NCBI GenBank assembly: GCA_903881315.1
Contig: CAIRSR010000113.1
Location: forward strand, 4,693-68,692
DNA: 64,000 bases
Reading direction: 5' to 3'
Source: an uncultured Thiotrichales bacterium
Lineage (GTDB): Bacteria > Pseudomonadota > Gammaproteobacteria > CAIRSR01
The notes under the pieces were generated by a model. It saw only the letters and a program-made list of their open reading frames with translations. It ran no database searches and was not told the origin of the DNA. The translations under genes and the position numbers were made by a program. Positions within the stretch are counted from its first letter, which is position 1. Each line of letters opens with the position of its first letter. Positions 1-64,000 of this stretch are shown here, one piece after another.

Positions 1-1
1 T

Positions 2-916
2 GAACTCTTGTTGTGCAGCGCCGATGTGGCTGACGAGGCGGCGATGAGTGACGTATTCAGCGCTGCCGAGGTGCGATTTGGTGCTATTCATGGCGTCATC
101 CATGCTGCCGGGCTGGTTGGTGAACACTCGTTTGTGACCCTAAGCGATGCCTTGAGCCGAGCGGATGCTAACGGGCGACAGTTCCCGGCGAAGGTAACCG
201 GCACCGAGGTGTTGGCGAACCTGCTTTTGCCGCGCTCCTTTGATTTTTGTCTCGTCTGTTCTTCGCTATCGCCGCTACTGGGTGGGCTAGGTTTTGCTGC
301 CTATGCCGCGACCAACCTCTATGTGGATGCGCGGGTGGCGGGGCTTAACCAGCGCCAACCCGGGCGTTGGCTCTCGGTCAACTGGGAAGGCTGGATGTTT
401 GCTGAGGAGGAACGGCCAAAAGGGCTTACCAGCAGTGCCGGTGCTCTGGAGCTGGGGATGACGCCACGCGAGGGGTGTGAAGCGTTCGCTCGTCTCATGG
501 CAAGCCCGTCATTAGAGCGAGTCGTTATCTCGAGTGGCGACCTACAGCGGCGGCTGGCCCAATGGGTGGAGCGCAAGACCGAGACGACCGCTGCTGCCCG
601 ACCAGCAAGCGGCCATAGCCGTCCTGATCTACTAGGGGAGTATACGGCTCCTCGTGGCGCGACCGAGCAGCGATTGGTAACGCTCTGGGAACAACTGCTG
701 GGTATCGACGGCATTGGTGTTGAGGATAGTTTCTTTGAACTTGGCGGTAACTCGTTGTTACTGACCCAATTGGTGGCAATGATGCGCCGTACCTTTCAGG
801 TCGAGTTGGCGCTGGGAGAACTCTTTGGGCAACCGACCGTGGCGGCCATTGCGACCCTGATCGAACGGGCCAGCGCCGGTGCGGCGGATGAGGAACGCGA
901 GGAAGGATTACTGTAA
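2..916 (+). CDS. 3' end of an upstream PKS/NRPS megasynthase (open at window edge): C-terminal part of a ketoreductase domain plus an NRPS-style carrier domain
   Basis: The frame is open from nt 2. SDR/KR-like strings are present: CSADVADEAAM..FGAIHGVIHAAG, FPAKV, CSSLSP, AAYAATN. Carrier motif FFELGGNSLLLTQLV lies at nt 731-775. The C-terminal tail is acidic (EEREEGLL). Same strand as the downstream PKS genes. Confidence 0.8.
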   Translation, partial: ELLLCSADVADEAAMSDVFSAAEVRFGAIHGVIHAAGLVGEHSFVTLSDALSRADANGRQFPAKVTGTEVLANLLLPRSFDFCLVCSSLSPLLGGLGFAAYAATNLYVDARVAGLNQRQPGRWLSVNWEGWMFAEEERPKGLTSSAGALELGMTPREGCEAFARLMASPSLERVVISSGDLQRRLAQWVERKTETTAAARPASGHSRPDLLGEYTAPRGATEQRLVTLWEQLLGIDGIGVEDSFFELGGNSLLLTQLVAMMRRTFQVELALGELFGQPTVAAIATLIERASAGAADEEREEGLL

Positions 917-1385
917 CAATTCTTTGTGGAAAAATTAACCGACGGCTTAGCAACCGGTCGTCGGTGTCTTCTCCGTAGCAAAATTGTCATACGGCGTGTT
1001 TTCTCGGGTTCCCAAATAGTAAATGCCTCTGTATCAACGTGTTACTGCTTGAGGGTGGAACCTTTGTGGAATATGTACAGAGAGGGAAATGATGGCGCAT
1101 AAAAAGGGTCGGATTGACAGGGTCTATTGATGAGAAGACAATGGGCGTGCCCTGGTGCAGGTTGTGTACCCTGTTGGTATGGGTTTTTACTACCGTATCT
1201 TTCTCTGGTTCTGGTTATTCTAATGTCGGCAGTGCGACACAAGATCGTGGTACAAAACGACGCTGGTTTGTCCCGGTAAGAATTGGGAAAACCCTATCAG
1301 AACAGCATGTTGCTGTGATGTTCTGCGAGGGGGTTGCCCCGGCGTTCCCTGTGTGGCACTACCCTAAATTTGAGGCGGGAAACTA

Positions 1386-1943
1386 ATGACTACTGACGTT
1401 CAAGATCAAGATATGAAACACCAAGAAGCTGATAGCATCATCCGTAATTATGCGATTGGTTCGATGGTGCCGAGTCTGTTGCCAGTTCCTATGCTCGATT
1501 TGGCCGTGGTGACTGGTGTGCAGTTGAAGATGATCCACAGCCTCACGCAGATCTACGGCGTTCCCTTCAAAAAGGAGCTGGCGCGTTCGGCGATGGCCTC
1601 GCTTTTGGGTGGGACGGTGGCGCTGTCGGTTGCGCGTGTGGCGTCGAGTGCTATCAAGGCATTTCCCATTGTTGGTTCGATGGTTGGTGCCTTGAGTATG
1701 CCGGTCGTTAATGGCGGTTCGACCTACGCCATTGGCAAGGTGTTTGAACAGCATTTTGAGGCGGGTGGCACCTTGCTGTCCTTCGATCCTATTCAGATGC
1801 GAGAGTATTTTAAGCAGCAGTTTGAGGAAGGGAAGAAGGTGGTTGCTGCTGCTGCTGCCGATGCCCCTGCCGCTGCTGCGCCGGCGGCCAACGATAAGGC
1901 CGCTCCGGTTGATGCGAAGGCTGCCAAGGTCGGTAAGGCATAG
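1386..1943 (+). CDS. Small DUF697-like (YcjF-type) membrane-associated protein with an Ala/Pro/Lys-rich C-terminal tail
   Basis: ATG follows GAGGCGGGA. The core VPMLDLAVVTGVQLKMIHSLTQIYGVPF..GGTVALSVARVASSAIKAFPIVG resembles the C-terminal regions of the two GTPases at 48328-51367. The tail is low-complexity (AAAAADAPAAAAPAANDKAAPVDAKAAKVGKA). Confidence 0.6.
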   Translation: MTTDVQDQDMKHQEADSIIRNYAIGSMVPSLLPVPMLDLAVVTGVQLKMIHSLTQIYGVPFKKELARSAMASLLGGTVALSVARVASSAIKAFPIVGSMVGALSMPVVNGGSTYAIGKVFEQHFEAGGTLLSFDPIQMREYFKQQFEEGKKVVAAAAADAPAAAAPAANDKAAPVDAKAAKVGKA

Positions 1944-2110
1944 TGGGATAATGATACGGTTTCTCGACCAGGATCCCTCTCCTCGGAGAGGTTCCTGCGA
2001 GAAATCGTATTATGGGTAGGGAGCATTCTGCCCTAACGGGTGGGTGCGGGATGGTGGAAGAGGGGCGTGATGAATGGACGACAACCTAAATTTGCTGTGT
2101 GTGGCAGTGT

Positions 2111-3787
2111 ATGAAAAAGCTGATTAATTTCTATATTAACGAGTCAGACGCGCCTAAGGGCAGAATATGGTTCATGGCGTCTATTTCGGGCGTTGCCAAT
2201 GCAGTACTGCTTGCGATTATCAATTTTGCCGCTTCGCAGATTGCTAATCGGGCGTTAGAAGAAAAATTTTTTATAATGTATTTGGTTGGTCTGCTATTGT
2301 TTGTCTATGCGCAACGCTACGCATTGACACAGACGACGATGGCGGTAGAGTCTCTGATCAGGAAGATCCGTTTGCGTCTTGTGAATAAGATCAGAAATGC
2401 TGATTTGCGGTTTATGGAAGCACAGGATCCGGCTTCTTTCTATCGACCGATTACTGAGGATAGTAATGCGATATCGTTTGCCGCTTTGGTGTTGGTGATA
2501 GGTTCGCAGTCTGTGATTATGCTGATCGCGGTGATTATCTACCTTAGTTTTCTTTCTACGGTGAGTTTGTTCGTTTGTTTTGGTTTTACTGTCATTGCTT
2601 TGTCGATCTATGCCGAGCACCACAAAAAGGTTAGGATGAAGCTTGAATCCGCCTATAAGAAGGAAACCGAGGTCTTTAGTGCTATTTCTTCGGTGCTGAA
2701 TGGTTTTAAAGAACTAAAGGTGAATCGTCGGAAAAGTGATAAGCTTTTTCAGTACATCAGTAATTCCTCTGATGAATATCGAAAAATGAAGGTTGATGCG
2801 AACTTGCATCTCATCTTCGATTCAATGTTTTCGCAGGTATCGTTCTATACCTTGCTGGTGGTTTTAGTTTTTATTGTGCCAATGTTTGATGAAGCCCAGT
2901 CGGGTAATGTCTTTAAGATATGCGCAACGATATTTTTCATCATGGGGCCGATCAACAGCCTCGTGAACGCATTTCCGATGTTGGCAAAGGTCAATGTCAC
3001 TGTCCAAGAGATCTATGCCTTAGAAGCGCGTCTGGATGAGATGGCAAAACATACCAAGGAGGTTGATCAGCAGGGAAAATTGCAGCCGCTTCCGCTGGCG
3101 AGTGAGATTGGCTTTAAGGACGTGAAGTTTTCATATCGAGACGATAGTGGTCGCGTGTTGTTTGGTGTTGGGCCGATTAATCTAACCCTGCACAAGGGTG
3201 AGACCATCTTTATCATTGGTGGGAATGGCAGTGGCAAGTCGACTTTGTTAAAGCTGTTGTGCGGGCTTTATCACCAAGATGAGGGGAGTATTACGGTAGA
3301 TGGGCGGCGGATAGATGAGTTGAACATTCAACGCTACCGAGAGATGTTTTCTATCATATTCACTGACTTTTACCTGTTCGATCGGTTGTACGGATTGGAG
3401 CATGTGGACGAGCAGCGACTCAACGAGTTGCTGCGGATGATGGAGTTAGATGAAAAAACCAGGTACATCAATGGTCGGTTTACTAACCGTAATCTATCAA
3501 CGGGACAACGGAAACGGCTTGCGTTTATTGTTGCGGTCTTAGAGAACAGGCCGGTTTGTATCTTTGACGAGCTAGCTGCCGATCAGGATCCGCAGTTCCG
3601 GAAGAATTTCTATCAAACCATTCTGCCGCAGTTGCGACAGGAGGGGCGCGTGATCGTGGCGGCTACTCATGATGATAAGTATTTCCACTGTGCTGACCGT
3701 GTATTAAAAATGGATCTGGGGCAGTTGGCACCATATGATGTTAGCGAAGGTGACGTGGTTCGAGAAAATCTTAAACGGGATACTTGA
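2111..3787 (+). CDS. ABC transporter, fused permease/ATPase, cyclic-peptide/siderophore exporter type (SyrD/PvdE/YojI-like)
   Basis: N-terminal multi-TM region. Walker A GGNGSGKST, signature LSTGQRKRLAF, Walker B IFDELAADQD, H-loop ATHDD. ATG at 2111 is preferred; GTG at 2099 is also in frame. Visibly AT-richer than the PKS genes. Confidence 0.85.
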   Translation: MKKLINFYINESDAPKGRIWFMASISGVANAVLLAIINFAASQIANRALEEKFFIMYLVGLLLFVYAQRYALTQTTMAVESLIRKIRLRLVNKIRNADLRFMEAQDPASFYRPITEDSNAISFAALVLVIGSQSVIMLIAVIIYLSFLSTVSLFVCFGFTVIALSIYAEHHKKVRMKLESAYKKETEVFSAISSVLNGFKELKVNRRKSDKLFQYISNSSDEYRKMKVDANLHLIFDSMFSQVSFYTLLVVLVFIVPMFDEAQSGNVFKICATIFFIMGPINSLVNAFPMLAKVNVTVQEIYALEARLDEMAKHTKEVDQQGKLQPLPLASEIGFKDVKFSYRDDSGRVLFGVGPINLTLHKGETIFIIGGNGSGKSTLLKLLCGLYHQDEGSITVDGRRIDELNIQRYREMFSIIFTDFYLFDRLYGLEHVDEQRLNELLRMMELDEKTRYINGRFTNRNLSTGQRKRLAFIVAVLENRPVCIFDELAADQDPQFRKNFYQTILPQLRQEGRVIVAATHDDKYFHCADRVLKMDLGQLAPYDVSEGDVVRENLKRDT

Positions 3788-4509
3788 CGGTGAATGGTAT
3801 TGGTACCACTCTTTTTGCGTTGCCGTATGCTGGTGGTCATTCGCTGGTCTACCGTAATCTGCAGCCGCTATTGAGTCCCGTCGTGACCCTGAAGGCGATC
3901 GATCCGCCGGGTCGTGGTCGGCGTAGCCGCGAGCCTTTGATTACGGATATGGAGGAAATGGCTGATGATATATTTCTGCAGGTCAAGGATGAATTAGTCG
4001 ATAAACCGTATGCGGTGTTTGGTCATAGCATGGGTTCGCTGCTGGCCTATCTGTTGACGAGGCGGATAGCTGCGGCTGCATTACCGCTGCCAAAGCAGTT
4101 GTTCTGTAGTGGTCGTGGGGCACCGTCGGTGCCGGCGGCGGAGATCCTGACGCCGCCGCCGAAACACACCCTGCCATCGGCAGCTTTCTGGGCCTACATC
4201 GACAGTCTTGGTGGGGTGCCCCCTGAGTTAAAAGAACATCGTGAACTCATGGACTATTTTGAGCCGGTGTTGCGGGCTGACATCAAGGCGCTGGAGTGTT
4301 ATCAATACCGTGAGGCGGCGCAAACGCTGGGGGTTCCGCTGACGGTGTTCTACGGCCTGGATGACAAAGAGATTAGTAGCGCATCGCTGTTGCCGTGGCG
4401 ATATGAGAGCGCGTCGGGCGTGACGTTTATTCCATTGTCAGGTGGTCACTTCGGAATCTTTGATCAGTTGCCGATGGTGGCGCAGTTGCTTTTGAAGAGA
4501 TTGGCGTGA
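3784..4509 (+). CDS. Type II (editing) thioesterase, GrsT/TEII family
   Basis: LFALPYAGGHSLVYRNL, nucleophile elbow GHSMGS, C-terminal GGHFGIF. The start (TTG 3784 or GTG 3790) overlaps the ABC stop codon, which implies an operon. Confidence 0.85.
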   Translation: MTVNGIGTTLFALPYAGGHSLVYRNLQPLLSPVVTLKAIDPPGRGRRSREPLITDMEEMADDIFLQVKDELVDKPYAVFGHSMGSLLAYLLTRRIAAAALPLPKQLFCSGRGAPSVPAAEILTPPPKHTLPSAAFWAYIDSLGGVPPELKEHRELMDYFEPVLRADIKALECYQYREAAQTLGVPLTVFYGLDDKEISSASLLPWRYESASGVTFIPLSGGHFGIFDQLPMVAQLLLKRLA

Positions 4510-4840
4510 TACCAAGGTTGTTTGGCGATTTAGGATTGGCCTGACAGTGAGAGTTTCAGTCCGGTACTGTGGGTTTACTCACGGATGTCGAGATCGTTTG
4601 AGTACCGTTGTGGGAGAACTTTGCAAATTAAATTTTGTAATGCCATTGTGGCGACTTTTGGGTGCTGTAATCGGCGCGTTGGCCGGAAGAAAGGCGTTAG
4701 GGTTTGGTAAACACCAGTGTTCTCATTGGTGGTTCGCATACAGTACCCTCGGCCTTTTCCAATTAGCAGAACCCCATGGGTGAGCGGTGGCTAACGTAAC
4801 ATCCCGAGAACTTTCACCCTTTTACTCACAGGAGAGGGAA

Positions 4841-5407
4841 ATGGTTGTAGGTAATAAGATTCCAAATCAGCGTGGAGCAACACTGTGGTTTACTGGATTG
4901 TCCGGTGCAGGGAAGAGCACAATTGCCATGCATCTTGAGCAACAGTTGGCGGATCGCAATCATCTGGTGCGCGTGTTAGACGGTGATCATGTGCGTAATG
5001 GTTTGAATAAGGGGCTCGGGTTTTCTGCGCAGGATCGTGCGGAAAACATTCGTCGTATTTCAGAGGTAGCGAAACTCTTTGCGGATACCGGATTGATTAC
5101 TGTCGTGAGTGTCATTTCGCCCTATCGGGCCGATCGGGCAGCCGCACGAGTGATACATAATGAGGGGAAACTGCCTTTCCTGGAGGTATATCTATCGACT
5201 CCGATTGAGACCTGTGAGCAGCGCGATCCAAAGGGTTTGTACCGAAAGGCCCGGGCAGGAGAGATCAAGAATTTCACGGGTATTGATGACCCCTATGAGG
5301 TTCCCGAGTCGCCCGACATTACCATCGATACTACATTCCTCTCTCTTAGCGAGTGCTCCCTTGTGCTCATTGATGTATTGGCGCAGCGTGGTGTGATTAC
5401 CTCCTGA
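4841..5407 (+). CDS. cysC: Adenylylsulfate (APS) kinase
   Basis: P-loop WFTGLSGAGKSTIA, LDGDHVRNGLNKGLGFS..DRAENIRR, ISPYR, KGLYRKARAGEIKNFTGIDDPYE. ATG 4841 is preceded by GGAGAGGG. The ORF track extends to GTG 4787. Confidence 0.9.
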   Translation: MVVGNKIPNQRGATLWFTGLSGAGKSTIAMHLEQQLADRNHLVRVLDGDHVRNGLNKGLGFSAQDRAENIRRISEVAKLFADTGLITVVSVISPYRADRAAARVIHNEGKLPFLEVYLSTPIETCEQRDPKGLYRKARAGEIKNFTGIDDPYEVPESPDITIDTTFLSLSECSLVLIDVLAQRGVITS

Positions 5408-5477
5408 GTGATAACTCGCCGTTCTGGGGGAGATCCCCCTAGGTATTGCTAACGATTTTTGCGTTAGCGTACCTGAT

Positions 5478-5509
5478 CGCCCCATCAAGCAGTAGTCCTT
5501 GATGGGGCG
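5478..5509. terminator. Strong hairpin between convergent cysC and the CPBP gene (candidate bidirectional terminator)
   Basis: Perfect 12-bp stem: cgccccatcaag (5478-5489), 8-nt loop, cttgatggggcg (5498-5509). A second 7-bp hairpin gctaacg/cgttagc lies at about 5447-5467. Confidence 0.5.
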
Positions 5510-5608
5510 GGATGACTCTAAGTAGTGGTTGCCGTCCCTTTGGGGTTGAAGAATTTGCTGTCGCGTCTGTCTCAATGAAATTGTGGGTAGTTGAGTGGCC
5601 ATCCATCG

Positions 5609-6031
5609 CTACCACAATAGTCCGAGATTGTAATAACTGTGTAGCAGTATGGCGGGTAATAGCAGGGAGTAACGCTCTCTGAAATATCCAAATACTAGGC
5701 CAGGAAAAAAGGTTAATAGATCGAATGCAGCACTGTGGTGGATCGCATGGGCACCGCCAAAAAGCGCGGCAGTGATCAGATTAGCAAGACTTATTGCGCC
5801 ATACTGGATTTTTCCAACGGTGGTGCGCAGTAGCGCCCCTTGTAGGGTGCCGCGAAAGGCGAACTCCTCGACAAGGGGAGCTACGAGCAATAACATCCAC
5901 CAAGATGTCGCAGGTCGTGAACCCAGCGCGGAAAGGATCAACCAAGCTGGCAGTGGTAGGAGCAGCGCTAGTCCGAATTGCGTATCCATCCACCAACAGA
6001 GTGGTTTTGCGGCTATTTGATGGGTGCTCAT
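5609..6031 (-). CDS. Short CPBP-family (CAAX/Abi) intramembrane glutamic protease
   Basis: 140 aa and hydrophobic. Motif 1 is EEFAFRG, motif 2 is FGGAHAIHH, and the distal motif is LLHSYYN. The small size resembles sorting-system-associated mini-CPBPs. No cognate substrate is visible. Confidence 0.75.
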   Translation of the reverse strand: MSTHQIAAKPLCWWMDTQFGLALLLPLPAWLILSALGSRPATSWWMLLLVAPLVEEFAFRGTLQGALLRTTVGKIQYGAISLANLITAALFGGAHAIHHSAAFDLLTFFPGLVFGYFRERYSLLLPAILLHSYYNLGLLW

Positions 6032-6247
6032 GGTTCGCTCATGATGACGAGGATTGGGTAGTTGCCGTTGCCTTGCCGGCGGGGATTCGTGGTAAAGCGC
6101 CGCATGTTACGCGATTACGCAGGGAACCAATCTTGTTGGTGGTGCAGAAGATGATTTACTATACTCTGTTGTTACTTTCGTCGTGCGCTGGTTGTGTGGT
6201 TCAGAAAAGATACTATGTTTCCGATGTATTAGGAATTCGAGTGGCTA

Positions 6248-7237
6248 TTGGGTATGACCAACGTAGAACCAATTCAAGATAACCAAATGACTAATGATAT
6301 CGCTGCCACGCAGGTAGATGTCCAGACCTCCGCTACGGCTGAGGGCGGAGAAACGTCTGAACAGGTGTCCGCGCCGAAAAAGGGCAGGTCGGGCTGGCAT
6401 CCGATCCGGCGTATGAAAAGCGCGTTTAGGGACAAAAAACCCCTGTTGATAGTTTTATTTCTTATCTTCATCATTGTATTTTTGTTCTTTTTTAATCGTA
6501 TCGTGATTACTGTGGGCCCAGGTCAGGTTGGCGTTTTGTATCACCGACTAACTACTGGTACGCAGACGGATTATGTATATCCAGAAAAGGTACACTTCAT
6601 TTGGCCGTGGGATAACATGTATGTCTACAATGTGCGGGTTCAGACGATTCCCCAGCAGCTTACCGTGCTGACGAATAAGGGACTACCCATTACGCTCAAT
6701 CTTTCTATACGCTTCCGTCCCGAATACGATATGGTGGGTGTTCTCCATCAGAGTGTCGGGCCTGATTATGTCAATCTGATTATTGTCCCGAAGATTGAGT
6801 CTGTGTTGCGTAGGAAAATTGGTCAACTGAATCCTGAAGACGTCTATACGAACAAAGAGGGCGTATTGACCAATATTTTGTCGTTGGCGATCGATGAAGT
6901 GATGCAAGATTATATCGTGGTTGAGGATATCATTATTCGGAGCATGACGTTACCCGATACTATCGCTCAGGCAATCGAAGCAAAATTGACCGAGGAGCAG
7001 TTGCTAGAGAAGTACGAATTCACTTTGCAGGTTGCCCAGAAGGAAGCAGAGCGGAAACGTATTGAAGCGGGTGGAATCAGAGATTATCAAACCGTTGTTA
7101 AGTCATCCCTGAACGATCAATTTATTCGTTGGCAGGGGGTACAGGCGACGCAAGAGATCGCGAAGTCTAATAACGCCAAGGTTGTCGTTATTGGTTCCGG
7201 TAAGGAAGGTATACCAGTTATCTTAGGTAATCAATAA
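6248..7237 (+). CDS. SPFH/band-7 (prohibitin-like) membrane protein
   Basis: One N-terminal TM (LLIVLFLIFIIVFLFFF), then a PHB-like core (VGPGQVGVLY..., IVPKIESVLRRKIG, IIIRSMTLPDTIAQAIEAK) and a coiled coil (QKEAERKRIEAGG). The true start may be an internal Met (e.g. 6287). Confidence 0.8.
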   Translation: MGMTNVEPIQDNQMTNDIAATQVDVQTSATAEGGETSEQVSAPKKGRSGWHPIRRMKSAFRDKKPLLIVLFLIFIIVFLFFFNRIVITVGPGQVGVLYHRLTTGTQTDYVYPEKVHFIWPWDNMYVYNVRVQTIPQQLTVLTNKGLPITLNLSIRFRPEYDMVGVLHQSVGPDYVNLIIVPKIESVLRRKIGQLNPEDVYTNKEGVLTNILSLAIDEVMQDYIVVEDIIIRSMTLPDTIAQAIEAKLTEEQLLEKYEFTLQVAQKEAERKRIEAGGIRDYQTVVKSSLNDQFIRWQGVQATQEIAKSNNAKVVVIGSGKEGIPVILGNQ

Positions 7238-8803
7238 ATGATACGCTGGATTCTTATTGGTATCGCTGTCGTGGTTGCTTACCAGGTTGTGATGGCGAGC
7301 TTTGATAATGTATACGTGGCCGCAACGAACCGTATGGAGTACAACCGATCTTCCAATTCCCTTGATAGATGTATTGCGATTAGCAAGAAACCGGACTTCT
7401 TGGAAACACTGAACCATTGCCAGACCTTTCTGAAAAACGCGAGCTGTAAACTATTGCCCGAGTCTAGTCCGGGCTGTATCGCCTTCCTCAGTGCGCCCTC
7501 TTACCAGAGTGATAATAATTTCTGTCTTAACTGGTCGTCACAGATGACGAAGTGCAGAAGGGCGGTGAGTGATAGCCTTGCGTATGGCCCGATCATGGAC
7601 GCATTGGATAGTGACTTCGTAAAAAATCTTTCAAAAATGACCGGCTATCCCCTTGGGTCGATCCTAGGGGATCTGTTCTCGTTTCATGGCGTAAAGGTTA
7701 GCGATCCCTGGTTTAAGCATATTGATCAGCTTGATCAGGATGTCGTCAAAAATATCTACATCGCTACCATTGGCCCTGCCAATCTCGAACTGGATTTCTT
7801 TCGTGGTGTCGAGCTAGCCAGTCAGCGGTTGAACAAGAACGGTGGTGTGCGCGGCCATCAGGTTAAACTCGTGCGGAACATTGATGATGGTACGCCAGGT
7901 TGGAACCGCGAAAAAGTAAATGAGATCATCAGAAACAAAAGGATAGTCGCGGTTATCAATCGCCAAAACTCTGAGACAACCAAACCATTGACGATGCTCT
8001 TTGAGAATGGCGGACTCCTTGATTTCATCGTCTCGGCATCTAATGTCAGTATCATCCTGCCGAATATGCAGTACAATTTCCGGACACATCCAGACAATGT
8101 TCAACTGTCAGTAGCGTTGGCTAAGTTTTGTCGGGATAGTGGCCGTAAATCCATGGCGATGGTAACTGCACTAGACCCCTATTCGAAGGAGGTTAGCCAT
8201 GCGTTTTATAATGCGGCGCTAGATGTTGGTATCCGCATACCCTACACCAAGGTGTTTTATGGCGAACAGGTGGATTTTACAAGTATCATCAACGACATTA
8301 AGCACAAGGGGGTTGAGGCCTTGTTTCTGGCGGGGACGCGCAACTCCAGCGTTGATTTCGTCAAACAGTGTCGGCGGTTTGGTCTAACGATCCCCATCTA
8401 TGGTTCTAAGACGCTTGAGAACAGTGACTTTGTCATTCGGACGGGTGCTGCCGCAAATGGTATTGTTGTTCCGTCTATCTACAATGAAACACTGACCCAC
8501 CAAGAAAATGTCGATTTTATCGCTGCCTATCGTAGACAATACGGCGAAGCGCCGACTACCTGGGCGATGCAAGGTTATGATGCGATGAATATTATTGCCC
8601 GTGCCATAAAAAATGCGGATTCAACCGAGCCACTGAAGGTTGCCTCGGTGATGCGCTACAAAGGCATGTGGTCGGGAGCGGGCGGTTCGTTCCATTTTGC
8701 TGAAGACGGTCAGGTGGAGGGGCGCCAGATCTTCTTCAAGGAGATTAGGAACGGAGACTTTGTGCTGGTCAAAAATGGGGATGCTGCCGTTGTGAAGAAT
8801 TAG
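7238..8803 (+). CDS. Membrane-anchored protein: Cys-rich N-terminal domain fused to a type-1 periplasmic binding (LivK/Peripla_BP_6-like) domain
   Basis: The ATG abuts the SPFH stop codon (TAAATG). N-terminal TM segment. About 170 aa carry 7 Cys. The C-terminal roughly 340 aa are LivK-like (GVELA..LNKNGGVRGHQVKLV..DDG; WAMQGYDAMNIIARAIK). Confidence 0.7.
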   Translation: MIRWILIGIAVVVAYQVVMASFDNVYVAATNRMEYNRSSNSLDRCIAISKKPDFLETLNHCQTFLKNASCKLLPESSPGCIAFLSAPSYQSDNNFCLNWSSQMTKCRRAVSDSLAYGPIMDALDSDFVKNLSKMTGYPLGSILGDLFSFHGVKVSDPWFKHIDQLDQDVVKNIYIATIGPANLELDFFRGVELASQRLNKNGGVRGHQVKLVRNIDDGTPGWNREKVNEIIRNKRIVAVINRQNSETTKPLTMLFENGGLLDFIVSASNVSIILPNMQYNFRTHPDNVQLSVALAKFCRDSGRKSMAMVTALDPYSKEVSHAFYNAALDVGIRIPYTKVFYGEQVDFTSIINDIKHKGVEALFLAGTRNSSVDFVKQCRRFGLTIPIYGSKTLENSDFVIRTGAAANGIVVPSIYNETLTHQENVDFIAAYRRQYGEAPTTWAMQGYDAMNIIARAIKNADSTEPLKVASVMRYKGMWSGAGGSFHFAEDGQVEGRQIFFKEIRNGDFVLVKNGDAAVVKN

Positions 8804-9072
8804 ACCGATGATGGGTCTCGGTCGGTTCTAGAGAATGCAGGTTGGGCGCTGATTTTGGGTTGTGTGTTCGGTAGCTTTCATCGCTGTTCACCCAGAAATC
8901 AGCGAGTCGAATGATTGCGATTAGGAAGATGTAATGGCAACGGGGGTTTCCTCTTGGTAAGGCCCTCTCTTTTTCTTAAATTCTTTCGCTGCCTTGGGGG
9001 TTCGTAGCATCTGGGTGCATCATGTGCTGATTGCTACGGTACGTTTCCTATAGATACCAGAGATCGCCGGAG

Positions 9073-9168
9073 TTGTCGGGCGCAAATACGGCAGGCATAG
9101 GGACAATGGTTCTCGGCGTCCTCACTTCGGGTATGTCTTGCCAATAAGGTAGGCACTGCGCCCGACAA
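9073..9168 (+). promoter_or_regulatory. 12-bp perfect inverted repeat in the leader just upstream of PKS1
   Basis: ttgtcgggcgca (9073-9084) and tgcgcccgacaa (9157-9168), 72-nt spacer, ending 36 nt before the ATG at 9204. Function unknown. Confidence 0.3.
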
Positions 9169-9203
9169 ACCACGCAAACTACTTTCACGGTATTGTTGAA
9201 GTC

Positions 9204-12200
9204 ATGGATTCAGTCAACGGTTCTTGTAATAACCTGGTTCGGCTGTTACGTCATTGGGCAACAACGACCCCAGAGGCGCTGGCCTATACCTTTCTGAAGG
9301 ATGGCCGCGATGAGGGGCTACGGTTTACCTTTCAGGAACTCGACCGACAGGCACGCGCTATTGCGGTTTCCCTAAGTGGCGCACAAGGAGAGCGGGCGCT
9401 ACTGCTCTATCCGCCGGGTATTGAATTCCTCGCTGGGTTCTTCGGTGCCCTCTATGCTGGGGTGATCGCAATCCCTGCCCCCCCTCCCGATGCGGCGCGT
9501 CTAAAGCGCACCTTGCCGCGCCTTCATGCCATCATCCATGACGCCGAGGCGTCGTTGGTGTTGGCGACGCACGATATTGTCGAGGCACTGGCGAAGGAGA
9601 TGGTGCCAGAGGAGGGGGCACCTTCGATGCGTTGGTTCGCCACCGATCGAGCTGACACGACGCGAGCAGACGAGTGGTCGGGTGCTCCGCCCATTGATGA
9701 CACCACCATCGCCTATCTGCAGTACACCTCGGGTTCAACCTCGACCCCCAAGGGGGTGATGCTGACCCATCGCAACATCATGGCGCAGAGTGCGACCCTC
9801 AAGGCTGGCTTTGGTTATGACCGGAACTCGATAGCCGTAACCTGGATGCCGTATTTCCATGATTACGGTCTGGTCGATGGCCTGTTGCAGCCGCTCTACA
9901 ATGGCATACCCTGTTATGTGTTGTCGCCGTTGACCTTTCTGCGGCGTCCCGAGCGCTGGCTAGAGGCCATTTCGCGCTTCCGTGGCACCCATACCCAGGC
10001 CCCCAATTTTGCCTACGAACAATGTATCCAGAAGGTAAGTGCGGCGAAACGCGCCACACTCGATCTAAGCTGTTTGCGCGAGGCGAGTAATGGGGCAGAA
10101 CCGATCCGGCGTGACACCGTAGAGGGGTTTATCAATGCCTTTGCTGAGTGCGGCCTTCACTCCGAGGCCATCTATCCCGCTTATGGTCTGGCCGAAGCAA
10201 CCTTGCAGGTGACGGCCAAGCCCCACCGGACGCTGCCCCGTTATTGCTATGCCGATGCTGCCGCGCTAGAGCGTAACCGGATAGTCGTGGTCTCGCCCGA
10301 CACGGCCAAGGCCAATTACCGCGCTATCGTGAGTTGTGGGGCACCGGCACCTGGCGTGGAGGTGGTGATTGCCGATTTGCTTACGCAGCGCCCTTTGCCC
10401 GATGGCATGGTCGGCGAGATCTGGGCTGCCGGCGAGAGTATCGGGGCTGGCTACTGGCGTCGCCCCGAGGAGAGTGAGGCGACCTTCGCCGCACGGCTTG
10501 CCGGAGACACCGAGCGTGGGCCATTCTTGCGCACCGGTGATCTCGGTTTCATGCTCAATGGTGAACTCTACATGACGGGTCGGGAGAAGGATCTCCTCAT
10601 TGTGGCGGGTGTGAACCACTACCCGCAGGACATCGAATGGACGGTACAAAACGTCGATAGCGCCTTTCGGCAGGATCACTGCGCTGCCTTTTCGATCGAG
10701 GTCGAGGGTGAGGAGCGCGTGGTGGTGGTGGCCGAGATGGAACGGAGGCTCGATGACTGGGGCGAGCTGCTGGTGCGGGTGCGACGCGCCCTCTCCGAGA
10801 ACCATGAACTCGATCTGTATGGGCTTTGTCTCATCAAAAAGGGTGAGGTGCTAAAGACCTCAAGCGGCAAGTTGCAGCGGCGTGGTTGTCGCGACGCCTA
10901 TCTCCAGAACAGCCTAGAGGCATTCTTTCGTTGGCAACGGGATGCTGCTCTGCCCGCTCCGCATCAGCAAGGGGTCGGCCTGGCCACAACCAGCACACGA
11001 AGCGCTTTGGCTATTGAGCAATGGTTGTTGGCTGAGCTTGCGCGCGTCCTTGCCTTGCCGCTGGGCTCCATTCAGCGTACCACGCCGTTTGCGGAGTATG
11101 GCCTTAGCTCGCGTGGGGCGGTGGCCTTGGTGGGGGCGCTGGAGGAGTGGCTCGGCGTTGCCGAACTGCCGGCAACGCTCCTCTGGGAGTATCCCACTGT
11201 TGCTGCGTTACGCGACTATCTCCTGCATGGCGCGAGTACCGTGGCGAGTAGTGCGCTTGCGCCCGAAGCGACGAGTGATGAGGCGCTTGCCATCGTTGGC
11301 GTTGCCTGTCGTTTTCCGGGGGCTGCGGACACGGAAGAATTTTGGGATCTGTTGGTGAATGGGCGTGACGCCATCCGCGAGGTGCCGCCAACGCGCTGGT
11401 CGGTCGCGGAGTTTTACGCAGAGGAAGCAGCAACGCCCGGACACATCAATAATCGCTTTGGTGGTTTTCTCGACGAGGTGGCGGGCTTTGATGCGGCCTT
11501 CTTTGGTATTGCGCCGCCCGAGGCAACGGTCATGGATCCTCAGCAGCGCTTGTTGTTGGAGCTATGCCTTGAGGCGCTAGAGGCGGCTAACATCAATCCG
11601 CACACGCTGGCCGGTAGCGATGCTGGTGTGTTCATCGGCATTAGCACCGACGACTATACCGAGTGGCAGTTTTCCGAGCGGAACCGCATCAGTCCCTATG
11701 CCGGGACGGGTAAGGCGCTGTCTATCGCGGCGAATCGTATCTCCTACCAGTTCGACCTGCATGGCCCGAGCATGGCCATCGATACGGCCTGCTCGTCGTC
11801 GCTGGTGGCCTTGCACCAGGCCGCCCAGGCGTTGCGCCGCAATGATTGCACGCTGGCTTTGGTGGGTGGCGTCAATCTGTTGTTGTCACCGAAGATGAGC
11901 GTTGCGCTTTCGCAGGCGCAGATGCTCTCACCGGATGGTCGCTGCAAGGCCTTTGATGCGGCGGCGAATGGCTATGTGCGTAGCGAAGGCGGGGGTATGC
12001 TGGTCATGAAGCGCCTCGCTGATGCGCGACGTGACGGGGATACTGTCCTTGCCCTGCTGCGCGGCAGTGCGGTCAACCAGGATGGGCGCAGCAATGGTCT
12101 GACCGCGCCGAATGGTCTTGCCCAACAGGCGGTTATTCGCCGAGCGCTACAGGATGCTCGCGTGGCGGCCAGCGCAATTCGTGTCGTCGAGGCGCATGGT

Positions 12201-15200
12201 ACGGGTACGGCGCTTGGTGACCCGATCGAGGTACGATCTCTACAGGCGGTGCTTGGCGAGGGACGCAGCGCTGACCAGCCCTGTCTCATCGGTTCGGTGA
12301 AGAGCAACATCGGCCACCTCGAGGCAGCGGCTGGGATGGCTGGCCTCATCAAGCTGGTTCTCTGTATTCGTCATGGTCAGGTGGTGCCGACGCTGCACTT
12401 CAAGACCCTAAACCCGCAGATTGCCTTGCACGGGACGCCGTTTGCGATCGCCTCGCAGTTGCAGGCGTGGCCGAACGGGGAGCGGCTTGCGTCGATCAGC
12501 TCCTTTGGCTTTGGTGGCACCAACGCGCACGCCATTCTGTCCGCGCCACCCGATGACGGCAATGGTGGTCTCACGCCTCAAGGCATGGCTGAAGTGCGCA
12601 CGGATCACCACCTGTTGCTGCTCTCGGCCCACACGCGCCCAGCGCTGGCTACCCTCGCCAAGCGCTACCTGGGTCGTCTGAAACAGCACGAGGTGGCGCT
12701 GCCCTCTTTTTGTGCGAGTGCTGCGTTGGGGCGTGCTGCATGGAGTGAGCGGTTAGCGCTCGTTGCTGCGGATGGTGAGGCCCTCGCAGCCGGGCTCACA
12801 GACTTTGTGGTGCAAGGCGCGACACCTGTGGTGCGCGCCCTTGATCAAAGGCCGAAGGTTGCCTGGCTCTTTACTGGCCAGGGTTCGCAGTACAGCGGTA
12901 TGGGAAAGGCGCTGTATCGGGGCGAGCCCGTCTTTCGCGCCGAGATCGAGCGCTGCAACCAAGTGTTGGCACCGCTCATCGGGGTGTCGCTGACTGAACT
13001 GCTGTGGGATGAGCACTTTGCCAAGCAGCTTGATAACACCCGTTATACCCAGCCCGCGCTGTTTGCCTTGCAGGTCGCCTTGGCGCGAACCTTGTTGCAC
13101 TGGGGGGTTCAGCCTGACGCCGTGATGGGACACAGCGTTGGCGAGTATGCTGCCGCCTGCATCGCGGGCCTATTCACGGTGGAGGAGGGGCTGCACCTCA
13201 CGGCGGCGCGTGGGCGACTGGTGGATGAACTCGGTGGTGCGGGTGGGATGGTTGCGGTGCTTGGTGATGAGTCTCGGGTACGTGCGGCCCTTGTTGGCAT
13301 CGAAGGGGTTGAACTCGCTACCCTAAACGGCCCGGCGGGTCAGGTGATTGCGGGTAGCCACGAGGCTTTGGCGCGGGCGACCCTCCACCTTGAGGGGCTT
13401 GGTCTTGAGGTGCGCCCCCTTGTGGTTTCTCACCCCTTCCACTCGGTTGGCATGGAGCCACTAGAGGCACCCTTCGCGGAGGTGGCGCGTGGTGTTCGTT
13501 TTCAGCCACCACAGATTGCCCTTATCTCTAACCTGACCGCCGATTTTGCAAGCGCCGAGATGGCCGGTGCGGACTACTGGGTTGCCCATCTTCGTCAACC
13601 GGTGCGCTTTGCCGCGAGTATCGAGCGCCTCATCGCGCACGACTTCGATACCTTCATTGAGATTGGCCCGAAGCCCACCCTGCTCGGTATGGCGGAACGC
13701 ATTGCGCACCCCGAGGGTGTTTTGTGGCTCCCGACCTTGCGTCCCGCTGAACCGGATTGGCAGCGCCTACTTACGACCCTTGGCCGCTTTTGGCAGCGGG
13801 GTGGTGCTGTCAATTGGGGGGCGTTTTATGGGCGCACACCGCGCCTTCTGCTCCCCCATTACCCGTTCGAGCGGCGTCGTTTCTGGCTCGACAGGCCGCG
13901 AGAGCGGGTCGCTCATGAGGCCACGTCATTGCTGGGTGAGAAGATCCAGTCACCGTTGTTTGCCGGGACACTCTTCCAGAATGATTTTAGTCTCGAGCGA
14001 TTGCCGTTTTACGGGGAGCATCGGGTCTTCGGTGAGGTGGTGGTGCCGGCGGCGGGTCATCTCTCGTTGTTACTAGAGGCGGCCCTTGCCCTGCATGGTG
14101 AGCCAGCCTGTGAGCTTTCTAATATCATCTTTCCGCAACCACTGATCCTGCCGGAGGCGGGTGGGCGGCGGGTGCAATTGTTGGTCGAAAAGGGAGCCAA
14201 TGATGCTGCCCAACTACGCCCGTTCCGGCTCATCTCGAGTACGCCGGAGGGGATGGCGACGGATGCCTATGAGACCCACGCAAGTGGTGTACTCGGTCGT
14301 GCCACGACCACCCCCTTGCTCGGCGTGACCGCGTTTGCCGCCGTGTCGCGGGATGATGGTTCTGTGGATGATTTCTATACGTCCATCTGGCAGCCCCAGA
14401 TCGAGTTGGGGCAGACCTTTCGCTGCATAGAGACGCTGGCGCGTCGCGGGAGTACGGCGCAGGCACGGTTACGTGTGCCGGTGGAGCGCGGCCCGTGGAG
14501 TGACTTACAACTCTATCCAGGACTGCTCGACTCGGCCTTACAGGTATTGGCGGCACTCGTCACCCTAGACGCGAGTGAGGCCATGATCCCGTTTAGCATC
14601 GAGCGACTGGTCTACCACGGCCATGGTGTACAGCGGCCTCGGTGTTTTTGGAGCGAGGTCATGCTCCAGGCGAGCGATGACCCGACCATTGCGCTCGCCA
14701 ATGTGCGCCTGTGGGCGGAGTTGGCGGACGGTAGTCACCACTTGGCGGCGGAGTTGCAGGGTTTTCGGGCGCGGCGGGTAGAGCGCGATCGGCTGCTGCG
14801 GGAATTACGGCGCGGCTACCAAGAGCACCTGTACCGCGTGGAGTGGGAGACGGTGACGGTTTCCGTCGCGCCTCTGGCGGGTCGTTGGCTTATCTTTGAT
14901 GACCATGCCGGTCGCACCAGCGCCTTGGTGGCGCGGCATTCCCGAGGCGTCGTCGTGCAGACCCGCGAGGAACTGGCTGCCCATCTTACCGCCGAGGGGG
15001 GTGACTGGTGTGGGGTGGTGTTTGGCGCGGGCCTTGACCTGGTGGGTGCACCCGATGCGGCTGCGCTTGAGCCGCTGCTGACCCTGCTGCTTGCGGTGGT
15101 GGAGATACTTGCTGCAGAACCGCTACCGCTCCTGGTCTTGACGGCAGGCGGACAGACGTTGCTCGGTCGCTCTGGCGAGCCACTCCAACGTGCGTTGTGG

Positions 15201-16568
15201 GCGCTCGCGCGGGTGGTGCGCCGTGAACTACCGGCGTTGCGCTGTCAGCTCCTTGACCTTGAGGCAACCGAGGCGCGTGATGGCGACCTCCCATCGCTTG
15301 GGGACTATCCCGCCGAATTGGCCTGGCGTGATGGCCAGTTCTATCGGCCACTTCTGACACCCTATCGCCTCGCGCAAGGGGGGAAACTGTCCGCGCCGAT
15401 TTGCGCCGATCGCGGCTACCTCGTCACTGGTGGCCTCGGAACACTCGGGCTCTCGTGTGCGCAGTGGTTGGTTCAGCAGGGGGCGGGCATGGTGACGTTA
15501 CTGGGTCGTCGCCCCCCGAATGCCGAGCAGCAGGCGCAGCTTGCGCGGCTCGGTGAGGCGAAAACCATTATCCGGGTCGTTGCTGGGGACGTAACCGATG
15601 GTGTGGCGCTTCGAGCGCTCTGGCCTTCCTTGACTGGGGGAGTATTGCCGCTTGCGGGGGTCTTTCACCTGGCCGGTGTGCTGGATGATGGCCCGATCCT
15701 GCAGCAGACGTGGCAGCGCTTTCTGCCGGTGCTGGCACCGAAGGTTATCGGCAGTTGGCATCTGCACCAGTTGAGTCAGTCGCTTGCGCTGGATTATTTC
15801 GTTGCCTTTTCTTCGATAGCGCCCGTTGTTGGTTCTGCTGGTCAGGCGAGCTATGCCTTTGCCAATGGCTATCTGGATGGGCTGATGGCGAGCCGAAGTG
15901 GCGACGGGCTTGCGGGTCTCACTATCAACTGGGGGCCGTGGCGGGGTGGCATGGCGGCCTCGCTGACCCAGCGCTTTAGCGAGTGGGGCATAGAACTCCT
16001 CGACCCGATGCGGTCGTTTACCACCCTTGCGTCTCTCTCTGCAGCACCACCCGAGGGGGGAGAGGTCGCGGTCTTTCCGGTAGATTGGGGGCGGTTTATC
16101 AGCCGCAGTGGCGCGAATCCGCTCTACGACCACCTGAAGCCTGAGAGTGCTGCGGTAAGTGCCAGCACCACGACCCGCAGTTGGATGGATAGCCTCGCGG
16201 CAGCGGAGGGTGAGCAACGCTGGACAATGCTCGAGCAGTATCTTCGCGAGACGATTGCAACGACCGTTGGGCTCGCTGACGCCGACTCGTTTGCAGCACG
16301 GAAACGCTTGTTTGAGTTAGGGCTTGATTCCCTCGGTGCGGTAGAGCTGCGCAACCGCTTGGTGCAGATGCTTGGGCGTGATCTGCGCTCCACCCTGCTC
16401 TTCGACTACCCAACCCTCGCAGCACTCCTCGGCCACATCGGCAATGAGGTATTGGGCTGGCCGCACCAAGGGGCTGAGCCCGTAGCAGAGGTGGTGGCGC
16501 AAGTGGAGGCGTTGGATGCCCTCTCGGATGAGGCGTTAGCGGCCCTTTTGGCAGCAGAATTGGGTTAA
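9204..16568 (+). CDS. Type I PKS, loading plus module 1: FAAL-ACP-KS-AT-DH-KR-ACP
   Basis: FAAL: YLQYTSGSTSTPKGVMLTHRNI (9713-), GDLGF..GELYMTGREKDLLIVAGVNHYPQDIE. ACP0 Ser in FAEYGLSSRG (about 11094). KS: DTACSSSL (11781), HGTGT, NIGH. AT: GQGSQYSGMG (12883), GHSVGE (13127), SHPFHS. DH: HRVFGEVVVPAAGH (14019), LLDSALQ. KR: TGGLGTLG (15426), LDD motif, SSIA..YAFAN. ACP: LGLDSLG (16317). Confidence 0.95.
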   Translation: MDSVNGSCNNLVRLLRHWATTTPEALAYTFLKDGRDEGLRFTFQELDRQARAIAVSLSGAQGERALLLYPPGIEFLAGFFGALYAGVIAIPAPPPDAARLKRTLPRLHAIIHDAEASLVLATHDIVEALAKEMVPEEGAPSMRWFATDRADTTRADEWSGAPPIDDTTIAYLQYTSGSTSTPKGVMLTHRNIMAQSATLKAGFGYDRNSIAVTWMPYFHDYGLVDGLLQPLYNGIPCYVLSPLTFLRRPERWLEAISRFRGTHTQAPNFAYEQCIQKVSAAKRATLDLSCLREASNGAEPIRRDTVEGFINAFAECGLHSEAIYPAYGLAEATLQVTAKPHRTLPRYCYADAAALERNRIVVVSPDTAKANYRAIVSCGAPAPGVEVVIADLLTQRPLPDGMVGEIWAAGESIGAGYWRRPEESEATFAARLAGDTERGPFLRTGDLGFMLNGELYMTGREKDLLIVAGVNHYPQDIEWTVQNVDSAFRQDHCAAFSIEVEGEERVVVVAEMERRLDDWGELLVRVRRALSENHELDLYGLCLIKKGEVLKTSSGKLQRRGCRDAYLQNSLEAFFRWQRDAALPAPHQQGVGLATTSTRSALAIEQWLLAELARVLALPLGSIQRTTPFAEYGLSSRGAVALVGALEEWLGVAELPATLLWEYPTVAALRDYLLHGASTVASSALAPEATSDEALAIVGVACRFPGAADTEEFWDLLVNGRDAIREVPPTRWSVAEFYAEEAATPGHINNRFGGFLDEVAGFDAAFFGIAPPEATVMDPQQRLLLELCLEALEAANINPHTLAGSDAGVFIGISTDDYTEWQFSERNRISPYAGTGKALSIAANRISYQFDLHGPSMAIDTACSSSLVALHQAAQALRRNDCTLALVGGVNLLLSPKMSVALSQAQMLSPDGRCKAFDAAANGYVRSEGGGMLVMKRLADARRDGDTVLALLRGSAVNQDGRSNGLTAPNGLAQQAVIRRALQDARVAASAIRVVEAHGTGTALGDPIEVRSLQAVLGEGRSADQPCLIGSVKSNIGHLEAAAGMAGLIKLVLCIRHGQVVPTLHFKTLNPQIALHGTPFAIASQLQAWPNGERLASISSFGFGGTNAHAILSAPPDDGNGGLTPQGMAEVRTDHHLLLLSAHTRPALATLAKRYLGRLKQHEVALPSFCASAALGRAAWSERLALVAADGEALAAGLTDFVVQGATPVVRALDQRPKVAWLFTGQGSQYSGMGKALYRGEPVFRAEIERCNQVLAPLIGVSLTELLWDEHFAKQLDNTRYTQPALFALQVALARTLLHWGVQPDAVMGHSVGEYAAACIAGLFTVEEGLHLTAARGRLVDELGGAGGMVAVLGDESRVRAALVGIEGVELATLNGPAGQVIAGSHEALARATLHLEGLGLEVRPLVVSHPFHSVGMEPLEAPFAEVARGVRFQPPQIALISNLTADFASAEMAGADYWVAHLRQPVRFAASIERLIAHDFDTFIEIGPKPTLLGMAERIAHPEGVLWLPTLRPAEPDWQRLLTTLGRFWQRGGAVNWGAFYGRTPRLLLPHYPFERRRFWLDRPRERVAHEATSLLGEKIQSPLFAGTLFQNDFSLERLPFYGEHRVFGEVVVPAAGHLSLLLEAALALHGEPACELSNIIFPQPLILPEAGGRRVQLLVEKGANDAAQLRPFRLISSTPEGMATDAYETHASGVLGRATTTPLLGVTAFAAVSRDDGSVDDFYTSIWQPQIELGQTFRCIETLARRGSTAQARLRVPVERGPWSDLQLYPGLLDSALQVLAALVTLDASEAMIPFSIERLVYHGHGVQRPRCFWSEVMLQASDDPTIALANVRLWAELADGSHHLAAELQGFRARRVERDRLLRELRRGYQEHLYRVEWETVTVSVAPLAGRWLIFDDHAGRTSALVARHSRGVVVQTREELAAHLTAEGGDWCGVVFGAGLDLVGAPDAAALEPLLTLLLAVVEILAAEPLPLLVLTAGGQTLLGRSGEPLQRALWALARVVRRELPALRCQLLDLEATEARDGDLPSLGDYPAELAWRDGQFYRPLLTPYRLAQGGKLSAPICADRGYLVTGGLGTLGLSCAQWLVQQGAGMVTLLGRRPPNAEQQAQLARLGEAKTIIRVVAGDVTDGVALRALWPSLTGGVLPLAGVFHLAGVLDDGPILQQTWQRFLPVLAPKVIGSWHLHQLSQSLALDYFVAFSSIAPVVGSAGQASYAFANGYLDGLMASRSGDGLAGLTINWGPWRGGMAASLTQRFSEWGIELLDPMRSFTTLASLSAAPPEGGEVAVFPVDWGRFISRSGANPLYDHLKPESAAVSASTTTRSWMDSLAAAEGEQRWTMLEQYLRETIATTVGLADADSFAARKRLFELGLDSLGAVELRNRLVQMLGRDLRSTLLFDYPTLAALLGHIGNEVLGWPHQGAEPVAEVVAQVEALDALSDEALAALLAAELG

Positions 16569-16577
16569 TCTAGTGAC

Positions 16578-19500
16578 ATGAGCGCAACCAGTCCTGACTA
16601 CCGCGCCTTGATGACCAAGGCGCTGCTTGAGATCAAAGAACTAAAGTCGCAGTTGCAACAGGCGCGGATGCGCGATGGTGAGGCCATCGCGATCGTGGGT
16701 GCCGCCTGTCGTTTTCCCGGGGGCGCGAATACGCTTGCAGGCTATTGGGAACTACTGGTCAATGGCCGCGACGGGATTGTCCCGGTGCCTCCCGAGCGCT
16801 GGCCGGTGGACGCCCACTACGACCCCGACCCGGACGCCCCAGGCAAGATCTGCTCCCGAGAGGGGGGCTTTATCGACCAGCCGGTTGGGCATTTTGACGC
16901 CGCGTTCTTTTCTATCTCGCCGCGTGAGGCGGAAAGCATGGATCCGCAGCAGCGGCTCCTGCTCGAACTCTGCTGGGAGGCGTTGGAACACGCCAACTAT
17001 GTGCCAGAAAAACTCTTCCAGAGTAATAGTGGTGTTTTTATCGGCGCGAGCAGTCAAGACCACGCGACGCGCATTCTGGGGGAGGCACCTTTCACCGACA
17101 TTGATGGCTACTATGGGACGGGCAGCGCGGCCTCACCGATTGCTGGTCGCATCTCGTATCTCTTTGGGTTTACCGGCCCGAGTTTTGTTGTTGATACCGC
17201 TTGCTCCTCTTCGCTCCTGTCGTTGCATTTGGCCTGCGAGAGTCTGCGCCGCCGCGAGTGTGACCTCGCCCTTGGTGGTGGTATCCAGTTGCTCACGCAC
17301 CCGGGTATCTCGATTGCGTTTACCAAGGCGCATATGCTTTCGGTCGATGGTCGCTGCAAGACCTTTGATGCGGCGGCCAATGGCTATGCGCGCGGGGAGG
17401 GCGGCGGCATCGTTGTGCTCAAACGGCTAAGCGACGCCGTGCGCGACGGTGACACCATCCTCGCACTCATCAAAGGCTCAGCGGTCAACCAAGATGGCCC
17501 GAGCGGCGGTCTTACGGTGCCAAGCGGCCCCTCGCAAGAGGCGGTGATCCGCGAGGCCTTGCGGCGTGGCGCAGTAGACCCGTCGCAGGTCAATTTCATC
17601 GAGGCGCATGGTACTGGCACCCCCCTTGGTGACCCCATTGAGGTGGGCGCACTCCAAGGGGTGTTTGGCAACCACCGGAGCAGTATAAGCCCGCTCTGGA
17701 TGGCTTCGGTCAAGACCAACATCGGCCACCTTGAGGCCGGGGCTGGGATTGCGAGCGTCATCAAGGTGATGTTGTCGCTACGCGAGCGCACCCTGGCACC
17801 GCATCTCCATTTCAAAAACCCGAACCCGATGATCCCGTGGCAGCAGTTGCCGATTCGGGTGTTGACCGGGGCAGCGCCATGGCAGCCGGTGGCGGCGGGT
17901 GTGCCGCTGACGGCGGGGGTCAGTTCGTTTGGTTTTAGCGGCACCAATGTGCATGTGGTGATGAGCGAGGCCCCAATGGCGGCGTCTGTGACGCCACCAT
18001 TGCCGGTGGCGGAACCCCAGGCGGGTGGTGCGGTGGCCGAAGCGCCCACGCCAACTGGCGCACCGCTGCCCACCGACCAATTGCTGGTGTTGGCAGCCCG
18101 TAGCGAACCAGCGCTTCACGAGTTGGTGCAGCGCTACATCGTGCGTCTTGCGGACGCAGACGAGAGTACGTGGGCCTCTATTGCGCACACGGCGGCGGTG
18201 GGGCGCACCCATTTCGCGGAACGTCTGGCGCTTGCGGCAGCGAGTGCGAGCGAGGCGCGCCTGAGGTTGCAGGCGTTTGCAGAGAGTCGCGCCGAGGGGA
18301 GTATGCTCTGGCGGGGCACGGCACTAGAGGGGCGCTACCCCAAGGTGGCCTTGCTGTTTAGTGGTCAAGGCTCGCAGTACAGTGGGATGGGTGAGGCGCT
18401 CTATCGAACCGGGCCTATCTTTCGCGAGGTGATTGACCGCCTTTCGCGGGTGCTCGAACCGCTGCTCGGGCAATCTCTGCCCGCGCTATTGTTTGCGGGT
18501 GGCGCAACGCTTGATGAGACGGGTAATACCCAGCCCGCGTTGTACGCACTAGAGGTAGCGCTTGCGGCCCAGTGGCAGGCGTGGGGCGGTAAGATTGCGG
18601 CAGTCCTGGGTCACAGCGTTGGTGAATACGCCGCAGCCGCCGTGGCGGGGGTGTTCTCCCTAGAGGACGGCGCACGATTGATCGCCGAGCGGGCGCGTCT
18701 CATGCAGGCCTTGCCAGCGGGTGGCGGTATGGTCGCGGTGTTGACGGCCAGGGCCGAGGTAGAGGCGGTGCTTGGTTCTCTGGCGTTGCATGGGCTTGGT
18801 ATTGCTGCCGACAACGGCCCCCGCAGTGTCGTGGTCTCGGGTGGTGCCGGGGAACTTTCGCGCCTGCAAGGCCACTTTGCCGCGCTTGGCGTTGAGTGCC
18901 GACCCTTGGCGGTCTCACATGCCTTTCACTCCCCCTTGATGACGCCGATGTTGGCACCGTTTCGGGCGCGGGCAGAGACGATCGCGTATCACGCGCCGAG
19001 AATACCCATCTATAGCAATGTCACCGGACGATGTGAGCGCACGGAGCGGTTTTGCTCTGCCGATTACTGGGTAGAGCATATCCAAAGGCCGGTGTTGTTC
19101 CAGGAGGCGCTACGTGCCTTGCTTGCGGATGGTTGCAACCTGCTGGTGGAGGCCGGGCCACGGCCTACCCTTCTTGGTATGGGGCGGACGATCGCCGAGG
19201 CTCTGGGTCTGCCGCTTGCTGCCGATGCGGGTGCCTGGTTGCCGCTCCTGCGCCACGGGGAGCCTCCTTTGCAGCAGGCCCTCTCGACCCTGGGCGGCTA
19301 TTGGTGTCGCGGTGGTGCGCCGGACTGGTCGCGCCTCCGTGGTGTGCCGAGTGGTCGCGTGGAGTTGCCCACCTATCCTTTCCAGCGCCGTCGTCATTGG
19401 CGCGAGGTGGCCCTGAACGGCCAGCAGGGGGTGGGAGGTTTTCATGGCGAGCAGACAGTAAACCATCCTTTGTTGGCGCGTCGTTTCGCCTCGCCACTCA

Positions 19501-22181
19501 TCAGCGAGCGCCTCTACGAGACGCCGTTTAGTAAGAGCGCCTTACCACTCCTTGAGGATCACCGCATCTTTGGTGCGTTGGTGGTTGCGGGTGCCTCGCA
19601 CCTCTCGTTAATAATTGGCGCGGTACTGGTCGAGGATGCGGCCCTGCCGCTGCAACTGCAACGGGTGGTCTTTCCCCAGGCGTTGGTAGTCACTGAGGAC
19701 GGCGAGCGACGGGTGCAATTGCTCCTGACCCCAAAGGCAGAAGGTGGGCTAAGCCTTCGCCTGGTGAGCTTTGGTGAGGAGACAGAACCTGCAGTACACG
19801 CCATCGGTGAGCTGGTGCGGCAAACGTCGCTGCCCTTTACCCCCCTCGACTGGGCAGGGTTGGCCCGCCGCTGTAACGAGGCGATGGTCGCCGAGGAACT
19901 TTACCTGGCCCAAGCGCGGCGTCAGATCGTGGTGGGCTCGAGTTATCGCTGGTTGCGTGAGGTCTGGCGTGGTTCGGGTGAGGCGATTGCGACCCTAGCG
20001 GCCCCGCAAGAGAGTGCTGCCCGCTTCGAGTTGCACCCGGGGCTTATCGATAGTTGTTTTGGTCTGCTCGTGACAACGGCAACCCTTGCCGCAGAAGAAA
20101 CGGTCATCCCGTTTTCGCTTGAGTCACTCACCCTCTACCAGCGTGTGCCCAATGAACCGCTGCGTGCCCATGCGAGATTGCGCGAGGGTAGTCCCGAGGG
20201 GCAACGCCTGGTGGGTGACATCTGGTTGGAAACCCTGAGTGGCGAGCCGGTTGCGAGTTTTATTGGCCTAGAGGGGCGGAAGGCAAGCCGAATGGCGCTG
20301 ACGGCCCTCATCGACCCCAGTAGTCGCTGGTTGTATCGGCGCGAGTGGCAGGCGCTCACCTTGCCGGGGGTGCTGACCGGCTCGGGGGTGTGGCTTTTGT
20401 GTTGCGATGCTGGCGGTTGTGGTGCTGCCTTGGCGGAACTCTGGCGGGCGCTCGGGCGGCAGGTGATTACCGTGGTTGCGGGTGGCGCGTTGGCGCGCCT
20501 GGACGCCAATCACTATCAGGTAGATGCAAGCGATGTAGCGCAATTGTCGGGATTGTTTCAGCAGATCAATAGGCCGCTTGCTGGGGTCATCAACCTCTGG
20601 CCGTTGGATGGCGCGACCATCGACTGGGAGGCCGTCGAGGCGCAACAGCAATCGATCCTTGGCACCAGTCTTGCGCTGCTGCGGGCGATGGCGGCAGCGC
20701 GGGTAGTGTCGCCGCTTATCCTGGTCGGCAGCCAGGGCTGTGCGGTGGGCGCAATCGACGCCTTGCCTGCGCCGCAGATGTCAACATTGATGGGACTTGT
20801 GCGGAGTGCGGTTGCCGAATATCCCGAGTGGCGCGTAGCGGTCGTTGATCTTGATCGGTGTGGCGCGGGGGCCGCTCGGCAGTTGAGTGATGGGGTGGCC
20901 TCTGTCCTGGGGGGTAGTGAGTTGTTGGTCGCGTGTCGCGACGGGCGGTTCTATGGGGAGCGACTGCAGCCCTATCGGCTGGCCTCTTCGGCCACCAAGA
21001 CACTCGCCGCCGATCAAACCTATCTGATTACTGGTGGCACGGGTGCTTTGGGGCTCGCGGTCGCGGAATGGCTGGTCGAGCGGGGCGTGCGCTTTCTTTT
21101 GTTGCTGGCGCGTCGTGCCCCAGACTCATCGGCGCTGACGGCTATGCTGCGCTTGCGTGCGCTTGGCGCACGGGTTGAGGTTCGCCTGGTTGATGTCGGT
21201 GATTTCGCGGCCCTTAGTCAAATCTGGGCCGAGGTTGGCGCAATACTCCCGCCCCTCTGTGGTGTGGTGCATCTCGCGGGCCAACTGGATGATGCGCCGC
21301 TTGCCGAGATGGATTGGTCGCGGCTCTATCGGCCCTTGTCGGCGAAGCTTGCGGGTGCTTGGAACCTGCATCGTTTGACCAGGGGAATGCCGCTTGATCT
21401 GTTTGTGTTATTTTCCTCCATGACCGCACTGCTCGGCAGTCCGGCGCAGGGTAACTATGCGGCGGCCAATGCCGCGCTGGGTGCCCTGGCTGTACATCGC
21501 CATCGTGCGGGTCTTCCGGCGCTTGCGGTGCATTGGGGGCCGTGGGCGGAGATCGGCATGGCGGCGCGATTGGCTGCCCACAACCAAGAGCGTCTTGTGG
21601 CGCTTGGGATCGACTCCTTGCTACCCGCCCATGCGCTCCGTGTGCTGGGTGGATTGCTTGAGCAGCCGCATGTCGCAGAGGTCGCGGTCATGGCGATTGA
21701 CTGGGATCGCTACCCGGCTGCGGTAGCCCCCCTGACTGCCCATCTCTGCGAGCGCTCACCCGTCGTTGCGAGTGGCGGCGGTTTGCTACAGACCTTGAGT
21801 GATTTGCCGCTGGCGCGTCGTCGTCCCGAGTTGTTGCGTTACCTCGGCAATCTGTTGAAAGAGGTGTTGCGCATGGAGGCGGGTAGTCGTATCGACCCAC
21901 GGGAGCGGTTGTTTGACATCGGTGTCGATTCGCTAATGGCGTTGGAGCTAAAAAATCGTCTCCAGCGTGATCTCGCGCTGACGCTACGGGTAACGCTCCT
22001 GTTTGACTATCCAAGCCTTGAGGCGTTGACCAATTATCTGCTCGATGATCTACTGGCGGCAACATTGCGCCAAGATACTGGTGTGGCCGGGGCAGGGGAG
22101 ACCACCATCGAGGAGATGACGGACGAGGATGCCGAGGCAGAACTGCTGGCACAACTTGCGCAGTTGGAGGGGCTTTCGTAG
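16578..22181 (+). CDS. Type I PKS, module 2: KS-AT-DH-KR-ACP
   Basis: N-terminal docking-like helix LLEIKELKSQLQQ. KS: DTACSSSL (17204), HGTGT, NIGH. AT: GQGSQYSGMG, GHSVGE (18609), SHAFHS. DH: HRIFGALVVAGASH (19560), LIDSCFG. KR: TGGTGALG (21026), LDD, YAAAN. ACP: IGVDSLM (21918). Confidence 0.95.
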   Translation: MSATSPDYRALMTKALLEIKELKSQLQQARMRDGEAIAIVGAACRFPGGANTLAGYWELLVNGRDGIVPVPPERWPVDAHYDPDPDAPGKICSREGGFIDQPVGHFDAAFFSISPREAESMDPQQRLLLELCWEALEHANYVPEKLFQSNSGVFIGASSQDHATRILGEAPFTDIDGYYGTGSAASPIAGRISYLFGFTGPSFVVDTACSSSLLSLHLACESLRRRECDLALGGGIQLLTHPGISIAFTKAHMLSVDGRCKTFDAAANGYARGEGGGIVVLKRLSDAVRDGDTILALIKGSAVNQDGPSGGLTVPSGPSQEAVIREALRRGAVDPSQVNFIEAHGTGTPLGDPIEVGALQGVFGNHRSSISPLWMASVKTNIGHLEAGAGIASVIKVMLSLRERTLAPHLHFKNPNPMIPWQQLPIRVLTGAAPWQPVAAGVPLTAGVSSFGFSGTNVHVVMSEAPMAASVTPPLPVAEPQAGGAVAEAPTPTGAPLPTDQLLVLAARSEPALHELVQRYIVRLADADESTWASIAHTAAVGRTHFAERLALAAASASEARLRLQAFAESRAEGSMLWRGTALEGRYPKVALLFSGQGSQYSGMGEALYRTGPIFREVIDRLSRVLEPLLGQSLPALLFAGGATLDETGNTQPALYALEVALAAQWQAWGGKIAAVLGHSVGEYAAAAVAGVFSLEDGARLIAERARLMQALPAGGGMVAVLTARAEVEAVLGSLALHGLGIAADNGPRSVVVSGGAGELSRLQGHFAALGVECRPLAVSHAFHSPLMTPMLAPFRARAETIAYHAPRIPIYSNVTGRCERTERFCSADYWVEHIQRPVLFQEALRALLADGCNLLVEAGPRPTLLGMGRTIAEALGLPLAADAGAWLPLLRHGEPPLQQALSTLGGYWCRGGAPDWSRLRGVPSGRVELPTYPFQRRRHWREVALNGQQGVGGFHGEQTVNHPLLARRFASPLISERLYETPFSKSALPLLEDHRIFGALVVAGASHLSLIIGAVLVEDAALPLQLQRVVFPQALVVTEDGERRVQLLLTPKAEGGLSLRLVSFGEETEPAVHAIGELVRQTSLPFTPLDWAGLARRCNEAMVAEELYLAQARRQIVVGSSYRWLREVWRGSGEAIATLAAPQESAARFELHPGLIDSCFGLLVTTATLAAEETVIPFSLESLTLYQRVPNEPLRAHARLREGSPEGQRLVGDIWLETLSGEPVASFIGLEGRKASRMALTALIDPSSRWLYRREWQALTLPGVLTGSGVWLLCCDAGGCGAALAELWRALGRQVITVVAGGALARLDANHYQVDASDVAQLSGLFQQINRPLAGVINLWPLDGATIDWEAVEAQQQSILGTSLALLRAMAAARVVSPLILVGSQGCAVGAIDALPAPQMSTLMGLVRSAVAEYPEWRVAVVDLDRCGAGAARQLSDGVASVLGGSELLVACRDGRFYGERLQPYRLASSATKTLAADQTYLITGGTGALGLAVAEWLVERGVRFLLLLARRAPDSSALTAMLRLRALGARVEVRLVDVGDFAALSQIWAEVGAILPPLCGVVHLAGQLDDAPLAEMDWSRLYRPLSAKLAGAWNLHRLTRGMPLDLFVLFSSMTALLGSPAQGNYAAANAALGALAVHRHRAGLPALAVHWGPWAEIGMAARLAAHNQERLVALGIDSLLPAHALRVLGGLLEQPHVAEVAVMAIDWDRYPAAVAPLTAHLCERSPVVASGGGLLQTLSDLPLARRRPELLRYLGNLLKEVLRMEAGSRIDPRERLFDIGVDSLMALELKNRLQRDLALTLRVTLLFDYPSLEALTNYLLDDLLAATLRQDTGVAGAGETTIEEMTDEDAEAELLAQLAQLEGLS

Positions 22182-22232
22182 TTTGGTGAATTGCAGTCGT
22201 CGCGTCGCTCTCTGAATGGTTGGAGGTTGGCT

Positions 22233-24203
22233 ATGAAAAAAGCTCTGGTTGTTGTGGCCGTGATCGTGGCTATCGTGGTGGTCGGCGTTCTTGCGGTGCC
22301 GGTGTTGTTTTCGGCGGAGCGGGTCAAGACGGAACTGGTCGCCAAGGTGAAGGAAATGACCGGGCGCGACCTCACCATCGGTGGCAGGTTTGCGTTCTCG
22401 CTGCTGCCGACGCTTGGCGTACAGGCAGAGGGTCTGACGCTGGCTAATCCACCTGGCTATCGTTCGCCCGCCCTTCTTCAGCTCCGCGAACTGGATGCGC
22501 ACCTTAAGCTCTGGCCGTTGTTGATGGGCCGCTTCGAGCTGGATGGCGTTGTCCTGCGCGCCCCGACCATCTCCCTTGAGGTTGACGGGAACGGTCGCGG
22601 CAACTGGCTACTGACCAAAGCGGCGGTTGCACGAGCGGCAGAAACAAGTCCTCTGGCACCAGCAGCGCTCCCCCCCGTGCCCGCAAGTGCTGGCAAAGGG
22701 GCTGGTGGCGTGAAAGGGGTATCCGACGTTCGCTTGGGTGACGTTCGCATTGAGGCTGGTACACTCACCTACCTTGGCGATAAGGGCGTTACCGAGACCG
22801 CCGAGGGTGTGGATTTTGATCTCATCATGAATAGCCTGGACGAACCGCTGACGGTTAAGGGTGGGCTCATCTGGCATGGTCAGGCCCTCGCGGTGGACAT
22901 GACGTTTGCGAGGCCCCGTGCCCTTCTCGAAGGCCGCGACAGTGCGGGGAGTGTGAATCTCGCGTCCCAGTCGTTGCGCTTGGCCTTTGCTGGCTCTTTC
23001 GGTGGCGCGAGTACTGGGACGCTTGAGGTTACGTCACCGTCGTTGCGCTCGCTCGCCGCGTGGGTGGAGGGTAGGCCCGTGGCGAGTAGTGGCCTGGGCC
23101 CGTTCGCAATGAAGGCGCATGTGGCGGCGGATGCGGGGCTGCTTGCGCTTACGGATGTGATGCTTTCACTGGATGCAAGCAAGGCCACGGGCAGATTGTC
23201 GGCTGCACTGGGAGGCGCACGGCCCGCGATGAAGGGCCAGCTTGACCTCGAAACCCTTGATCTCACTCCCTATTCGACTCCAGAGGACAAGGCGGCTAGC
23301 AACGTGCCTGCTGCGCCGTCGGACGATCAGGCAATCATTAAGTCTCATTCAGACTGGAGTGATGACGCAATTGACGCCTCGCTGCTGCGCTCGGTCGATG
23401 CGGATGTCGCGCTCCATGCGGCCTCAATCCGCTTGCGGCAAGAAGAGGTGGGGCATAGCGCACTACAGGTCGCCCTCCATGACGGGAAGCTCACCGCTGT
23501 TCTTGCCGATACCGTGTTCTTTCAGGGCAAGGGCGCGGGACAGATTGCGTTGGATGGCACGGGGGTAGGCGTTCTGGCGGATGTCCAATTCGCGCTGACC
23601 GACGTACAGGCGGGGCATTTGCTTGCTGCTTTTGGCATTGGTTGGCTAGAGGGCGAGGCCAATACCGAGTGGCAACTCGCCCTGCACGGCGCGAGTCCGC
23701 GTCAGTTGGTCTCATCCCTTAGCGGAAAGGGGACGCTCATCTGTGAGAATGGCGCGGTTCGGGGCATCAATCTTGGCGCAGCGGGGCGCAATGCCGCGTC
23801 TGGCCGCTTACCGGATGGGCAAGACGCGCCAAAAACCGCCTTCTCTGATCTATCGGGTTCGTTCTCGATTGCGGATGGGGTAGTGACCAACCGTGATCTA
23901 AAGCTGAACGCGCCGCTGTTGCGGGTGACTGGTGCGGGGAGTGTTGACCTACCCAAACGCACGGTGCAGTACCGCATTGAGCCGACACTCCTCGCCAATC
24001 AGGAAGGGCAAGGTAAACCGAAGGGTGACGGTGGACTCACGGTGCCGATCATCGTCGATGGTTCACTAGATGAGGTGCATTTCCGCCCCGACCTCGAGAG
24101 CCTTGCGAAGAGCAAGGCCGTATCTGGCGTGAGAGACTTTCTAAAGCACCAGACCTTGCCGAAGGGTTTGCCGTTCGATCCAGCCAAGTTGTTTGGCCAA
24201 TGA
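22233..24203 (+). CDS. asmA: AsmA-family envelope protein
   Basis: GGAGG lies 6 nt before ATG 22233. N-terminal anchor MKKALVVVAVIVAIVVVGVLAV. AsmA-like N-terminus (VKEMTGRDLTIGG..LLPTLGVQAEGLTLANPPG...LKLWPLL.GRFELDGVVL) and C-terminus (GSFSIADGVVTNRDLKLNAPLLRVTGAGSVDL). Same strand and same high GC as the flanking PKS genes. Confidence 0.8.
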   Translation: MKKALVVVAVIVAIVVVGVLAVPVLFSAERVKTELVAKVKEMTGRDLTIGGRFAFSLLPTLGVQAEGLTLANPPGYRSPALLQLRELDAHLKLWPLLMGRFELDGVVLRAPTISLEVDGNGRGNWLLTKAAVARAAETSPLAPAALPPVPASAGKGAGGVKGVSDVRLGDVRIEAGTLTYLGDKGVTETAEGVDFDLIMNSLDEPLTVKGGLIWHGQALAVDMTFARPRALLEGRDSAGSVNLASQSLRLAFAGSFGGASTGTLEVTSPSLRSLAAWVEGRPVASSGLGPFAMKAHVAADAGLLALTDVMLSLDASKATGRLSAALGGARPAMKGQLDLETLDLTPYSTPEDKAASNVPAAPSDDQAIIKSHSDWSDDAIDASLLRSVDADVALHAASIRLRQEEVGHSALQVALHDGKLTAVLADTVFFQGKGAGQIALDGTGVGVLADVQFALTDVQAGHLLAAFGIGWLEGEANTEWQLALHGASPRQLVSSLSGKGTLICENGAVRGINLGAAGRNAASGRLPDGQDAPKTAFSDLSGSFSIADGVVTNRDLKLNAPLLRVTGAGSVDLPKRTVQYRIEPTLLANQEGQGKPKGDGGLTVPIIVDGSLDEVHFRPDLESLAKSKAVSGVRDFLKHQTLPKGLPFDPAKLFGQ

Positions 24204-24305
24204 TCGGTCGAAAAGGGCAGTAGGGAAACTACGCCGACACCGCTGCCTGGGGCGATGCTTGCGGCGCACTGATTCAACCAGAGAAAAAGGCAGAAGCCAA
24301 CCAAT

Positions 24306-27300
24306 ATGACGCAGAAACCGGAACTTTCTCCGACCAAACGGGCGTTGCTGGCGCTACAAGAAATGCAGGCAAAGGTGGCGCGGTTGGAGAGCCAGCAGCG
24401 CGAACCGATCGCTGTGGTGGCGATGGCGTGCCGTTTTCCTGGGGGTGCCAATACCCCGGAGGCGTTTTGGCAGATGCTCTGCGAGGCGCGTGATGCGATC
24501 ACCGAGATACCCCCCGAGCGTTGGGACGTGGAGGCCTACTATGACAAAGACCCCAATGTCCCAGGCAAGATGTACACCCGCTTTGGTAGTTTCTTAAGCG
24601 CGATTGATGCGTTTGACCCGATCTTTTTTGGCATTACCCCGCGTGAGGCGCACTCCATCGACCCCCAGCACCGCTTGTTGCTACCGGTGACCTGGGAGGC
24701 GCTAGAGAATGGTGGTTTTGATGTCAACGCCTTGTACGGTAGTCGCACCGGCGTCTATGTCGGGATTAGTAATTTCGAGTATGGCGCGGCCCTCTGGTCG
24801 GATAGCCCGGAGCGGATCAGCGCCTATTCTGGCACCGGTGGTTCGCTCGGGGTGGCTGCGGGTCGTTTGTCCTATACGTTTGGGTTCACCGGCCCGAGCA
24901 TGATCATCGATACCGCCTGTTCCTCGTCGCTCGTCACCACCCACCTCGCGATGCAGGCATTGCGGCTTGGGGAGTGTGATCTCGCGATCAGTGCTGGCGT
25001 CAATCTCATCTACGGCCCAGAGACCCATATCAATTTCTGTAAGGCGCGGATGCTGGCTGCCGATGGCCACTGCAAGACCTTCTCTGCCGCCGCCGATGGC
25101 TACGCCCGAGGGGAAGGGGTCGGGGTCTTGGTGTTGAAGCGTCTAAGCGACGCTAAACGCGATGGCGATACGGTGCTTGCCTTATTGCGGGGTTCGGCAG
25201 TCAATCAGGATGGGCCGAGTGGCGGCCTTACCGTGCCGAACGGGCCGTCGCAGGTCAAGGTGATCCGCGCTGCCCTGGCGAGTGGCGAGATTCACCCTGA
25301 TCAAGTGGGCTACCTAGAGGCCCACGGTACGGGTACAGCACTCGGCGATCCGATCGAGATGGGGGCGCTTGCGACTGTCTTTGGGTTGCGCAAGACGCCG
25401 CTCCGTGTTGCCTCGGTGAAGACCAATGTGGGGCATTTGGAGTCGGCGGCGGGTATCGCGGGGTTGATCAAGGCCGTCCTTTCGGTGCAACACGGGGCGA
25501 TTGCGCCGCATCGCAATTTCGAGCAACCAAGCCCGCATATCGACTGGGCGTCAATCTCGGTTGCAATCCCTACGGCCCTCACCGAGTGGCCAGATCCGGT
25601 GCGGATTGTCGGGGTTAGCTCCTTTAGTTTTAGTGGCACCAATGCCCATGTGGTGGTGTCGAATGATGTTCCCGTGGGCGCGACCGTTGAAGCGCTTACA
25701 CACGAGCCGTCCCCGCTGGTTGCGCCAACGACCTGGCCCGCAACGCGCCTGCTCGCGTTGTCGGCGAAGAGTAGTGCTGGGCTACAGGCGTTGGCTGCGC
25801 GGGTCGCAGATGACCTGGAGCGTCGCCCGAGCAACGCCTGGCATGGCTACTGTGTCGCGGCTGCCCGTGGGCGCGGTCACTATAGCCATCGTCTCACGTT
25901 ACTCGCCGACACCCCAGCGGCTGCCGCCACACGGTTGCGAGTGGGTGAGGCGCAGACCAGTCGCCGTCCGGTGAATCCGCCGCGCATCGCCTTTCTGTTT
26001 ACTGGACAGGGTGCGCAGTATCTCCAGATGGGGCGAGAACTCTATGAACAAGAGCCTTATTTTCGGTCGATTTTAGAACAATGCGAGGCCATCGCGAGTC
26101 CGCTGATTGGGCGTTCGTTGCTCGGGCTGTTGTATCCCGCGCCCGAGGCGGCGACACCCGAGGCGGAGGCCCTACTGGCCGCGACCGAGTATACCCAGCC
26201 TTTGCTGTTCGCAATCGAATATGGGTTGGCACAGTTGTGGCGGCATTGGGGTATCGAGCCGGAGGCGCTGATTGGTCATAGTGTCGGCGAGTTGGTGGCG
26301 GCGACGGTTGCGGGTCTCTGGACGCTAGAAACCGGGTTGACCTTAACCTGTGCGCGGGGTCGTCTGCTCGCAGCCTTGTGTTCGCCGGGTGCGATGGCCT
26401 CTGTCCCGTTAAGCTCGGCGGCGGTCAGTGCCCGTTTGGCGACCTATCGCGAGCGGGCGAGCGGGGTGGTGCTTGCGAGCATCAACGGCCCTGAGAGTGT
26501 CGCGGTCGCGGGAAGTGCCGCTTCTCTCAACGCGCTCATTGCGGCGCTTGCCGCCGAGGGGATTGAGGCTAAGCCATTACGGGTCTCCCACGCCTTTCAT
26601 TCGCCGCTCGTTGAGCCCATGATCGCGGCGTTTCGGGCGGAACTTGGCTCGGTGAGGTTTGCGACCCCAACCATCCCGATTCTCTCTAACCTCAATGGTG
26701 AGTTTGCTGACCCGCAGGTGCTTGCTACTCCCGCTTACTGGTGCCGACATCTCCGTGAACCGGTGCGTTTTGCCGATGGGTTGGCGCGACTGTTGGCGGA
26801 GGGTTTCGATACCTTTATTGAAGTAGGCCCAAAGCCAACCCTCTGTGCCTTTGGGATGGCGCAAGCGGAGGCTCTTGGGATGACGGCGAGCTGGTTGCCG
26901 AGCTTGCGCTATCGCGTCGAACCCTGGCGGCAGTTGTTGCTTAGTCTTGGCGAACTCTATCGTCTTGGTCTGGATGTGGCCGCCTCGGCGCTGGCGCAGG
27001 GGGGGCCGCGCTATCCGCTCAGATTGCCGAATATGCCGTTCCAGACCGATCACTACTGGCTAGAGAAACCAGCAGAGCGGGTGCGCCTGCGTGGTGGTCA
27101 TCCGCTGCTGGGCGAGCGGCTTGAGACGCCGTTGCTTGCAGCGGGTGGGGTATTGTTTGTCAATGAACTCTCCGCCGAGAGTTTTCTTGCCCACCACCAG
27201 ATCTTTGGCCAGGTCGTGTTGCCTGCAGCGGGGCATATGGAGATGGCGTTGGCGGCGGCGGGGGCGTTGCTGCCGAACGGCGCGTGGCTCCGCGAGGTCA

Positions 27301-30300
27301 CTATCCAGCGGGCGCTCGTCCTGCCAGTCGCGGCTGCGCTGCCCGTGCAGATGGTGTTGCAAGCGAGCGCGGATGGCTACCGCTTTACCATCTATGCGCC
27401 GACCGAGGGCGTTCCCGGGGCTACTTGGCAGCCGTATTCCGCAGGCGAGTTGGTCGCGGGGGTCTTGCCGCTTCGCCCCATGATTACGCTGGATGAGATG
27501 CGAGCGCACTGTGATGAGGCGTTTCCGGTTAGCGAATACTATCGGCTGGCGCACTCGGTGGGGATTGCCCACAGCGCAGACTTCCAGGCGCTGACCGGTC
27601 TCTGGCGTGCGCCGGATGCGGTGCTGGCGAGGATTGAACTGCCGCCTGCGCTGGCGGGGGAGGCGGGCGCGTTTCGGTTGCATCCGGTGCTCTTGGATGC
27701 GGCCTTTCAGGCGGCGAGTGTGTTGCTGCTCGCGCGCGGTGTTACCTACCTGCCGGTCGGTCTTGCCGAGTTACAGACTACCCGCCCGTTGCCCAAACAG
27801 TTGTGGTGCTGGGTCACGGCGCAGGCGGGCGCGGAGGACGCACGGTTGTTTCTGGCTGACCTGCAATTGTTCGATGATGAGGGTGAGCAGATTGCTGAGG
27901 TGCGCGGGCTTTGCTTCCAGCAGGTTGATGTCCACGTCCTCACCGACGCCAGGCGGCGCTATGGGTCGTGGCTCTACCAGATTGCCTGGGAGACGCAACC
28001 GCTCTTTGGTGTGCAGCCACCGTGCTCACCGCCACAATTGGGTGTCGCGCTCGCCGAGGCAACGCGCGAACTGGTGCCGCAGTGCGCGTTTTATCAGCCG
28101 TTTTTGGCGGGTCTTGAGCAGTTGGCGGGCGGCTATATCCAACAAGCGCTACAGCAGTGTGGTTGGCAGCCAGCGCCGAACAGTGTCTTTACTACCCCTG
28201 CCTTGGCCAAACAACTCGGTGTGCAAGAGTCCTTTGCTGCGTTGTTTGAGCGCTGTCTCGCCATCCTCGCCGAGGACGGTGTTCTCCGCCGCGAGGCCGA
28301 CCAGTGGCGGGTAGTGACGCCCCTTGTGGCGTTGTCTCCTGCTGTGGTCGAGGCATTGCGTCTGCAGTATCCGGCGGCGCTGCCGGAGATTACGCTCTTG
28401 GAGCGTTGCGCGAGCGTTCTTGCTGGTGTGTGGCGTGGTGAGGTCAATCCACTGCATCTCTTGTTCCCAGAAGGTTCGCTTTCGGTCACGACGTTGCTCT
28501 ACCAGCATTCGGTGGGGGCGCGGATCATCAATGATCTGCTGGCGTCTGCGGTGCAACGAGCGGTTGCGGGTCTGCCGACAACCCAGGGCATTCGCATCCT
28601 AGAGATCGGCGGCGGCACCGGTGGCACCACGACGCGCTTGTTGCCACTGCTTCCGGTGGGGCGTAGCGATTATCTGTTTACTGACATCTCGACCTACTTT
28701 ACCAACCATGCCAAGCAGCAGTTTGGCGGCGAGTATGGCTTTGTCCGTTACGGATTGCTCGATATTGAGAAATCACCACCGGCGGAACTGTGCGGCCAGT
28801 TTGACCTTGTCGTTGCCGCGAATGTGGTACACGCCACCCGTGTGCTTGGCGAGACCCTGGCCCATTGCGCGGAACTGCTGGCCCCAGGCGGGATGTTGGT
28901 GCTCCTCGAGGCAGAGGCCCGCCAACGCTGGCTCGATCTCACTTTTGGCATGACCGACGGTTGGTGGCGCTTTATCGGTAGCGACCCGTTCCGCGCTGAT
29001 TATCCCCTCTTGACGACCGAGCAATGGCGTACATTACTGCCAACCTGTGGGTTTGATGGGGTGACGATACTCGGGCCCGATCAATACAGCGAAGCGGCAC
29101 AGTTACGCCAAAACATCGTTCTCGCACGACGCGCTCTGCGGGAGGTTGCTCTCCCGCCCCGTCTTGCGCTGGGTCGTTGGTTGATTGTTGGCGACAGTGG
29201 GCCCGGGGGGGTTGGCGCACTCTTGGCCGAGCGCTGTGTCGGACGCGCAACGCTGGTTGCCCGTGACGCTTTTCTTAGCAACAGTGCCGCATTGTTGGCA
29301 GAACCGCTCGCGGGGGTTGTGTTGGTGTATGCCCTCGAAGAAGACACGCCCCTCGAAGCGCCCCAAGCACTGCTTCATGCACAAGAGCGTATCAGTACGC
29401 CGTTGTTGCGGTTGTTGCAGGGTTTGGGGAATGAGCGGACGTGCGCATTGTGGGTGGTCACCCGTGCGGCGATAGCCGTACCGTCCGATCCGTCTTGCGA
29501 GGCTTCCGACTTGGCGCGTGACGCACAAGGTCTGGTGCAGACCGTGCTGCATGGCCTGATGCGCAGTGCCGTTGTCGAATATCCGCAATTACAAACGGTG
29601 GTTCTCGACCTCCCCGCCGCTGAAAGCAAGGCCGCGAGCGCCGAGCGCGTCTGGCGCGAGTTTGCCGCAGCGCAACAACCCGAGGAGGTGGTGGTGCTGC
29701 GCGATGCGGGTCGGTTCGTGCGTCGGCTGCAACGCGATGACGCCCAACCCGTCGCGAAACGCTTGAGTCTTAGCGCCGAGGCTTCTTATCTCATTACGGG
29801 TGGTCTTGGTGACCTTGGGCTGCTCGTGGCGCACTACCTAGTAGAGCAGGGGGCACGCTACCTGGTCTTGCTCGGGCGGAATGGGCCGCGTGAGAGTGCG
29901 AAGGCAAGTCTCGCGGCACTCGAAGCGGCTGGGGCTGTGGTCGAGATTGCAACGCTTGATATTACCGATGACCTCGCGCTTCAGGCCTTGCTCGCATTGC
30001 CTCGGCCACCCCTGCGTGGGGTTGTCCATGCGGTTGGTGCGCTTAGCAACGGCGCTTTGGCGACAATGGACTGGCCGAGGCTTGCGTCCGTCTTGAGCGC
30101 CAAGGTGTTGGGTGGCTGGAACTTACACCAGGCAACCGAGACGTTGCCGCTTGATTTCTTTATCCTATTTTCTTCGATCAGCTCAGTATTCTGGTCGGAG
30201 GCGCAAGGCAACTATGCTGCCGCCAATGCCTTTCTTGATGAGCTGGCGGGATTCCGAGAGCAACGACAACTGCCCGCACTCGTGATCAACTGGGGCGCTT

Positions 30301-30965
30301 GGTCGGAGATTGGTCTTGCGGCCCGCACCGGCGCGTTGGCCCACGCGACGGGGCAGGGTGTCGCGGCGATTCGGCCAGACGACGGCATCGCCCTTTTCGA
30401 CCTGCTCTGGCAGCGGCAAGGGCAGGTGATAGTAACGTCGGTGGACTGGCCGAACCTGCTCCGGCAACTACCAAAGCCAATGCCGTTGGTAGAGCACTTT
30501 AGGGACAAGCAGGCAGCGGCGGTTGTTGCGGCAATGGGAGGTAGCGCTTGGCTTACGCAGTTGCGTACACTGCCAACGAACGAACAGCGTGCGGTATTGC
30601 TCGATCGCGTGCGCGAAGAGGTTGCGCGGGTGATTGGTGGTAGCGCCTCCCAGCTCGACGATCAGACCGGGTTTTTCGATCTAGGGGTTGATTCTCTGAC
30701 CGCAGTAGAGTTACGCAATGCCTTGCAGGCGGCTTTACCAGTAAACTTACCGGCAACGCTGTTGTTTAAGTATCCGAACATTGCTGCGCTGGCTGCCTTC
30801 TTGGCGACCGAACTGCTAAGTGAGGGGTCGCCTCCGGTGGCTCCTCCCCAAGTTGCTGTTGCTTCCGCAGCGCCGACGACTGCCGCGCTTGAGGTTGGCA
30901 GCATGTCGGAGGCGGAGCTAGAGGCCTTGATCAATGATGAATTCGCTAATCTCAACGAGTATTGA
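24306..30965 (+). CDS. Type I PKS, module 3: KS-AT-DH-cMT-KR-ACP
   Basis: Docking-like LLALQEMQAKVARLE. KS: DTACSSSL (24909), HGTGT, NVGH. AT: GQGAQYLQMG, GHSVGE (26274), SHAFHS. DH: HQIFGQVVLPAAGH (27193), LLDAAFQ. C-methyltransferase SAM motif ILEIGGGTGGTT (28596). KR: TGGLGDLG (29793), no LDD. ACP: LGVDSLT (30680). Confidence 0.95.
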   Translation: MTQKPELSPTKRALLALQEMQAKVARLESQQREPIAVVAMACRFPGGANTPEAFWQMLCEARDAITEIPPERWDVEAYYDKDPNVPGKMYTRFGSFLSAIDAFDPIFFGITPREAHSIDPQHRLLLPVTWEALENGGFDVNALYGSRTGVYVGISNFEYGAALWSDSPERISAYSGTGGSLGVAAGRLSYTFGFTGPSMIIDTACSSSLVTTHLAMQALRLGECDLAISAGVNLIYGPETHINFCKARMLAADGHCKTFSAAADGYARGEGVGVLVLKRLSDAKRDGDTVLALLRGSAVNQDGPSGGLTVPNGPSQVKVIRAALASGEIHPDQVGYLEAHGTGTALGDPIEMGALATVFGLRKTPLRVASVKTNVGHLESAAGIAGLIKAVLSVQHGAIAPHRNFEQPSPHIDWASISVAIPTALTEWPDPVRIVGVSSFSFSGTNAHVVVSNDVPVGATVEALTHEPSPLVAPTTWPATRLLALSAKSSAGLQALAARVADDLERRPSNAWHGYCVAAARGRGHYSHRLTLLADTPAAAATRLRVGEAQTSRRPVNPPRIAFLFTGQGAQYLQMGRELYEQEPYFRSILEQCEAIASPLIGRSLLGLLYPAPEAATPEAEALLAATEYTQPLLFAIEYGLAQLWRHWGIEPEALIGHSVGELVAATVAGLWTLETGLTLTCARGRLLAALCSPGAMASVPLSSAAVSARLATYRERASGVVLASINGPESVAVAGSAASLNALIAALAAEGIEAKPLRVSHAFHSPLVEPMIAAFRAELGSVRFATPTIPILSNLNGEFADPQVLATPAYWCRHLREPVRFADGLARLLAEGFDTFIEVGPKPTLCAFGMAQAEALGMTASWLPSLRYRVEPWRQLLLSLGELYRLGLDVAASALAQGGPRYPLRLPNMPFQTDHYWLEKPAERVRLRGGHPLLGERLETPLLAAGGVLFVNELSAESFLAHHQIFGQVVLPAAGHMEMALAAAGALLPNGAWLREVTIQRALVLPVAAALPVQMVLQASADGYRFTIYAPTEGVPGATWQPYSAGELVAGVLPLRPMITLDEMRAHCDEAFPVSEYYRLAHSVGIAHSADFQALTGLWRAPDAVLARIELPPALAGEAGAFRLHPVLLDAAFQAASVLLLARGVTYLPVGLAELQTTRPLPKQLWCWVTAQAGAEDARLFLADLQLFDDEGEQIAEVRGLCFQQVDVHVLTDARRRYGSWLYQIAWETQPLFGVQPPCSPPQLGVALAEATRELVPQCAFYQPFLAGLEQLAGGYIQQALQQCGWQPAPNSVFTTPALAKQLGVQESFAALFERCLAILAEDGVLRREADQWRVVTPLVALSPAVVEALRLQYPAALPEITLLERCASVLAGVWRGEVNPLHLLFPEGSLSVTTLLYQHSVGARIINDLLASAVQRAVAGLPTTQGIRILEIGGGTGGTTTRLLPLLPVGRSDYLFTDISTYFTNHAKQQFGGEYGFVRYGLLDIEKSPPAELCGQFDLVVAANVVHATRVLGETLAHCAELLAPGGMLVLLEAEARQRWLDLTFGMTDGWWRFIGSDPFRADYPLLTTEQWRTLLPTCGFDGVTILGPDQYSEAAQLRQNIVLARRALREVALPPRLALGRWLIVGDSGPGGVGALLAERCVGRATLVARDAFLSNSAALLAEPLAGVVLVYALEEDTPLEAPQALLHAQERISTPLLRLLQGLGNERTCALWVVTRAAIAVPSDPSCEASDLARDAQGLVQTVLHGLMRSAVVEYPQLQTVVLDLPAAESKAASAERVWREFAAAQQPEEVVVLRDAGRFVRRLQRDDAQPVAKRLSLSAEASYLITGGLGDLGLLVAHYLVEQGARYLVLLGRNGPRESAKASLAALEAAGAVVEIATLDITDDLALQALLALPRPPLRGVVHAVGALSNGALATMDWPRLASVLSAKVLGGWNLHQATETLPLDFFILFSSISSVFWSEAQGNYAAANAFLDELAGFREQRQLPALVINWGAWSEIGLAARTGALAHATGQGVAAIRPDDGIALFDLLWQRQGQVIVTSVDWPNLLRQLPKPMPLVEHFRDKQAAAVVAAMGGSAWLTQLRTLPTNEQRAVLLDRVREEVARVIGGSASQLDDQTGFFDLGVDSLTAVELRNALQAALPVNLPATLLFKYPNIAALAAFLATELLSEGSPPVAPPQVAVASAAPTTAALEVGSMSEAELEALINDEFANLNEY
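28390..29085 (+). other. C-methyltransferase domain inside PKS3 (approximate bounds)
   Basis: Class I SAM fold: ILEIGGGTGGTT, DYLFTDIS, FDLVVAANVVHAT, LLAPGGMLVLLE. Located between DH and KR. Confidence 0.8.
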
Positions 30966-33900
30966 GCGTGACTGTAGCCAGTAGCCGTGGTGTTGCAACA
31001 CCGGATGACATGAGCCCCCTCCAGCGGGCGGCGCTAACGATTCGCGAGCTAAAGAGTAAGCTTGAGGACAGTCGCCAATCCCAGTTTGAGCCGATAGCCG
31101 TTGTCGGCATGGATTGTCGTTTTCCCGGGGCGTCTTCGCTTGATGAGTTTTGGGCGTTACTGCGCGATGGGGTGGATGCGGTGCGTGAGGTGCCGCTGGA
31201 TCGTTGGGATCTGTCGGAGTGGTTTGACGCAAACCCGAACGCTGCCGGTAAGATCAATACCCGTCATGGCGCTTTTATCGAGGATGTCGCGGGTTTTGAT
31301 GCTGCGTTCTTTGGCATCCCGCCCCGTGAGGCTATGCAGATGGATCCTGGCCAACGCCTGTTGTTGCAGATCACCTGGAGCGCACTCGAGCGGGCGATGA
31401 TCCCGCCGGAGTCGTTGCGCGGCAGTCGTAGCGGTTTTTTTGTCGGCATGAGCCAGAATGATTATGGCTCCCTCCAGATCAATGGCGACCCGAGTGCAAT
31501 TACCGCCTACAGTGGTACCGGGAATGGCTGGTGTTTTGCGTGTGGGCGCATTGCCTTTCAGTATGGTTTCAACGGCCCGGCCCTGACCACCGATACGGCC
31601 TGTTCTTCGTCGCTGGTGGCCATGCACCAGGCGGTCAATGCCCTGCGTATGCGCGAGTGTGATGTAGCCATGGCGGCGGGTGTGCAGCTCAACCTAACGC
31701 CGCCGATGCAGGTGTTTTTCGCCCGTACCCAATCCTTTTCGCCAGACGGTCGCTGCTTTACCTTTGATGCACGGGCGAACGGTCTGGTGCTCGGGGAAGG
31801 CGTGGCGGTGGTGGTGTTGCGACGCTTGAGCGATGCGTTACGCGATGGGCAGCCTGTCCTGGCGGTGATTCGCTCGACCAGCCTCAACCATGATGGTGCC
31901 TCGGGTGGGCTGACCGTGCCGAATGAGAGCGCCCAAGAGGCGCTGATCCGTGACGCATTGCAACGTGCGCGGGTCGCCCCAGACAGTATCGATTATATCG
32001 AGACCCACGGCACTGCCACCCCGCTTGGCGATCCTATCGAGGTCGGCGCATTACGCGCCGTGTTTGGCAAGCGCCCCGCGAGTCAGCCGCTTACCATCGG
32101 CTCGGTCAAGACCAACATCGGTCATCTGAACGCCTCGGCGGCGATTGCGGGTTTTATCAAGACCGTGTTAATGCTGCAACACCAGCAGATGGTTCCGCAT
32201 CTGCACTACCGCGAACCGAATCCCAAGATACCCTGGCAGGGTTTTGCGGTACAAGTGCCGACTGCGTTGCAACCTTGGCCGGCACCGCCGTTAGGTCAGC
32301 CGCGCCGTGCGGGTCTCAGTTCCTTTGGTTTGAGCGGCACCAATGGTCATCTCGTGTTAGAGGAATGGCCGATAGCGGTTGCAACCCCGCAAACCGAGCC
32401 CCCAGTGGTGGAGCGCCCACTGCACCTGTTCGCCCTTTCGGCGCGGAGTGAAGTGGCGCTACGGGCGTTGGCCGCGAGTCATCGGCAACGGCTTAGTGCA
32501 GATCAGGGGCTATCGTTGGCTGACTATTGTTATAGCGCCAATGCCGGTAGGAGCCATCTTGGTTGGCGCGCCATTGTGTGTTGTGCCACCATTCTTGAGT
32601 TGCAGGAGGCCCTGGGTGCGCTGGCTGTGGGTAGCGAGCATCCGTGTTTGCGTGGCCCACAGCGAAACCGTGGCGCAGCGCCTAAGGTGTTGATGACGCT
32701 CGCGCACGACCCTGCACCGTGGCTGATAACGCATCCGGTCTCTCGCAAATGGCTTGCCCACTATGCTCGTGTGAGCGGATTGCTGCTTGATACAGCAGTG
32801 CTTGACGCCAACCGCACACCCGCCACAGAACTTGCAGGCTACCTGGTGCTCGCCGCGCTGTGGCAGGCGTGGGGGGTACAACCAACCGCCGTGCAGGGGG
32901 TTGGCGGTGGTCGCTATGCGGCGGCGGTGCTCGCTGGTGCGCTTACTGCCGAGGAGGCCTTTGCGGCTCTTCTGCAAGGTCGAGCGCCCGTCCTCGCGGC
33001 CCCACAGCGCACCCTGCTGGAGGGGGATGGCAGTCGCCTGGTGTCCCTCCAAGGGGGGGGGCAGCCTTTGGCGGCGCTAGCGGGCTACGATGTGCGGTTG
33101 TCTCTCGGCAGAGAGGACGCGCCGGAAGAGGGCTCTTCTTTGCCCTGGACGAGTGTGCTCGAGGAGCTGGTGGCCTTCTATCTGGAGGGAGGCGCGGTTG
33201 ACTGGCGTGGTTTCGATGCGGGTTACGGGCGGCATTGGTTGGTTCTGCCTACCTATCCCTTTGCCCGCGACCGTTACTGGCGCGACAATCAGGTTGTAGC
33301 TCCGCCGACAAAGGTGGTGGCAGCGCCTGTGGTGGCAATGGAGCGAGACAACCCGCCCGCTCTGGCGGCGGAGCCGGAAAAGGGCGCACCGTCTGTTGCA
33401 CCGGAGGGTGAGCCACCGGTGTCGGTAGCGCCAGTGGTGTCAGCGCCGACGGAACCGGTATCGGCCCGAGCGTCGTTAGTCCCCGAACCAACAACTGCAG
33501 TGGTTTCGTCCTCGTGGTCGTTGGCGCAATTGATGGAGCGCCAGTTGCAACTGGTCGCTGAGGCCATCAGTAGTGTGACGCTGCAGCAATTGACGGCGCT
33601 GCAGGTCATTACTGCGGCAGGGGCTAAGGTGGCGGCGGTTGGGCCCGCTTGCGACGCTCCTTCCCAGGTGCCACCTCTTGCGCCCAATCCGCTAATTGCA
33701 GAGGGGACGCAGGGGCAGTCCCTCCCCGAGGGGGAGTCTTTCACCGAACAATCAGAGAAAGAGAGACCTTCTCAACCGGAAGAAACGAGTGGGGGAGCAG
33801 CGCACGGGACGGGTGAGTGCCACATGACAACGGATGGTTGTGGTGGCGCTGCTGAAGACCCTCCGGTTTCTCCAGTAATCCCTGTGGCCAGCGTAATCGA

Positions 33901-35245
33901 TCCGCTGCGTTGTGGTGATTGGCGCTTGTTGCTCTGCCACGCTGCCGACCCGGATGCGCTCTTGGCCGAGCGGCAGTTGCTTGCGGCGCAAATTATCGAT
34001 GCCCCCGATGCGGTGCTGGCCGCGAGTCGCAAGGCCTTGCAGCAGCCCCCTGCCGTTGGTCGGCGATTGATGCTGAGTTATCAGGATGTTCAAGAGGCCG
34101 CCCTGGCGCTCGGCACCCAAGGCAGTAAGCGAGTAATCAGCGCCGCTAGTCATGAACAGGCACCAGCGGTTGTCTTTATGTTTCCAGGCGTGGGGGATCA
34201 CTACCTCAATATGGGGCAGGGTCTGTATCGGGCAGAGCCGTTATTCCGCGCGATCGTTGATCATTGTTGTGACTATCTGTTGCCGGTAATCCATGTTGAT
34301 CTGCGCACGGTGCTCTATCCGCTGGAACCAGTGAATACAAATCCTGAGGCCGCAGCACCGAAATTCGATCTGCGTGCTATGTTGGGGCGTGGGTCTTCTC
34401 CACCCAATCCGCAATTAGAGCGCCTGAATCAGACGCTGCATAGTCAACCGCTGTTGTTTATTATCGAATATGCGTTGGCGCGGTTGTGGTTGGCGCGGGG
34501 TGTGCAGCCGCTTGCGATGATTGGTTACAGCATTGGCGAATACACTGCGGCGGTTTTAAGTGATGTGATGGCGCTGGATGATGCCCTGCGACTGATTGCC
34601 CGTCGCGCCGAGCTGATTGAGGGGGTTGCCCCGGGCGCAATGTTGGCGATACCGTTGGGTCTAGATGCCTTGCAATCACGACTTGGTGGGGGGCTTTCTT
34701 TGGCGATTAGCAGTACGCCGAATCAGTCGGTGGTTGCCGGGCCCGTTCTGGCTATTGAGGCATTGCAAGAGCAGCTCAAGGCGCAAGAGGTGGTGTGTCG
34801 AAGGCTGCAAAGCAGTCACGCATTCCATTCGACCATGCTACAACCCTTGCACCAGCCATTGCGGAAACTCGTGAGTGAGTTTCGTTTGCAAGCGCCGCGC
34901 ATCCCCTATATTTCTAATGTGACGGGGGATTGGATTCGAGATGCCGAGGCGACCGACCCCGACTATTGGGCACGTCATACCTGGCAGACGGTGCGTTTTG
35001 CCGATGGCCTAGGGCGGCTGCTGGCGCCGGACGCATTTGCTGGCGCGAGTAATCGGCTATTTCTAGAGGTGGGCCCGGGGGTAAGCCTTGGTAGTTTCAT
35101 GCTGCAGCACCCGGCGTCGGCGCAATTGGCGCGGAAAGTGAGTCTGCCAACACTTCGCACGATGTATGAGCGAACCCCCGACGAGCAATTCTTGCTAAAC
35201 ACCCTGGGTAAACTCTATCTGGCTGGTGTCCAATTATCTCTGTAA
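30962..35245 (+). CDS. Type I PKS, terminal protein: KS - degenerate AT-like region - about 290-aa low-complexity linker - intact AT; no ACP, no release domain
   Basis: The start (TTG 30962 or GTG 30968) overlaps the PKS3 stop codon. Docking-like LTIRELKSKLEDS. KS: DTACSSSL (31592), HGTAT, NIGH. See the domain sub-features below. Confidence 0.9.
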   Translation: MSVTVASSRGVATPDDMSPLQRAALTIRELKSKLEDSRQSQFEPIAVVGMDCRFPGASSLDEFWALLRDGVDAVREVPLDRWDLSEWFDANPNAAGKINTRHGAFIEDVAGFDAAFFGIPPREAMQMDPGQRLLLQITWSALERAMIPPESLRGSRSGFFVGMSQNDYGSLQINGDPSAITAYSGTGNGWCFACGRIAFQYGFNGPALTTDTACSSSLVAMHQAVNALRMRECDVAMAAGVQLNLTPPMQVFFARTQSFSPDGRCFTFDARANGLVLGEGVAVVVLRRLSDALRDGQPVLAVIRSTSLNHDGASGGLTVPNESAQEALIRDALQRARVAPDSIDYIETHGTATPLGDPIEVGALRAVFGKRPASQPLTIGSVKTNIGHLNASAAIAGFIKTVLMLQHQQMVPHLHYREPNPKIPWQGFAVQVPTALQPWPAPPLGQPRRAGLSSFGLSGTNGHLVLEEWPIAVATPQTEPPVVERPLHLFALSARSEVALRALAASHRQRLSADQGLSLADYCYSANAGRSHLGWRAIVCCATILELQEALGALAVGSEHPCLRGPQRNRGAAPKVLMTLAHDPAPWLITHPVSRKWLAHYARVSGLLLDTAVLDANRTPATELAGYLVLAALWQAWGVQPTAVQGVGGGRYAAAVLAGALTAEEAFAALLQGRAPVLAAPQRTLLEGDGSRLVSLQGGGQPLAALAGYDVRLSLGREDAPEEGSSLPWTSVLEELVAFYLEGGAVDWRGFDAGYGRHWLVLPTYPFARDRYWRDNQVVAPPTKVVAAPVVAMERDNPPALAAEPEKGAPSVAPEGEPPVSVAPVVSAPTEPVSARASLVPEPTTAVVSSSWSLAQLMERQLQLVAEAISSVTLQQLTALQVITAAGAKVAAVGPACDAPSQVPPLAPNPLIAEGTQGQSLPEGESFTEQSEKERPSQPEETSGGAAHGTGECHMTTDGCGGAAEDPPVSPVIPVASVIDPLRCGDWRLLLCHAADPDALLAERQLLAAQIIDAPDAVLAASRKALQQPPAVGRRLMLSYQDVQEAALALGTQGSKRVISAASHEQAPAVVFMFPGVGDHYLNMGQGLYRAEPLFRAIVDHCCDYLLPVIHVDLRTVLYPLEPVNTNPEAAAPKFDLRAMLGRGSSPPNPQLERLNQTLHSQPLLFIIEYALARLWLARGVQPLAMIGYSIGEYTAAVLSDVMALDDALRLIARRAELIEGVAPGAMLAIPLGLDALQSRLGGGLSLAISSTPNQSVVAGPVLAIEALQEQLKAQEVVCRRLQSSHAFHSTMLQPLHQPLRKLVSEFRLQAPRIPYISNVTGDWIRDAEATDPDYWARHTWQTVRFADGLGRLLAPDAFAGASNRLFLEVGPGVSLGSFMLQHPASAQLARKVSLPTLRTMYERTPDEQFLLNTLGKLYLAGVQLSL
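32414..33286 (+). other. Degenerate (catalytically dead) AT-like / KS-AT linker region of PKS4
   Basis: GQGxQ is replaced by KVLMTLAHDPAPW. The GHSxG nucleophile is replaced by GVGGGRY (32897-32917). The region is shorter than the ATs of modules 1-3, but the post-AT motif YPFARDRYW is kept. Confidence 0.7.
34157..35245 (+). other. Intact C-terminal acyltransferase domain of PKS4 with variant nucleophile elbow
   Basis: VVFMFPGVGDHYLNMG, GYSIGE (34523-34540) instead of GHSxGE, SSHAFHS, EVGPG. It lies at the extreme C-terminus with no carrier domain after it. Confidence 0.8.
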
Positions 35246-35265
35246 CGTACCTTGGGAGTGATAGG

Positions 35266-36123
35266 ATGAATAATAACACCGTGGGTGTTGTTGGTGCTGG
35301 GGTTATGGGTAGTGGTGTTGCGCAGAATCTGGCGCAGAGCGGTTTTACTGTCGTACTGATCGATATTAATGAGAAGGTATTGCAACGTACCGAGGCAGAG
35401 ATTCGTAAGAATGTTCGCTTCTCGGCGTTTTATGCAAAGGATAAAACGAAGGTTGAATCAGTGGAGACGGTCTTAGGTCGCATCGAGTTTACGACGGATT
35501 ACAGTAAACTCGCGACTGCCTATTTTATTGTTGAGAATGCCTCGGAGATATGGGAGGTAAAGCAGGCGGTCTATCCGTTGATTGATAAATATGCGCCGCC
35601 CGAGGCGCGCGTTGCTGCTGATACCTCGTGTTTTTCGATTACTCGTTTGGCCTCATTGACCGCACGGCCCGACAAGATCATCGGTATGCACTTTATGAAT
35701 CCGGTGCCAATGAAGACCACCGTCGAGGTGATCAAGGGGTATCACACCAGTCCTGAGACCATTACGATTGGTCTTGATTTTCTGGCGCGGATGGGTAAGG
35801 ACGGGATTGTTGTTAATGATGCTCCGGGTTTTGTTTCTAATCGGGTGCTGATGCTTACGGTGAATGAGGCAGTCTTTGTGGTTCATGATGGGGTTGCGAC
35901 GGCGGCCCAGGTCGATGAAATACACCGCAAATGTTTTGGGCATAAAATGGGGCCCCTAGAGACAGCCGACCTGATCGGCCTAGATACGATCCTTTATTCA
36001 GTGGAAGTGCTTTGGGAGAGTTATAATGATAGCAAATATCGTCCGTGTCCATTGCTAAAGAAAATGGTTGCCGCCGGTTTACTGGGGCGTAAGAGTGGCG
36101 AAGGTTTCTACAAATACAAGTGA
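35266..36123 (+). CDS. 3-hydroxyacyl-CoA/ACP dehydrogenase (FkbK/ZmaG-like)
   Basis: GGGAG RBS. Rossmann motif VGVVGAGVMGSGVAQNLA. HFMNPVP, DAPGFVSNRV, GPLETADLIGLD. Confidence 0.85.
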   Translation: MNNNTVGVVGAGVMGSGVAQNLAQSGFTVVLIDINEKVLQRTEAEIRKNVRFSAFYAKDKTKVESVETVLGRIEFTTDYSKLATAYFIVENASEIWEVKQAVYPLIDKYAPPEARVAADTSCFSITRLASLTARPDKIIGMHFMNPVPMKTTVEVIKGYHTSPETITIGLDFLARMGKDGIVVNDAPGFVSNRVLMLTVNEAVFVVHDGVATAAQVDEIHRKCFGHKMGPLETADLIGLDTILYSVEVLWESYNDSKYRPCPLLKKMVAAGLLGRKSGEGFYKYK

Positions 36124-36134
36124 AAGAGTGAAAC

Positions 36135-36368
36135 ATGAGTACAATTGAAGACGCGGTGCGGAGTTTTCTCGGGCAGTTCGTCAGTGATCCGGATGTCGAG
36201 GGCGATCACGATCTGTTTAGTTCCGGCATGGTAAATTCTCTGTTTGCCATGCAGTTGGTGCTATTCGTTGAGAAGCAATATGGTATCACGGTGGCAAACG
36301 AGGATCTTGATTACGAGAATTTTAAATCAGTGAATGCCATTGTCGGTTTTATCCAGTCAAAGCAGTAA
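36135..36368 (+). CDS. Discrete acyl carrier protein (FkbJ/ZmaD-like)
   Basis: 77 aa and acidic. Helix II motif SSGMVNSLFAMQLVLFVE (Ser in NSL as the putative phosphopantetheine site). Sits between the two dehydrogenase genes. Confidence 0.75.
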   Translation: MSTIEDAVRSFLGQFVSDPDVEGDHDLFSSGMVNSLFAMQLVLFVEKQYGITVANEDLDYENFKSVNAIVGFIQSKQ

Positions 36369-36381
36369 TGGGAGTAGCGTG

Positions 36382-37569
36382 ATGGACTTTGATCTAACCA
36401 CCGAGCAGTCTCGTGCCAAGAGTGAATTTCGCCAGTGGGTGGAACAATGCGTGGTGCCGGTAGCTGATGCCAATGACAATCGTGAACAAACCCCACCGGA
36501 GTTGATTGCCGAGATTGCGGCAAACGGTTATCTCGGTGCATTGGTTGCAAAGGAATACGGTGGGAGGGGCATGGATGCGTTGACTTGGGGGCTTTTGTGC
36601 GAAGAGGTGGGGCGCGGTAGTGCCTCGTTGCTGAGTTTGCTTACTGTGCATGGCATGGTCATCCAATCCCTAGCGAAATGGGGCACACTTGCGCAGCGTG
36701 AGCGGTGGTTACCAAAATTGGCAACGGGTGCCACGGTTGGTGCGTTTGGGCTTACCGAGCCGAATATTGGCAGTGACGCGAAGAATATTGAGAGCACGGC
36801 AGTGTTACAAGCGGATGGAACCTATCTGCTGAATGCCGAGAAACGCTGGATATCCTTTGGCGCATCGGCTGACCTGGTGCTCGTCATTGCCAAGGTTGGC
36901 GATAAGGCGACTGCCTTTTTGGTAGAACGCGGTATGCCAGGGTTTTCGATAGAGCCAATTCGTGGGATGCTTGGTTTTCGTTCGGCAAATATTGCGCGCC
37001 TTTTGATGCGTGATGTGATTATTCCTGCTCAGAATATCGTCGGGAAGGTTGGTTTTGGTTTCTCACATATTGCTGGGACTGCGCTTGATCATGGTCGCTA
37101 CTGTGTCGGTTGGGGCTGTGTTGGGCTTGCCCAGGCGGCATTGGATGCAGCGCTCTCTTATTCCGGCGAGCGCTATCAGTTTGAAGTGACATTAAATAAA
37201 CACCAACTGATCCAAGAGATGTTGGCCGAGATGATCGTCAACGTCAAAGCGGCGCGGATGCTGAATTACCATGCGGCCTTCCTCAAGGATCGAGGCGATC
37301 CGTCATTGATTATGGAAACATCAATGGCAAAATATTTTGCGTCGCGGGTTGCCAGTCAGGCTGCAAATGCTGCCGTGCAGATCCATGGTGCCAATGGTTG
37401 TTCTAGCGATTATCCGGTGCAGCGTTATTTTCGTGACGCCAAGATTATGGAGATCATCGAGGGCAGCAACCAGATGCAGCAGATCATCATTGCCAAATCA
37501 GGTTATCAACAACATTTGGTGAACAAACGGGCAGCACGGCGCTCAGCGGCAGAAGGGGAGGGGCGGTGA
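36382..37569 (+). CDS. Acyl-CoA/ACP dehydrogenase family flavoprotein (FkbI/ZmaE-like)
   Basis: GGGAG lies before ATG 36382. FGLTEPNIGSDA, RWISFG, QIHGANGCSSDYPVQRYFRDAKIMEIIEGSNQMQ. The ORF track's earlier start overlaps the ACP gene and was not used. Confidence 0.85.
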   Translation: MDFDLTTEQSRAKSEFRQWVEQCVVPVADANDNREQTPPELIAEIAANGYLGALVAKEYGGRGMDALTWGLLCEEVGRGSASLLSLLTVHGMVIQSLAKWGTLAQRERWLPKLATGATVGAFGLTEPNIGSDAKNIESTAVLQADGTYLLNAEKRWISFGASADLVLVIAKVGDKATAFLVERGMPGFSIEPIRGMLGFRSANIARLLMRDVIIPAQNIVGKVGFGFSHIAGTALDHGRYCVGWGCVGLAQAALDAALSYSGERYQFEVTLNKHQLIQEMLAEMIVNVKAARMLNYHAAFLKDRGDPSLIMETSMAKYFASRVASQAANAAVQIHGANGCSSDYPVQRYFRDAKIMEIIEGSNQMQQIIIAKSGYQQHLVNKRAARRSAAEGEGR

Positions 37570-38621
37570 TGGCTGGGAAGCAGAAGGAAAAGGATCATAA
37601 AGTAAAATGCCTGGTCTGGGATCTCGATAACACCCTATGGCGCGGCACACTGCTAGAAGACAAAGAGGTAATGCTGATCCCCGAGGCGGTTGAGTTAATC
37701 AAGACGCTGGATGATCGCGGTATTCTGCAATCCATTGCGAGCAAGAATGATCATCCGCTGGCGGAAAAGAAACTGCGCGAACTCGGATTATTCGATTACT
37801 TTCTCTATCCGCAGATCAACTGGGATGCCAAGTCGCAGTCTATCCAGAAGATTGCAACGCTCATTAATATTGGTATTGATACCCTAGCGTTTATTGACGA
37901 TCAAGCGTTTGAGCGCGAGGAAGTGAGCTTTAGTCATCCGCAGGTACTTACCATTGATGCGGCTCTCGTGGCGCAAGTGGCCGAGTTAGCGGTAATGCGT
38001 CCGCAGTTTATCACCGAGGATTCGCGGCGGCGGCGGGAGATGTACCAGAGCGACCTGAGGCGGAAAGAGGTCGAGGAGGGTTTTAGTGGCCCGCAGGATG
38101 CGTTCCTAGAAACGCTGGGTATGGTGCTGACGATTAGCCAGGCCAAGCAGGACGACTTGAAAAGGGCGGAGGAACTAACCCAGCGTACCAATCAGCTCAA
38201 CACTACTGCATATACCTACGATTATGATGAACTCGCAGTCTTTAGTACGTCTTCCGATTATCTGCTATTGGTTGCGGGGCTCGATGACAAATATGGGACG
38301 TACGGTAAGATTGGCCTAGTTCTGGTCGAGAAGCGTGGGCAAACCTGGTTGATTAAGCTGCTGCTCATGTCTTGCCGGGTAATGTCGCGCGGTGTTGGGA
38401 CGGTGATGATTAACTATTTGCGGAACATGGCGCGTGCTGCTGGGGTGGCATTAGAGGCCGAGTTTGTTCAGAATGACAGAAATCGCATGATGTATATGAC
38501 GTATAAGTTTAATCATTTCCGTGAGAAGGAAAAGCGCGATAATTGGATCTTGCTTGAGAATGATCTAAGCAGGGTACAGGTGTATCCTCCTTATATGAAA
38601 CTGATAACCGATGAGATGTAA
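37569..38621 (+). CDS. FkbH-like HAD-superfamily phosphatase/glyceryl-ACP loading enzyme
   Basis: The start overlaps the upstream stop codon (GTGATG). HAD motif I VWDLDNTLW, SKN, FIDDQ. C-terminal LLLMSCRVMSRGVG is Cys-containing and resembles the FkbH/OzmB catalytic region as I recall it. About 350 aa. Confidence 0.8.
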   Translation: MAGKQKEKDHKVKCLVWDLDNTLWRGTLLEDKEVMLIPEAVELIKTLDDRGILQSIASKNDHPLAEKKLRELGLFDYFLYPQINWDAKSQSIQKIATLINIGIDTLAFIDDQAFEREEVSFSHPQVLTIDAALVAQVAELAVMRPQFITEDSRRRREMYQSDLRRKEVEEGFSGPQDAFLETLGMVLTISQAKQDDLKRAEELTQRTNQLNTTAYTYDYDELAVFSTSSDYLLLVAGLDDKYGTYGKIGLVLVEKRGQTWLIKLLLMSCRVMSRGVGTVMINYLRNMARAAGVALEAEFVQNDRNRMMYMTYKFNHFREKEKRDNWILLENDLSRVQVYPPYMKLITDEM

Positions 38622-38645
38622 GCCTTGTGGTAAAGGTGTTCTGGT

Positions 38646-39821
38646 ATGACGCAAGCAGTGGAATTTTTCGATAGCACAGCGGTTGATCAGGGAAGCCAAG
38701 GATTCTCTGGTGCAGTTAGTGATGGGCGCTATCTGTATTTTGTGCCGATGGCAAATGGGCCGGGTCGGTTTTCTGGTCAGGTGACCCGTTATGACAGTCA
38801 TGGCGACTTTCAGGATCCGACCAGTTGGACGGTGTTCGATACTGCGGTTGTTAATTCGGCGAGTCGCGGTTTTGCGAATGGTCTGTTTGATGGTCGCTAT
38901 CTGTATATGATTCCGTATCACAATGATCAGCACCATGGTCAGGTCACTCGTTACGATACCCGAGGGGAATTTGATAGTCCCGCCTCGTGGGATTTCTTTG
39001 ATGTACAGATCCTCATTGACACTGGACGTGGTTTTGTGAGTGGTTGTTTCGACGGTCGTTATCTGTATCTTACGCCGTATCAAATTTCATGGACGCTGTA
39101 TAACGGTACGATGGTTCGTTACGACACAACCAGAGACTTTGCTGATAGAGATAGCTGGGAGGTGTTTGACAGCACATCGCTATCAAGCATGAGTTGTGGT
39201 TTTCATTCGGCAGTGGATACTCGGGATTTTATCTATTTTGTGCCATTTGTCCGTGCGCAGCGTGATTATCATGGGCTATTGGTGCGTTTTCGGCGTAGTG
39301 GTGGCTTTGCTGATCCAAATAGTTGGGAGATGGTTGACATCAAGGGATTCAACCCGCGTGGCTGCGGTTTCATTGGTGGCTGTTTTGATAGCCAATACCT
39401 ATATCTCGCTCCCTATTTTGATGGAAAGGGTCGATTTGGGCAGGTGGCTCGCTATGACAATTTGCAGCCACTTAACGAGGATGCTAGCTGGCAATTCTTT
39501 GACACTGAATTGGTGCACAGCGAAAGTCGTGGATTCTTTGGGACGTTACTTCACAACGAGTTTATTTATTTTATCCCGCACTGTAAGGCGGAAGGAATAT
39601 ATAACGGTCAGATCACTCGTTACGATCGAAGAGAGTCTTTTATGAGTCCATCTGCCTGGTCTGTGTTGGATACTGCCGCTTATCACCCGATGAGTAAGGG
39701 CTATATTGGGGGAGCGGTGATAAATAATTATCTTTATATGGCACCCTACGAAACAGCGCCAGCAGCGCATAGTGGATTAATTGCAAGGATTGATTTGGCT
39801 GTGCGTACCGTTTGGAAATGA
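38646..39821 (+). CDS. Seven-repeat (beta-propeller-like) protein of unknown function
   Basis: Seven tandem units of about 55 aa with consensus SW..FD......GF.G..FDGRYLY..PY......G.V.RYD....F: DGRYLYFVP, DGRYLYMIPY, DGRYLYLTPY, RDFIYFVPF, DSQYLYLAPY, NEFIYFIPH, NNYLYMAPY. No signal peptide and no catalytic motif that I recognise. Confidence 0.7.
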   Translation: MTQAVEFFDSTAVDQGSQGFSGAVSDGRYLYFVPMANGPGRFSGQVTRYDSHGDFQDPTSWTVFDTAVVNSASRGFANGLFDGRYLYMIPYHNDQHHGQVTRYDTRGEFDSPASWDFFDVQILIDTGRGFVSGCFDGRYLYLTPYQISWTLYNGTMVRYDTTRDFADRDSWEVFDSTSLSSMSCGFHSAVDTRDFIYFVPFVRAQRDYHGLLVRFRRSGGFADPNSWEMVDIKGFNPRGCGFIGGCFDSQYLYLAPYFDGKGRFGQVARYDNLQPLNEDASWQFFDTELVHSESRGFFGTLLHNEFIYFIPHCKAEGIYNGQITRYDRRESFMSPSAWSVLDTAAYHPMSKGYIGGAVINNYLYMAPYETAPAAHSGLIARIDLAVRTVWK

Positions 39822-40320
39822 CGTTCTCTGTGCTGCGAGTAACGAAAGAATTTCCAGGGTATAGGCTGCCAGAGAAAACTCGCGATCGAATCTAGAACGG
39901 TTTTCCCTCACCGATAAGCGGTTCTTACGGGTTGGTCTGCTCTGGTTTTCTTGAGATGAGTGGCTTTTTGCGTCCGAATCTGCGGTGTTAGAGCGCCACA
40001 ATGCCAACGATCTGCTGCTAAGAGAAGCGTTTACGTGCTGTTCTCTGCGCTCATGGACATGAGCGAAGGGGGTAGCTCGATCGCCAGGCCAAACCTTGTT
40101 CTTTAGGTTCTTTCCCAATGCGCCTCGCAGTTTTTCGTTACAATTCATAATTTCTGGTACGCTATCGGTCTCCGGTCAGCATGATGTGCATACTGAGTTC
40201 GCTCGTGTCGACGCTAAGCCTGCTGATCCGCATGAATACAAAACTGATGTTTTCCTCTAACCACGGCAGGGAGCGATTTTGCCCCTGTGCTTGCGATCTA
40301 TTGTCGGAGTTTGTAAAACA

Positions 40321-42894
40321 ATGGGATACCAACCTCTACGCAGCAGTGTTCACGCGCTCCACGCGCCGCTGCTAACCGATCTTCCTGCGCTGGGTATGGA
40401 TGCAGCAAGTCTTGCTGCCGATTTCCGGCGACACTTTACCCATACCTTGGGTCGCGATCGGCATTGCACGGCGGTTCGTTATTATTACGAATCGTTGGTG
40501 TTGACCTTGCGTGATCGATTGATGGAACGCTGGAAGAATACCCAATACACCTATGAGGAAGCCGATTGTCGCTTTGCTTATTACCTCTCTATGGAATTTC
40601 TCATGGGTAGGGCGCTCGGAAACGCTGTTCTCAATCTTGGGCTCCTGGATAATGTGGGTCGCGCCATGAATAATCTCGGCGTCTCCCTAGAGGAGGTTGC
40701 TGAGAATGAGCACGACGCTGGTCTTGGAAATGGTGGTTTGGGTAGGCTTGCTGCCTGTTTCCTGGATTCTTGCGCGACACTGCAGTTGCCAGTAATGGGC
40801 TATGGTATTCGCTATGTCTACGGGATGTTTCGGCAACGTATCGAAAATGGGCGACAAGTAGAGGAACCGGATCATTGGATGCGTAATGGTAATCCTTGGG
40901 AATTGGAACGGTCTGAGTTTGCGCAGCGCGTTCGTTTCGGTGGGCGGAGTGAGATCTATCGCGATGGCAGTGGGCGATTGTGTGCACGTTGGTTAGATAC
41001 CCAGGATGTATTAGCTGTGCCCTACGATATTCCCATTCCTGGTTATCAAAATGGAACCATTAATACGCTACGTCTGTGGTCAGCGGCGGCAACCGATGAG
41101 TTTGATCTTAGCGAATTCAACGCAGGTTCTTATACCGAATCGGTGCGGGATAAGAATGCGGCTGAGCATATTACCATGGTGCTCTATCCAAACGATGCAA
41201 GCGAGAATGGCAAGGAATTGCGTCTGCGTCAGCAGTATTTCCTGGCTTCCGCGAGCCTGCAAGACGTATTGCGTCAGTGGGTGCAGTGGCATGGACGAGA
41301 CTTTAGTGAATTCTCCGCTAAGAATTGCTTCCAGTTAAATGATACCCATCCTAGCTGCGCCATTCCAGAATTGATGCGACTATTGATGGATGAGCACGAA
41401 TTGGGATGGGACGAGGCGTGGGCAATCACCTCGCGCAGTATGGCGTATACCAACCATACTTTACTGCCGGAGGCATTAGATCGCTGGTCGGTGCGTATGT
41501 TCCGCCAGCTTCTGCCAAGGTTGTTAGATATTATTTTTGAGATCAATGCCCGTTTCCTGACCGAAGTGGCGCAACGCTGGCCTGGTGATACTGATCGGCA
41601 GCGTCGGATGTCCTTGATTGAGGAATCGCCTGTTCCGATGGTGCGGATGGCCTATTTAGCGATTGTGGGTAGTTTCTCGGTCAACGGTGTGGCGGAGCTT
41701 CATTCCCGATTGTTGGTCTGTGGTTTGTTGCGTGACTTCCATGATCTGTGGCCACGGAAGTTTAACAATAAGACCAATGGCGTAACCCAGCGGCGTTGGC
41801 TTGCAGGATGCAATCCGGCACTGGCGGGTCTGATTACCAGTACCATTGGTCGGGGCTGGGTAAAGGATCTAGAACAGCTCGCGCAATTGGTTCCTATGGC
41901 GGATAACGCCGAGTTTCGTGAACATTGGCGTGCCGTTCGGCGGATTGGTAAGACGCGCCTGGCCAATCTGGTGCAAGCGGAGTGTGGGGTCTCATTTGAT
42001 ACGGCTGCGCTCTTTGATGTTCAGGTAAAACGCATCCACGAATATAAGCGCCAGTTGCTAAATTGTCTGCACGTAATTCATCTCTATGACCGGATTAAAC
42101 GGGGCGATACTAATGATTGGACGCCGCGTTGCGTTTTATTTGGTGGTAAAGCGGCCCCTGGCTATCGTCTGGCCAAGCGCATCATTAAGCTTATCAATAA
42201 TGTGGCAGCGGTTATCAATGCTGATCCAGATGTAGGTAATCTATTGCGGGTAGCCTTCTTACCGGATTACCGGGTTTCGGCAATGGAGATAATCTGTCCG
42301 GGCACCGATTTGTCTGAGCAGATATCGACGGCTGGTAAAGAAGCCTCTGGCACGGGTAATATGAAGTTCATGATGAATGGAGCAGTAACCATTGGTACGC
42401 TAGATGGTGCCAATATTGAGATTCGCGATGCAGTGGGTGCGGAGAATTTCTTTCTTTTCGGGATGACGGCTGAGGCGGTAGAAGGACGGCGTCGATCGTA
42501 TCATCCAGAGGTCATTATTGCGGCGGATGAGAACCTATCCCGCGTGATGAGGTTGCTGGAGAGTGGGCACTTTAGCCAATTTGAGTCAGGGATTTTCCAA
42601 GAGATTACTGATTCCCTGCGCAGCCCACACGATTCATGGATGACCATTGCCGATTTCCGTAGTTTCGTAGAGGCGCAATGTCGGGCTGCTGCTGCGTATC
42701 GTGATCAAGAGGCTTGGACGCGCATGAGTATCTACAATACCGCTGCAAGTGGTCGCTTCTCTACGGATCGTACTATCTCTGAATATAATCGAGATATCTG
42801 GCGATTGACCCCGATTCCGGCCAATGGATCTAATAACCTCCAGGGATATTTGGGATCAGCGTTGGGAGAGGAAGAGGGATCTAAACCCTCGTAA
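40321..42894 (+). CDS. glgP: Glycogen/maltodextrin phosphorylase
   Basis: AYYLSMEFLMGR, GLGNGGLGRLAACFLDS, NDTHP, RRWL..CNP, PLP-Lys motif EASGTGNMKFMMNGA. ATG 40321 was chosen over the upstream alternative start. Confidence 0.92.
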   Translation: MGYQPLRSSVHALHAPLLTDLPALGMDAASLAADFRRHFTHTLGRDRHCTAVRYYYESLVLTLRDRLMERWKNTQYTYEEADCRFAYYLSMEFLMGRALGNAVLNLGLLDNVGRAMNNLGVSLEEVAENEHDAGLGNGGLGRLAACFLDSCATLQLPVMGYGIRYVYGMFRQRIENGRQVEEPDHWMRNGNPWELERSEFAQRVRFGGRSEIYRDGSGRLCARWLDTQDVLAVPYDIPIPGYQNGTINTLRLWSAAATDEFDLSEFNAGSYTESVRDKNAAEHITMVLYPNDASENGKELRLRQQYFLASASLQDVLRQWVQWHGRDFSEFSAKNCFQLNDTHPSCAIPELMRLLMDEHELGWDEAWAITSRSMAYTNHTLLPEALDRWSVRMFRQLLPRLLDIIFEINARFLTEVAQRWPGDTDRQRRMSLIEESPVPMVRMAYLAIVGSFSVNGVAELHSRLLVCGLLRDFHDLWPRKFNNKTNGVTQRRWLAGCNPALAGLITSTIGRGWVKDLEQLAQLVPMADNAEFREHWRAVRRIGKTRLANLVQAECGVSFDTAALFDVQVKRIHEYKRQLLNCLHVIHLYDRIKRGDTNDWTPRCVLFGGKAAPGYRLAKRIIKLINNVAAVINADPDVGNLLRVAFLPDYRVSAMEIICPGTDLSEQISTAGKEASGTGNMKFMMNGAVTIGTLDGANIEIRDAVGAENFFLFGMTAEAVEGRRRSYHPEVIIAADENLSRVMRLLESGHFSQFESGIFQEITDSLRSPHDSWMTIADFRSFVEAQCRAAAAYRDQEAWTRMSIYNTAASGRFSTDRTISEYNRDIWRLTPIPANGSNNLQGYLGSALGEEEGSKPS

Positions 42895-42921
42895 GGTGAT
42901 CGAGAGAGTTGTTAGACAAAC

Positions 42922-42944
42922 GCGGACGTACCACGTACGTCCGC
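42922..42944 (+). terminator. Hairpin terminator candidate after glgP
   Basis: gcggacgtac (42922-42931), loop cac, gtacgtccgc (42935-42944). Perfect 10-bp stem followed by a T-containing tract atgttgtgtg. Confidence 0.55.
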
Positions 42945-43081
42945 ATGTTGTGTGCGTGCAGAAAGATGGCGCTATTGATGCGGCGTTGATGAATGGCATT
43001 AAGGTAGGGCGGTTTTGTTATATCTCTAGATGTTGGTGCGGCACTCGCCTTTGAGGTAGCGGAGGGGGAGGAAACGATTTA

Positions 43082-44872
43082 ATGATTGATGTGTTCAACG
43101 CTGATGGCCAGCGAGTACCCCTTGGAAAGAAGATCGGTACTGGCGGAGAAGGTGTCGTCTATGATGCGCCGTTCTACGGATCAGATTTTGTTGCTAAGGT
43201 GTACCACCAGCCACTGTCTCAGGCGCGACGCTCTAAACTCTTGGCGATGGTTGAGGGGGGTAGTGAATATCTGCGCAAGATTGCGGCGTGGCCGGTTGAT
43301 ACGATCTACACCTCATCGCGGGGATCGATGTGTGGTTTTGTCATGCCAAAGGTCTTTGGTCATGAGCCAATTCACCATCTCTATGGGCCAGGGCACCGTA
43401 AACAGCAATTTCCAAATGCGGACTGGGCATTTCTGGTAAACACTGCGCGCAATGTGGCTGCGGCATTTGATGTCATTCATTCGCACCACCATGTAATTGG
43501 CGATGTGAATCAGAATAATATTGTGGTAGCGCGTGATAGCATTGTTAAGTTGATTGATTGTGATTCCTTCCAGATTACCACGACAAATAGAGATTATTTG
43601 TGTGAGGTTGGCGTTGGTCATTTTACGCCTCCCGAGTTACAAGGGAGGGCTTTTCATGGGATTCGCCGCGATCAGAACAACGATAACTTTGGGCTGGCTG
43701 TTCTCATCTTCCATCTATTATTGATGGGGCGTCATCCCTATTGTGGCGTATATTCTGGGGAAGGAGAGATGCCTATTGAGAAGGCAATAAAGGAATTTCG
43801 GTTTGCGTTTGGCAGTAACTCGGCGGCGAAAAAAATGGCTGCGCCGCCAAACAGTGTGCCGATTACGATACTGCCAAGCACAATCGTTAGGTTATTTGAG
43901 CGGGCGTTTTCTGAGGAGGGTGTATATGATAACCATCGTCCTGGCGCAAAGGAATGGATTACCGCACTAGAATCCTTAAGGGTACGTTTGCAGACCTGTG
44001 GTCGCGTGACGGGCCACCAGTATTTTGATGCGCTGGATACTTGTCCCTGGTGTAGAATTGAGCAACGATCGGGGGTTTTCTTTTTTAATACCCCCCGAGA
44101 GATTAACAATGCCGCTACGATAGATCTTAATGCTATTAATCTACAGATTGTAAGAGTTTGGGAAGAGATTAGTGCAATCCCGTCACCTGGTGCGGCAATC
44201 TCGATAAGCCCAGCGACGATGCGGGTGCATCCTACACCGCTTTCTCGTGAATTGGGTGGCTCTTTCGCTTTATTTAAGAGCCGACAATATCGTGCGGAAC
44301 TGAAGAGGCGTGAGGCAGCCCTTGAAGCTGCGCGTGACCTGTTTAATGTGCGTCTCGCCAAATGGAGAGTAGAGGCGAGTGACGAGGCGTTTAACAAAAG
44401 ATTCCGGGAATTATTCTACATCCGTCTTGAATATGAGCAGTTAGTTCGTGACTTTGAAATGGCGCGCGGGTATTGTCGCCCAGAGATGTCGGGTAATCCC
44501 ATCCTGTGGTCACTGAGGGCTATCAAGCGCCTGTTTAAGGGTGTCTTTGGTATATCTTCGACCGGAACGGCAATTGACCTAACGTCTTCGACCAATGTTG
44601 TTCGGAACAGGTATATCCTGGTTAATAGACACCAAGATGGGCGTCGGTTTGGGAGCGACGGTGATAGGGCATTGGAAGAGCTTGCTGAGTTAGTACAACG
44701 CTTCACGCAGCACCGCAGTCAGCTTGATGCGGAATTAGAGGAGGGGATTAGGGAGTTGCGCCAATTGCACGAGCAGATAGTATTCTCGCGTCAAGCAATG
44801 TATCCGCTCCTGATGGAGGCGGCGCAGGCGCTCGCACAGGCGGAAGCGGATCTGCGGCTGATGTGTGAATAA
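43082..44872 (+). CDS. Atypical Ser/Thr protein-kinase-like protein (YegI-like) with a Cys/His zinc-ribbon-like motif and a long coiled-coil C-terminus
   Basis: Gly-rich loop IGTGGEGVVYDA, VAKVYH (Lys), catalytic loop HVIGDVNQNNIVV, LIDCDSF (DFG-like), FTPPELQ, FGLAVLIFHLLLMGRHPY. Then CGRVTGHQYFDALDTCPWC. The C-terminal roughly 220 aa are heptad-rich. Confidence 0.75.
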   Translation: MIDVFNADGQRVPLGKKIGTGGEGVVYDAPFYGSDFVAKVYHQPLSQARRSKLLAMVEGGSEYLRKIAAWPVDTIYTSSRGSMCGFVMPKVFGHEPIHHLYGPGHRKQQFPNADWAFLVNTARNVAAAFDVIHSHHHVIGDVNQNNIVVARDSIVKLIDCDSFQITTTNRDYLCEVGVGHFTPPELQGRAFHGIRRDQNNDNFGLAVLIFHLLLMGRHPYCGVYSGEGEMPIEKAIKEFRFAFGSNSAAKKMAAPPNSVPITILPSTIVRLFERAFSEEGVYDNHRPGAKEWITALESLRVRLQTCGRVTGHQYFDALDTCPWCRIEQRSGVFFFNTPREINNAATIDLNAINLQIVRVWEEISAIPSPGAAISISPATMRVHPTPLSRELGGSFALFKSRQYRAELKRREAALEAARDLFNVRLAKWRVEASDEAFNKRFRELFYIRLEYEQLVRDFEMARGYCRPEMSGNPILWSLRAIKRLFKGVFGISSTGTAIDLTSSTNVVRNRYILVNRHQDGRRFGSDGDRALEELAELVQRFTQHRSQLDAELEEGIRELRQLHEQIVFSRQAMYPLLMEAAQALAQAEADLRLMCE

Positions 44873-44953
44873 GATCTGCCGATTGTCCCTCTTTGTTTTC
44901 TATACGATGGCTGCACCGTGTTTAGATTGGTAGGGGGACGTTGTGAAACCAAT

Positions 44954-45125
44954 TCATCCAGAGTGTGGGTCGCCATTTAGGCGATAACCGACCTCTTCTA
45001 TGAAACCGGTGGGAACAAACACCCGGCTCTTCGCGCAGCGGCCATGTGTCGGTTGCCCCTGTGGGTGCATACCAACCTTGCGGTTACGGGGCGACGGGAG
45101 AGCCGGGGAAAGAATCCTCCGGCGA
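44954..45125 (-). pseudogene. soxZ: Decayed, 3'-truncated soxZ paralogue fragment
   Basis: The translated relic ..MHPQG......VFVPTGFIEEVGYRLNGD* compares with the intact SoxZ ..NHPMENGLRKDQKTGELVPAHFIEEVVCSLNG. A DNA stretch aligned by eye gives 35/45 identical nt. Further upstream, similarity continues only after an indel/frameshift. The C-terminal roughly 45 codons of soxZ are absent. Confidence 0.5.
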
Positions 45126-45140
45126 TTTCTATCCGCAGGA

Positions 45141-45722
45141 TTAATCCGTGTGGTAAACCTTTTCCTTGACCAAACTATAGCCCCAGGGCAGGCCGGCATT
45201 CTTCCAGCCGTTCTCATCGCGCCGCCCGGTTGTTTTGCTGAGATCGCCTTCAAAGCCTTCTACCGCCGAGTATACCTTGGTATATCCAACCGTTGCCAGG
45301 AGATTGGCGGCAGCCGCACTGCGATCACCAGAACGACACATCAAAACAATGGTGCTGTCCTTATTGCCCCCCTTAAGTTCCACCAACTTGGTAAGCGCGA
45401 GTTGGAAATTGCTGTTTGCTTCAAGCTGGAATGCCTTGGTTTTGTCGTCAAATTTAACATCGTCTAGGGTGGGAAATACCTTGTAGGGGATATTTGCGTC
45501 AACCATATCGGTCATGCCGACAAACATGGTCTCCTCCGGGGTGCGGATATCTATAAAGATGACCTTGCTGTCCTGCATCTTCATATCGTACGCCTCTTTC
45601 GGCGTTACATAAAGTTTCAGCGTCGTTTGTTTCTTTGGATTGGTGACTTGGGCGGCGTCTAGGGCATAGGCTGGTGTGCCCATGGCAACAATAACAGCAA
45701 GAGCGATCTTCGCAAGTTTCAT
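45141..45722 (-). CDS. Periplasmic single-domain rhodanese (SoxL-like sulfurtransferase)
   Basis: Signal peptide MKLAKIALAVIVAMGTPAYA. Rhodanese active-site loop MCRSGDRSAAAANLL. It is the last gene of the sox string on the minus strand. Confidence 0.8.
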   Translation of the reverse strand: MKLAKIALAVIVAMGTPAYALDAAQVTNPKKQTTLKLYVTPKEAYDMKMQDSKVIFIDIRTPEETMFVGMTDMVDANIPYKVFPTLDDVKFDDKTKAFQLEANSNFQLALTKLVELKGGNKDSTIVLMCRSGDRSAAAANLLATVGYTKVYSAVEGFEGDLSKTTGRRDENGWKNAGLPWGYSLVKEKVYHTD

Positions 45723-45847
45723 TATCTTTATCCTAAGCGAGTTGTGAGAATGCTTGAGCCTGTAATTTCTTGTTTGGCGCACTACGCGATCCATGATGCG
45801 CCGGGCGTTTTGCCATCCTGTTCCTGATTATTCCTATGGGACACCGC

Positions 45848-46675
45848 CTACTTTCTGGCACTCGGCCCAGAGACCGGAATGCCGGTATTCATATAGGCCT
45901 CGAAATATTCAAGGTCGCGGTATTCCTCGCTTTGGTATGCGAAGGGCTTGGCGCGAACCTGCTCGTTACAGCCTCGGTAGCGGTGATGCAGGGTGCCAAG
46001 AAATCCCCAGGCGGAACGATAGGTTGGGAAACCGACGCCGTGGCCGAGCGCGGGGCTCAGGGTCTCGGAACGTATCTTTTTGCCGGCATTGTTGACATGG
46101 CAATCGGCGCAGGCAAAATTTAATTGGCCACGTTTGGTGTAGAAGAAGTGTTTACCCTTTTCGTAGGCTGCCAGGGCGCGGGGGTCATCCGGGATCGTCA
46201 CTGCCATTGGTTTTCCCCGTGAGGTAAAGGCCAGGTACGCAACCACATCAGCAATATTGCCCTTGCTGAGTTCTTCGTAGGGCTTCTCGTTATTTTCTGT
46301 GCGGCATTGGTTGATTACCACCTCCATGGTTTGTACCTGACCGCTAGCAGCATCGAAACGAGGGAAGGTTTGACGGATACCAATTCCACGATTGGGGAAA
46401 CAATCGGCGAGGCTTTTGCCGTTGGCGAAAGGTTTCTCGAAGATCTTCTTGCCGTTGTCGACATTCGGGTCGTACGGCGGGAATTCTTCGATGGCCTTCC
46501 AATTCTCACGACCTTCCTGATCTAAGGCGTAGGCCCCATTGGCGAACTCGGCGTTTGGAATATTCGGAAACGCATTGTGAAATAAGCCCTGAAACTGTGC
46601 CAAATCCTCCGCTGGACTGGCGAAGACCGTCGGTGCAATCCAGAAGGTAAGCAGCAATAGTATCGTTTTACGCAT
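45848..46675 (-). CDS. soxA: SoxA, monohaem c-type cytochrome subunit of SoxAX
   Basis: Signal peptide. A single CxxCH (FACADCH). Cys axial-ligand region HHRYRGCNEQVRA. The usual N-terminal second haem site is absent (DCFPNRG). Confidence 0.9.
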   Translation of the reverse strand: MRKTILLLLTFWIAPTVFASPAEDLAQFQGLFHNAFPNIPNAEFANGAYALDQEGRENWKAIEEFPPYDPNVDNGKKIFEKPFANGKSLADCFPNRGIGIRQTFPRFDAASGQVQTMEVVINQCRTENNEKPYEELSKGNIADVVAYLAFTSRGKPMAVTIPDDPRALAAYEKGKHFFYTKRGQLNFACADCHVNNAGKKIRSETLSPALGHGVGFPTYRSAWGFLGTLHHRYRGCNEQVRAKPFAYQSEEYRDLEYFEAYMNTGIPVSGPSARK

Positions 46676-46699
46676 GGTGACCTCGGGAGGCAAAGGGTT

Positions 46700-47020
46700 T
46701 TAGCTCGCTACCTTGGTTGTAAAGGAGTCGCTGTCGCCGGTATTGTCTTTCCAGGTGAGGGTGACACTATCGCCTATTTTGGCACCCTGGACATTGAACG
46801 CGAGATACGGATTTTTGGAGACCGATCCGCTCCAGAGGGCGGTGAGGATGGTGGTGCCATTCAGACTACAAACGACCTCTTCGATGAAATGGGCGGGGAC
46901 GAGTTCGCCGGTTTTCTGGTCTTTGCGCAGCCCATTCTCCATTGGGTGATTGATGAGCGCCTTGATGGTGGCAACATCGCCATTCAGTTGGATACGAATC
47001 TTAATAGTATTGCTGGCCAT
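46700..47020 (-). CDS. soxZ: SoxZ, sulfur carrier complex subunit
   Basis: 106 aa. IKIRIQLNGDVATIKALINHPMENGLRKD..VPAHFIEEV..LNG. Immediately downstream of soxY. Confidence 0.9.
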   Translation of the reverse strand: MASNTIKIRIQLNGDVATIKALINHPMENGLRKDQKTGELVPAHFIEEVVCSLNGTTILTALWSGSVSKNPYLAFNVQGAKIGDSVTLTWKDNTGDSDSFTTKVAS

Positions 47021-47069
47021 GGTGAATAAGTTCCTCGTGAATCACTAGAATTGGATAGTAGGGGCGCTA

Positions 47070-47534
47070 TTAACCGCCGCAGCCGCCGATGGTTACTTTT
47101 ACTTCCTTTGCGGTGGAGAGGCGTTTATCACCAACCTTTACCACGGCGATCACATTCGATGTCTTAGACATTTTTAGGCGGGTGGAGATGTTCGGCTGCA
47201 CGCCCGGGCCAAGGATAAAAACAGCGGAGAGCGGGCGCGGGTTATCCTTCACGAGGAGGGAGATAGATTCGACATTGGTCAGGGTGCTTTCTACGGTTAC
47301 GGGTACTACGGCACCATTTTCGGCGATGTCAGGGGTTTTGAGGGATACTTCATTCGACGCACTGCCTTCGTTACCGCTGAGTGCGGTATGTACGTCTTTG
47401 GCATCAAAGAGGTCAGCGGGCCAGGTGGCTGCCAATACCTCGCGTGGGTTTAGGAGGCCACTGCCGGTTGCGATTCCGACTAGGGTAGTCGCCAGGGTGT
47501 TTCTTAGGAAGTTTCTGCGATTAGCGGTAGTCAC
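47070..47534 (-). CDS. soxY: SoxY, sulfur carrier protein
   Basis: Tat signal RRNFLRNTLA. Diagnostic C-terminal swinging-arm motif VKVTIGGCGG. Confidence 0.92.
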   Translation of the reverse strand: MTTANRRNFLRNTLATTLVGIATGSGLLNPREVLAATWPADLFDAKDVHTALSGNEGSASNEVSLKTPDIAENGAVVPVTVESTLTNVESISLLVKDNPRPLSAVFILGPGVQPNISTRLKMSKTSNVIAVVKVGDKRLSTAKEVKVTIGGCGG

Positions 47535-47575
47535 TGGGGTTTCCTTTACGGTTCATGGAAATTTTATGGTGGTTA

Positions 47576-47953
47576 TTATAAGGTAATCAGGTAATCAACA
47601 ATGAGATTGATCTCTTTCTCGGTGAGAATACCGTGGCGTCCGAAGGGTGGCATCACGGTGAGGGGGTTGATTACCGTGGGGTCATAGATCTGTGCGTATA
47701 AAGCGGCACGGTCGGGAAACAACTGCCGGATATTTTGTAGGGCGGGGCCAATGTTGCCAGGAAAAACGCCACCGGCTACCTTGTGACAAGCAAGACAATT
47801 CCCCTTGAGGGGGTCGGACATCAATTGTTTGGCTTGTTCTTGGGGGGGTGGTTCTGCCGCTAGGGTGGCAGTTAGGGCGAGCCCAACGATAATGCCTGTC
47901 ATCCAAGCGGATAGGTTTATGCCAGTATTCATGCTGGTGTCCTCCAGGTTCAT
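47576..47953 (-). CDS. soxX: SoxX, monohaem cytochrome c subunit of SoxAX
   Basis: Signal/TM segment, CLACHKV haem site, distal MPPFG Met-ligand region. First gene of the soxXYZA string. The start could instead be the internal Met at 47932. Confidence 0.8.
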   Translation of the reverse strand: MNLEDTSMNTGINLSAWMTGIIVGLALTATLAAEPPPQEQAKQLMSDPLKGNCLACHKVAGGVFPGNIGPALQNIRQLFPDRAALYAQIYDPTVINPLTVMPPFGRHGILTEKEINLIVDYLITL

Positions 47954-48327
47954 AGAATCACGGATAAATGAAGAGCGGGTTTCTCAGAAATGCGGCGATC
48001 GGTCAACACGTTTATGTCCTGGCTAGCACGAGACAGCATCGGCAATAATGGGGCAGGAGGCCGTTCTCCGTGAATAGCGAGGATTGAACTTGCCCATGTC
48101 GTTGCGGACGGGTTATTGTGGTGCGATTGGGTGTGCTCATAATCCCTGTTGCGAAAGCCGATGTAACGGTATCATCATTCTGCGCGTACGCATCGTGTGC
48201 GAAGCTGGGGGCGGAGAAGACGCAACCGAGCCCCGCTGATCGCATAGATGGAACCTGTCTGAAGACACGTAGTAGCAGATCACGCAAACAGCCTACCATT
48301 AGTATGGCTGCTGCGTAAAGCGTCCAT

Positions 48328-49932
48328 TTAGGTGATACGCAACCTCTCCAGGATATCGTCACGGGCTTGGGCGAGGAGGGAGTCGCGGTCTAGGCTTCTC
48401 AGGATCTCCTCCACCACCTGTTTTGGCCCGCCCTCGCCCCATGACCGGCCTTGGGCGAAGAAACGCTCCGCCGCTTGGCCGACAATGTAGGTGGCGTAGT
48501 AGGCGACCGCACCCTGCGTTGCGGCGGTGAGCGCAGTCGAGAGCCCACCGGTGCTCGCCTTGAAGGCAGACGACACCAGATTAACCGTCCACACCGTTCC
48601 CATAAGCAGTGCTGTTTGGGTGGCGATGGTCTTGATAAGCCCACTTGCCTCGCCCTTGGTGACAGCAAAACCGTAGATCTGGGAGAGGTGTAGGATCATG
48701 GAGATATCGACCATCGCGGCAGCCACCAAGTCCACCACCGGAATGGGATTGACCGCGACCGCTATCCCTTTGGAGATGCAGTAGGTACGAACCACCCGCT
48801 CTGCCAGTCCGCGCTTGGCTGCGAGGATGCGTAGCGATACTTGGTCGGACAGTCGGCCCGCGAACAGACTGGCGTTGAGTGCGGCCAAGGTCTTGCCTTC
48901 TGCCTCGAGCAGGGCCCACAGTCGATCGCGTAGTGCCGCGACATCGGGCGGGGGGCGACGGCGTAGCTCGTACTCGCGTCCTTGGGGGTCGATGTGGACA
49001 TAGATGCGATCGCTCGGCGCTGCCGATGAGCACACCAGGTACTCAGGGCGTACTAGGGTCTGGGTGCGCTCAGTGAGGGTTGCCAAGAGCAGTTCGCGTT
49101 CTGCGCTGGTGTAGCGGTCGGATTTATTGAGAACCAAGATGAGCGGACGCACCTCGCTTGAGAGAACCCGTAATGCGCTGAGTTCGGTCTCGGTAATGTC
49201 GCCGTCGACCACGAACAGCACTACATCGGAACGGCTCGCAACCTCGTGCGCGAGGCGCTCACGGGACTCGCCCTCGACCTCGTTGATGCCGGGGGTGTCG
49301 ATGAGGAACACGCCACCGGTTTGCACCTCGTCCCATGCGGTTATCTCGTGGGTGCGGGTTTCGCCGTGCAGGGGGCTCGTGCGAAAGCGGTTTTCGCCGA
49401 GCAATGCGTTTAGCAGCGCTGACTTGCCAACGCTGACCCGACCAAAGACGGCAATGTGGACATGACCATGTTCGATCTTGTCGAGCATGGCGCGTACCTG
49501 ACGATAGTCCTCGGCTAAAGATGCCCGTACCCCTGGAGGTACCCGTGGATCGTCGACGAGTTCGCGCAGACTCTCACGGGCGAGTGCGAGGTGGGTGTCG
49601 CCTGCTGGAGGCAGTGGTGTGCCCTCTTTGGGTTCTTCCTCGCTATTCTCCAGGCGTGCCTCCAACGCCGCCAGTGCATGGCGGGTTGCGCTCAACGCCT
49701 CCTTTGCGGTTTCGCGGGTAGTGAGGGTGGCTTCTTTGACAATATCCCGCCCGAGGTCTGCCGCTTCTTGGGAGACCTCCCGCGCCGCCTCATGAGTGAT
49801 TCTAAGGGTTGTCGCGAGTTGGGACGTGGCGTGTGAGAGCCATTCGGGCAAATTTTCGCGCACGCGATTCCAGATCTTCACCAAGTTTTTCCTCGAAGAG
49901 CAGCACGGCTGGTGCCGGTTGAAGCTCGCCAC
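48328..49932 (-). CDS. GTPase (Era/EngA-like G domain) fused to a C-terminal DUF697-like membrane region; amphipathic-helix N-terminus
   Basis: G1 FGRVSVGKSALLNALLG, G3 DTPGINE, G4 NKSD. C-terminal KGIAVAVNPIPVVDLVAAAMVDISMILHLSQIYGF. The longest ORF (GTG 49932) overlaps the upstream paralogue by 131 nt. In-frame GTG/TTG codons further in are possible starts, so the start is unresolved. Confidence 0.75.
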   Translation of the reverse strand: MASFNRHQPCCSSRKNLVKIWNRVRENLPEWLSHATSQLATTLRITHEAAREVSQEAADLGRDIVKEATLTTRETAKEALSATRHALAALEARLENSEEEPKEGTPLPPAGDTHLALARESLRELVDDPRVPPGVRASLAEDYRQVRAMLDKIEHGHVHIAVFGRVSVGKSALLNALLGENRFRTSPLHGETRTHEITAWDEVQTGGVFLIDTPGINEVEGESRERLAHEVASRSDVVLFVVDGDITETELSALRVLSSEVRPLILVLNKSDRYTSAERELLLATLTERTQTLVRPEYLVCSSAAPSDRIYVHIDPQGREYELRRRPPPDVAALRDRLWALLEAEGKTLAALNASLFAGRLSDQVSLRILAAKRGLAERVVRTYCISKGIAVAVNPIPVVDLVAAAMVDISMILHLSQIYGFAVTKGEASGLIKTIATQTALLMGTVWTVNLVSSAFKASTGGLSTALTAATQGAVAYYATYIVGQAAERFFAQGRSWGEGGPKQVVEEILRSLDRDSLLAQARDDILERLRIT

Positions 49933-51292
49933 GGGTTTCTAGGGTGTGGGCTACGGCCTTACCTAGGCTATCGAAAATCAAGCCATAAGCAACTGCGTGC
50001 AACATGCCACCAGCCACCGTGCCGAGTCCAGGGAACGCCTTTAGGCCGTTTCCTGCCACTGCGAGCATAATCGGTAGGGTCTTGGCTACATGGCGTCCGG
50101 AGTGTTCTAGTAGTCGCTGGAGTTCAATCTGTCGTACGGGAACCTCGTAGAGTGCACACATCTCTTTGAGGAGACTGATCCCAAGGTAGCCTTGGATTAA
50201 GAGGTCACTGCCTGGTGCCACTGCGGCTACCGCGCCCACGACGGCCTTGCGCGCATACTGGCCGACCAGTTCTTCTGCCTTGGCGCGACGATGAGTGGTG
50301 AGCGCCTCGTCTAGCTTCTGCGACGCGAGGACAAACACCGTGCTGTCGCGCAATTTTTCTAGGGTAGCCAGATCGCTATCGATGCAACGCTGGAGAGCTG
50401 CTGCGAGAGGTGCTACGTGTGGCGGTAACTCCCGTACCACACGTTCCTCTCGGCCATCTGGGAAAACCCGCACGAGTTCTTGGGTGCCCCCGGCTGTGAT
50501 GGCCACGATGTCAATACGGGCAGACCCTTCTACTCGTTCGCGTAGGCGCTCGCGTATCAGTTGCAATTCCTCGCTGGTGTATTGATCCATCTTGTTTAAG
50601 ACCAATACCATGGGCTTGTTTAACGCGAGTAGGGCTTGTAATTCGCGGTATTGGTCGCGGGTAAGATCGCCATCGCAGACGTAGACCACCACATGAGAGC
50701 GCATTGCCTCCTCACGCGCCATGGTGTCTAGTGTGCCATCTGCCTCGTTGAGACCGGGTAGATCAGTCAGGATGAGGCGGTCGTGCGCAGTACTCATCCA
50801 GGTGTGGCGCGTCACCTCGCGGGTGGTGCCCCCGCGAACCGAGACATCGACCTCGGCGTTTGGGAGTAGTGCGCGCACCAAGGAGGATTTGCCGGTACTA
50901 ATCTCTCCGAACAAGGCGATGTGTACCTCGCCGGTGGCGCGGCGATTCTTGAGTTCGGCAAGCTCTTGGCGCACCAAGGAGACATCGACCCCCAATTGCT
51001 CGCCTGCGGTAATGCGTTTTTCTACCTCTTCTTGGGTGGGCGGAGGTGGGGGCGGGGCAGATGAGGCGCGTTTCTGTGGGGTTAACAGTCGCCAGACGAT
51101 CCAGGCACCACCACCGGTGAGCGTGAGCAGGACGCTTGCATACAGTATAATGAACCAGGTGGGTGCGTCATGTAGTTGGTTCAGTACCTTGAAGGCCCAG
51201 TCGGTGAGTGCGAGTAAGACAGACAACACCACCGTCACCCCGACGGTGATTGCTACGGCAAGAAAGGCACGCCAAGGAGAGAGGGAACGCAT
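49802..51292 (-). CDS. Membrane-anchored GTPase fused to a C-terminal DUF697-like region (paralogue of the downstream gene)
   Basis: Two N-terminal TM helices and a PPPPP linker. G1 FGEISTGKSSLVRALL, G3 DLPGLNE, G4 NKMD. C-terminal AVVGAVAAVAPGSDLLIQGYLGISLLKEMCALYEV. ATG 51292 was chosen; the ORF track start is 51367. Confidence 0.75.
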   Translation of the reverse strand: MRSLSPWRAFLAVAITVGVTVVLSVLLALTDWAFKVLNQLHDAPTWFIILYASVLLTLTGGGAWIVWRLLTPQKRASSAPPPPPPTQEEVEKRITAGEQLGVDVSLVRQELAELKNRRATGEVHIALFGEISTGKSSLVRALLPNAEVDVSVRGGTTREVTRHTWMSTAHDRLILTDLPGLNEADGTLDTMAREEAMRSHVVVYVCDGDLTRDQYRELQALLALNKPMVLVLNKMDQYTSEELQLIRERLRERVEGSARIDIVAITAGGTQELVRVFPDGREERVVRELPPHVAPLAAALQRCIDSDLATLEKLRDSTVFVLASQKLDEALTTHRRAKAEELVGQYARKAVVGAVAAVAPGSDLLIQGYLGISLLKEMCALYEVPVRQIELQRLLEHSGRHVAKTLPIMLAVAGNGLKAFPGLGTVAGGMLHAVAYGLIFDSLGKAVAHTLETRGELQPAPAVLLFEEKLGEDLESRARKFARMALTRHVPTRDNP

Positions 51293-51560
51293 GATTTGAT
51301 TTCCGATATTTTGACCATAAATTATAGCAGCATTCGGAAGGGTGCCAATTTTTGCAGAACGAAACACGAGAATGGATTATGATACAGCGACTCGCTTTGC
51401 TGGGCCAGAACGTGTTGGTGCTGGTGTGGGCGGTGTTCCGCCGGTTACTTCTCCTGTGTGTGATGGTCGTCATCTATGATGATAACCTTTCTCCGTCCTC
51501 ACGCGGGATTGCGGGTACTACTGAGGGTTGGGTCATCTGTTAGGGCAGAGTGTTACGACC

Positions 51561-52649
51561 ATGATTACAGACAAGACAGTCATAGAGCGGTTGCGCTCCT
51601 GTGTGCCCCTGAACAGCCTGAGTCAGGAAAATTTCCAGCGCCTGTGTGGCGAGATCTCGGTTGAGGATATCCCGCCGGGGGCTAAGTTGTTCAGTGTTGG
51701 TGATGAGGATACCTCTTCTATCTACTTGCTCTCGGGTGGGCTGGAATTGCTTTCGAGTGACGGCCTTAAAAGCATGATCCAGGGTGGCAAGGACAATGCC
51801 CGCTACGCTCTGGCGAATCTTAAGCCACGGCGCTATACCGGCATTGTCCGCACACCGGCTCGGGTAGTGCGGATAGATGGTCGCTTGGTGGATAAGTTGA
51901 TGGTGTGGGACAGCACAGCCAAGGACAACGGTGGTGGTGGCGGGCTCGTGGTGGATGAATTCGACACCGACAATGGTGACGCCGCCTGGGTCATGCGATT
52001 GCTCCAGAAACGGGTGTTTTTGGATCTGCCTGCTGCGCATATCCAAGAAGTCCTAAAGCGTATGCAGGAAGTGGTTGTGCGTGCGGGTGATGTCATCATT
52101 CGCCAGGGCGATCCCGGGGATTACTACTACGTGATCAGCGAAGGTCGTTGTCGGGTCATCCGTGAAATCTCGACAACGGCGCAGCCGCAGGTGCTCGCTG
52201 AACTCGCGTTGGGGGATGGTTTTGGCGAGGAGGCTTTGGTTTCGCGCAATCCGCGCAACGCCACAGTGACCATGCTGACCGATGGGCGCTTGATGCGTCT
52301 CGCGGGTGCGGATTTCATCGAGCTACTAGAGCAACCGGTGTTGCGTTGGGTGTCACCCAAAGAGGCGGCTCAATCCGCCAAAGAGGGCGCGGTATTGCTG
52401 GACGTGCGTACTGAGCAGGAGCATACCAACAGCAAGATTCGCGGTAGCATCAACATCCCCGTCCAACGTATGCGTGAGAGTACCAGTAAATTGGTTCCTA
52501 ACACCCGCTATATCTGTTATTGCGACTCAGGCGAACGCAGCTCGGCGGCGGTGTTTATCCTCCGCGAACTGGGTTATGACGCGAGTGTTATGCGCGGCGG
52601 GCTGTCGCGCCTCATGGATCTTTTTCGTGAACGGCGTCACGCCACTTAA
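51561..52649 (+). CDS. Two cyclic-nucleotide-binding (CAP-effector) domains fused to a C-terminal rhodanese domain
   Basis: cNMP-1 is degenerate (GAKLFSVGDEDTSSIYLLSGG). cNMP-2 is canonical (GDVIIRQGDPGDYYYVISEG...GFGEEALVSRNPRNATV). Rhodanese: LLDVRTEQEH...YCDSGERSSAAVFILRELGY. Confidence 0.8.
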   Translation: MITDKTVIERLRSCVPLNSLSQENFQRLCGEISVEDIPPGAKLFSVGDEDTSSIYLLSGGLELLSSDGLKSMIQGGKDNARYALANLKPRRYTGIVRTPARVVRIDGRLVDKLMVWDSTAKDNGGGGGLVVDEFDTDNGDAAWVMRLLQKRVFLDLPAAHIQEVLKRMQEVVVRAGDVIIRQGDPGDYYYVISEGRCRVIREISTTAQPQVLAELALGDGFGEEALVSRNPRNATVTMLTDGRLMRLAGADFIELLEQPVLRWVSPKEAAQSAKEGAVLLDVRTEQEHTNSKIRGSINIPVQRMRESTSKLVPNTRYICYCDSGERSSAAVFILRELGYDASVMRGGLSRLMDLFRERRHAT

Positions 52650-53487
52650 CACGATCAATCACAGCCGTGACAGTGCCGGGTTACGCTATATCTATCCAGT
52701 GTTCTCCAGGCGCTCTGGGGGGTTGTCGGTTGGGGTTAATCTCAATCCGAATAATGCTTGCAACTGGCGCTGCGTGTATTGTCAGGTGCCAGGTCTGGTG
52801 CGCGGTGCATCACCTGCCATTGAACTCACGCTACTAGAAAAAGAATTGAGCAGCCTCCTGACCGATATTCAGTCGGGAGAGTTCCATAAACGCTACTGGT
52901 TGCCCGAGAACAATACGCTGATCCGTGACATTGCCATCTCAGGCAATGGCGAACCGACCAGTTGTCGCGAATTCGGCGAGGTTCTGGCCATTGTTGGTAG
53001 GGTCTGTGCTCGGTTTGGCTCGTTAGCCTCGCTCAAAAAGATACTCATCACCAACGGCAGTTTGATAATGCGGGTTCCTGTGCAGCGTGGTCTGAGTGAC
53101 TGGTCGGCGCAGGGTGGCGAGGTCTGGTTTAAACTCGACAGCGCGACAACGAGTGGCATCCGCCGCATTAACAACGTGAATCTGTCTGTCCCAAAGATGC
53201 TGCGCAACCTCGAAACCTGTGCGCGGCTCTGTCCGACCTGGATCCAGACCTGCCTGTTCGCTATGGACGGTAATCCACCGGATGAAACAGAACTGGCGGC
53301 CTATCTGGATCTACTCGCTACGGTGCGCCGATGGGACGCGCCAGTGAAGGGCGTACTGCTTTATGGTCTAGCGCGTCCGTCCCTGCAACGGGAGGCAGAC
53401 CGACTCTCCGCCCTACCAAGAGCATGGCTGGATGATCTGGGGGATAGGGTCAAGGCGATTGGTTTTCCGGTGCAGGTTCACGCTTAG
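52627..53487 (+). CDS. Radical SAM enzyme (subfamily not assignable by eye)
   Basis: YIYPVFSRRSGGLSVGVNLNP..NACNWRCVYCQV (CX3CX2C) and ISGNGEPT. The start is uncertain. GTG 52627 gives a 23-nt overlap with the upstream gene; the ORF track start 52474 would overlap by 176 nt. Confidence 0.7.
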   Translation: MNGVTPLNTINHSRDSAGLRYIYPVFSRRSGGLSVGVNLNPNNACNWRCVYCQVPGLVRGASPAIELTLLEKELSSLLTDIQSGEFHKRYWLPENNTLIRDIAISGNGEPTSCREFGEVLAIVGRVCARFGSLASLKKILITNGSLIMRVPVQRGLSDWSAQGGEVWFKLDSATTSGIRRINNVNLSVPKMLRNLETCARLCPTWIQTCLFAMDGNPPDETELAAYLDLLATVRRWDAPVKGVLLYGLARPSLQREADRLSALPRAWLDDLGDRVKAIGFPVQVHA

Positions 53488-53511
53488 TGGCGCTGTCTTC
53501 ATGGTGTCGTG

Positions 53512-53784
53512 TTATTGATGTATAAACGTGAATCCTTCAGATGTGATCTCGTTCTTTTTTGAGTCTACATTCTGATACCATCGCCAAACCTCTCCTGATT
53601 GTTTATTATATAAAAATATATGCAGATCACGAGTCTCTACAATGGCATACCGGTTGGAATATGCCTCGAATGATATGGTCGCACACCATAAAATTACCGA
53701 GAGCAACATGGTAGTGCAATAAATAAGCGCCTTCTTTATCTCGTCTTTCTGGTTTGCGAATGCTTCTGAGATATTGCTAATCAT
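53512..53784 (-). CDS. Hypothetical small single-TM protein in a strongly AT-rich segment
   Basis: 90 aa with one TM (ALIYCTTMLLSVILWCATISF). No recognisable motif. The ATG lies 2 nt after the stop codon of the truncated toxin relic. Local GC is far below that of its neighbours. Confidence 0.4.
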   Translation of the reverse strand: MISNISEAFANQKDEIKKALIYCTTMLLSVILWCATISFEAYSNRYAIVETRDLHIFLYNKQSGEVWRWYQNVDSKKNEITSEGFTFIHQ

Positions 53785-53786
53785 CG

Positions 53787-53903
53787 CTAGTTCCCATCAT
53801 CTGCCAGCGCGTCAATTGTCGCGCCAATACGTTCCCGTACCTGGTGTGGAAGGGTCAACAGTGTCTTGCGTGCGCTACTCTTGACCTCTATCCGGTAGGT
53901 CAT
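53787..53903 (-). pseudogene. Truncated RelE/ParE-type toxin (N-terminal 38 codons only)
   Basis: MTYRIEVKSSARKTLLTLPHQVRERIGATIDALADDGN* matches the usual N-terminal helices of RelE/ParE toxins (normally about 85-95 aa). ATGA overlap with the upstream antitoxin-like ORF. Not listed in the ORF track (below its cutoff). Confidence 0.45.
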
Positions 53904-54064
53904 CCTATCCCCATCTCTCCCTTGACAGTTTCCCAAGGGATGGTTGGTTCGCCATCTGCGAGGTGTGCGTCTTCCAAGTCTTCGGCGTCCTCTAGCGAGG
54001 CTACGAGAGCCTCGTACTCCTCAAGAGGGAGCACGACCGATCGCTTACCGCTAGGGTCGGTCAC
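53900..54064 (-). pseudogene. Phd/YefM- or RelB-like antitoxin remnant (C-terminal part)
   Basis: V(TDPSGKRSVVLPLEEYEALVASLEDAEDLEDAHLADGEPTIPWETVKGE..) has the typical ..VVL.LEEYE.L.. antitoxin core and an acidic tail. An in-frame stop lies immediately upstream of GTG 54064, so the usual N-terminal roughly 25 aa appear to be missing. Confidence 0.45.
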
Positions 54065-54081
54065 GTACTATGGGTGGAGTA

Positions 54082-54201
54082 CTAGCAGCCTGTCGGACTT
54101 TACGGATAGCTTGTTGATTACGAAAGAGATTTAAAACCGATAGGTGTTAGCAAAAGCACAACAAATCAAGAGGTTGCAAAACAAGTCCGACAGGCTGCTA
54201 G
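54082..54201. repeat. 19-bp perfect inverted repeat with 82-nt AT-rich spacer (MITE-like or structured-RNA-like element)
   Basis: ctagcagcctgtcggactt (54082-54100) and aagtccgacaggctgctag (54183-54201), checked base by base. Located exactly where the 5' end and promoter of the antitoxin relic would be. Confidence 0.8.
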
Positions 54202-54298
54202 CATTGTTTTCTTCTCTATTGGCTCCCGTCACTATGGTGTCCGCTGGCGATGGTTGTCAATAGTCGCTATGCTGTACACCCTGACCGGGGAAGGCTCA

Positions 54299-54607
54299 AT
54301 GGCCGCTATTACCTTTGATACCCTAAGATTTGTAGAACGCCTTACCGCTGCTGGCGTCCCTGAGGCGCACGCCCGGGCAGAGGCGGGGGCGTTCCGCGAC
54401 ATACTCTCCGAATCGTTGGACAACGCCCTGGCGACCAAGGTAGACGTGCGCGAGGTGAAGGCCGAGCTGAAGGCCGATATTGCGCGATTGGAGAACAATA
54501 TAGAAAAAATGGAACTGCGCCTAATCGTCAAGCTCGGTGCCATCATGGCGACCAGCGTGGGCATCGGTGTTGCTGTGCTGGTCGCCATCTTGCGGGCGTC
54601 ACACTGA
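54299..54607 (+). CDS. DUF1640-like coiled-coil protein with C-terminal TM anchor
   Basis: MAAITFDTLRFVERLTAAGVPEAHARAEAGAFRDIL...VKAELKADIARLE...KLGAIMATSVGIGVAVLVAIL. GGAAGG upstream of the ATG. Preferred over the antisense ORF 54232-54588. Confidence 0.65.
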   Translation: MAAITFDTLRFVERLTAAGVPEAHARAEAGAFRDILSESLDNALATKVDVREVKAELKADIARLENNIEKMELRLIVKLGAIMATSVGIGVAVLVAILRASH

Positions 54608-54638
54608 GCCTTCGTTTATTGCGTATACCAGCTATTCC

Positions 54639-55187
54639 CTAGCGTTTCGTTCGCCACCACCATACGCCGAGTACGACCACCACCAGGAGTGCTAAGAGGA
54701 TCTCTTCTGCCGCCTGTACATGATCGAGTAGGGTGTGGATTGCGGCACCGAAGCTGTATCCAGCGCCGGCGATAAGAATAGCCCAGATAACCGCGCCGAT
54801 GCTGTTGAACAGAGCAAAGCGAACTATCGGTATCCGACTGGTTCCGAGTACCACTGGGCCCGCAATCCGTAGTCCATAGATAAAGCGAATCGAGAGGATT
54901 AACAGGGCGTCGTAGCGCTCTAAAAGAGCGTGTACCTGTTGTTTCCGCTCCGAGAGGAGGGCAAAGCGACTAATTAGGGCCTCGCCTTTCCAACGGCCTA
55001 ACAGAAAGGCTAGTTGATCGCCCAGAGTGCCACCAACAATGGCCACCAGAATAACGTAGTGCAGATCAAGCAGACCTTGATGGGCAGCGAGGCCAGCAGC
55101 GACGAGAACGGTTTCCCCCTCCAGCAAGGTGCCCGCAAAGACCGCAAGGTAACCATAGGTTGCTACAAAAGACTCAATTTCGGTCAT
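54639..55187 (-). CDS. DedA-family inner membrane protein
   Basis: YGYLAVFAGTLLEGETVLVAAG, GGTLGDQLAFLLGR, RFIYGLRIAGPVVLG. About 180 aa and multi-TM. Confidence 0.85.
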   Translation of the reverse strand: MTEIESFVATYGYLAVFAGTLLEGETVLVAAGLAAHQGLLDLHYVILVAIVGGTLGDQLAFLLGRWKGEALISRFALLSERKQQVHALLERYDALLILSIRFIYGLRIAGPVVLGTSRIPIVRFALFNSIGAVIWAILIAGAGYSFGAAIHTLLDHVQAAEEILLALLVVVVLGVWWWRTKR

Positions 55188-55238
55188 CTCTTAGATACTC
55201 GTTTCAGTAAAAATATAGGGGAGTCACCAATCATCGGT

Positions 55239-58200
55239 TTATGCGATTGGATACGCGAGTAGTACCGCATCTTCTTGACCCACGCCCTGCGCCAGTGATT
55301 GGTAGCCCCGGGTCTCTAGCGATGCGATGAGGCTCATGGAGACCTCGTACCGATAGCGCCCGAGTCCCAGCAATGGGCGGTGGCGGCTCAATGTCTGCCA
55401 GGCACCCGAGAGAACCTCGGTTTCACGCCCTTCTGAATCCACGATCAACAGATCGCAAGCGGGTAGCTCAAGGCTATCTAGGGTTCGGCAGGGTACTGGT
55501 TCATTCATCCGCAGGGAATCCGTCTCTACGTCGTTGCTGATGGGTAGATCCCAGGGGTAGGCACGCCAGGCGGGCAACTCTTCTGGTCTCGCCCCGATTC
55601 GTTCGCCACCATAATGTACGCAACTGAAACCCTGTTGCAGGATGGATGCCTGTAAGCGGTGCATGGGCTCGGGGCGTTCGTCGAAAACAATCACGAGCCC
55701 GCTATCGCCTACGGCCTTGGCGAGTGCTGATGTGACTGCGTCGCCATGGGTGCCTATTTGTACCACAACCGCCCCGGGTTTGACTAATTGCGCAAAGAGT
55801 TGGCCGGTGATTAGCCGTGCTTCGTGTTGCGCTTGAGAGAGAGTATGCCCTATCCAGCGGTTCAGGGCTGCTCGAGAGGCGCGTGTGGCAAGGGTATTGG
55901 CAACGGTTTTTAATACGCCTGCCCAGTCTCCTAGGCGTTCTTGGCGAAAGAGCCGCATCAACGGATGCCAGGGCATCGTATTGGTTCCGAGTGAGAGCCA
56001 ATTCGGTAGGGCCGCGTCCAAACGCCAGACCTCGCAACCAACCGCTGCTGCTATTTCTGCGACACTGTTGGGCGGGGCGATAACCAGATCTAGGGCGCTA
56101 GACAGGGCGGCGACACCTTCTAGGTCATTGAGTAGGTCTAACTCTCGGAGCTGGATTACCTGAACCCCGAACTGTGTGCTGACTGCGGCCAATTCCTCAG
56201 TACAGTCATCGTATTGAAGATTTACAAACGTCACATCCGCGACCGAGAATAGCGCACCCCATGCGGTGAGTTGCGAATAGAAACGTGCTCGCCCCCCTCC
56301 GACCAAACGGCTTCGCCAAGAAATACCAACCGTTAATCGACCGCCACCCAATTCTGCGAGGCGTTTACGCCATAGGGTGCGTTGTTCCGGGCAGGGTAGC
56401 AAATAACCGGGTTGACGCGGGAAACTGTTGAGGTGACGCCGGAGATAGGTCGCTATGCTCCCGATGGGGCACTGGAAATCGATCTTTCCTACGGTTGCGA
56501 GCCATTCCCTATTGTCGCGCGCCACCGCGTATACCTCTACACTGGGAAAGGAACGGGCGAGCAGGGCACCCAGTCGTGGTTCGCACTCGACGATGCAACG
56601 CCCAACCCACGGCAATAGATCGGGCAGACACGAGGCGAAGAGGATCTCGTCCCCTATCCCTTGCTCGGCATAGACGAGCAGGGTGGCGTTTGGTGCGTAA
56701 CGCCCATCCCAGCGCGGAAAGTCAAAACCGCGCAAGGCCAGGCGCATCTTGTCGTGACCGGCCTCGTAACCGTTCCATCCGGGGGCTAGCTCGCCGCGCA
56801 TCAGGTGGGTTAGGCCAGTATTCCAGCGAATACGCACATCCTCGGAGGCGCGACGCTCGGCCTCGGCAAAACAGGAAAGCGCCTCTTCTGTTCTCCCTTG
56901 GTCACGCACGCTTAATCCCAAGCCATTCCATAATAAAGCGCTGTCTACCCCTTGTTGTAAGGCAATCCGGAAATGCGTCTCGGCGCTGACCGGATCCCCT
57001 TCTTCTTGGAGCATATTGGCCAGGTTATAGCGGGCCTCGAACAGATCCGAGCGCAATTCTAAGGCTGTTTGGTAGCAGGTGCTGGCTTCATTGATCTGTC
57101 TGCGCTTACCGTATAATACGCCAAGGTTGTTCCATGCTTCTACGTAGTCTGGTCGCACCCGCAACGCTTGTTGGTAGCACCCTTCGGCTGCCGTGAGTTC
57201 GCCACGCTTTAGGTGCAGATTACCAAGATTGTTGTGTGCCTCTGCCTGGTCTGGGTCAAGACGTAGCGATTCTTGGTAGCAAAGGGCGGCTTCCTCTAGT
57301 TCGTTTCTTTCCTGTAGTACCAAGCCACGCCGATACTGCTCTTGTGAGGAACAGGTGATTGCCGATGGCTGTGGTGAAGGCACAAAATTTGCCAGTGCAA
57401 GGGCAATCCGCGCCAATACCTCCCGCCAATTGTCGGGTTGTGCTTGACGAAATAACTGCACTCGTGGATGCCAGGGGAAGGCGTCAGTGCCCAAAGAAGT
57501 CCAATGACGACCAAAGGTCTCGATGCGCCATACCGGCAAACCTAGGGCAGCAGCAAGCTCGCCGGCGGCGTTTCCTGCGCTAATCACCAGATCGAGATTG
57601 GCGGTTAGAGCAGCCGCTTCGTCGAGATCGTTCATCAGATCTATTTCTGGGAAGCCGGTAATCTCGACGCCAAAACGCTTTTGTGCCGCCGCGAGTTCTG
57701 CTGAACAATCATCGTACTGGAGATTGACAAAGTGTATGCCGGGTACCGCGAATATCGCCCCCCAATCGGCTAAACGACTATAATGACGGTCGCGTATCGC
57801 ATTGCGCAGGCGGCTGCGCCAGGTAATGCCGACCTTGATGTTGTGCCCAGCCAGTCGTTCGCGCCAATAGGCCACCCGTGCTGGGTCTGCCACGAGATAG
57901 GCGGGATTGCTCGGAAAGTCCGTGAGATTCCGCCGTAAAAAGCGTGGCAAACTCCCGATGGGAATCTCTTTGTCTACCGCATCAACCGCCACGAGTTCGG
58001 TGAGCCACTCTTGTCGATCCCGCTCGATGCCCGCTATCGTTGCCTTGGGAAAGGAGCGGCGGTAGAGCGGTGCTAGGCGGCGGTCACACTCGATAATGCA
58101 ATGTCCCACTTGTTTTAATAGATCAGGCAGACAAGAGGCAAACAGGATCTCATCGCCCACGCCTTGTTCGGCATAGACCAATACGGTTTGCCCGCTGAGG

Positions 58201-61200
58201 TTGCTGCCATCCCATTCCGTGAAGTGATGAAAGCCCTGTCGTCTGCCTTCATTACGGGGCAGAAAACGTCCGGCCTCGTAGGCCTCCCAGCCAGCCTCTA
58301 GATCGCCGAGGGCGAGCAGCGGGATCGCGAGGTTCCAGCGCATCTCTTGGTTGTCTGGGTAACGCTGCACCCACTCGCTCATGCACTCGACCGCAGCGCC
58401 TGGGCGTCCTTGTTCGTGGCGCACCCTGCCGATGCTGAGTATGGCAACCTCCATCCCCAGATCCAACGCCTGTTGGAAACAGCTTTCCGCCTCCATGAGG
58501 TTGCCGGCGGCCTGTAGGGTATTCCCCAGATTGAGCCAGGTGCCGGCGAGATCCGGGCGTAGCTCCACTGCACGTCGGTCGTGGGTGGCGGCTTCACTGA
58601 GGAGCCCCTCCTCACGCAAGGCGTTGCCAAGGTTGCTGTGGGCGAAGGCCATGTTTGGATCGAGTGCGATTGCCTCGCGGAAGGCCGCCTTTCCTTCTTC
58701 GGAGCGGCCCAACGAACGCAGTGCATTGCCGAGATTGTTCCAAGCTGGCGCATAGCTTGGTGCGAGGCGAATTGCCTCGCGGCAGACGGTCTCTGCTTCC
58801 ATGAAACGCTCTTGGAGCTGTAGGCAGTTGCCAAGATTGCCTAGCAGTTCGGGGCTGGTTGGCGTTACCGCGAGGGCCTCTCGATAGAAGGCTTCTGCCT
58901 CAAGCCAGCGCCCTTGTTCGGTGACGAGGTTCGCCAACATATTGAGCGCTTCGGGCCAACCGGTTGGGTGCAGGGCCAATGCGGCGCGGTAGGCAGTTTC
59001 GGCGGCAGCCACCTGGTTGTCACGAGCGAGGGTCGCGCCAAGGTAGAACTGCGCCTGGGGGTAGTGGGGACGCAGGGCGAGCGCCTCTCGATAGGCGGTG
59101 ATCGCTTCTGCAAGGCGACCGAGGTCGCCGAGGCAGTTGCCGAGGTTATACCACCCTTCTGGGAAATGGGGGCGGAGGCGTAACGCGCCACGGTACGCTG
59201 CCTCGGCATCCGCAATGCGTCCTTGTAGTTCCAGGACTGTGCCGAGGTTGTTGTGTGCCTCCACCAGATCGGGTTGATAACGTAGCGCACTGAGGTAACA
59301 GCGCTCGGCCTCGGGGATACGTCCCTGTGCGCGCAGCAGGTTGCCAAGGTCGTTGTGGGCATGCGCCCAGGTGGGGACTAAGCGCAGTGCCGCACGGTAA
59401 GCGGCTTCGCCCTCAATGGGTTGTCCAATAGCCGCGAGCGTTCCGGCGAGGTGTCCGTGATAGAGCGCGACCTGGGGGGCGGCGGCAACGGCTTGCCGCA
59501 ACGCCGCCAGTGCTGCCAGCGGATTGCCTTCGGCATTGGCGATTGTGGCGGAAAGGTCAAGGGCAACTGGGTCGTTCGGGTAGGTTGCGAGGTGGGCGTC
59601 GCAGTGATGGCGCGCTTCGGCTAAGTGACCCGCCCGTAGGTATTCGCGGACGATGGTGAGCGTATCGGTGCCTGGTAGCGCGGCTATGCTCTGTTCAATG
59701 GGGGTGAGAGGGGTTGTGGTCTCTGGTTGGGTGCGGAGGGTATCCAGCGCCTCAGCCACTCGCTGTAGTACGGTCTCCCAATCGCCGAGGGTTGTTTGGC
59801 GGAACACCCGCATCATCGGATGCCAAGGGAAGCCATCGGTGCCAAGAGAGGTCCAGGCCCGCCCGAAGGGTTCCAGTCGCCAAACCGGTACGCCGAGGGT
59901 GGCGGCTATCTCTCCGGCTGCGTTTCCGGCAGCGATGACGAGGTCGAGAACCGAGGTGAGGGCAGCCGTGCCATCGAGATCATTGAAGAGATCCAGCTCG
60001 GGGAAGGCATGGATCTCCACGCCGAACAGACGCCGCGCCGTTGCGAGTTCGTCGGCACAGTCGTCGTACTGCAGATTAACAAACTGAACGGATGGAATCT
60101 TGAAGCAGTCTCCCCATTCATTCAAACGGCTGTAATTGCGGTGTCTTCCTTCGCGGAGTGAGCCGCTACGCCAAGTAATGCCGACCTTCAGACCAGGCCC
60201 TAATGCGTTGAGTCGTTCTCGCCAATGGTTGGCCGCGACCGGATCGGCCACCAAATACCCAGCGCGAGGTGGGAAATCCGTGACCCTGGCGCGTAGGTAG
60301 CGGGCAATACTCCCGGCTGGGATCTGTGCGTCGATGTGCGGGAGGTCTGCTAACCAGGCGCGGTTGGTGCGCCGTACCCCGACCACAGTCGCCGCGGGGA
60401 ATGAACGCTGATATAGAGGGGCGAGTCGTGGGTCACACTCAAACAGGCAGTGTCCGGCCCTTTCAAGAAGATCGGGAAAACAAGACGCGAACAACAGCTC
60501 GTCGCCGAGCCCCTGTTCGGCGAAAACCAGCAGGGTTTTTCCGGTGAGCGAGCTGCCATCCCACTCAGGGAAGGGTAGCGGCTGCCATTGAAAGACCGGG
60601 CGGCGCCACTCGTAGGCCTGCCAGCCCTCGGTCAGTTGGCCAAGTGCTAGGAAGATGAAGGCCCGATTCCAGTGTCCGAGTGGTTCGTCGGGGCACAAGG
60701 TAATCGCGTGATGGTATGTTTCCAGGGCTTCCTCTAAGCGGTCTTGTGCTTGGAGGACTGCGGCCAGGTTATTGTGTGCGCTGTAGTAAGAGGGTTGCAG
60801 CTTGAGGGCGCGGCGCAGCCAATGCTCGGCCTCGGTCAATCGATCGAGGGTCTTTAGGATAGTGGCGAGGGTGTTGGCGGACTCGACGTGGTTGGGATCG
60901 ATGGCCAGTGCGCGCTCGAAGCAGAGTGCCGATTCCTCTAGGCGGGTCAATCGACGCAACAGGAGGCCCTGGTTGTAGTGGATCTTGACGTCGTTTGGCT
61001 TGAGGGCCACGGTCTGCTGGTACAAGGCCATGGCGTCTTCTAGCTGGCCTTTTTTCTCGAGGACTCCAGCGAGATTATTGAGGGCGTCGGCGTAGTCCGG
61101 GTGGAGGTTCAGCGCTCGACGGAGGATGTCTTCCGCATCGTCTAATTGATTCAGGTTAAATGCGGCTAGGCCGAGGTTGTTCAATGCCTCTGGCCAGTCG

Positions 61201-61442
61201 TGGCGCAACTCGAGAGCCCGGTTTAGGTAGAGCTGCGCGTCGCTAAAGTGGCCACGCTGGCTCGCAAGGGTGCCCAATAGATACAGTACCTGGGCGTGGT
61301 TGGGCTGGGTTGCTAGGATTTTCCGGTAGATAACCTCCGCGCCCGCCAAATCGCCCTTTTCGTGGAGTTTAAATGCCTTTTGGAAACGTCGTTCGTCTTC
61401 TCGGGCACGGTGGGTGCTGTGCATCGGTCTCTCCTGCGTCAC
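55239..61442 (-). CDS. Giant multidomain protein: three tandem [TPR array + GT-B/heptosyltransferase(GT9)-like domain] modules followed by an FkbM-family methyltransferase domain
   Basis: 2067 aa with many 34-aa TPR units (..A...Y..AL.L.P....A..NLG..). Three near-identical cores: WDGSSLTGKTLLVFAEQGLGDELLFASCFPDLL, WDGSNLSGQTVLVYAEQGVGDEILFASCLPDLL, WDGRYAPNATLLVYAEQGIGDEILFASCLPDLL. Each is followed by VGI(T/S)WRS, FVNLQYDDC, DLVI(A/S)(A/P)(G/P)N, PWHP. C-terminal FkbM-like: VVVQIGTHGDAV...TLDSLELPACDLLIVDSEGRETEVLSGA. Confidence 0.85.
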   Translation of the reverse strand: MTQERPMHSTHRAREDERRFQKAFKLHEKGDLAGAEVIYRKILATQPNHAQVLYLLGTLASQRGHFSDAQLYLNRALELRHDWPEALNNLGLAAFNLNQLDDAEDILRRALNLHPDYADALNNLAGVLEKKGQLEDAMALYQQTVALKPNDVKIHYNQGLLLRRLTRLEESALCFERALAIDPNHVESANTLATILKTLDRLTEAEHWLRRALKLQPSYYSAHNNLAAVLQAQDRLEEALETYHHAITLCPDEPLGHWNRAFIFLALGQLTEGWQAYEWRRPVFQWQPLPFPEWDGSSLTGKTLLVFAEQGLGDELLFASCFPDLLERAGHCLFECDPRLAPLYQRSFPAATVVGVRRTNRAWLADLPHIDAQIPAGSIARYLRARVTDFPPRAGYLVADPVAANHWRERLNALGPGLKVGITWRSGSLREGRHRNYSRLNEWGDCFKIPSVQFVNLQYDDCADELATARRLFGVEIHAFPELDLFNDLDGTAALTSVLDLVIAAGNAAGEIAATLGVPVWRLEPFGRAWTSLGTDGFPWHPMMRVFRQTTLGDWETVLQRVAEALDTLRTQPETTTPLTPIEQSIAALPGTDTLTIVREYLRAGHLAEARHHCDAHLATYPNDPVALDLSATIANAEGNPLAALAALRQAVAAAPQVALYHGHLAGTLAAIGQPIEGEAAYRAALRLVPTWAHAHNDLGNLLRAQGRIPEAERCYLSALRYQPDLVEAHNNLGTVLELQGRIADAEAAYRGALRLRPHFPEGWYNLGNCLGDLGRLAEAITAYREALALRPHYPQAQFYLGATLARDNQVAAAETAYRAALALHPTGWPEALNMLANLVTEQGRWLEAEAFYREALAVTPTSPELLGNLGNCLQLQERFMEAETVCREAIRLAPSYAPAWNNLGNALRSLGRSEEGKAAFREAIALDPNMAFAHSNLGNALREEGLLSEAATHDRRAVELRPDLAGTWLNLGNTLQAAGNLMEAESCFQQALDLGMEVAILSIGRVRHEQGRPGAAVECMSEWVQRYPDNQEMRWNLAIPLLALGDLEAGWEAYEAGRFLPRNEGRRQGFHHFTEWDGSNLSGQTVLVYAEQGVGDEILFASCLPDLLKQVGHCIIECDRRLAPLYRRSFPKATIAGIERDRQEWLTELVAVDAVDKEIPIGSLPRFLRRNLTDFPSNPAYLVADPARVAYWRERLAGHNIKVGITWRSRLRNAIRDRHYSRLADWGAIFAVPGIHFVNLQYDDCSAELAAAQKRFGVEITGFPEIDLMNDLDEAAALTANLDLVISAGNAAGELAAALGLPVWRIETFGRHWTSLGTDAFPWHPRVQLFRQAQPDNWREVLARIALALANFVPSPQPSAITCSSQEQYRRGLVLQERNELEEAALCYQESLRLDPDQAEAHNNLGNLHLKRGELTAAEGCYQQALRVRPDYVEAWNNLGVLYGKRRQINEASTCYQTALELRSDLFEARYNLANMLQEEGDPVSAETHFRIALQQGVDSALLWNGLGLSVRDQGRTEEALSCFAEAERRASEDVRIRWNTGLTHLMRGELAPGWNGYEAGHDKMRLALRGFDFPRWDGRYAPNATLLVYAEQGIGDEILFASCLPDLLPWVGRCIVECEPRLGALLARSFPSVEVYAVARDNREWLATVGKIDFQCPIGSIATYLRRHLNSFPRQPGYLLPCPEQRTLWRKRLAELGGGRLTVGISWRSRLVGGGRARFYSQLTAWGALFSVADVTFVNLQYDDCTEELAAVSTQFGVQVIQLRELDLLNDLEGVAALSSALDLVIAPPNSVAEIAAAVGCEVWRLDAALPNWLSLGTNTMPWHPLMRLFRQERLGDWAGVLKTVANTLATRASRAALNRWIGHTLSQAQHEARLITGQLFAQLVKPGAVVVQIGTHGDAVTSALAKAVGDSGLVIVFDERPEPMHRLQASILQQGFSCVHYGGERIGARPEELPAWRAYPWDLPISNDVETDSLRMNEPVPCRTLDSLELPACDLLIVDSEGRETEVLSGAWQTLSRHRPLLGLGRYRYEVSMSLIASLETRGYQSLAQGVGQEDAVLLAYPIA
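55878..60575 (-). repeat. Internal triplication of the GT-like domain (and its preceding TPR arrays) within the giant ORF
   Basis: Approximate GT-like copies: 59733-60575, 57393-58220, 55878-56720. A 35-nt core of copies 2 and 3 compared by eye gave 29/35 identical nt. Confidence 0.8.
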
Positions 61443-61537
61443 GATAAATCCGCTACGATACCATGGATAACTATCATCCCGCTTTTTGCGGCAACTTGGT
61501 AGACTATCTCTTCCATGACATTAAGGGTAAGGTGGGA

Positions 61538-62002
61538 ATGATAGTGAAACGTTTTATGGAATTAGTAGAAGAGGCGCGGCCTTGGGTCAAAGAGGTGTTG
61601 CCCTGGGATTTGGTGCCGGAATTGGACGCGGGCGAGCCGCTCTTGCTGCTTGATATCCGCGAGCCCTACGAATTTGATGTCGTGCATATCCCGAACTCGC
61701 TCAATGTGCCTCGCGGTATCTTGGAGCAGGCCTGCGAGACCGGTTATGAAGAGACGGTAGCACGCCTCGCGGCGGCTCGCGAGGAGAACGTCGTTATCAT
61801 CTGTCGTTCCGGGCACCGGAGTGTTTTGGCGGGTTATGTGATGCAGTTGATGGGGTTTCGTCAGGTGCGTTCGCTCAAACTCGGTCTGCGCGGTTGGAAC
61901 GACTTCGAGCTGCCGCTGCTTGATGGTCGGCAGCAGCGTGTCGATACGGACGACGCCGATCGTTATTTTAATCCGCGTCAGCCGGTGAGACCGGCCGGGT
62001 GA
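61538..62002 (+). CDS. Cytoplasmic single-domain rhodanese
   Basis: AAGGTGGG lies before ATG 61538. LLLLDIREPYEF, active-site loop ICRSGHRSVLAGYVM. The stop codon overlaps the next gene's GTG (GTGA). Confidence 0.8.
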   Translation: MIVKRFMELVEEARPWVKEVLPWDLVPELDAGEPLLLLDIREPYEFDVVHIPNSLNVPRGILEQACETGYEETVARLAAAREENVVIICRSGHRSVLAGYVMQLMGFRQVRSLKLGLRGWNDFELPLLDGRQQRVDTDDADRYFNPRQPVRPAG

Positions 62003-62997
62003 CGGCAACCGAACCGGGTGTAGCGAACACCGCGCCCCTCTATCACTTCCTCCCCGATAAGGATGAGGTGAGGCGTTCCTTTGACCGTGTCGCGGCTGGC
62101 TATGACGAGGTTGCAGTGTTGCAACGGGTCGTTGGGCAGCGCCTCGTGGAGCGTCTCCTGGAAGTCCGCGTGACACCAGACCGGGTGTTAGACGTAGGCG
62201 CAGGAACCGGTAGTGGGACGGCAGCGCTTGCCGAGCGTTATCCCGAGGCGCTGGTGGTGGCGGTTGATATTGCGCCTGCAATGCTGCGACAGGCCCGTCA
62301 GCGGGCCTATGGATGGGCCAGTAGCCTTGCGGCGTGGGGGAGGGGTAGGGCGTTACTGCAACGCATGGTCTCTGTCCTTCGGCGCAACAGTGGGGGACAG
62401 CGTTTTGTCTGTGCCGATGCGGATGCCTTGCCCTTTGCGCACGAGAGTGTCGCCCTCGTCCACTCGAACCTCACCTTGCAGTGGTGCCAAGACCTTGAGC
62501 GGACGTTTGGAGAAGTGCGCCGCGTCTTGCGCCCCGAAGGGCTGCTCGTCTTCACCACCTTTGGCCCCGATACCCTGAAGGAGCTGCGTGCTGCCTGGCG
62601 AACGGTAGACGACTACAGTCATGTCAACGCCTTTCTGGATATGCACGATGTTGGGGATGCCCTTACCCGGGCGGGTTTCAGTGGTATCGTGATGGATGTC
62701 GAGCGCATCACCCTGACCTATCCCGATGTGGCCGGGCTAATGCGTGACCTCAAGGCGCTTGGTGCGCACAATGTTACCCACGGTCGGCCCCGTGGTCTCA
62801 CCGGGCGCGGACACCTCAAACAACTCGTCACCGCCTACGAGACCTTTCGCCACGGTGGGCGTCTACCCGCCACCTACGAGGTCATCTATGGTCATGCCTG
62901 GGTGGCTACTCCTGCCACCCAACGACCCGTGATGCCAGCAACCGTACCTGTGGCAGAGATAAAACGGGCGAATGTTTTGCGGAAGGATGGTGATTGA
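61999..62997 (+). CDS. bioC: BioC-like class I SAM-dependent methyltransferase (malonyl-ACP O-methyltransferase family) with an internal insert
   Basis: FDRVAAGYDE.AVLQR, VLDVGAGTGSGT, DADALPFAHESVALVHSNLTLQWC.DL, VLRPEGLLVFTTFGPDTLKELR, LKALGA, YEVIYGHAW. An extra roughly 35 aa (WASSLAAWGRGRALLQRMVSVLRRNSGG) lies after motif II. No other bio genes in the window. Confidence 0.7.
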   Translation: MTATEPGVANTAPLYHFLPDKDEVRRSFDRVAAGYDEVAVLQRVVGQRLVERLLEVRVTPDRVLDVGAGTGSGTAALAERYPEALVVAVDIAPAMLRQARQRAYGWASSLAAWGRGRALLQRMVSVLRRNSGGQRFVCADADALPFAHESVALVHSNLTLQWCQDLERTFGEVRRVLRPEGLLVFTTFGPDTLKELRAAWRTVDDYSHVNAFLDMHDVGDALTRAGFSGIVMDVERITLTYPDVAGLMRDLKALGAHNVTHGRPRGLTGRGHLKQLVTAYETFRHGGRLPATYEVIYGHAWVATPATQRPVMPATVPVAEIKRANVLRKDGD

Positions 62998-63134
62998 GGT
63001 TGCGTGGGTAGCGTTACTGCGTTTCGTTCCTGATGAGGAGGGCTTGTGTGGAGTCGTGTGTTGCCCCCCACGAAGAAGGTAGGGGTCTGCGCTGCCCCAC
63101 ACCACTGCCGTAGTCGATGGGCTGTTCGCCCTCT

Positions 63135-64000
63135 TCACGGATTGCCGAGCCGTGCCCGCGCCCTCGCGATTGCCGCTCGCACCTGGCGTGGGGCGGTGCC
63201 GCCAAAGTGATCACGCGCCGCAACCGACCCTTCTAACGTGAGCACCGCATAGACATCCTCCCCAATCACGGGGGAAAAGGTTTGTAGTTCTGTAAGCGAG
63301 AGTTCGGCGAGATCGCGCCTTGTCTCTACACCAAGACGCACTGCCCGCCCCACCGCCTCGTGGGCGTCACGGAAGGGGATACCGCGCCGCACCAGGTAGT
63401 CCGCCAGATCAGTTGCGGTTGCAAAGCCCTGACGCGCTGCCTCCCGCAGATGGTCGCTCTTGACGCGCAATACCGCCACCATGTCCGCATAGACCCGCAG
63501 CGACCCACGCACCGTATCCACAGTATCGAATAACGGTTCTTTGTCCTCTTGGTTGTCCTTGTTATAGGCGAGCGGTTGCGCCTTCATCAAGGTGAGGAGT
63601 GCGACCAAGTGACCATTCACTCGTCCGGTCTTGCCGCGCACCAATTCTGGGACATCGGGGTTTTTCTTCTGGGGCATGATGGAAGAACCGGTGCAAAAGG
63701 CGTCGGTGAGGTCTACAAAATCAAACGCAGGCGACGACCATAACACCAGCTCCTCAGAGAAGCGCGATAGGTGCGTCATCAAGAGGGCGGCACACGCAGT
63801 AAACTCGATCGCAAAATCCCGATCGGACACAGCATCCAGCGAGTTTTCAGCAACCGAGGCAAAGCCCAACAGCTCGGCAACGTAGGCCCGATCGATGGGG
63901 TAGCTCGTGCCAGCAAGCGCTGCTGCACCGAGCGGCAGGACGTTCAGCCGAGATCGGCAGTCAGAGAGGCGCCCTCGGTCGCGTTGCAGCATCTCAAACC
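63135..64000 (-). CDS. argH: Argininosuccinate lyase, C-terminal two-thirds (gene continues beyond the window edge)
   Basis: Fumarate-lyase signature [53 protein letters not shown]. The frame is open to nt 64000. Confidence 0.92.

Follow-up and report, generated by a model that had tools for sequence, protein, structure and literature searches.

The question raised by this locus is which extender unit is made by the four closely spaced genes at positions 35266–38621 of the 64,000-nt stretch of DNA analysed here (the window), and which module of the adjacent polyketide synthase (PKS) receives it. The genes lie on the forward strand at the coordinates given in the initial annotation. They encode a 3-hydroxyacyl dehydrogenase of the FkbK/ZmaG type (HCDH, 35266–36123), a discrete 77-residue acyl carrier protein of the FkbJ/ZmaD type that would carry the extender unit (ACP, 36135–36368), an acyl-ACP dehydrogenase of the FkbI/ZmaE type (ACAD, 36382–37569), and an FkbH/ZmaN-type HAD-IIIC phosphatase and glyceryl transferase (FkbH, 37569–38621). 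Profile searches agree with these previously proposed assignments. HCDH matches the Pfam families 3HCDH_N (1.4e-52) and 3HCDH (1e-32), and carries a GAGVMG NAD-binding motif (35293–35310) and an HFMNP motif (35689–35703). The ACP, the only one outside the PKS modules in the window, gives a PP-binding match (1.7e-7) and has a G-x-VNSLFA-x-Q motif in common with ZmaH and ZmaD, with the serine within 36231–36242. All four ACAD Pfam domains are found in ACAD, for which the true start is the ATG at 36382, not 36334. FkbH scores 277.8 bits with TIGR01686 (cutoff 146.65), the profile that had been suggested as a check, and 66 bits with TIGR01681; the DLDNT and cysteine motifs already noted from the sequence are present at 37620–37634 and 38370–38381 (SCRV), respectively.

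The tight packing described in the initial annotation is borne out, with gaps of 20 nt between PKS4 and HCDH, 11 nt between HCDH and ACP, and 13 nt between ACP and ACAD, and a one-base stop/start overlap (TGATG) between ACAD and FkbH. PKS4 is thus tied to the cassette by operon-like spacing. The cassette was also correctly described as AT-richer than the PKS genes: its GC content is 45–53%, compared with 60.5–62.9% for PKS1–PKS4, i.e., about 10 points lower, and the step is located at the PKS4/cassette junction (35245/35266). Because the order PKS4 followed by HCDH is also found on independent contigs from other samples, this junction is not an assembly artefact.

The characterised hydroxymalonyl-ACP enzymes of zwittermicin A biosynthesis in Bacillus cereus/thuringiensis (ZmaN, ZmaD/H, ZmaG, and ZmaE) provide the closest comparison. 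Reference proteins were taken from a B. thuringiensis plasmid, where the cluster was recognised by the annotated zmaJ and the gene order. All four enzyme types of this pathway have counterparts in the window, at 43–54% identity. In direct comparisons, HCDH is 52% identical to ZmaG (279 aa), FkbH 52.8% to ZmaN (335 aa), and ACAD 43% to ZmaE (356 aa) and 38% to ZmaI, while the ACP is nearer to the aminomalonyl carrier ZmaH (54%) than to ZmaD (44%). The cysteine motif LLLMSCRVMSRGVGT is the same in FkbH and ZmaN, and the aspartate motif, WDLDNTLW in the window and WDLDCTIW in ZmaN, differs at two positions. Neither system has an O-methyltransferase (O-MT). In zwittermicin, however, the genes are dispersed, with zmaN apart from zmaD–G, and ZmaG also serves the aminomalonyl branch, whereas the window genes are contiguous (HCDH–ACP–ACAD–FkbH) and accompanied by an additional β-propeller gene. 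ACAD scores 158 bits against FkbI (PDB code 1R2J), below generic ACADs (up to 249 bits); by sequence, it is not specifically FkbI-like.

In the tree, FkbH falls in the ZmaN clade, on a long branch from glyceryl-ACP and glycan-type FkbH-like proteins, and not with the polysaccharide-modifying enzymes that the initial annotation had considered as the alternative. Among the plasmid matches listed, two groups are distinguished, one together with ZmaN at 45–59% identity to FkbH, and the other at 32% or less. FkbH-like proteins of 540–650 residues from glycan, MBOAT, and tetronate-like contexts are 27–29% identical to FkbH. The glyceryl-ACP enzymes of this kind, found in tetronate/butenolide and glycan/lipid acylation loci, resemble the window protein in having a HAD-IIIC FkbH domain and an ACP partner, but are not accompanied by the two dehydrogenases, and are instead partnered by KSIII/AfsA, MBOAT, or a nucleotidyltransferase. 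Based on these relationships, the linkage to PKS4, and the AT features, carrier count, and lack of an O-MT discussed below, which support the product favoured from the start, we assign a probability of about 0.78 to the cassette being a ZmaN/ZmaD/ZmaG/ZmaE-type pathway that provides hydroxymalonyl-ACP, a glycolate extender unit, to the adjacent modular PKS.

The likely user of this unit, judged from Pfam domains and acyltransferase (AT) motifs, is PKS4 (30962–35245, forward strand). The protein is composed of a KS domain, a dead, truncated AT (AT0), a post-AT linker, a linker of ~250 residues rich in Ala and Pro, and a C-terminal AT; the Pfam search found no ACP domain. AT0 has GVGGG (32897–32911) where GHSxG is expected and is missing the HAFH subdomain, and in the C-terminal AT, GHSxG is replaced by GYSIG (34523–34537). 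The best solved matches to the C-terminal AT are 5YDA (203 bits) and ZmaA-AT (PDB code 4QBU, 199.5 bits), with CurL at 159 bits; for the control domain AT2, CurL gives 274 bits and ZmaA 145 bits. The ATs characterised as acting on ACP-linked units are ZmaA-AT (GYSFG), which takes no CoA substrates, and ZmaF (GYSLG) (PMC4207774). As in the receiving AT of zwittermicin, the PKS4 AT has tyrosine in place of the GHSxG histidine (PMC4207774), a hallmark of the ACP-dependent ATs ZmaA-AT and ZmaF. The cassette-adjacent AT carries an invariant GYS[IV]GE in the window protein and in 13 of 13 homologues examined, whereas GHS is found in the ordinary ATs of these loci; the domain architecture of PKS4 is likewise kept in all 13. 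The lid motif is HAFH in the PKS4 AT and GAAH in ZmaA-AT. HAFH is typical of malonyl-specific ATs, and the sequence therefore leaves the acyl specificity of the PKS4 AT unsettled. ZmaA, moreover, is a normal module that includes an ACP, in contrast to the dead AT, tethered AT, and missing ACP of PKS4.

The remaining PKS genes are of more ordinary appearance. By Pfam domains, PKS1 (FAAL-ACP-KS-AT-DH-KR-ACP) and PKS2 (KS-AT-DH-KR-ACP), together at 9204–22181 on the forward strand, constitute the loading and first extension modules, and their ATs have ordinary motifs (GHSVG and H(A/P)FH). PKS3 (KS-AT-DH-cMT-KR-ACP; 24306–30965, forward strand) is the module preceding PKS4. At the beginning of the window (8–4509, forward strand), Pfam domains identify the C-terminal end of PKS5 (KS-AT-KR-ACP, with AT motifs GYSLG/LPFH), a DUF697 protein, an ABC transporter, and a discrete thioesterase (TE). 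The whole of PKS5 is visible in the locus L065, which reaches 4821 nt past the window start. These genes adjoin the cassette in the closest relative (L001) and in a Magnetococcales locus (L007), and probably represent the last module of the same cluster and its functions in export and release. The host is described as a sulfur-oxidising bacterium, and Sox genes are present within the window.

From what is directly observed, i.e., gene content, orthology, motifs, synteny, absence of an O-MT, and composition, we infer the chemical steps, the choice of AT, and a double role for the ACP as follows. By analogy with the characterised pathway, FkbH would use its DLDNT aspartate motif and the SCRV cysteine to transfer a glyceryl group from 1,3-bisphosphoglycerate to the discrete ACP. 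NAD-dependent HCDH would then oxidise C3 of glyceryl-ACP to the aldehyde, giving 2-hydroxy-3-oxopropionyl-ACP, and FAD-dependent ACAD would perform the last oxidation, from aldehyde to acid, yielding hydroxymalonyl-S-ACP. With no O-MT available, the ACP-bound unit should stay unmethylated. Most likely, the unit is then picked up from the ACP by the C-terminal AT of PKS4 and condensed by the KS of the same protein, which would place an α-hydroxy group beside the methyl branch from the preceding C-methylating module. The ZmaF-like AT of PKS5 may accept a second unit. Because PKS4 lacks an ACP and the window plus 4.8 kb upstream contains five KS domains but four elongation ACPs, the discrete ACP probably has a second function as elongation carrier in module 4.

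The cassette is far from confined to this genome. FkbH has matches in 7575 proteins at E ≤ 1e-10, and 39 of the 64 loci retrieved contain the four genes as a contiguous cassette; in a published survey, 73 biosynthetic gene clusters are listed with the four-gene module and no O-MT (PMC6395733). The description of the extender unit as rare hence applies to characterised products but not to genomes. A PKS4-type protein, the cassette, and the propeller gene occur together in 13 or more further loci that represent several phyla, and in related loci a cMT-KR-ACP protein is also located upstream of the PKS4 homologue. The propeller gene, ORF5 (38646–39821, forward strand), starts 24 nt past FkbH and encodes a 391-residue protein that is a seven-bladed β-propeller in its AF2 model (mean pLDDT 97.1). 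It matched no Pfam or NCBIfam family, all its 984 homologues are named hypothetical, and structural matches are limited to generic Kelch/WD40 proteins (TM ≤ 0.61). In 20 of the 64 loci, FkbH is followed by a homologue of ORF5, and in PKS contexts this gene is conserved along with the cassette. The next gene in the loci with all three elements is usually one that is missing from the window; its product begins with an ACP, to which an aminotransferase and a single NRPS module are joined. The resulting order, C-methylating module, extension module, and ACP-aminotransferase-NRPS protein, resembles the initiation of the β-amino fatty acid of puwainaphycin/minutissamide, which involves FAAL, a C-methylating PKS, and a PKS-aminotransferase-monooxygenase. 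The 2-hydroxy group of puwainaphycin has been proposed to arise through the monooxygenase domain, whereas the window-related loci have the hydroxymalonyl cassette and no oxygenase; the window itself differs further by its lack of the aminotransferase-NRPS gene.

Since methoxymalonyl-ACP pathways use the same four-gene core, the product could instead be methylated as in FK520, ansamitocin, or chondrochloren, the O-methyl group coming from an MT encoded beyond the window or from a domain that escaped recognition. The FkbG/H/I/J/K subcluster of actinomycetes (FK520, ansamitocin, geldanamycin, and others) shares the equivalents of FkbH/I/J/K and also feeds a cis-AT modular PKS, but includes the O-MT FkbG. 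As initially stated, no FkbG-like gene or in-line O-MT is present in the gammaproteobacterial window, nor in 4.8 kb of additional upstream sequence. The absence of a discrete FkbG is insufficient by itself, because the chondrochloren pathway makes methoxymalonyl-ACP with an in-line O-MT (CndE) and no discrete one; pellasoren relies on a fused AT-ACP-O-MT protein (PelG). Like the window, both myxobacterial systems combine the four-gene core with a cis-AT PKS cluster of a Gram-negative host (PMC6395733). The in-line MT of the window therefore needed to be shown to be a C-MT. This single MT domain of the PKS genes, in PKS3, has the CurJ C-MT (PDB code 5THY, 299 bits) as its best solved match, followed by the C-MTs of DisA, AprA (MT2), CitS, and LovB, and comparison with solved structures gave no O-MT match, including StiD/E. 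There is no space in PKS1–5 for another MT domain. Two further MT genes occur in the window, one for a 2067-residue TPR protein ending in an FkbM-type domain (55239–61442, reverse strand), and one for a class I MT (61999–62997) that overlaps a rhodanese gene. They lie 16.6 and 23.4 kb from the cassette end, respectively, so the earlier figure of more than 17 kb holds for the latter and was slightly overstated for the former; housekeeping genes, with glycogen phosphorylase (GlgP), Sox, and GTPase genes among the intervening ones, separate both from the cluster. In related PKS loci, the ORFs called near the cassette include no O-MT, and no MT gene was seen to adjoin it; the Zma proteins, the closest characterised homologues, yield an unmethylated unit. 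An O-MT could reside elsewhere in the genome, beyond the window and the 4.8 kb upstream, but a methoxymalonyl product is quite unlikely, and with no O-MT available, hydroxymalonyl-ACP is the best reading.

The absence of an ACP from module 4, together with that of the ACP-aminotransferase-NRPS gene, means that this copy of the cluster could be rearranged and impaired, with an intact cassette and a module left dead by loss of its carrier and the downstream gene. In line with such a loss, no ACPn, aminotransferase, or C domain is found in the window and 4.8 kb upstream, while an ACP-AmT-C-A(-PCP) gene is located no more than 10 kb downstream of FkbH in at least 16 related loci; in L001, the cassette directly follows the TE and ~30.7 kb of the window is absent, and the GC change at the PKS4/cassette junction is abrupt. 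Against this, every reading frame is intact with coupling-type spacing, the same arrangement recurs in several independent samples, and the missing carrier can be supplied by the discrete ACP. A PKS-only arrangement identical to that of the window is also seen in L007 (PKS5-like, PKS4-like, cassette, DUF697, ABC, and TE), which suggests a maintained variant, and we regard an impaired remnant as unlikely. Highly improbable is a cassette that only happens to adjoin the PKS and produces an acyl-ACP for glycan or lipid acylation, or aminomalonyl-ACP. Cassettes without any PKS and followed by a GNAT-type acyltransferase do occur in Kiritimatiellota and Verrucomicrobiota (L017, L031, L033, and L038), and the ZmaH-like ACP and the deviating GC content could be viewed in the same light. 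However, the cassette begins 20 nt past PKS4 on the same strand, its pairing with an AT bearing the ACP-dependent GYS signature is conserved across phyla, and no GNAT or glycosyltransferase adjoins it. The presence of FkbH indicates a glycerate origin, and the ZmaJ-type seryl-adenylating enzyme needed for aminomalonyl is absent, FAAL being the only A-domain-like match.

With the cassette read as a hydroxymalonyl-ACP pathway, the extender pathway itself is known, yet the synthase module that it probably supplies lacks an internal carrier domain. This module variant, with a dead AT, a tethered AT, and no ACP, appears not to have been described previously.

The cassette at 35266–38621 consists of four genes on the forward strand, tightly packed and of the enzyme types proposed in the initial annotation, each with its own profile match. 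The 3-hydroxyacyl dehydrogenase (HCDH, 35266–36123) contains the Pfam domains 3HCDH_N (1.4e-52) and 3HCDH (1e-32), and is followed by a discrete ACP of 77 aa (36135–36368; PP-binding, 1.7e-7), an ACAD-family protein (36382–37569, where 36382 is the real start) with all four ACAD domains, and an FkbH protein of 350 aa (37569–38621) that matches TIGR01686 at 277.8 bits (cutoff 146.65) over positions 3–321 of the 323 in the profile. Counted from the end of PKS4, the polyketide synthase gene directly upstream, the gaps are 20, 11, and 13 nt, after which ACAD and FkbH share one base in a TGATG stop/start overlap. Gene calls on independent contigs give identical lengths (285, 77, 395, and 350 aa). 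The two FkbH motifs pointed out earlier lie where they had been placed, DLDNT at 37620–37634 and SCRV at 38370–38381; based on work on OzmB and FkbH, we take DxDxT to be the catalytic phosphatase motif and the conserved Cys to carry the glyceryl-enzyme intermediate. A search of solved structures with the FkbH sequence was uninformative: apart from MDP-1, it reached just the HAD portion of an uncharacterised Bacteroides protein (3SLR).

As for the proteins of the zwittermicin pathway, FkbH is 52.8% identical to ZmaN over 335 aa, HCDH 52% to ZmaG over 279 aa, and ACAD 43% to ZmaE over 356 aa and 38% to ZmaI, while the ACP shares 54% identity with ZmaH and 44% with ZmaD. FkbH and ZmaN share the Cys motif LLLMSCRVMSRGVGT residue for residue, whereas the Asp motif reads WDLDNTLW in the window and WDLDCTIW in ZmaN. 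The window ACP, ZmaD, and ZmaH have the motif G-x-VNSLFA-x-Q in common, which includes the phosphopantetheine Ser region VNSL. The FkbI structure (1R2J) matches ACAD at 158 bits, but generic acyl-CoA dehydrogenases score above it; an FkbI-type call from sequence alone was therefore dropped, and the assignment of ACAD rests on its similarity to ZmaE and on the gene context. ZmaD, ZmaE, and ZmaA-AT are parts of an experimentally studied hydroxymalonyl-ACP system (PMC4207774; PMC6395733).

FkbH-like proteins also occur in glyceryl-ACP systems for tetronates or butenolides, or for glycan or lipid acylation. In a tblastn search of plasmids with FkbH, the identities among the matches listed fall in two groups, 45–59% versus at most 32%. 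The Bacillus thuringiensis matches of the higher group lie inside the zwittermicin cluster, recognised by the annotated zmaJ and the gene order. Representatives of the lower group are 540–650 aa long and 27–29% identical to the window FkbH; these long proteins adjoin an ACP and a nucleotidyltransferase in C. perfringens, KSIII, an ACP, and an AfsA-like protein in Streptomyces, and an ACP and an MBOAT in S. meliloti, in each case without the two dehydrogenases, whereas the window FkbH is flanked by both. A neighbour-joining tree places the window FkbH inside the ZmaN clade, with a long branch to the 540–650-aa proteins. Length, dehydrogenases, identity, and tree thus set the window FkbH apart from glyceryl-ACP systems, and its grouping with ZmaN rather than with the long glycan- or lipid-type proteins supports a polyketide extender role. 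An aminomalonyl-ACP pathway, as formed by ZmaG/H/I/J or ClbD/E/F/H, was rejected because a seryl-A domain is missing: tblastn with an A domain matches only the FAAL of PKS1, and the ACP-loading position is taken by FkbH in place of a seryl-adenylating enzyme.

The remaining alternative, methoxymalonyl-ACP, depends on an O-methyltransferase. Absence of a discrete FkbG is not sufficient alone to dismiss it, because the methylation in chondrochloren is done by an in-line O-methyltransferase (PMC6395733), and the type of the sole in-line methyltransferase, in PKS3, was therefore tested. Among solved structures, it matches C-methyltransferases best (CurJ 5THY at 299 bits, then DisA, AprA MT2, CitS, and LovB), no O-methyltransferase was matched, and a hidden O-methyltransferase in PKS3 was rejected in favour of a CurJ-type C-methyltransferase. 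PKS1–PKS5 contain no further methyltransferase domain, no discrete methyltransferase gene is present at window positions 1–55000 or in the 4.8 kb upstream, and no intergenic gap in the window and its extension is large enough for an unannotated one of about 220 aa or more. Of the two methyltransferase genes that had been placed more than 17 kb away, this distance holds for a class I enzyme whose gene overlaps a rhodanese gene (61999–62997, 23.4 kb after the cassette); the other lies slightly closer, at 16.6 kb, and encodes a TPR protein of 2067 aa with a C-terminal FkbM-type domain (55239–61442, reverse strand). The latter protein is composed nearly entirely of TPR repeats, and its FkbM-type domain is weak (residues 1971–2035). 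Glycogen phosphorylase, kinase, Sox, and GTPase genes separate the cassette from both. There is consequently no O-methyltransferase near the cassette, discrete or in-line, as had been stated. Together with the similarity to ZmaN/G/E/D and the position of FkbH in the ZmaN clade, this supports hydroxymalonyl-ACP rather than methoxymalonyl-ACP as the predicted product within the 69 kb seen, and the initial annotation of the cassette is supported in both observation and interpretation.

The cassette follows a series of synthases with the architectures FAAL-ACP-KS-AT-DH-KR-ACP (PKS1), KS-AT-DH-KR-ACP (PKS2), and KS-AT-DH-cMT-KR-ACP (PKS3). Between PKS2 and PKS3 lies an AsmA-family gene (22191–24203, forward strand) with a GC content as high as that of the PKS genes; the AsmA family is linked to outer-membrane lipid transport and biogenesis, and in the other loci no homologue turned up within 10 kb of the cassette. 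PKS4 (30962–35245) is different in kind. Its KS is followed by a truncated AT (AT0) that has GVGGG where GHSxG is expected, and that has lost the small subdomain in which the catalytic His would lie. Next come a normal post-AT linker (YPFARDRYW), about 250 Ala- and Pro-rich residues, and a complete C-terminal AT with the motif GYSIG; there is no ACP. Tyr in place of His in this motif marks ZmaA-AT (GYSFG) and ZmaF (GYSLG), which use hydroxymalonyl-ACP and aminomalonyl-ACP, respectively, whereas ZmaK-AT, FabD, and the DEBS ATs have GHS (PMC4207774, Table 2); ZmaA-AT accepts ACP-linked but not CoA-linked substrates (PMC4207774). Among solved structures, the PKS4 AT scores highest with 5YDA (203 bits) and ZmaA-AT (199.5 bits) and lower with CurL (159 bits), while the control AT2 gives 274 bits with CurL and 145 with ZmaA. 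The lid is HAFH in the PKS4 AT and GAAH in ZmaA-AT, and the RXR-equivalent residues are V-C-R and M-C-M, respectively. The GYSIG motif and the score ranking are as expected of an AT for ACP-linked units; the lid and the RXR-equivalent residues are not. Because of the mixed motifs, a GYS signature with an HAFH lid, we claim no acyl specificity for the PKS4 AT from its sequence.

PKS5, truncated as the first ORF of the window, is complete (1142–5737) in a locus that extends the window 4821 nt upstream (L065); it ends at window position 916 and has the architecture KS-AT-KR-ACP. The genes after it encode a DUF697 protein, an ABC transporter, and a discrete thioesterase (TE). The PKS5 AT has GYSLG with an LPFH lid and so resembles ZmaF, which has GYSLG with GPFH. 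Last-module ATs in related loci (L010, L019, L025, L028, L043, L044, in downstream KS-AT proteins) show G[YCSV]SLG, and their lid is in most cases LPFH or APFH. Since these ATs do not have the canonical His, a second ACP-linked extender unit may be incorporated at the last module.

We fetched 64 genomic loci encoding FkbH relatives of 48–86% identity. The contiguous order HCDH-ACP-ACAD-FkbH occurs in 39 of them, a GYS-type AT in 18, and a homologue of ORF5, the gene after FkbH, in 20. At least 13 loci have one common architecture, found in records named as Chitinophagales, Balneolaceae, Desulfamplus, Sulfuricellaceae, Propionivibrio, Algibacillus, Thalassomonas, Arenicellales, Verrucomicrobiales, Magnetococcales, and Thiotrichaceae, among others. 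A protein ending in DH-cMT-KR-ACP (most loci) or AT-DH-KR-ACP (two) precedes KS-AT0-AT(GYS), the cassette, and ORF5, after which come ACP-aminotransferase(class III)-C-A-PCP and a protein with KS-AT and further domains. The catalytic Ser of AT0 is lost, and the terminal AT has GYS[IV]GE, in PKS4 and in all 13 homologues examined. All of these proteins end 232–246 residues past GYS[IV]GE, and PKS4 and the homologues thus have no ACP; in the common-architecture loci, the next protein supplies the module carrier with its N-terminal ACP.

ORF5 (38646–39821, forward strand, 391 aa) begins 24 nt past FkbH. Neither Pfam nor NCBIfam has a family for it, and each of its 984 homologues is named hypothetical. 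The structure model is a seven-bladed β-propeller (mean pLDDT 97.1), for which a fold search retrieved nothing but generic Kelch, WD40, and designed propellers, at TM scores of at most 0.61; no enzyme was matched. The invariant residues of the family, one per blade at a spacing of about 56 residues, look like repeat-scaffold positions, and no catalytic site is therefore proposed. The strict position of the gene suggests that the cassette or the split module is the working partner of ORF5. Promoter and terminator sites around ORF5 and in the 457-nt gap before glgP were no commoner than in shuffled sequence.

The window copy has no aminotransferase, C domain, or extra ACP, nor does its 4.8-kb extension. 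Window and extension together encode five KS domains but just four elongation ACPs; the remaining ACPs are the loading one and the discrete one. As carrier for module 4, the discrete ACP is the sole candidate in this variant. The same PKS-only arrangement is present in a Magnetococcales locus (L007). In the closest relative, a Thiotrichales MAG (L001) with 79% DNA identity across the cassette, the cassette directly follows the TE gene, and about 30.7 kb of the window (4510–35265, compared with L001 7440–7675), which encode APS kinase, a Band 7 protein, a periplasmic binding protein, and PKS1–4, are missing. Homology resumes at the HCDH start codon, so that the cassette behaves as a movable unit. 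The APS kinase gene lies at 4787–5407; no sulfotransferase was found.

The cassette is AT-richer than the PKS genes, as first noted, and the step is sharp: PKS1–4 and the AsmA gene have 60.5–62.9% GC (GC3 0.63–0.69), the cassette and ORF5 45–53% (GC3 0.44–0.60). An assembly chimera at this step was rejected, as independent contigs span the junction. The GC content of the cassette is like that of glgP, the kinase, and the Sox genes, while other housekeeping genes, e.g., argH, reach 60%; since the genome itself is heterogeneous, the step does not tell which part is foreign. The SoxA, SoxY, and several rhodanese genes (45141–47534, reverse, and 61463–62002, forward), with the best-matching MAGs, mark the source as a sulfur-oxidising Thiotrichales gammaproteobacterium. 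Two adjacent paralogous GTPase-DUF697 genes lie at 48328–51367 (reverse), and a third, small DUF697-only gene (1386–1943) lies beside the ABC transporter of the cluster. The accessory region of the window spans 1386–8803 (forward); a small DUF697 protein, an ABC transporter, and a discrete thioesterase are also encoded near the cassette in distant taxa (L001, L007, L037, L046), with a Band 7/SPFH protein in addition in the Scalindua locus L037. Four loci of Kiritimatiellota/Verrucomicrobiota (L017, L031, L033, L038) have the cassette without any PKS. In these loci, FkbH is followed by a protein of 373–384 aa, which in L017 has a GNAT acetyltransferase domain. This suggests a further use of hydroxymalonyl- or glyceryl-type units, apart from polyketide synthesis.

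The pathway of the cassette is of a known kind and its chemistry is not new; a survey counted the four-gene module without an O-methyltransferase in 73 biosynthetic gene clusters (PMC6395733). For the KS-AT0-AT/propeller arrangement, our searches of the open-access literature returned only known systems and no description. The module with a dead AT and a tethered GYS-type AT but no ACP, its propeller partner, and its spread over several phyla thus appear undescribed there. A tentative joint reading, to which we give a probability of about 0.3, is that the conserved block of KS, dead AT, tethered GYS-type AT, cassette, and propeller forms an undescribed self-contained module for glycolate insertion, in a family spanning at least four bacterial phyla and including many uncultivated sulfur and magnetotactic bacteria. 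The extender ACP would then double as elongation carrier in PKS-only variants such as the window, and the propeller would be an obligatory new partner, either a scaffold or an enzyme that acts on the unit while it is bound to the ACP. Together with the ACP-aminotransferase-NRPS gene of the related loci, the family would make α-hydroxy-β-amino lipids. In cyanobacteria, such a motif is proposed to arise via an aminotransferase and a monooxygenase (PMC4219810); unlike for that route, no oxygenase is present in the common-architecture loci.

Hydroxymalonyl-ACP leaves a free α-hydroxyl group in the polyketide backbone, and to our knowledge its characterised users are few, among them zwittermicin, xenocoumacin/amicoumacin, butyrolactol, and guadinomine. 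Among uncultivated Gram-negative bacteria, a cassette of the ZmaN type is widespread, and its fixed partners are a dead AT, a tethered GYS-type AT, a module without ACP, and a β-propeller. Because some of the related loci come from isolates (named in the records as Thalassomonas sp. RHCl1, Algibacillus agarilyticus RQJ05, and Delftia sp. PS-11), experiments could reveal the product family. If the discrete ACP does serve as both extender and elongation carrier, the block would be a compact and portable means of glycolate insertion, useful for PKS engineering.

Follow-up and report, generated by a model that had tools for sequence, protein, structure and literature searches.

Gene organization and domain architecture

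The window (the whole stretch of DNA analysed, 64,000 nucleotides from an uncultured Thiotrichales bacterium) carries on its minus strand an uninterrupted open reading frame at 55239..61442, which amounts to 2067 codons if the GTG at 61442 is used. The start is most likely the ATG at 61424 rather than this GTG, as suggested by the GGAGA that precedes the ATG. In an exact look-up, the 2061-aa protein starting at the ATG was recorded on other contigs from at least two samples, and the GTG-start version gave no match. The gene is laid out as follows:

55239..61424, minus strand: complete gene of 2061 codons and a stop, starting at ATG 61424
60651..61424, minus strand: TPR array 1, residues 1-258 (Pfam TPR matches, borders by local hmmsearch)
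59718..60650, minus strand: FlmG-type GT-B domain 1 (D1), residues 259-569 (hmmsearch 448.6 bits)
58317..59717, minus strand: linker and TPR array 2, the longest array, residues 570-1036 (Pfam TPR, hmmsearch borders)
57366..58316, minus strand: FlmG-type GT-B domain 2 (D2), residues 1037-1353 (AF2, Foldseek, FlbA/FlmG similarity)
56805..57365, minus strand: TPR array 3, the shortest array, residues 1354-1540 (Pfam TPR, hmmsearch borders)
55863..56804, minus strand: FlmG-type GT-B domain 3 (D3), residues 1541-1854 (hmmsearch 414 bits)
55242..55862, minus strand: class-I methyltransferase-like (FkbM-like) C-terminal tail, residues 1855-2061, ~207 aa (PF05050, AF2/Foldseek)

A preliminary description of this DNA had proposed three successive units of TPR array and glycosyltransferase-like domain in a single intact frame, and this layout was confirmed by the ORF check, Pfam and hmmsearch. 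The sequence motifs that it listed for the repeated domain are each present three times at equivalent spacing; the domain itself measures ~310 aa instead of the ~280 aa given there. At least 15-16 TPR motifs were counted with Pfam, and the arrays span ~258, ~467 and ~187 residues, respectively. No signal peptide was evident by eye at the N-terminus, which fits a cytoplasmic location, as for FlmG.

Fold and putative active site of the repeated domain

When the repeated domain was searched in isolation against Pfam and NCBIfam, no match was obtained even at E<=10, PF01075 included, while searches with the whole protein were dominated by TPR matches. Sequence searches of the PDB with one domain and with the family profile returned chance matches only. 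The AlphaFold (AF2) model of D2 (pLDDT 93.6, pTM 0.92) adopts a GT-B fold, and its nearest PDB structures in Foldseek are the GT9 enzymes WaaF (1psw, E 2.7e-8), WaaC, 3tov (TM 0.61-0.64) and TibC, with E values from 2.7e-8 to 1e-4 at TM scores of 0.52-0.64 in the comparison with WaaC and WaaF, and TM scores of 0.45-0.64 across WaaC, WaaF and TibC. SPY ranked 49th among the fold matches of D2. The hhalign comparison with E. coli WaaC and WaaF gave probabilities of 14% and 4% with only ~40 residues aligned, and was used for motif register only.

The domain shares with WaaC, WaaF and TibC the GT-B fold, a beta1-loop-GD-helix motif and a helix in the C-terminal half (h-h-h-x-x-x-x-x-x-x-L-A-x-A-L-x-x-P). 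However, the GT9 donor motif 'D(S/T)GxxH' (WaaC Asp261) is absent; the aligned letters are 'AGNAAGE', 'AGNAAGE' and 'PPNSVAE', so that Asp261 of WaaC and the next His correspond to Gly/Pro and Glu. GT9 enzymes also lack TPRs, the window domains match no GT9 profile, and the donor probably differs. Of the heptosyltransferase/GT9-type GT-B assignment made earlier, the fold and the beta1 motif are thus retained, and membership of GT9 is not.

The beta1 motif reads 'EQGLGDE' in D1, 'EQGVGDE' in D2 and 'EQGIGDE' in D3, and its aspartates (Asp308, Asp1091 and Asp1592, respectively) are proposed as putative catalytic residues. All in-domain positions conserved in >=85% of 60 relatives are kept in D1, D2 and D3, and the putative active site appears intact in all three, according to this conservation and the analogy with WaaC Asp13. 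No experimentally mapped catalytic residue of FlmG was found in the FlmG literature examined. The fold check suggested in the preliminary description returned for D2 a GT-B fold nearest to GT9 enzymes, and the loss from all copies that it had considered was not seen for the putative catalytic residues.

Relationship to the FlmG/FlbA family

The repeated domain belongs to the FlmG/FlbA glycosyltransferase family, as judged by sequence similarity: D2 aligns with residues 278-598 of 'protein FlbA' from Caulobacter rhizosphaerae, which is its whole C-terminal domain, at 38% identity (E 5e-67), and D1-D3 are 33-41% identical to the relatives P0370, P0060 and P0110. The gene of C. rhizosphaerae FlbA adjoins flbT, flaF and flagellin genes, which is the position of flmG; FlbA is equated with FlmG on this position, on length (599 versus 596 aa) and on the citation trail of PMC7591256, not on a direct alignment with CCNA_01524.

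According to previous studies, FlmG/FlbA O-glycosylates flagellin with pseudaminic or legionaminic acid in Caulobacter crescentus and Brevundimonas subvibrioides; its TPR region binds flagellin and the GT-B domain sets Pse/Leg specificity (PMC7591256; bioRxiv 10.1101/2022.03.25.485807). FlmG is known to attach single residues of nonulosonic acid, and the class has been described as confined to Caulobacterales. Like each module of the window protein, FlmG consists of an N-terminal TPR array and a GT-B domain of ~290-320 aa; the GT domains of the two proteins are homologous over their full length, and neither has the Asp/His donor motif of GT9. FlmG is, however, one module of 596 aa encoded in the flagellin locus, whereas the window protein combines three modules and a methyltransferase-like tail in 2061 aa, departing from the single-module form of ~550-600 aa typical of the class, comes from a gammaproteobacterial (Thiotrichales-like) lineage, and has no flagellar genes among the scanned ORFs of the window. 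The earlier idea of a protein target selected by the TPRs agrees by analogy with the established model of FlmG, the closest characterised relative. GT41 enzymes (OGT, SPY) also use a cytoplasmic TPR array to pick protein substrates for a fused GT-B domain, but they form a different catalytic family (no PF13844 match in the window protein) with a larger catalytic region and one module per chain.

Divergence of the modules and integrity of the gene

D1-D3 share 53-59% amino acid identity in pairwise comparison with MAFFT (50-57% with BLASTP) and 55-62% nucleotide identity overall. The ~83% nucleotide identity mentioned earlier for a core stretch was reproduced in the best 60-nt window between copies (D2 versus D3). 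A recent tandem duplication was rejected because of the 50-57% amino acid identity and because the longest exact DNA repeat within the ORF is 14 nt; by this divergence, the three domain copies are old paralogues. A Thiotrichales MAG encodes a collinear orthologue of 73% identity, whose modules match those of the window one-to-one (81/77/74% identity, compared with 50-60% for paralogue pairs). Against this orthologue dN is 0.14-0.28 and synonymous sites are saturated, so no numerical dN/dS is given and the claim is limited to dN far below dS, which suggests that the gene is under purifying selection. The number of modules varies inside the clade, with three in the window and L004, and four in L005 and P0123; L004 and L005 are the loci of the two nearest orthologues.

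There is next to no chance that the gene is an assembly artefact with a wrong copy number or a decaying pseudogene. The internal repeats, flagged before as a risk of collapse or expansion, and the one 60-nt window of high identity would favour an artefact, but exact repeats of at most 14 nt, the overall divergence of the copies, the identical product on more than one contig and in at least two samples, and the collinear three-module orthologue all speak against it, and the risk is negligible. Further points against an artefact or a decaying pseudogene are the open frame across 6.2 kb and a dN far below dS.

The C-terminal methyltransferase-like tail

The tail scores 30.2 bits against FkbM PF05050 (cut-off 22.7) in a partial match to profile positions 80-150 only, and 33.5 against TIGR01444, under the cut-off of 37.7; a word-index protein search with the tail gave no match. 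Its AF2 model (pLDDT 79) corresponds to a class-I methyltransferase fold, the top Foldseek matches all being SAM methyltransferases, and the block 'CDLL..D.EGRE..VL.GA' is kept. Compared with the FkbM family, the N-terminal segment is missing, and the GxGxG of the glycine loop ('VVQIGTHGD') reads G-T-H-G-D. Since this SAM loop is degenerate, methyltransferase activity of the tail is doubtful. For the terminal FkbM methyltransferase named in the preliminary description, the fold agrees, the two FkbM profiles differ as to their cut-offs, and the SAM loop is degenerate.

The loop is 'QIGTHGD' in the window, 'QVGTQGS' in L004 and 'QIGAQDD' in P0123, all of the same clade, while the loop of more distant tails reads 'E(V/I)GAGxG'. 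The tails of P0132, P0133, P0144 and the Dechloromonas protein L006 keep a canonical 'GAGxG' loop and a ~40-aa N-terminal segment, both of which the window tail lacks. In the proposed reading, the tail descends from an FkbM-like SAM methyltransferase and, its SAM loop having decayed in the clade, may now be inactive or structural; in the relatives, it probably methylates the glycan.

Spread of the multi-module architecture

An exhaustive HMMER search retrieved 44,359 clusters of the FlmG-type domain family at E<=1e-3, and ~25,000 clusters (50% identity) score E<=1e-30 against the domain profile, which suggests that the domain is very widespread. Every one of the best 150 profile matches has 2-6 copies of the module, and 19 of them carry a homologous tail (18 multi-module proteins besides that of the window). 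The triplicated form with a methyltransferase, called unfamiliar in the preliminary description, is thus not rare. The word-index protein search listed no protein longer than 651 aa and hence none of the long multi-module forms; because it misses these, it is unfit to judge rarity, and the exhaustive search was used instead. No description of the fusion of repeated TPR-GT units with a tail was found in the searchable literature, although it is common in sequence databases.

P0132, P0133 and P0144 (three modules each) and L006 (two) have the same architecture with a homologous tail, and their domains are 37-50% identical to those of the window. The end of some relatives carries a further enzyme, which is a second methyltransferase in some and a GT4-like domain in others. 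Fusion of two to six TPR-GT units has happened repeatedly, in many cases with a methyltransferase or GT4 tail, and in many cases near unusually large flagellins.

Genomic context

Among the scanned ORFs of the window, no flagellin, flagellar or nonulosonic-acid genes were found, nor were any among the few ORFs scanned or matched by position in L004 and L005. The neighbouring genes code for a rhodanese, a class-I methyltransferase and a VTT/DedA protein, at positions matched in L004. An association with the type I PKS cluster upstream was considered and rejected, since the cluster is ~20 kb off, runs on the other strand and is separated from the gene by unrelated ones.

Further single-module relatives occur in flagellin loci: the gene of Asticcacaulis (P0060) adjoins flbT, flaF and three flagellins, and that of Rhizobium (P0110) has a Pse-type operon on one side and two flagellins on the other. 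Among the tail-bearing relatives, context was readable for four, all in flagellin islands: L006 lies between PseB/C/F/G-H/I and a 686-aa flagellin, and P0132, P0133 and P0144 each adjoin sugar/nonulosonic-acid genes and flagellins of 678-693 aa. Flagellin, which the preliminary description had suggested as a neighbouring target, is found beside four relatives of the same architecture and not among the scanned ORFs of the window. Other family members occur in non-flagellar settings (a Polynucleobacter protein beside GT41 genes, P0150 and P0122). As the family is huge and includes such members, homology alone cannot fix the acceptor.

Proposed function and alternative explanations

Taken from sequence, structural model and analogy, the protein is probably (a chance of about 65%) a multi-headed enzyme of the FlmG class that O-glycosylates proteins in the cytoplasm, with flagellin as the likeliest acceptor and a nonulosonic acid (NulO) as the likeliest donor. 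Each of the three modules would be a self-contained FlmG-like unit, in which the TPR array would dock the acceptor protein, as in FlmG, and the adjoining GT-B domain would move a nucleotide-activated sugar onto Ser/Thr. The donor would most likely be a pseudaminic- or legionaminic-type CMP-nonulosonic acid, and the acceptor most likely flagellin. Because the modules have diverged, have TPR arrays of unequal length and are separately conserved in the orthologue, they presumably differ in acceptor-site or donor specificity and would not be redundant.

Having moved off the flagellar island, the same class of enzyme may have a non-flagellar job in this clade and glycosylate other proteins, cytoplasmic or exported (such as pilins, adhesins, S-layer proteins or housekeeping proteins), with each TPR array serving one class of acceptor, which we consider possible but unlikely. 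The lack of flagellar or sugar genes in the ORFs scanned here and in L004 and L005, the flanking genes, matched in position in L004, the family members in other contexts and the degeneration of the tail in the window's clade only, which fits a change of role, are all consistent with such a job. However, all characterised members and all tail-bearing relatives with informative context are linked to flagellin, and genes for flagellin glycosyltransferases can sit apart from flagellin genes, as do the C. crescentus flm genes, which have widely separated locus numbers in the table of PMC7591256. A sequential assembly line, as proposed in the preliminary description, in which module 1 puts a first sugar on the protein, which modules 2 and 3 lengthen to a disaccharide or trisaccharide before the tail adds a methyl cap, is quite improbable. 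The divergence of the GT domains and the module order kept between orthologues would suit it, as would the extra terminal enzymes of some relatives and the GFO_IDH_MocA, DegT, radical SAM enzyme and methyltransferases in the neighbourhoods of relatives; nevertheless, glycan extension would need no TPR array, and one array per GT domain suits an enzyme with a protein acceptor. The free change in module number fits parallel units better, the SAM loop of the window tail is degenerate, and known FlmG products are single residues. Three parallel acceptor or donor specificities are at least as likely as three sugars added in sequence.

That the modules are heptosyltransferase-like enzymes of the GT9 type, whose acceptor would be the LPS core or some other lipid or polysaccharide and whose TPRs would serve as scaffolds, is highly improbable. 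WaaF and WaaC are the closest solved structures, and the 'GD' after beta1 is akin to that of WaaC Asp13, but the domain has no PF01075 or NCBIfam match, its profile resembles those of WaaC and WaaF only weakly, 'GNAAGE' stands where GT9 has its donor motif, its sequence is far more similar to FlmG/FlbA, and no LPS genes were seen nearby.

Implications

The window's clade, with no flagellar genes among the ORFs scanned and with a decayed tail, is a candidate for changed function. As a tentative and rather unlikely extension, the three-headed enzyme might have moved off the flagellar island, lost its SAM loop and become a general cytoplasmic 'sialyl-like' protein transferase, either with each TPR array recruiting a different non-flagellar class of proteins or with the heads building a short glycan sequentially on one protein. 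If true, bacteria would have their own equivalent of OGT/SPY-type regulatory glycosylation, with nonulosonic acids as the sugars.

To our knowledge, no flagellin glycosyltransferase class other than FlmG has had its acceptor binding (TPR) separated genetically from its donor choice (GT-B). The multi-module fusions are natural experiments on how acceptor and donor specificities can be joined; they could inform the glyco-engineering of proteins with sialic-acid-like sugars, and could account for the way in which flagella come to be heavily and heterogeneously glycosylated.

Reading Frame and Module Organization

The minus-strand ORF at 55239..61442 is uninterrupted. A 2061-aa numbering was adopted for its product, since GGAGA lies at a suitable distance before ATG 61424 and the translation from this ATG is identical to a protein on record on other contigs, unlike the GTG-started version, which has no match on record. 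Local profile searches located three copies of a domain of about 310 aa in this protein:

Residues 259-569, minus strand, domain 1 (D1)
Residues 1037-1353, minus strand, domain 2 (D2)
Residues 1541-1854, minus strand, domain 3 (D3)

The TPR-rich stretches comprise 258, 467, and 187 residues (at least 15-16 TPR motifs by Pfam), and a further 207 residues follow domain 3. No signal peptide is evident by eye. The three domains share 53-59% protein identity in a MAFFT alignment (50-57% by BLASTP) and 55-62% identity at the DNA level, while the longest exact repeat anywhere in the ORF is 14 nt. The motifs quoted in the preliminary description were each found three times, in register, and its figure of 83% nucleotide identity in a core stretch was reproduced in the best 60-nt window.

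A 2069-aa protein from a Thiotrichales MAG (locus L004) aligns collinearly with the window protein (73% identity), and its domains pair one-to-one with D1-D3 (81, 77, and 74%, compared with 50-60% for paralogous pairs). The ORFs flanking the L004 gene fit the window neighbours (methyltransferase and rhodanese upstream, VTT/DedA downstream) by position and size alone. A second close relative (L005) carries four modules, one of them inserted; every segment shows a non-synonymous divergence of 0.14-0.28, with synonymous sites saturated. Because of this collinearity and pairing, the four-module relative, and the low non-synonymous divergence, the triplication is old and each module has been maintained individually, and an assembly artefact can, in practice, be ruled out. 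The risk of assembly collapse raised earlier is negligible.

Structural and Sequence Affinities of the Repeated Domain

The isolated domain matched no Pfam or NCBIfam profile even at E ≤ 10, and sequence and profile searches of the PDB were empty. A confident AlphaFold2 model of domain 2 (63 sequences; pLDDT 93.6, pTM 0.92) consists of two Rossmann-like halves, and Foldseek against the PDB ranked GT9 enzymes of the GT-B fold first, including WaaF (1psw, E 2.7e-8), a Veillonella GT9 protein (3tov, TM 0.61-0.64), WaaC, and the protein heptosyltransferase TibC. The GT-B/heptosyltransferase fold proposed from the sequence was therefore right. The beta1-loop-GD-helix layout of WaaC ('VLIVKTSSMGDVLHTLP', which includes the catalytic Asp13) is also seen in the window domain ('VLVYAEQGVGDEILFASCLP'). 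However, the assignment to GT9 does not hold at the sequence level: the domain is not a canonical GT9 enzyme, since the donor motif, 'VDTGLSH' in WaaC, is replaced by 'SAGNAAGE'. All in-domain positions with at least 85% conservation among 60 relatives are identical in D1, D2, and D3; E-Q-G-x-G-D, the W of 'WRS', 'LQ', the D of 'LDLV', and 'PW' are among them.

Searching a protein word index with domain 2 gave 154 single-module proteins that combine TPRs with this domain and reach 555 aa at most; two of them were found in flagellin loci. The Asticcacaulis protein P0060 adjoins flbT, flaF, three flagellins, flaG, and flaEY, and the Rhizobium protein P0110 is flanked by two flagellins and a six-gene operon of the pseudaminic-acid type, with NeuB at its end. 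With P0060 as query, 'protein FlbA' of Caulobacter rhizosphaerae (599 aa) was recovered, the gene of which lies beside flbT-flaF-flagellins, followed by cytidylyltransferase and acetyltransferase genes. This position matches that of C. crescentus flmG (CCNA_01524, 596-aa product), which adjoins flmH and appeared in earlier work as flbA-flaG, a unit contiguous with flaF and flbT (PMC7591256); FlbA and FlmG are equated here by gene position, product length, and the citation trail in that paper. Residues 278-598 of FlbA align with domain 2 (38% identity, E 5e-67), spanning the glycosyltransferase domain defined by the authors of FlmG (residues 309-596; PMC7591256). According to previous studies, FlmG is a cytoplasmic flagellin O-glycosyltransferase, in which flagellin is bound by the TPR domain, while the preference of the enzyme for pseudaminic or legionaminic acid is determined by the GT-B domain (PMC7591256; bioRxiv 10.1101/2022.03.25.485807). 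Like the window protein, FlbA is without the GT9 Asp/His motif ('VGFSNATTNLGG' in FlbA), so this absence is a family trait and not decay.

The C-Terminal Tail

The tail (residues 1855-2061) had been described as an FkbM methyltransferase. Its match to FkbM PF05050 is partial (30 bits, profile positions 80-150 only), and its score is below the TIGR01444 cut-off. The AlphaFold model (pLDDT 79) matched only SAM-dependent class-I methyltransferases, so the fold predicted from the model is that of a methyltransferase. In the alignment, tails of the window clade are about 40 N-terminal residues shorter than homologous tails, and the 'E(V/I)GAGxG' of more distant tails is replaced by 'QIGTHGD', 'QVGTQGS', 'QIGSGDE', or 'QIGAQDD', while the 'CDLL..D.EGRE..VL.GA' block is retained. 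Of the earlier assignment, the class-I fold stands, and SAM binding in the window clade is doubtful as judged from the altered loop ('QIGTHGD').

Distribution of the Multi-Module Architecture

A domain-only profile, run exhaustively with HMMER against 1.84 billion cluster representatives, identified 44,359 proteins at E ≤ 1e-3 (25,169 at E ≤ 1e-30). The best 150 of the 44,359 all carry two to six domain copies (810-3140 aa), and a homologous tail is present in 19 of these 150, the window protein included. Hence the fused form is recurrent in databases, and the triplicated, methyltransferase-capped architecture, not recognised in the preliminary description, is not unique. Six of the 19 tail-bearing proteins (P0131, P0140, P0213, P0215, P0240, P0243) add a second class-I methyltransferase ('LLDYGAGKG...CTDVLEHIPE') after the FkbM-like domain, and four other multi-module proteins (P0150, P0176, P0188, P0224) end in a GT4-like glycosyltransferase domain. 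The word-index protein search listed nothing above 651 aa and missed the window's own 2061-aa protein, although the collection contains it; taken alone, this search gives a misleading picture of rarity, as it misses long multi-module proteins. Full-text literature searches found FlmG described only as single-module.

Genomic Context

The two-module, tail-bearing gene of Dechloromonas (L006) has homologues of PseB, PseC, PseF, PseG/H, and PseI on one side and a 686-aa flagellin, then FliD and FliK, on the other. Each of the genes for P0132, P0133, and P0144, which have three modules and a tail, has sugar or nonulosonic-acid genes on one side and, on the other, flagellins of 678-693 aa accompanied by FlaG, FliD, FliS, and FliT, and the five-module P0125 adjoins PseB- and PseC-like genes. 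Among the eight contexts examined in total, all tail-bearing multi-module genes with informative context adjoin an unusually long flagellin (678-693 aa). Long-flagellin neighbours at relatives' loci are:

L006, 11743-13803
L013, 16133-18169
L016, 16308-18389
L017, 15550-19914

No flagellar genes are within reach at the P0122 and P0150 loci. In Polynucleobacter sp. CS-Odin-A6 (L009, 4466-12496), a tandem pair of single-module FlmG-like genes immediately adjoins two OGT-like TPR-GT41 genes, and no flagellar genes are in view of this four-gene cluster.

Among the window ORFs scanned, none of the flagellin, flagellar, or nonulosonic-acid/sugar gene links of the relatives was found. The neighbours of the window gene encode a VTT/DedA protein, a rhodanese, a class-I methyltransferase, argininosuccinate lyase, a cNMP-binding rhodanese protein, and two DUF697 GTPases. 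The VTT/DedA gene (54639-55187) and a Methyltransf_11/23/25-type gene (61999-62997) have counterparts near the distantly related five-module P0150 (L014, 3225-8638), and this company could be due to chance or to a conserved association. Only 38 bp lie between the start codon of the window gene (ATG 61424 on the minus strand) and that of the divergent rhodanese gene (ATG 61463 on the plus strand), so the two promoters must overlap with each other or extend into coding sequence. The two tandem GTPase-DUF697 genes (about 520-530 aa) occupy 48328-51367 on the minus strand, and a third, stand-alone DUF697 ORF (1386-1943, plus strand) lies near a large type I polyketide synthase (PKS) cluster. This cluster spans 1-39800, further upstream of the window gene, and includes:

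8..916, PKS KR-ACP end
9204..16568, PKS gene with an AMP-binding loading domain at its start
16578..22181, PKS gene
22191..24203, AsmA/YhdP-like gene between PKS genes
24306..30965, PKS gene with C-methyltransferase
30962..35245, PKS gene

It also holds an ABC exporter, a thioesterase, and an APS kinase, and 3-hydroxyacyl-CoA and acyl-CoA dehydrogenases follow the PKS genes. The G+C content of the window varies from 0.46 to 0.64, with low values at 2-8 kb and at 36-46 kb and high ones over the PKS genes.

Proposed Function

The feature is genuine, and its first reading was largely correct at the level of fold: one polypeptide carries three intact FlmG-type units and a tail of predicted methyltransferase fold. 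Each TPR array would dock an acceptor protein, most likely flagellin, and the neighbouring GT-B domain would move a CMP-activated nonulosonic acid to Ser/Thr; the three heads probably differ in site, acceptor, or donor, and the tail may be a relic or a structural element. A sequential assembly line, in which the heads act in order, is less likely because every glycosyltransferase has its own protein-binding array and the module number varies within the clade. The window protein is most suitably classed with FlmG, as a multi-module variant, being neither a GT9 enzyme nor a unique architecture, and the tail-bearing relatives with informative context suggest that such multi-headed glycosyltransferases are linked with large, probably heavily glycosylated flagellins.
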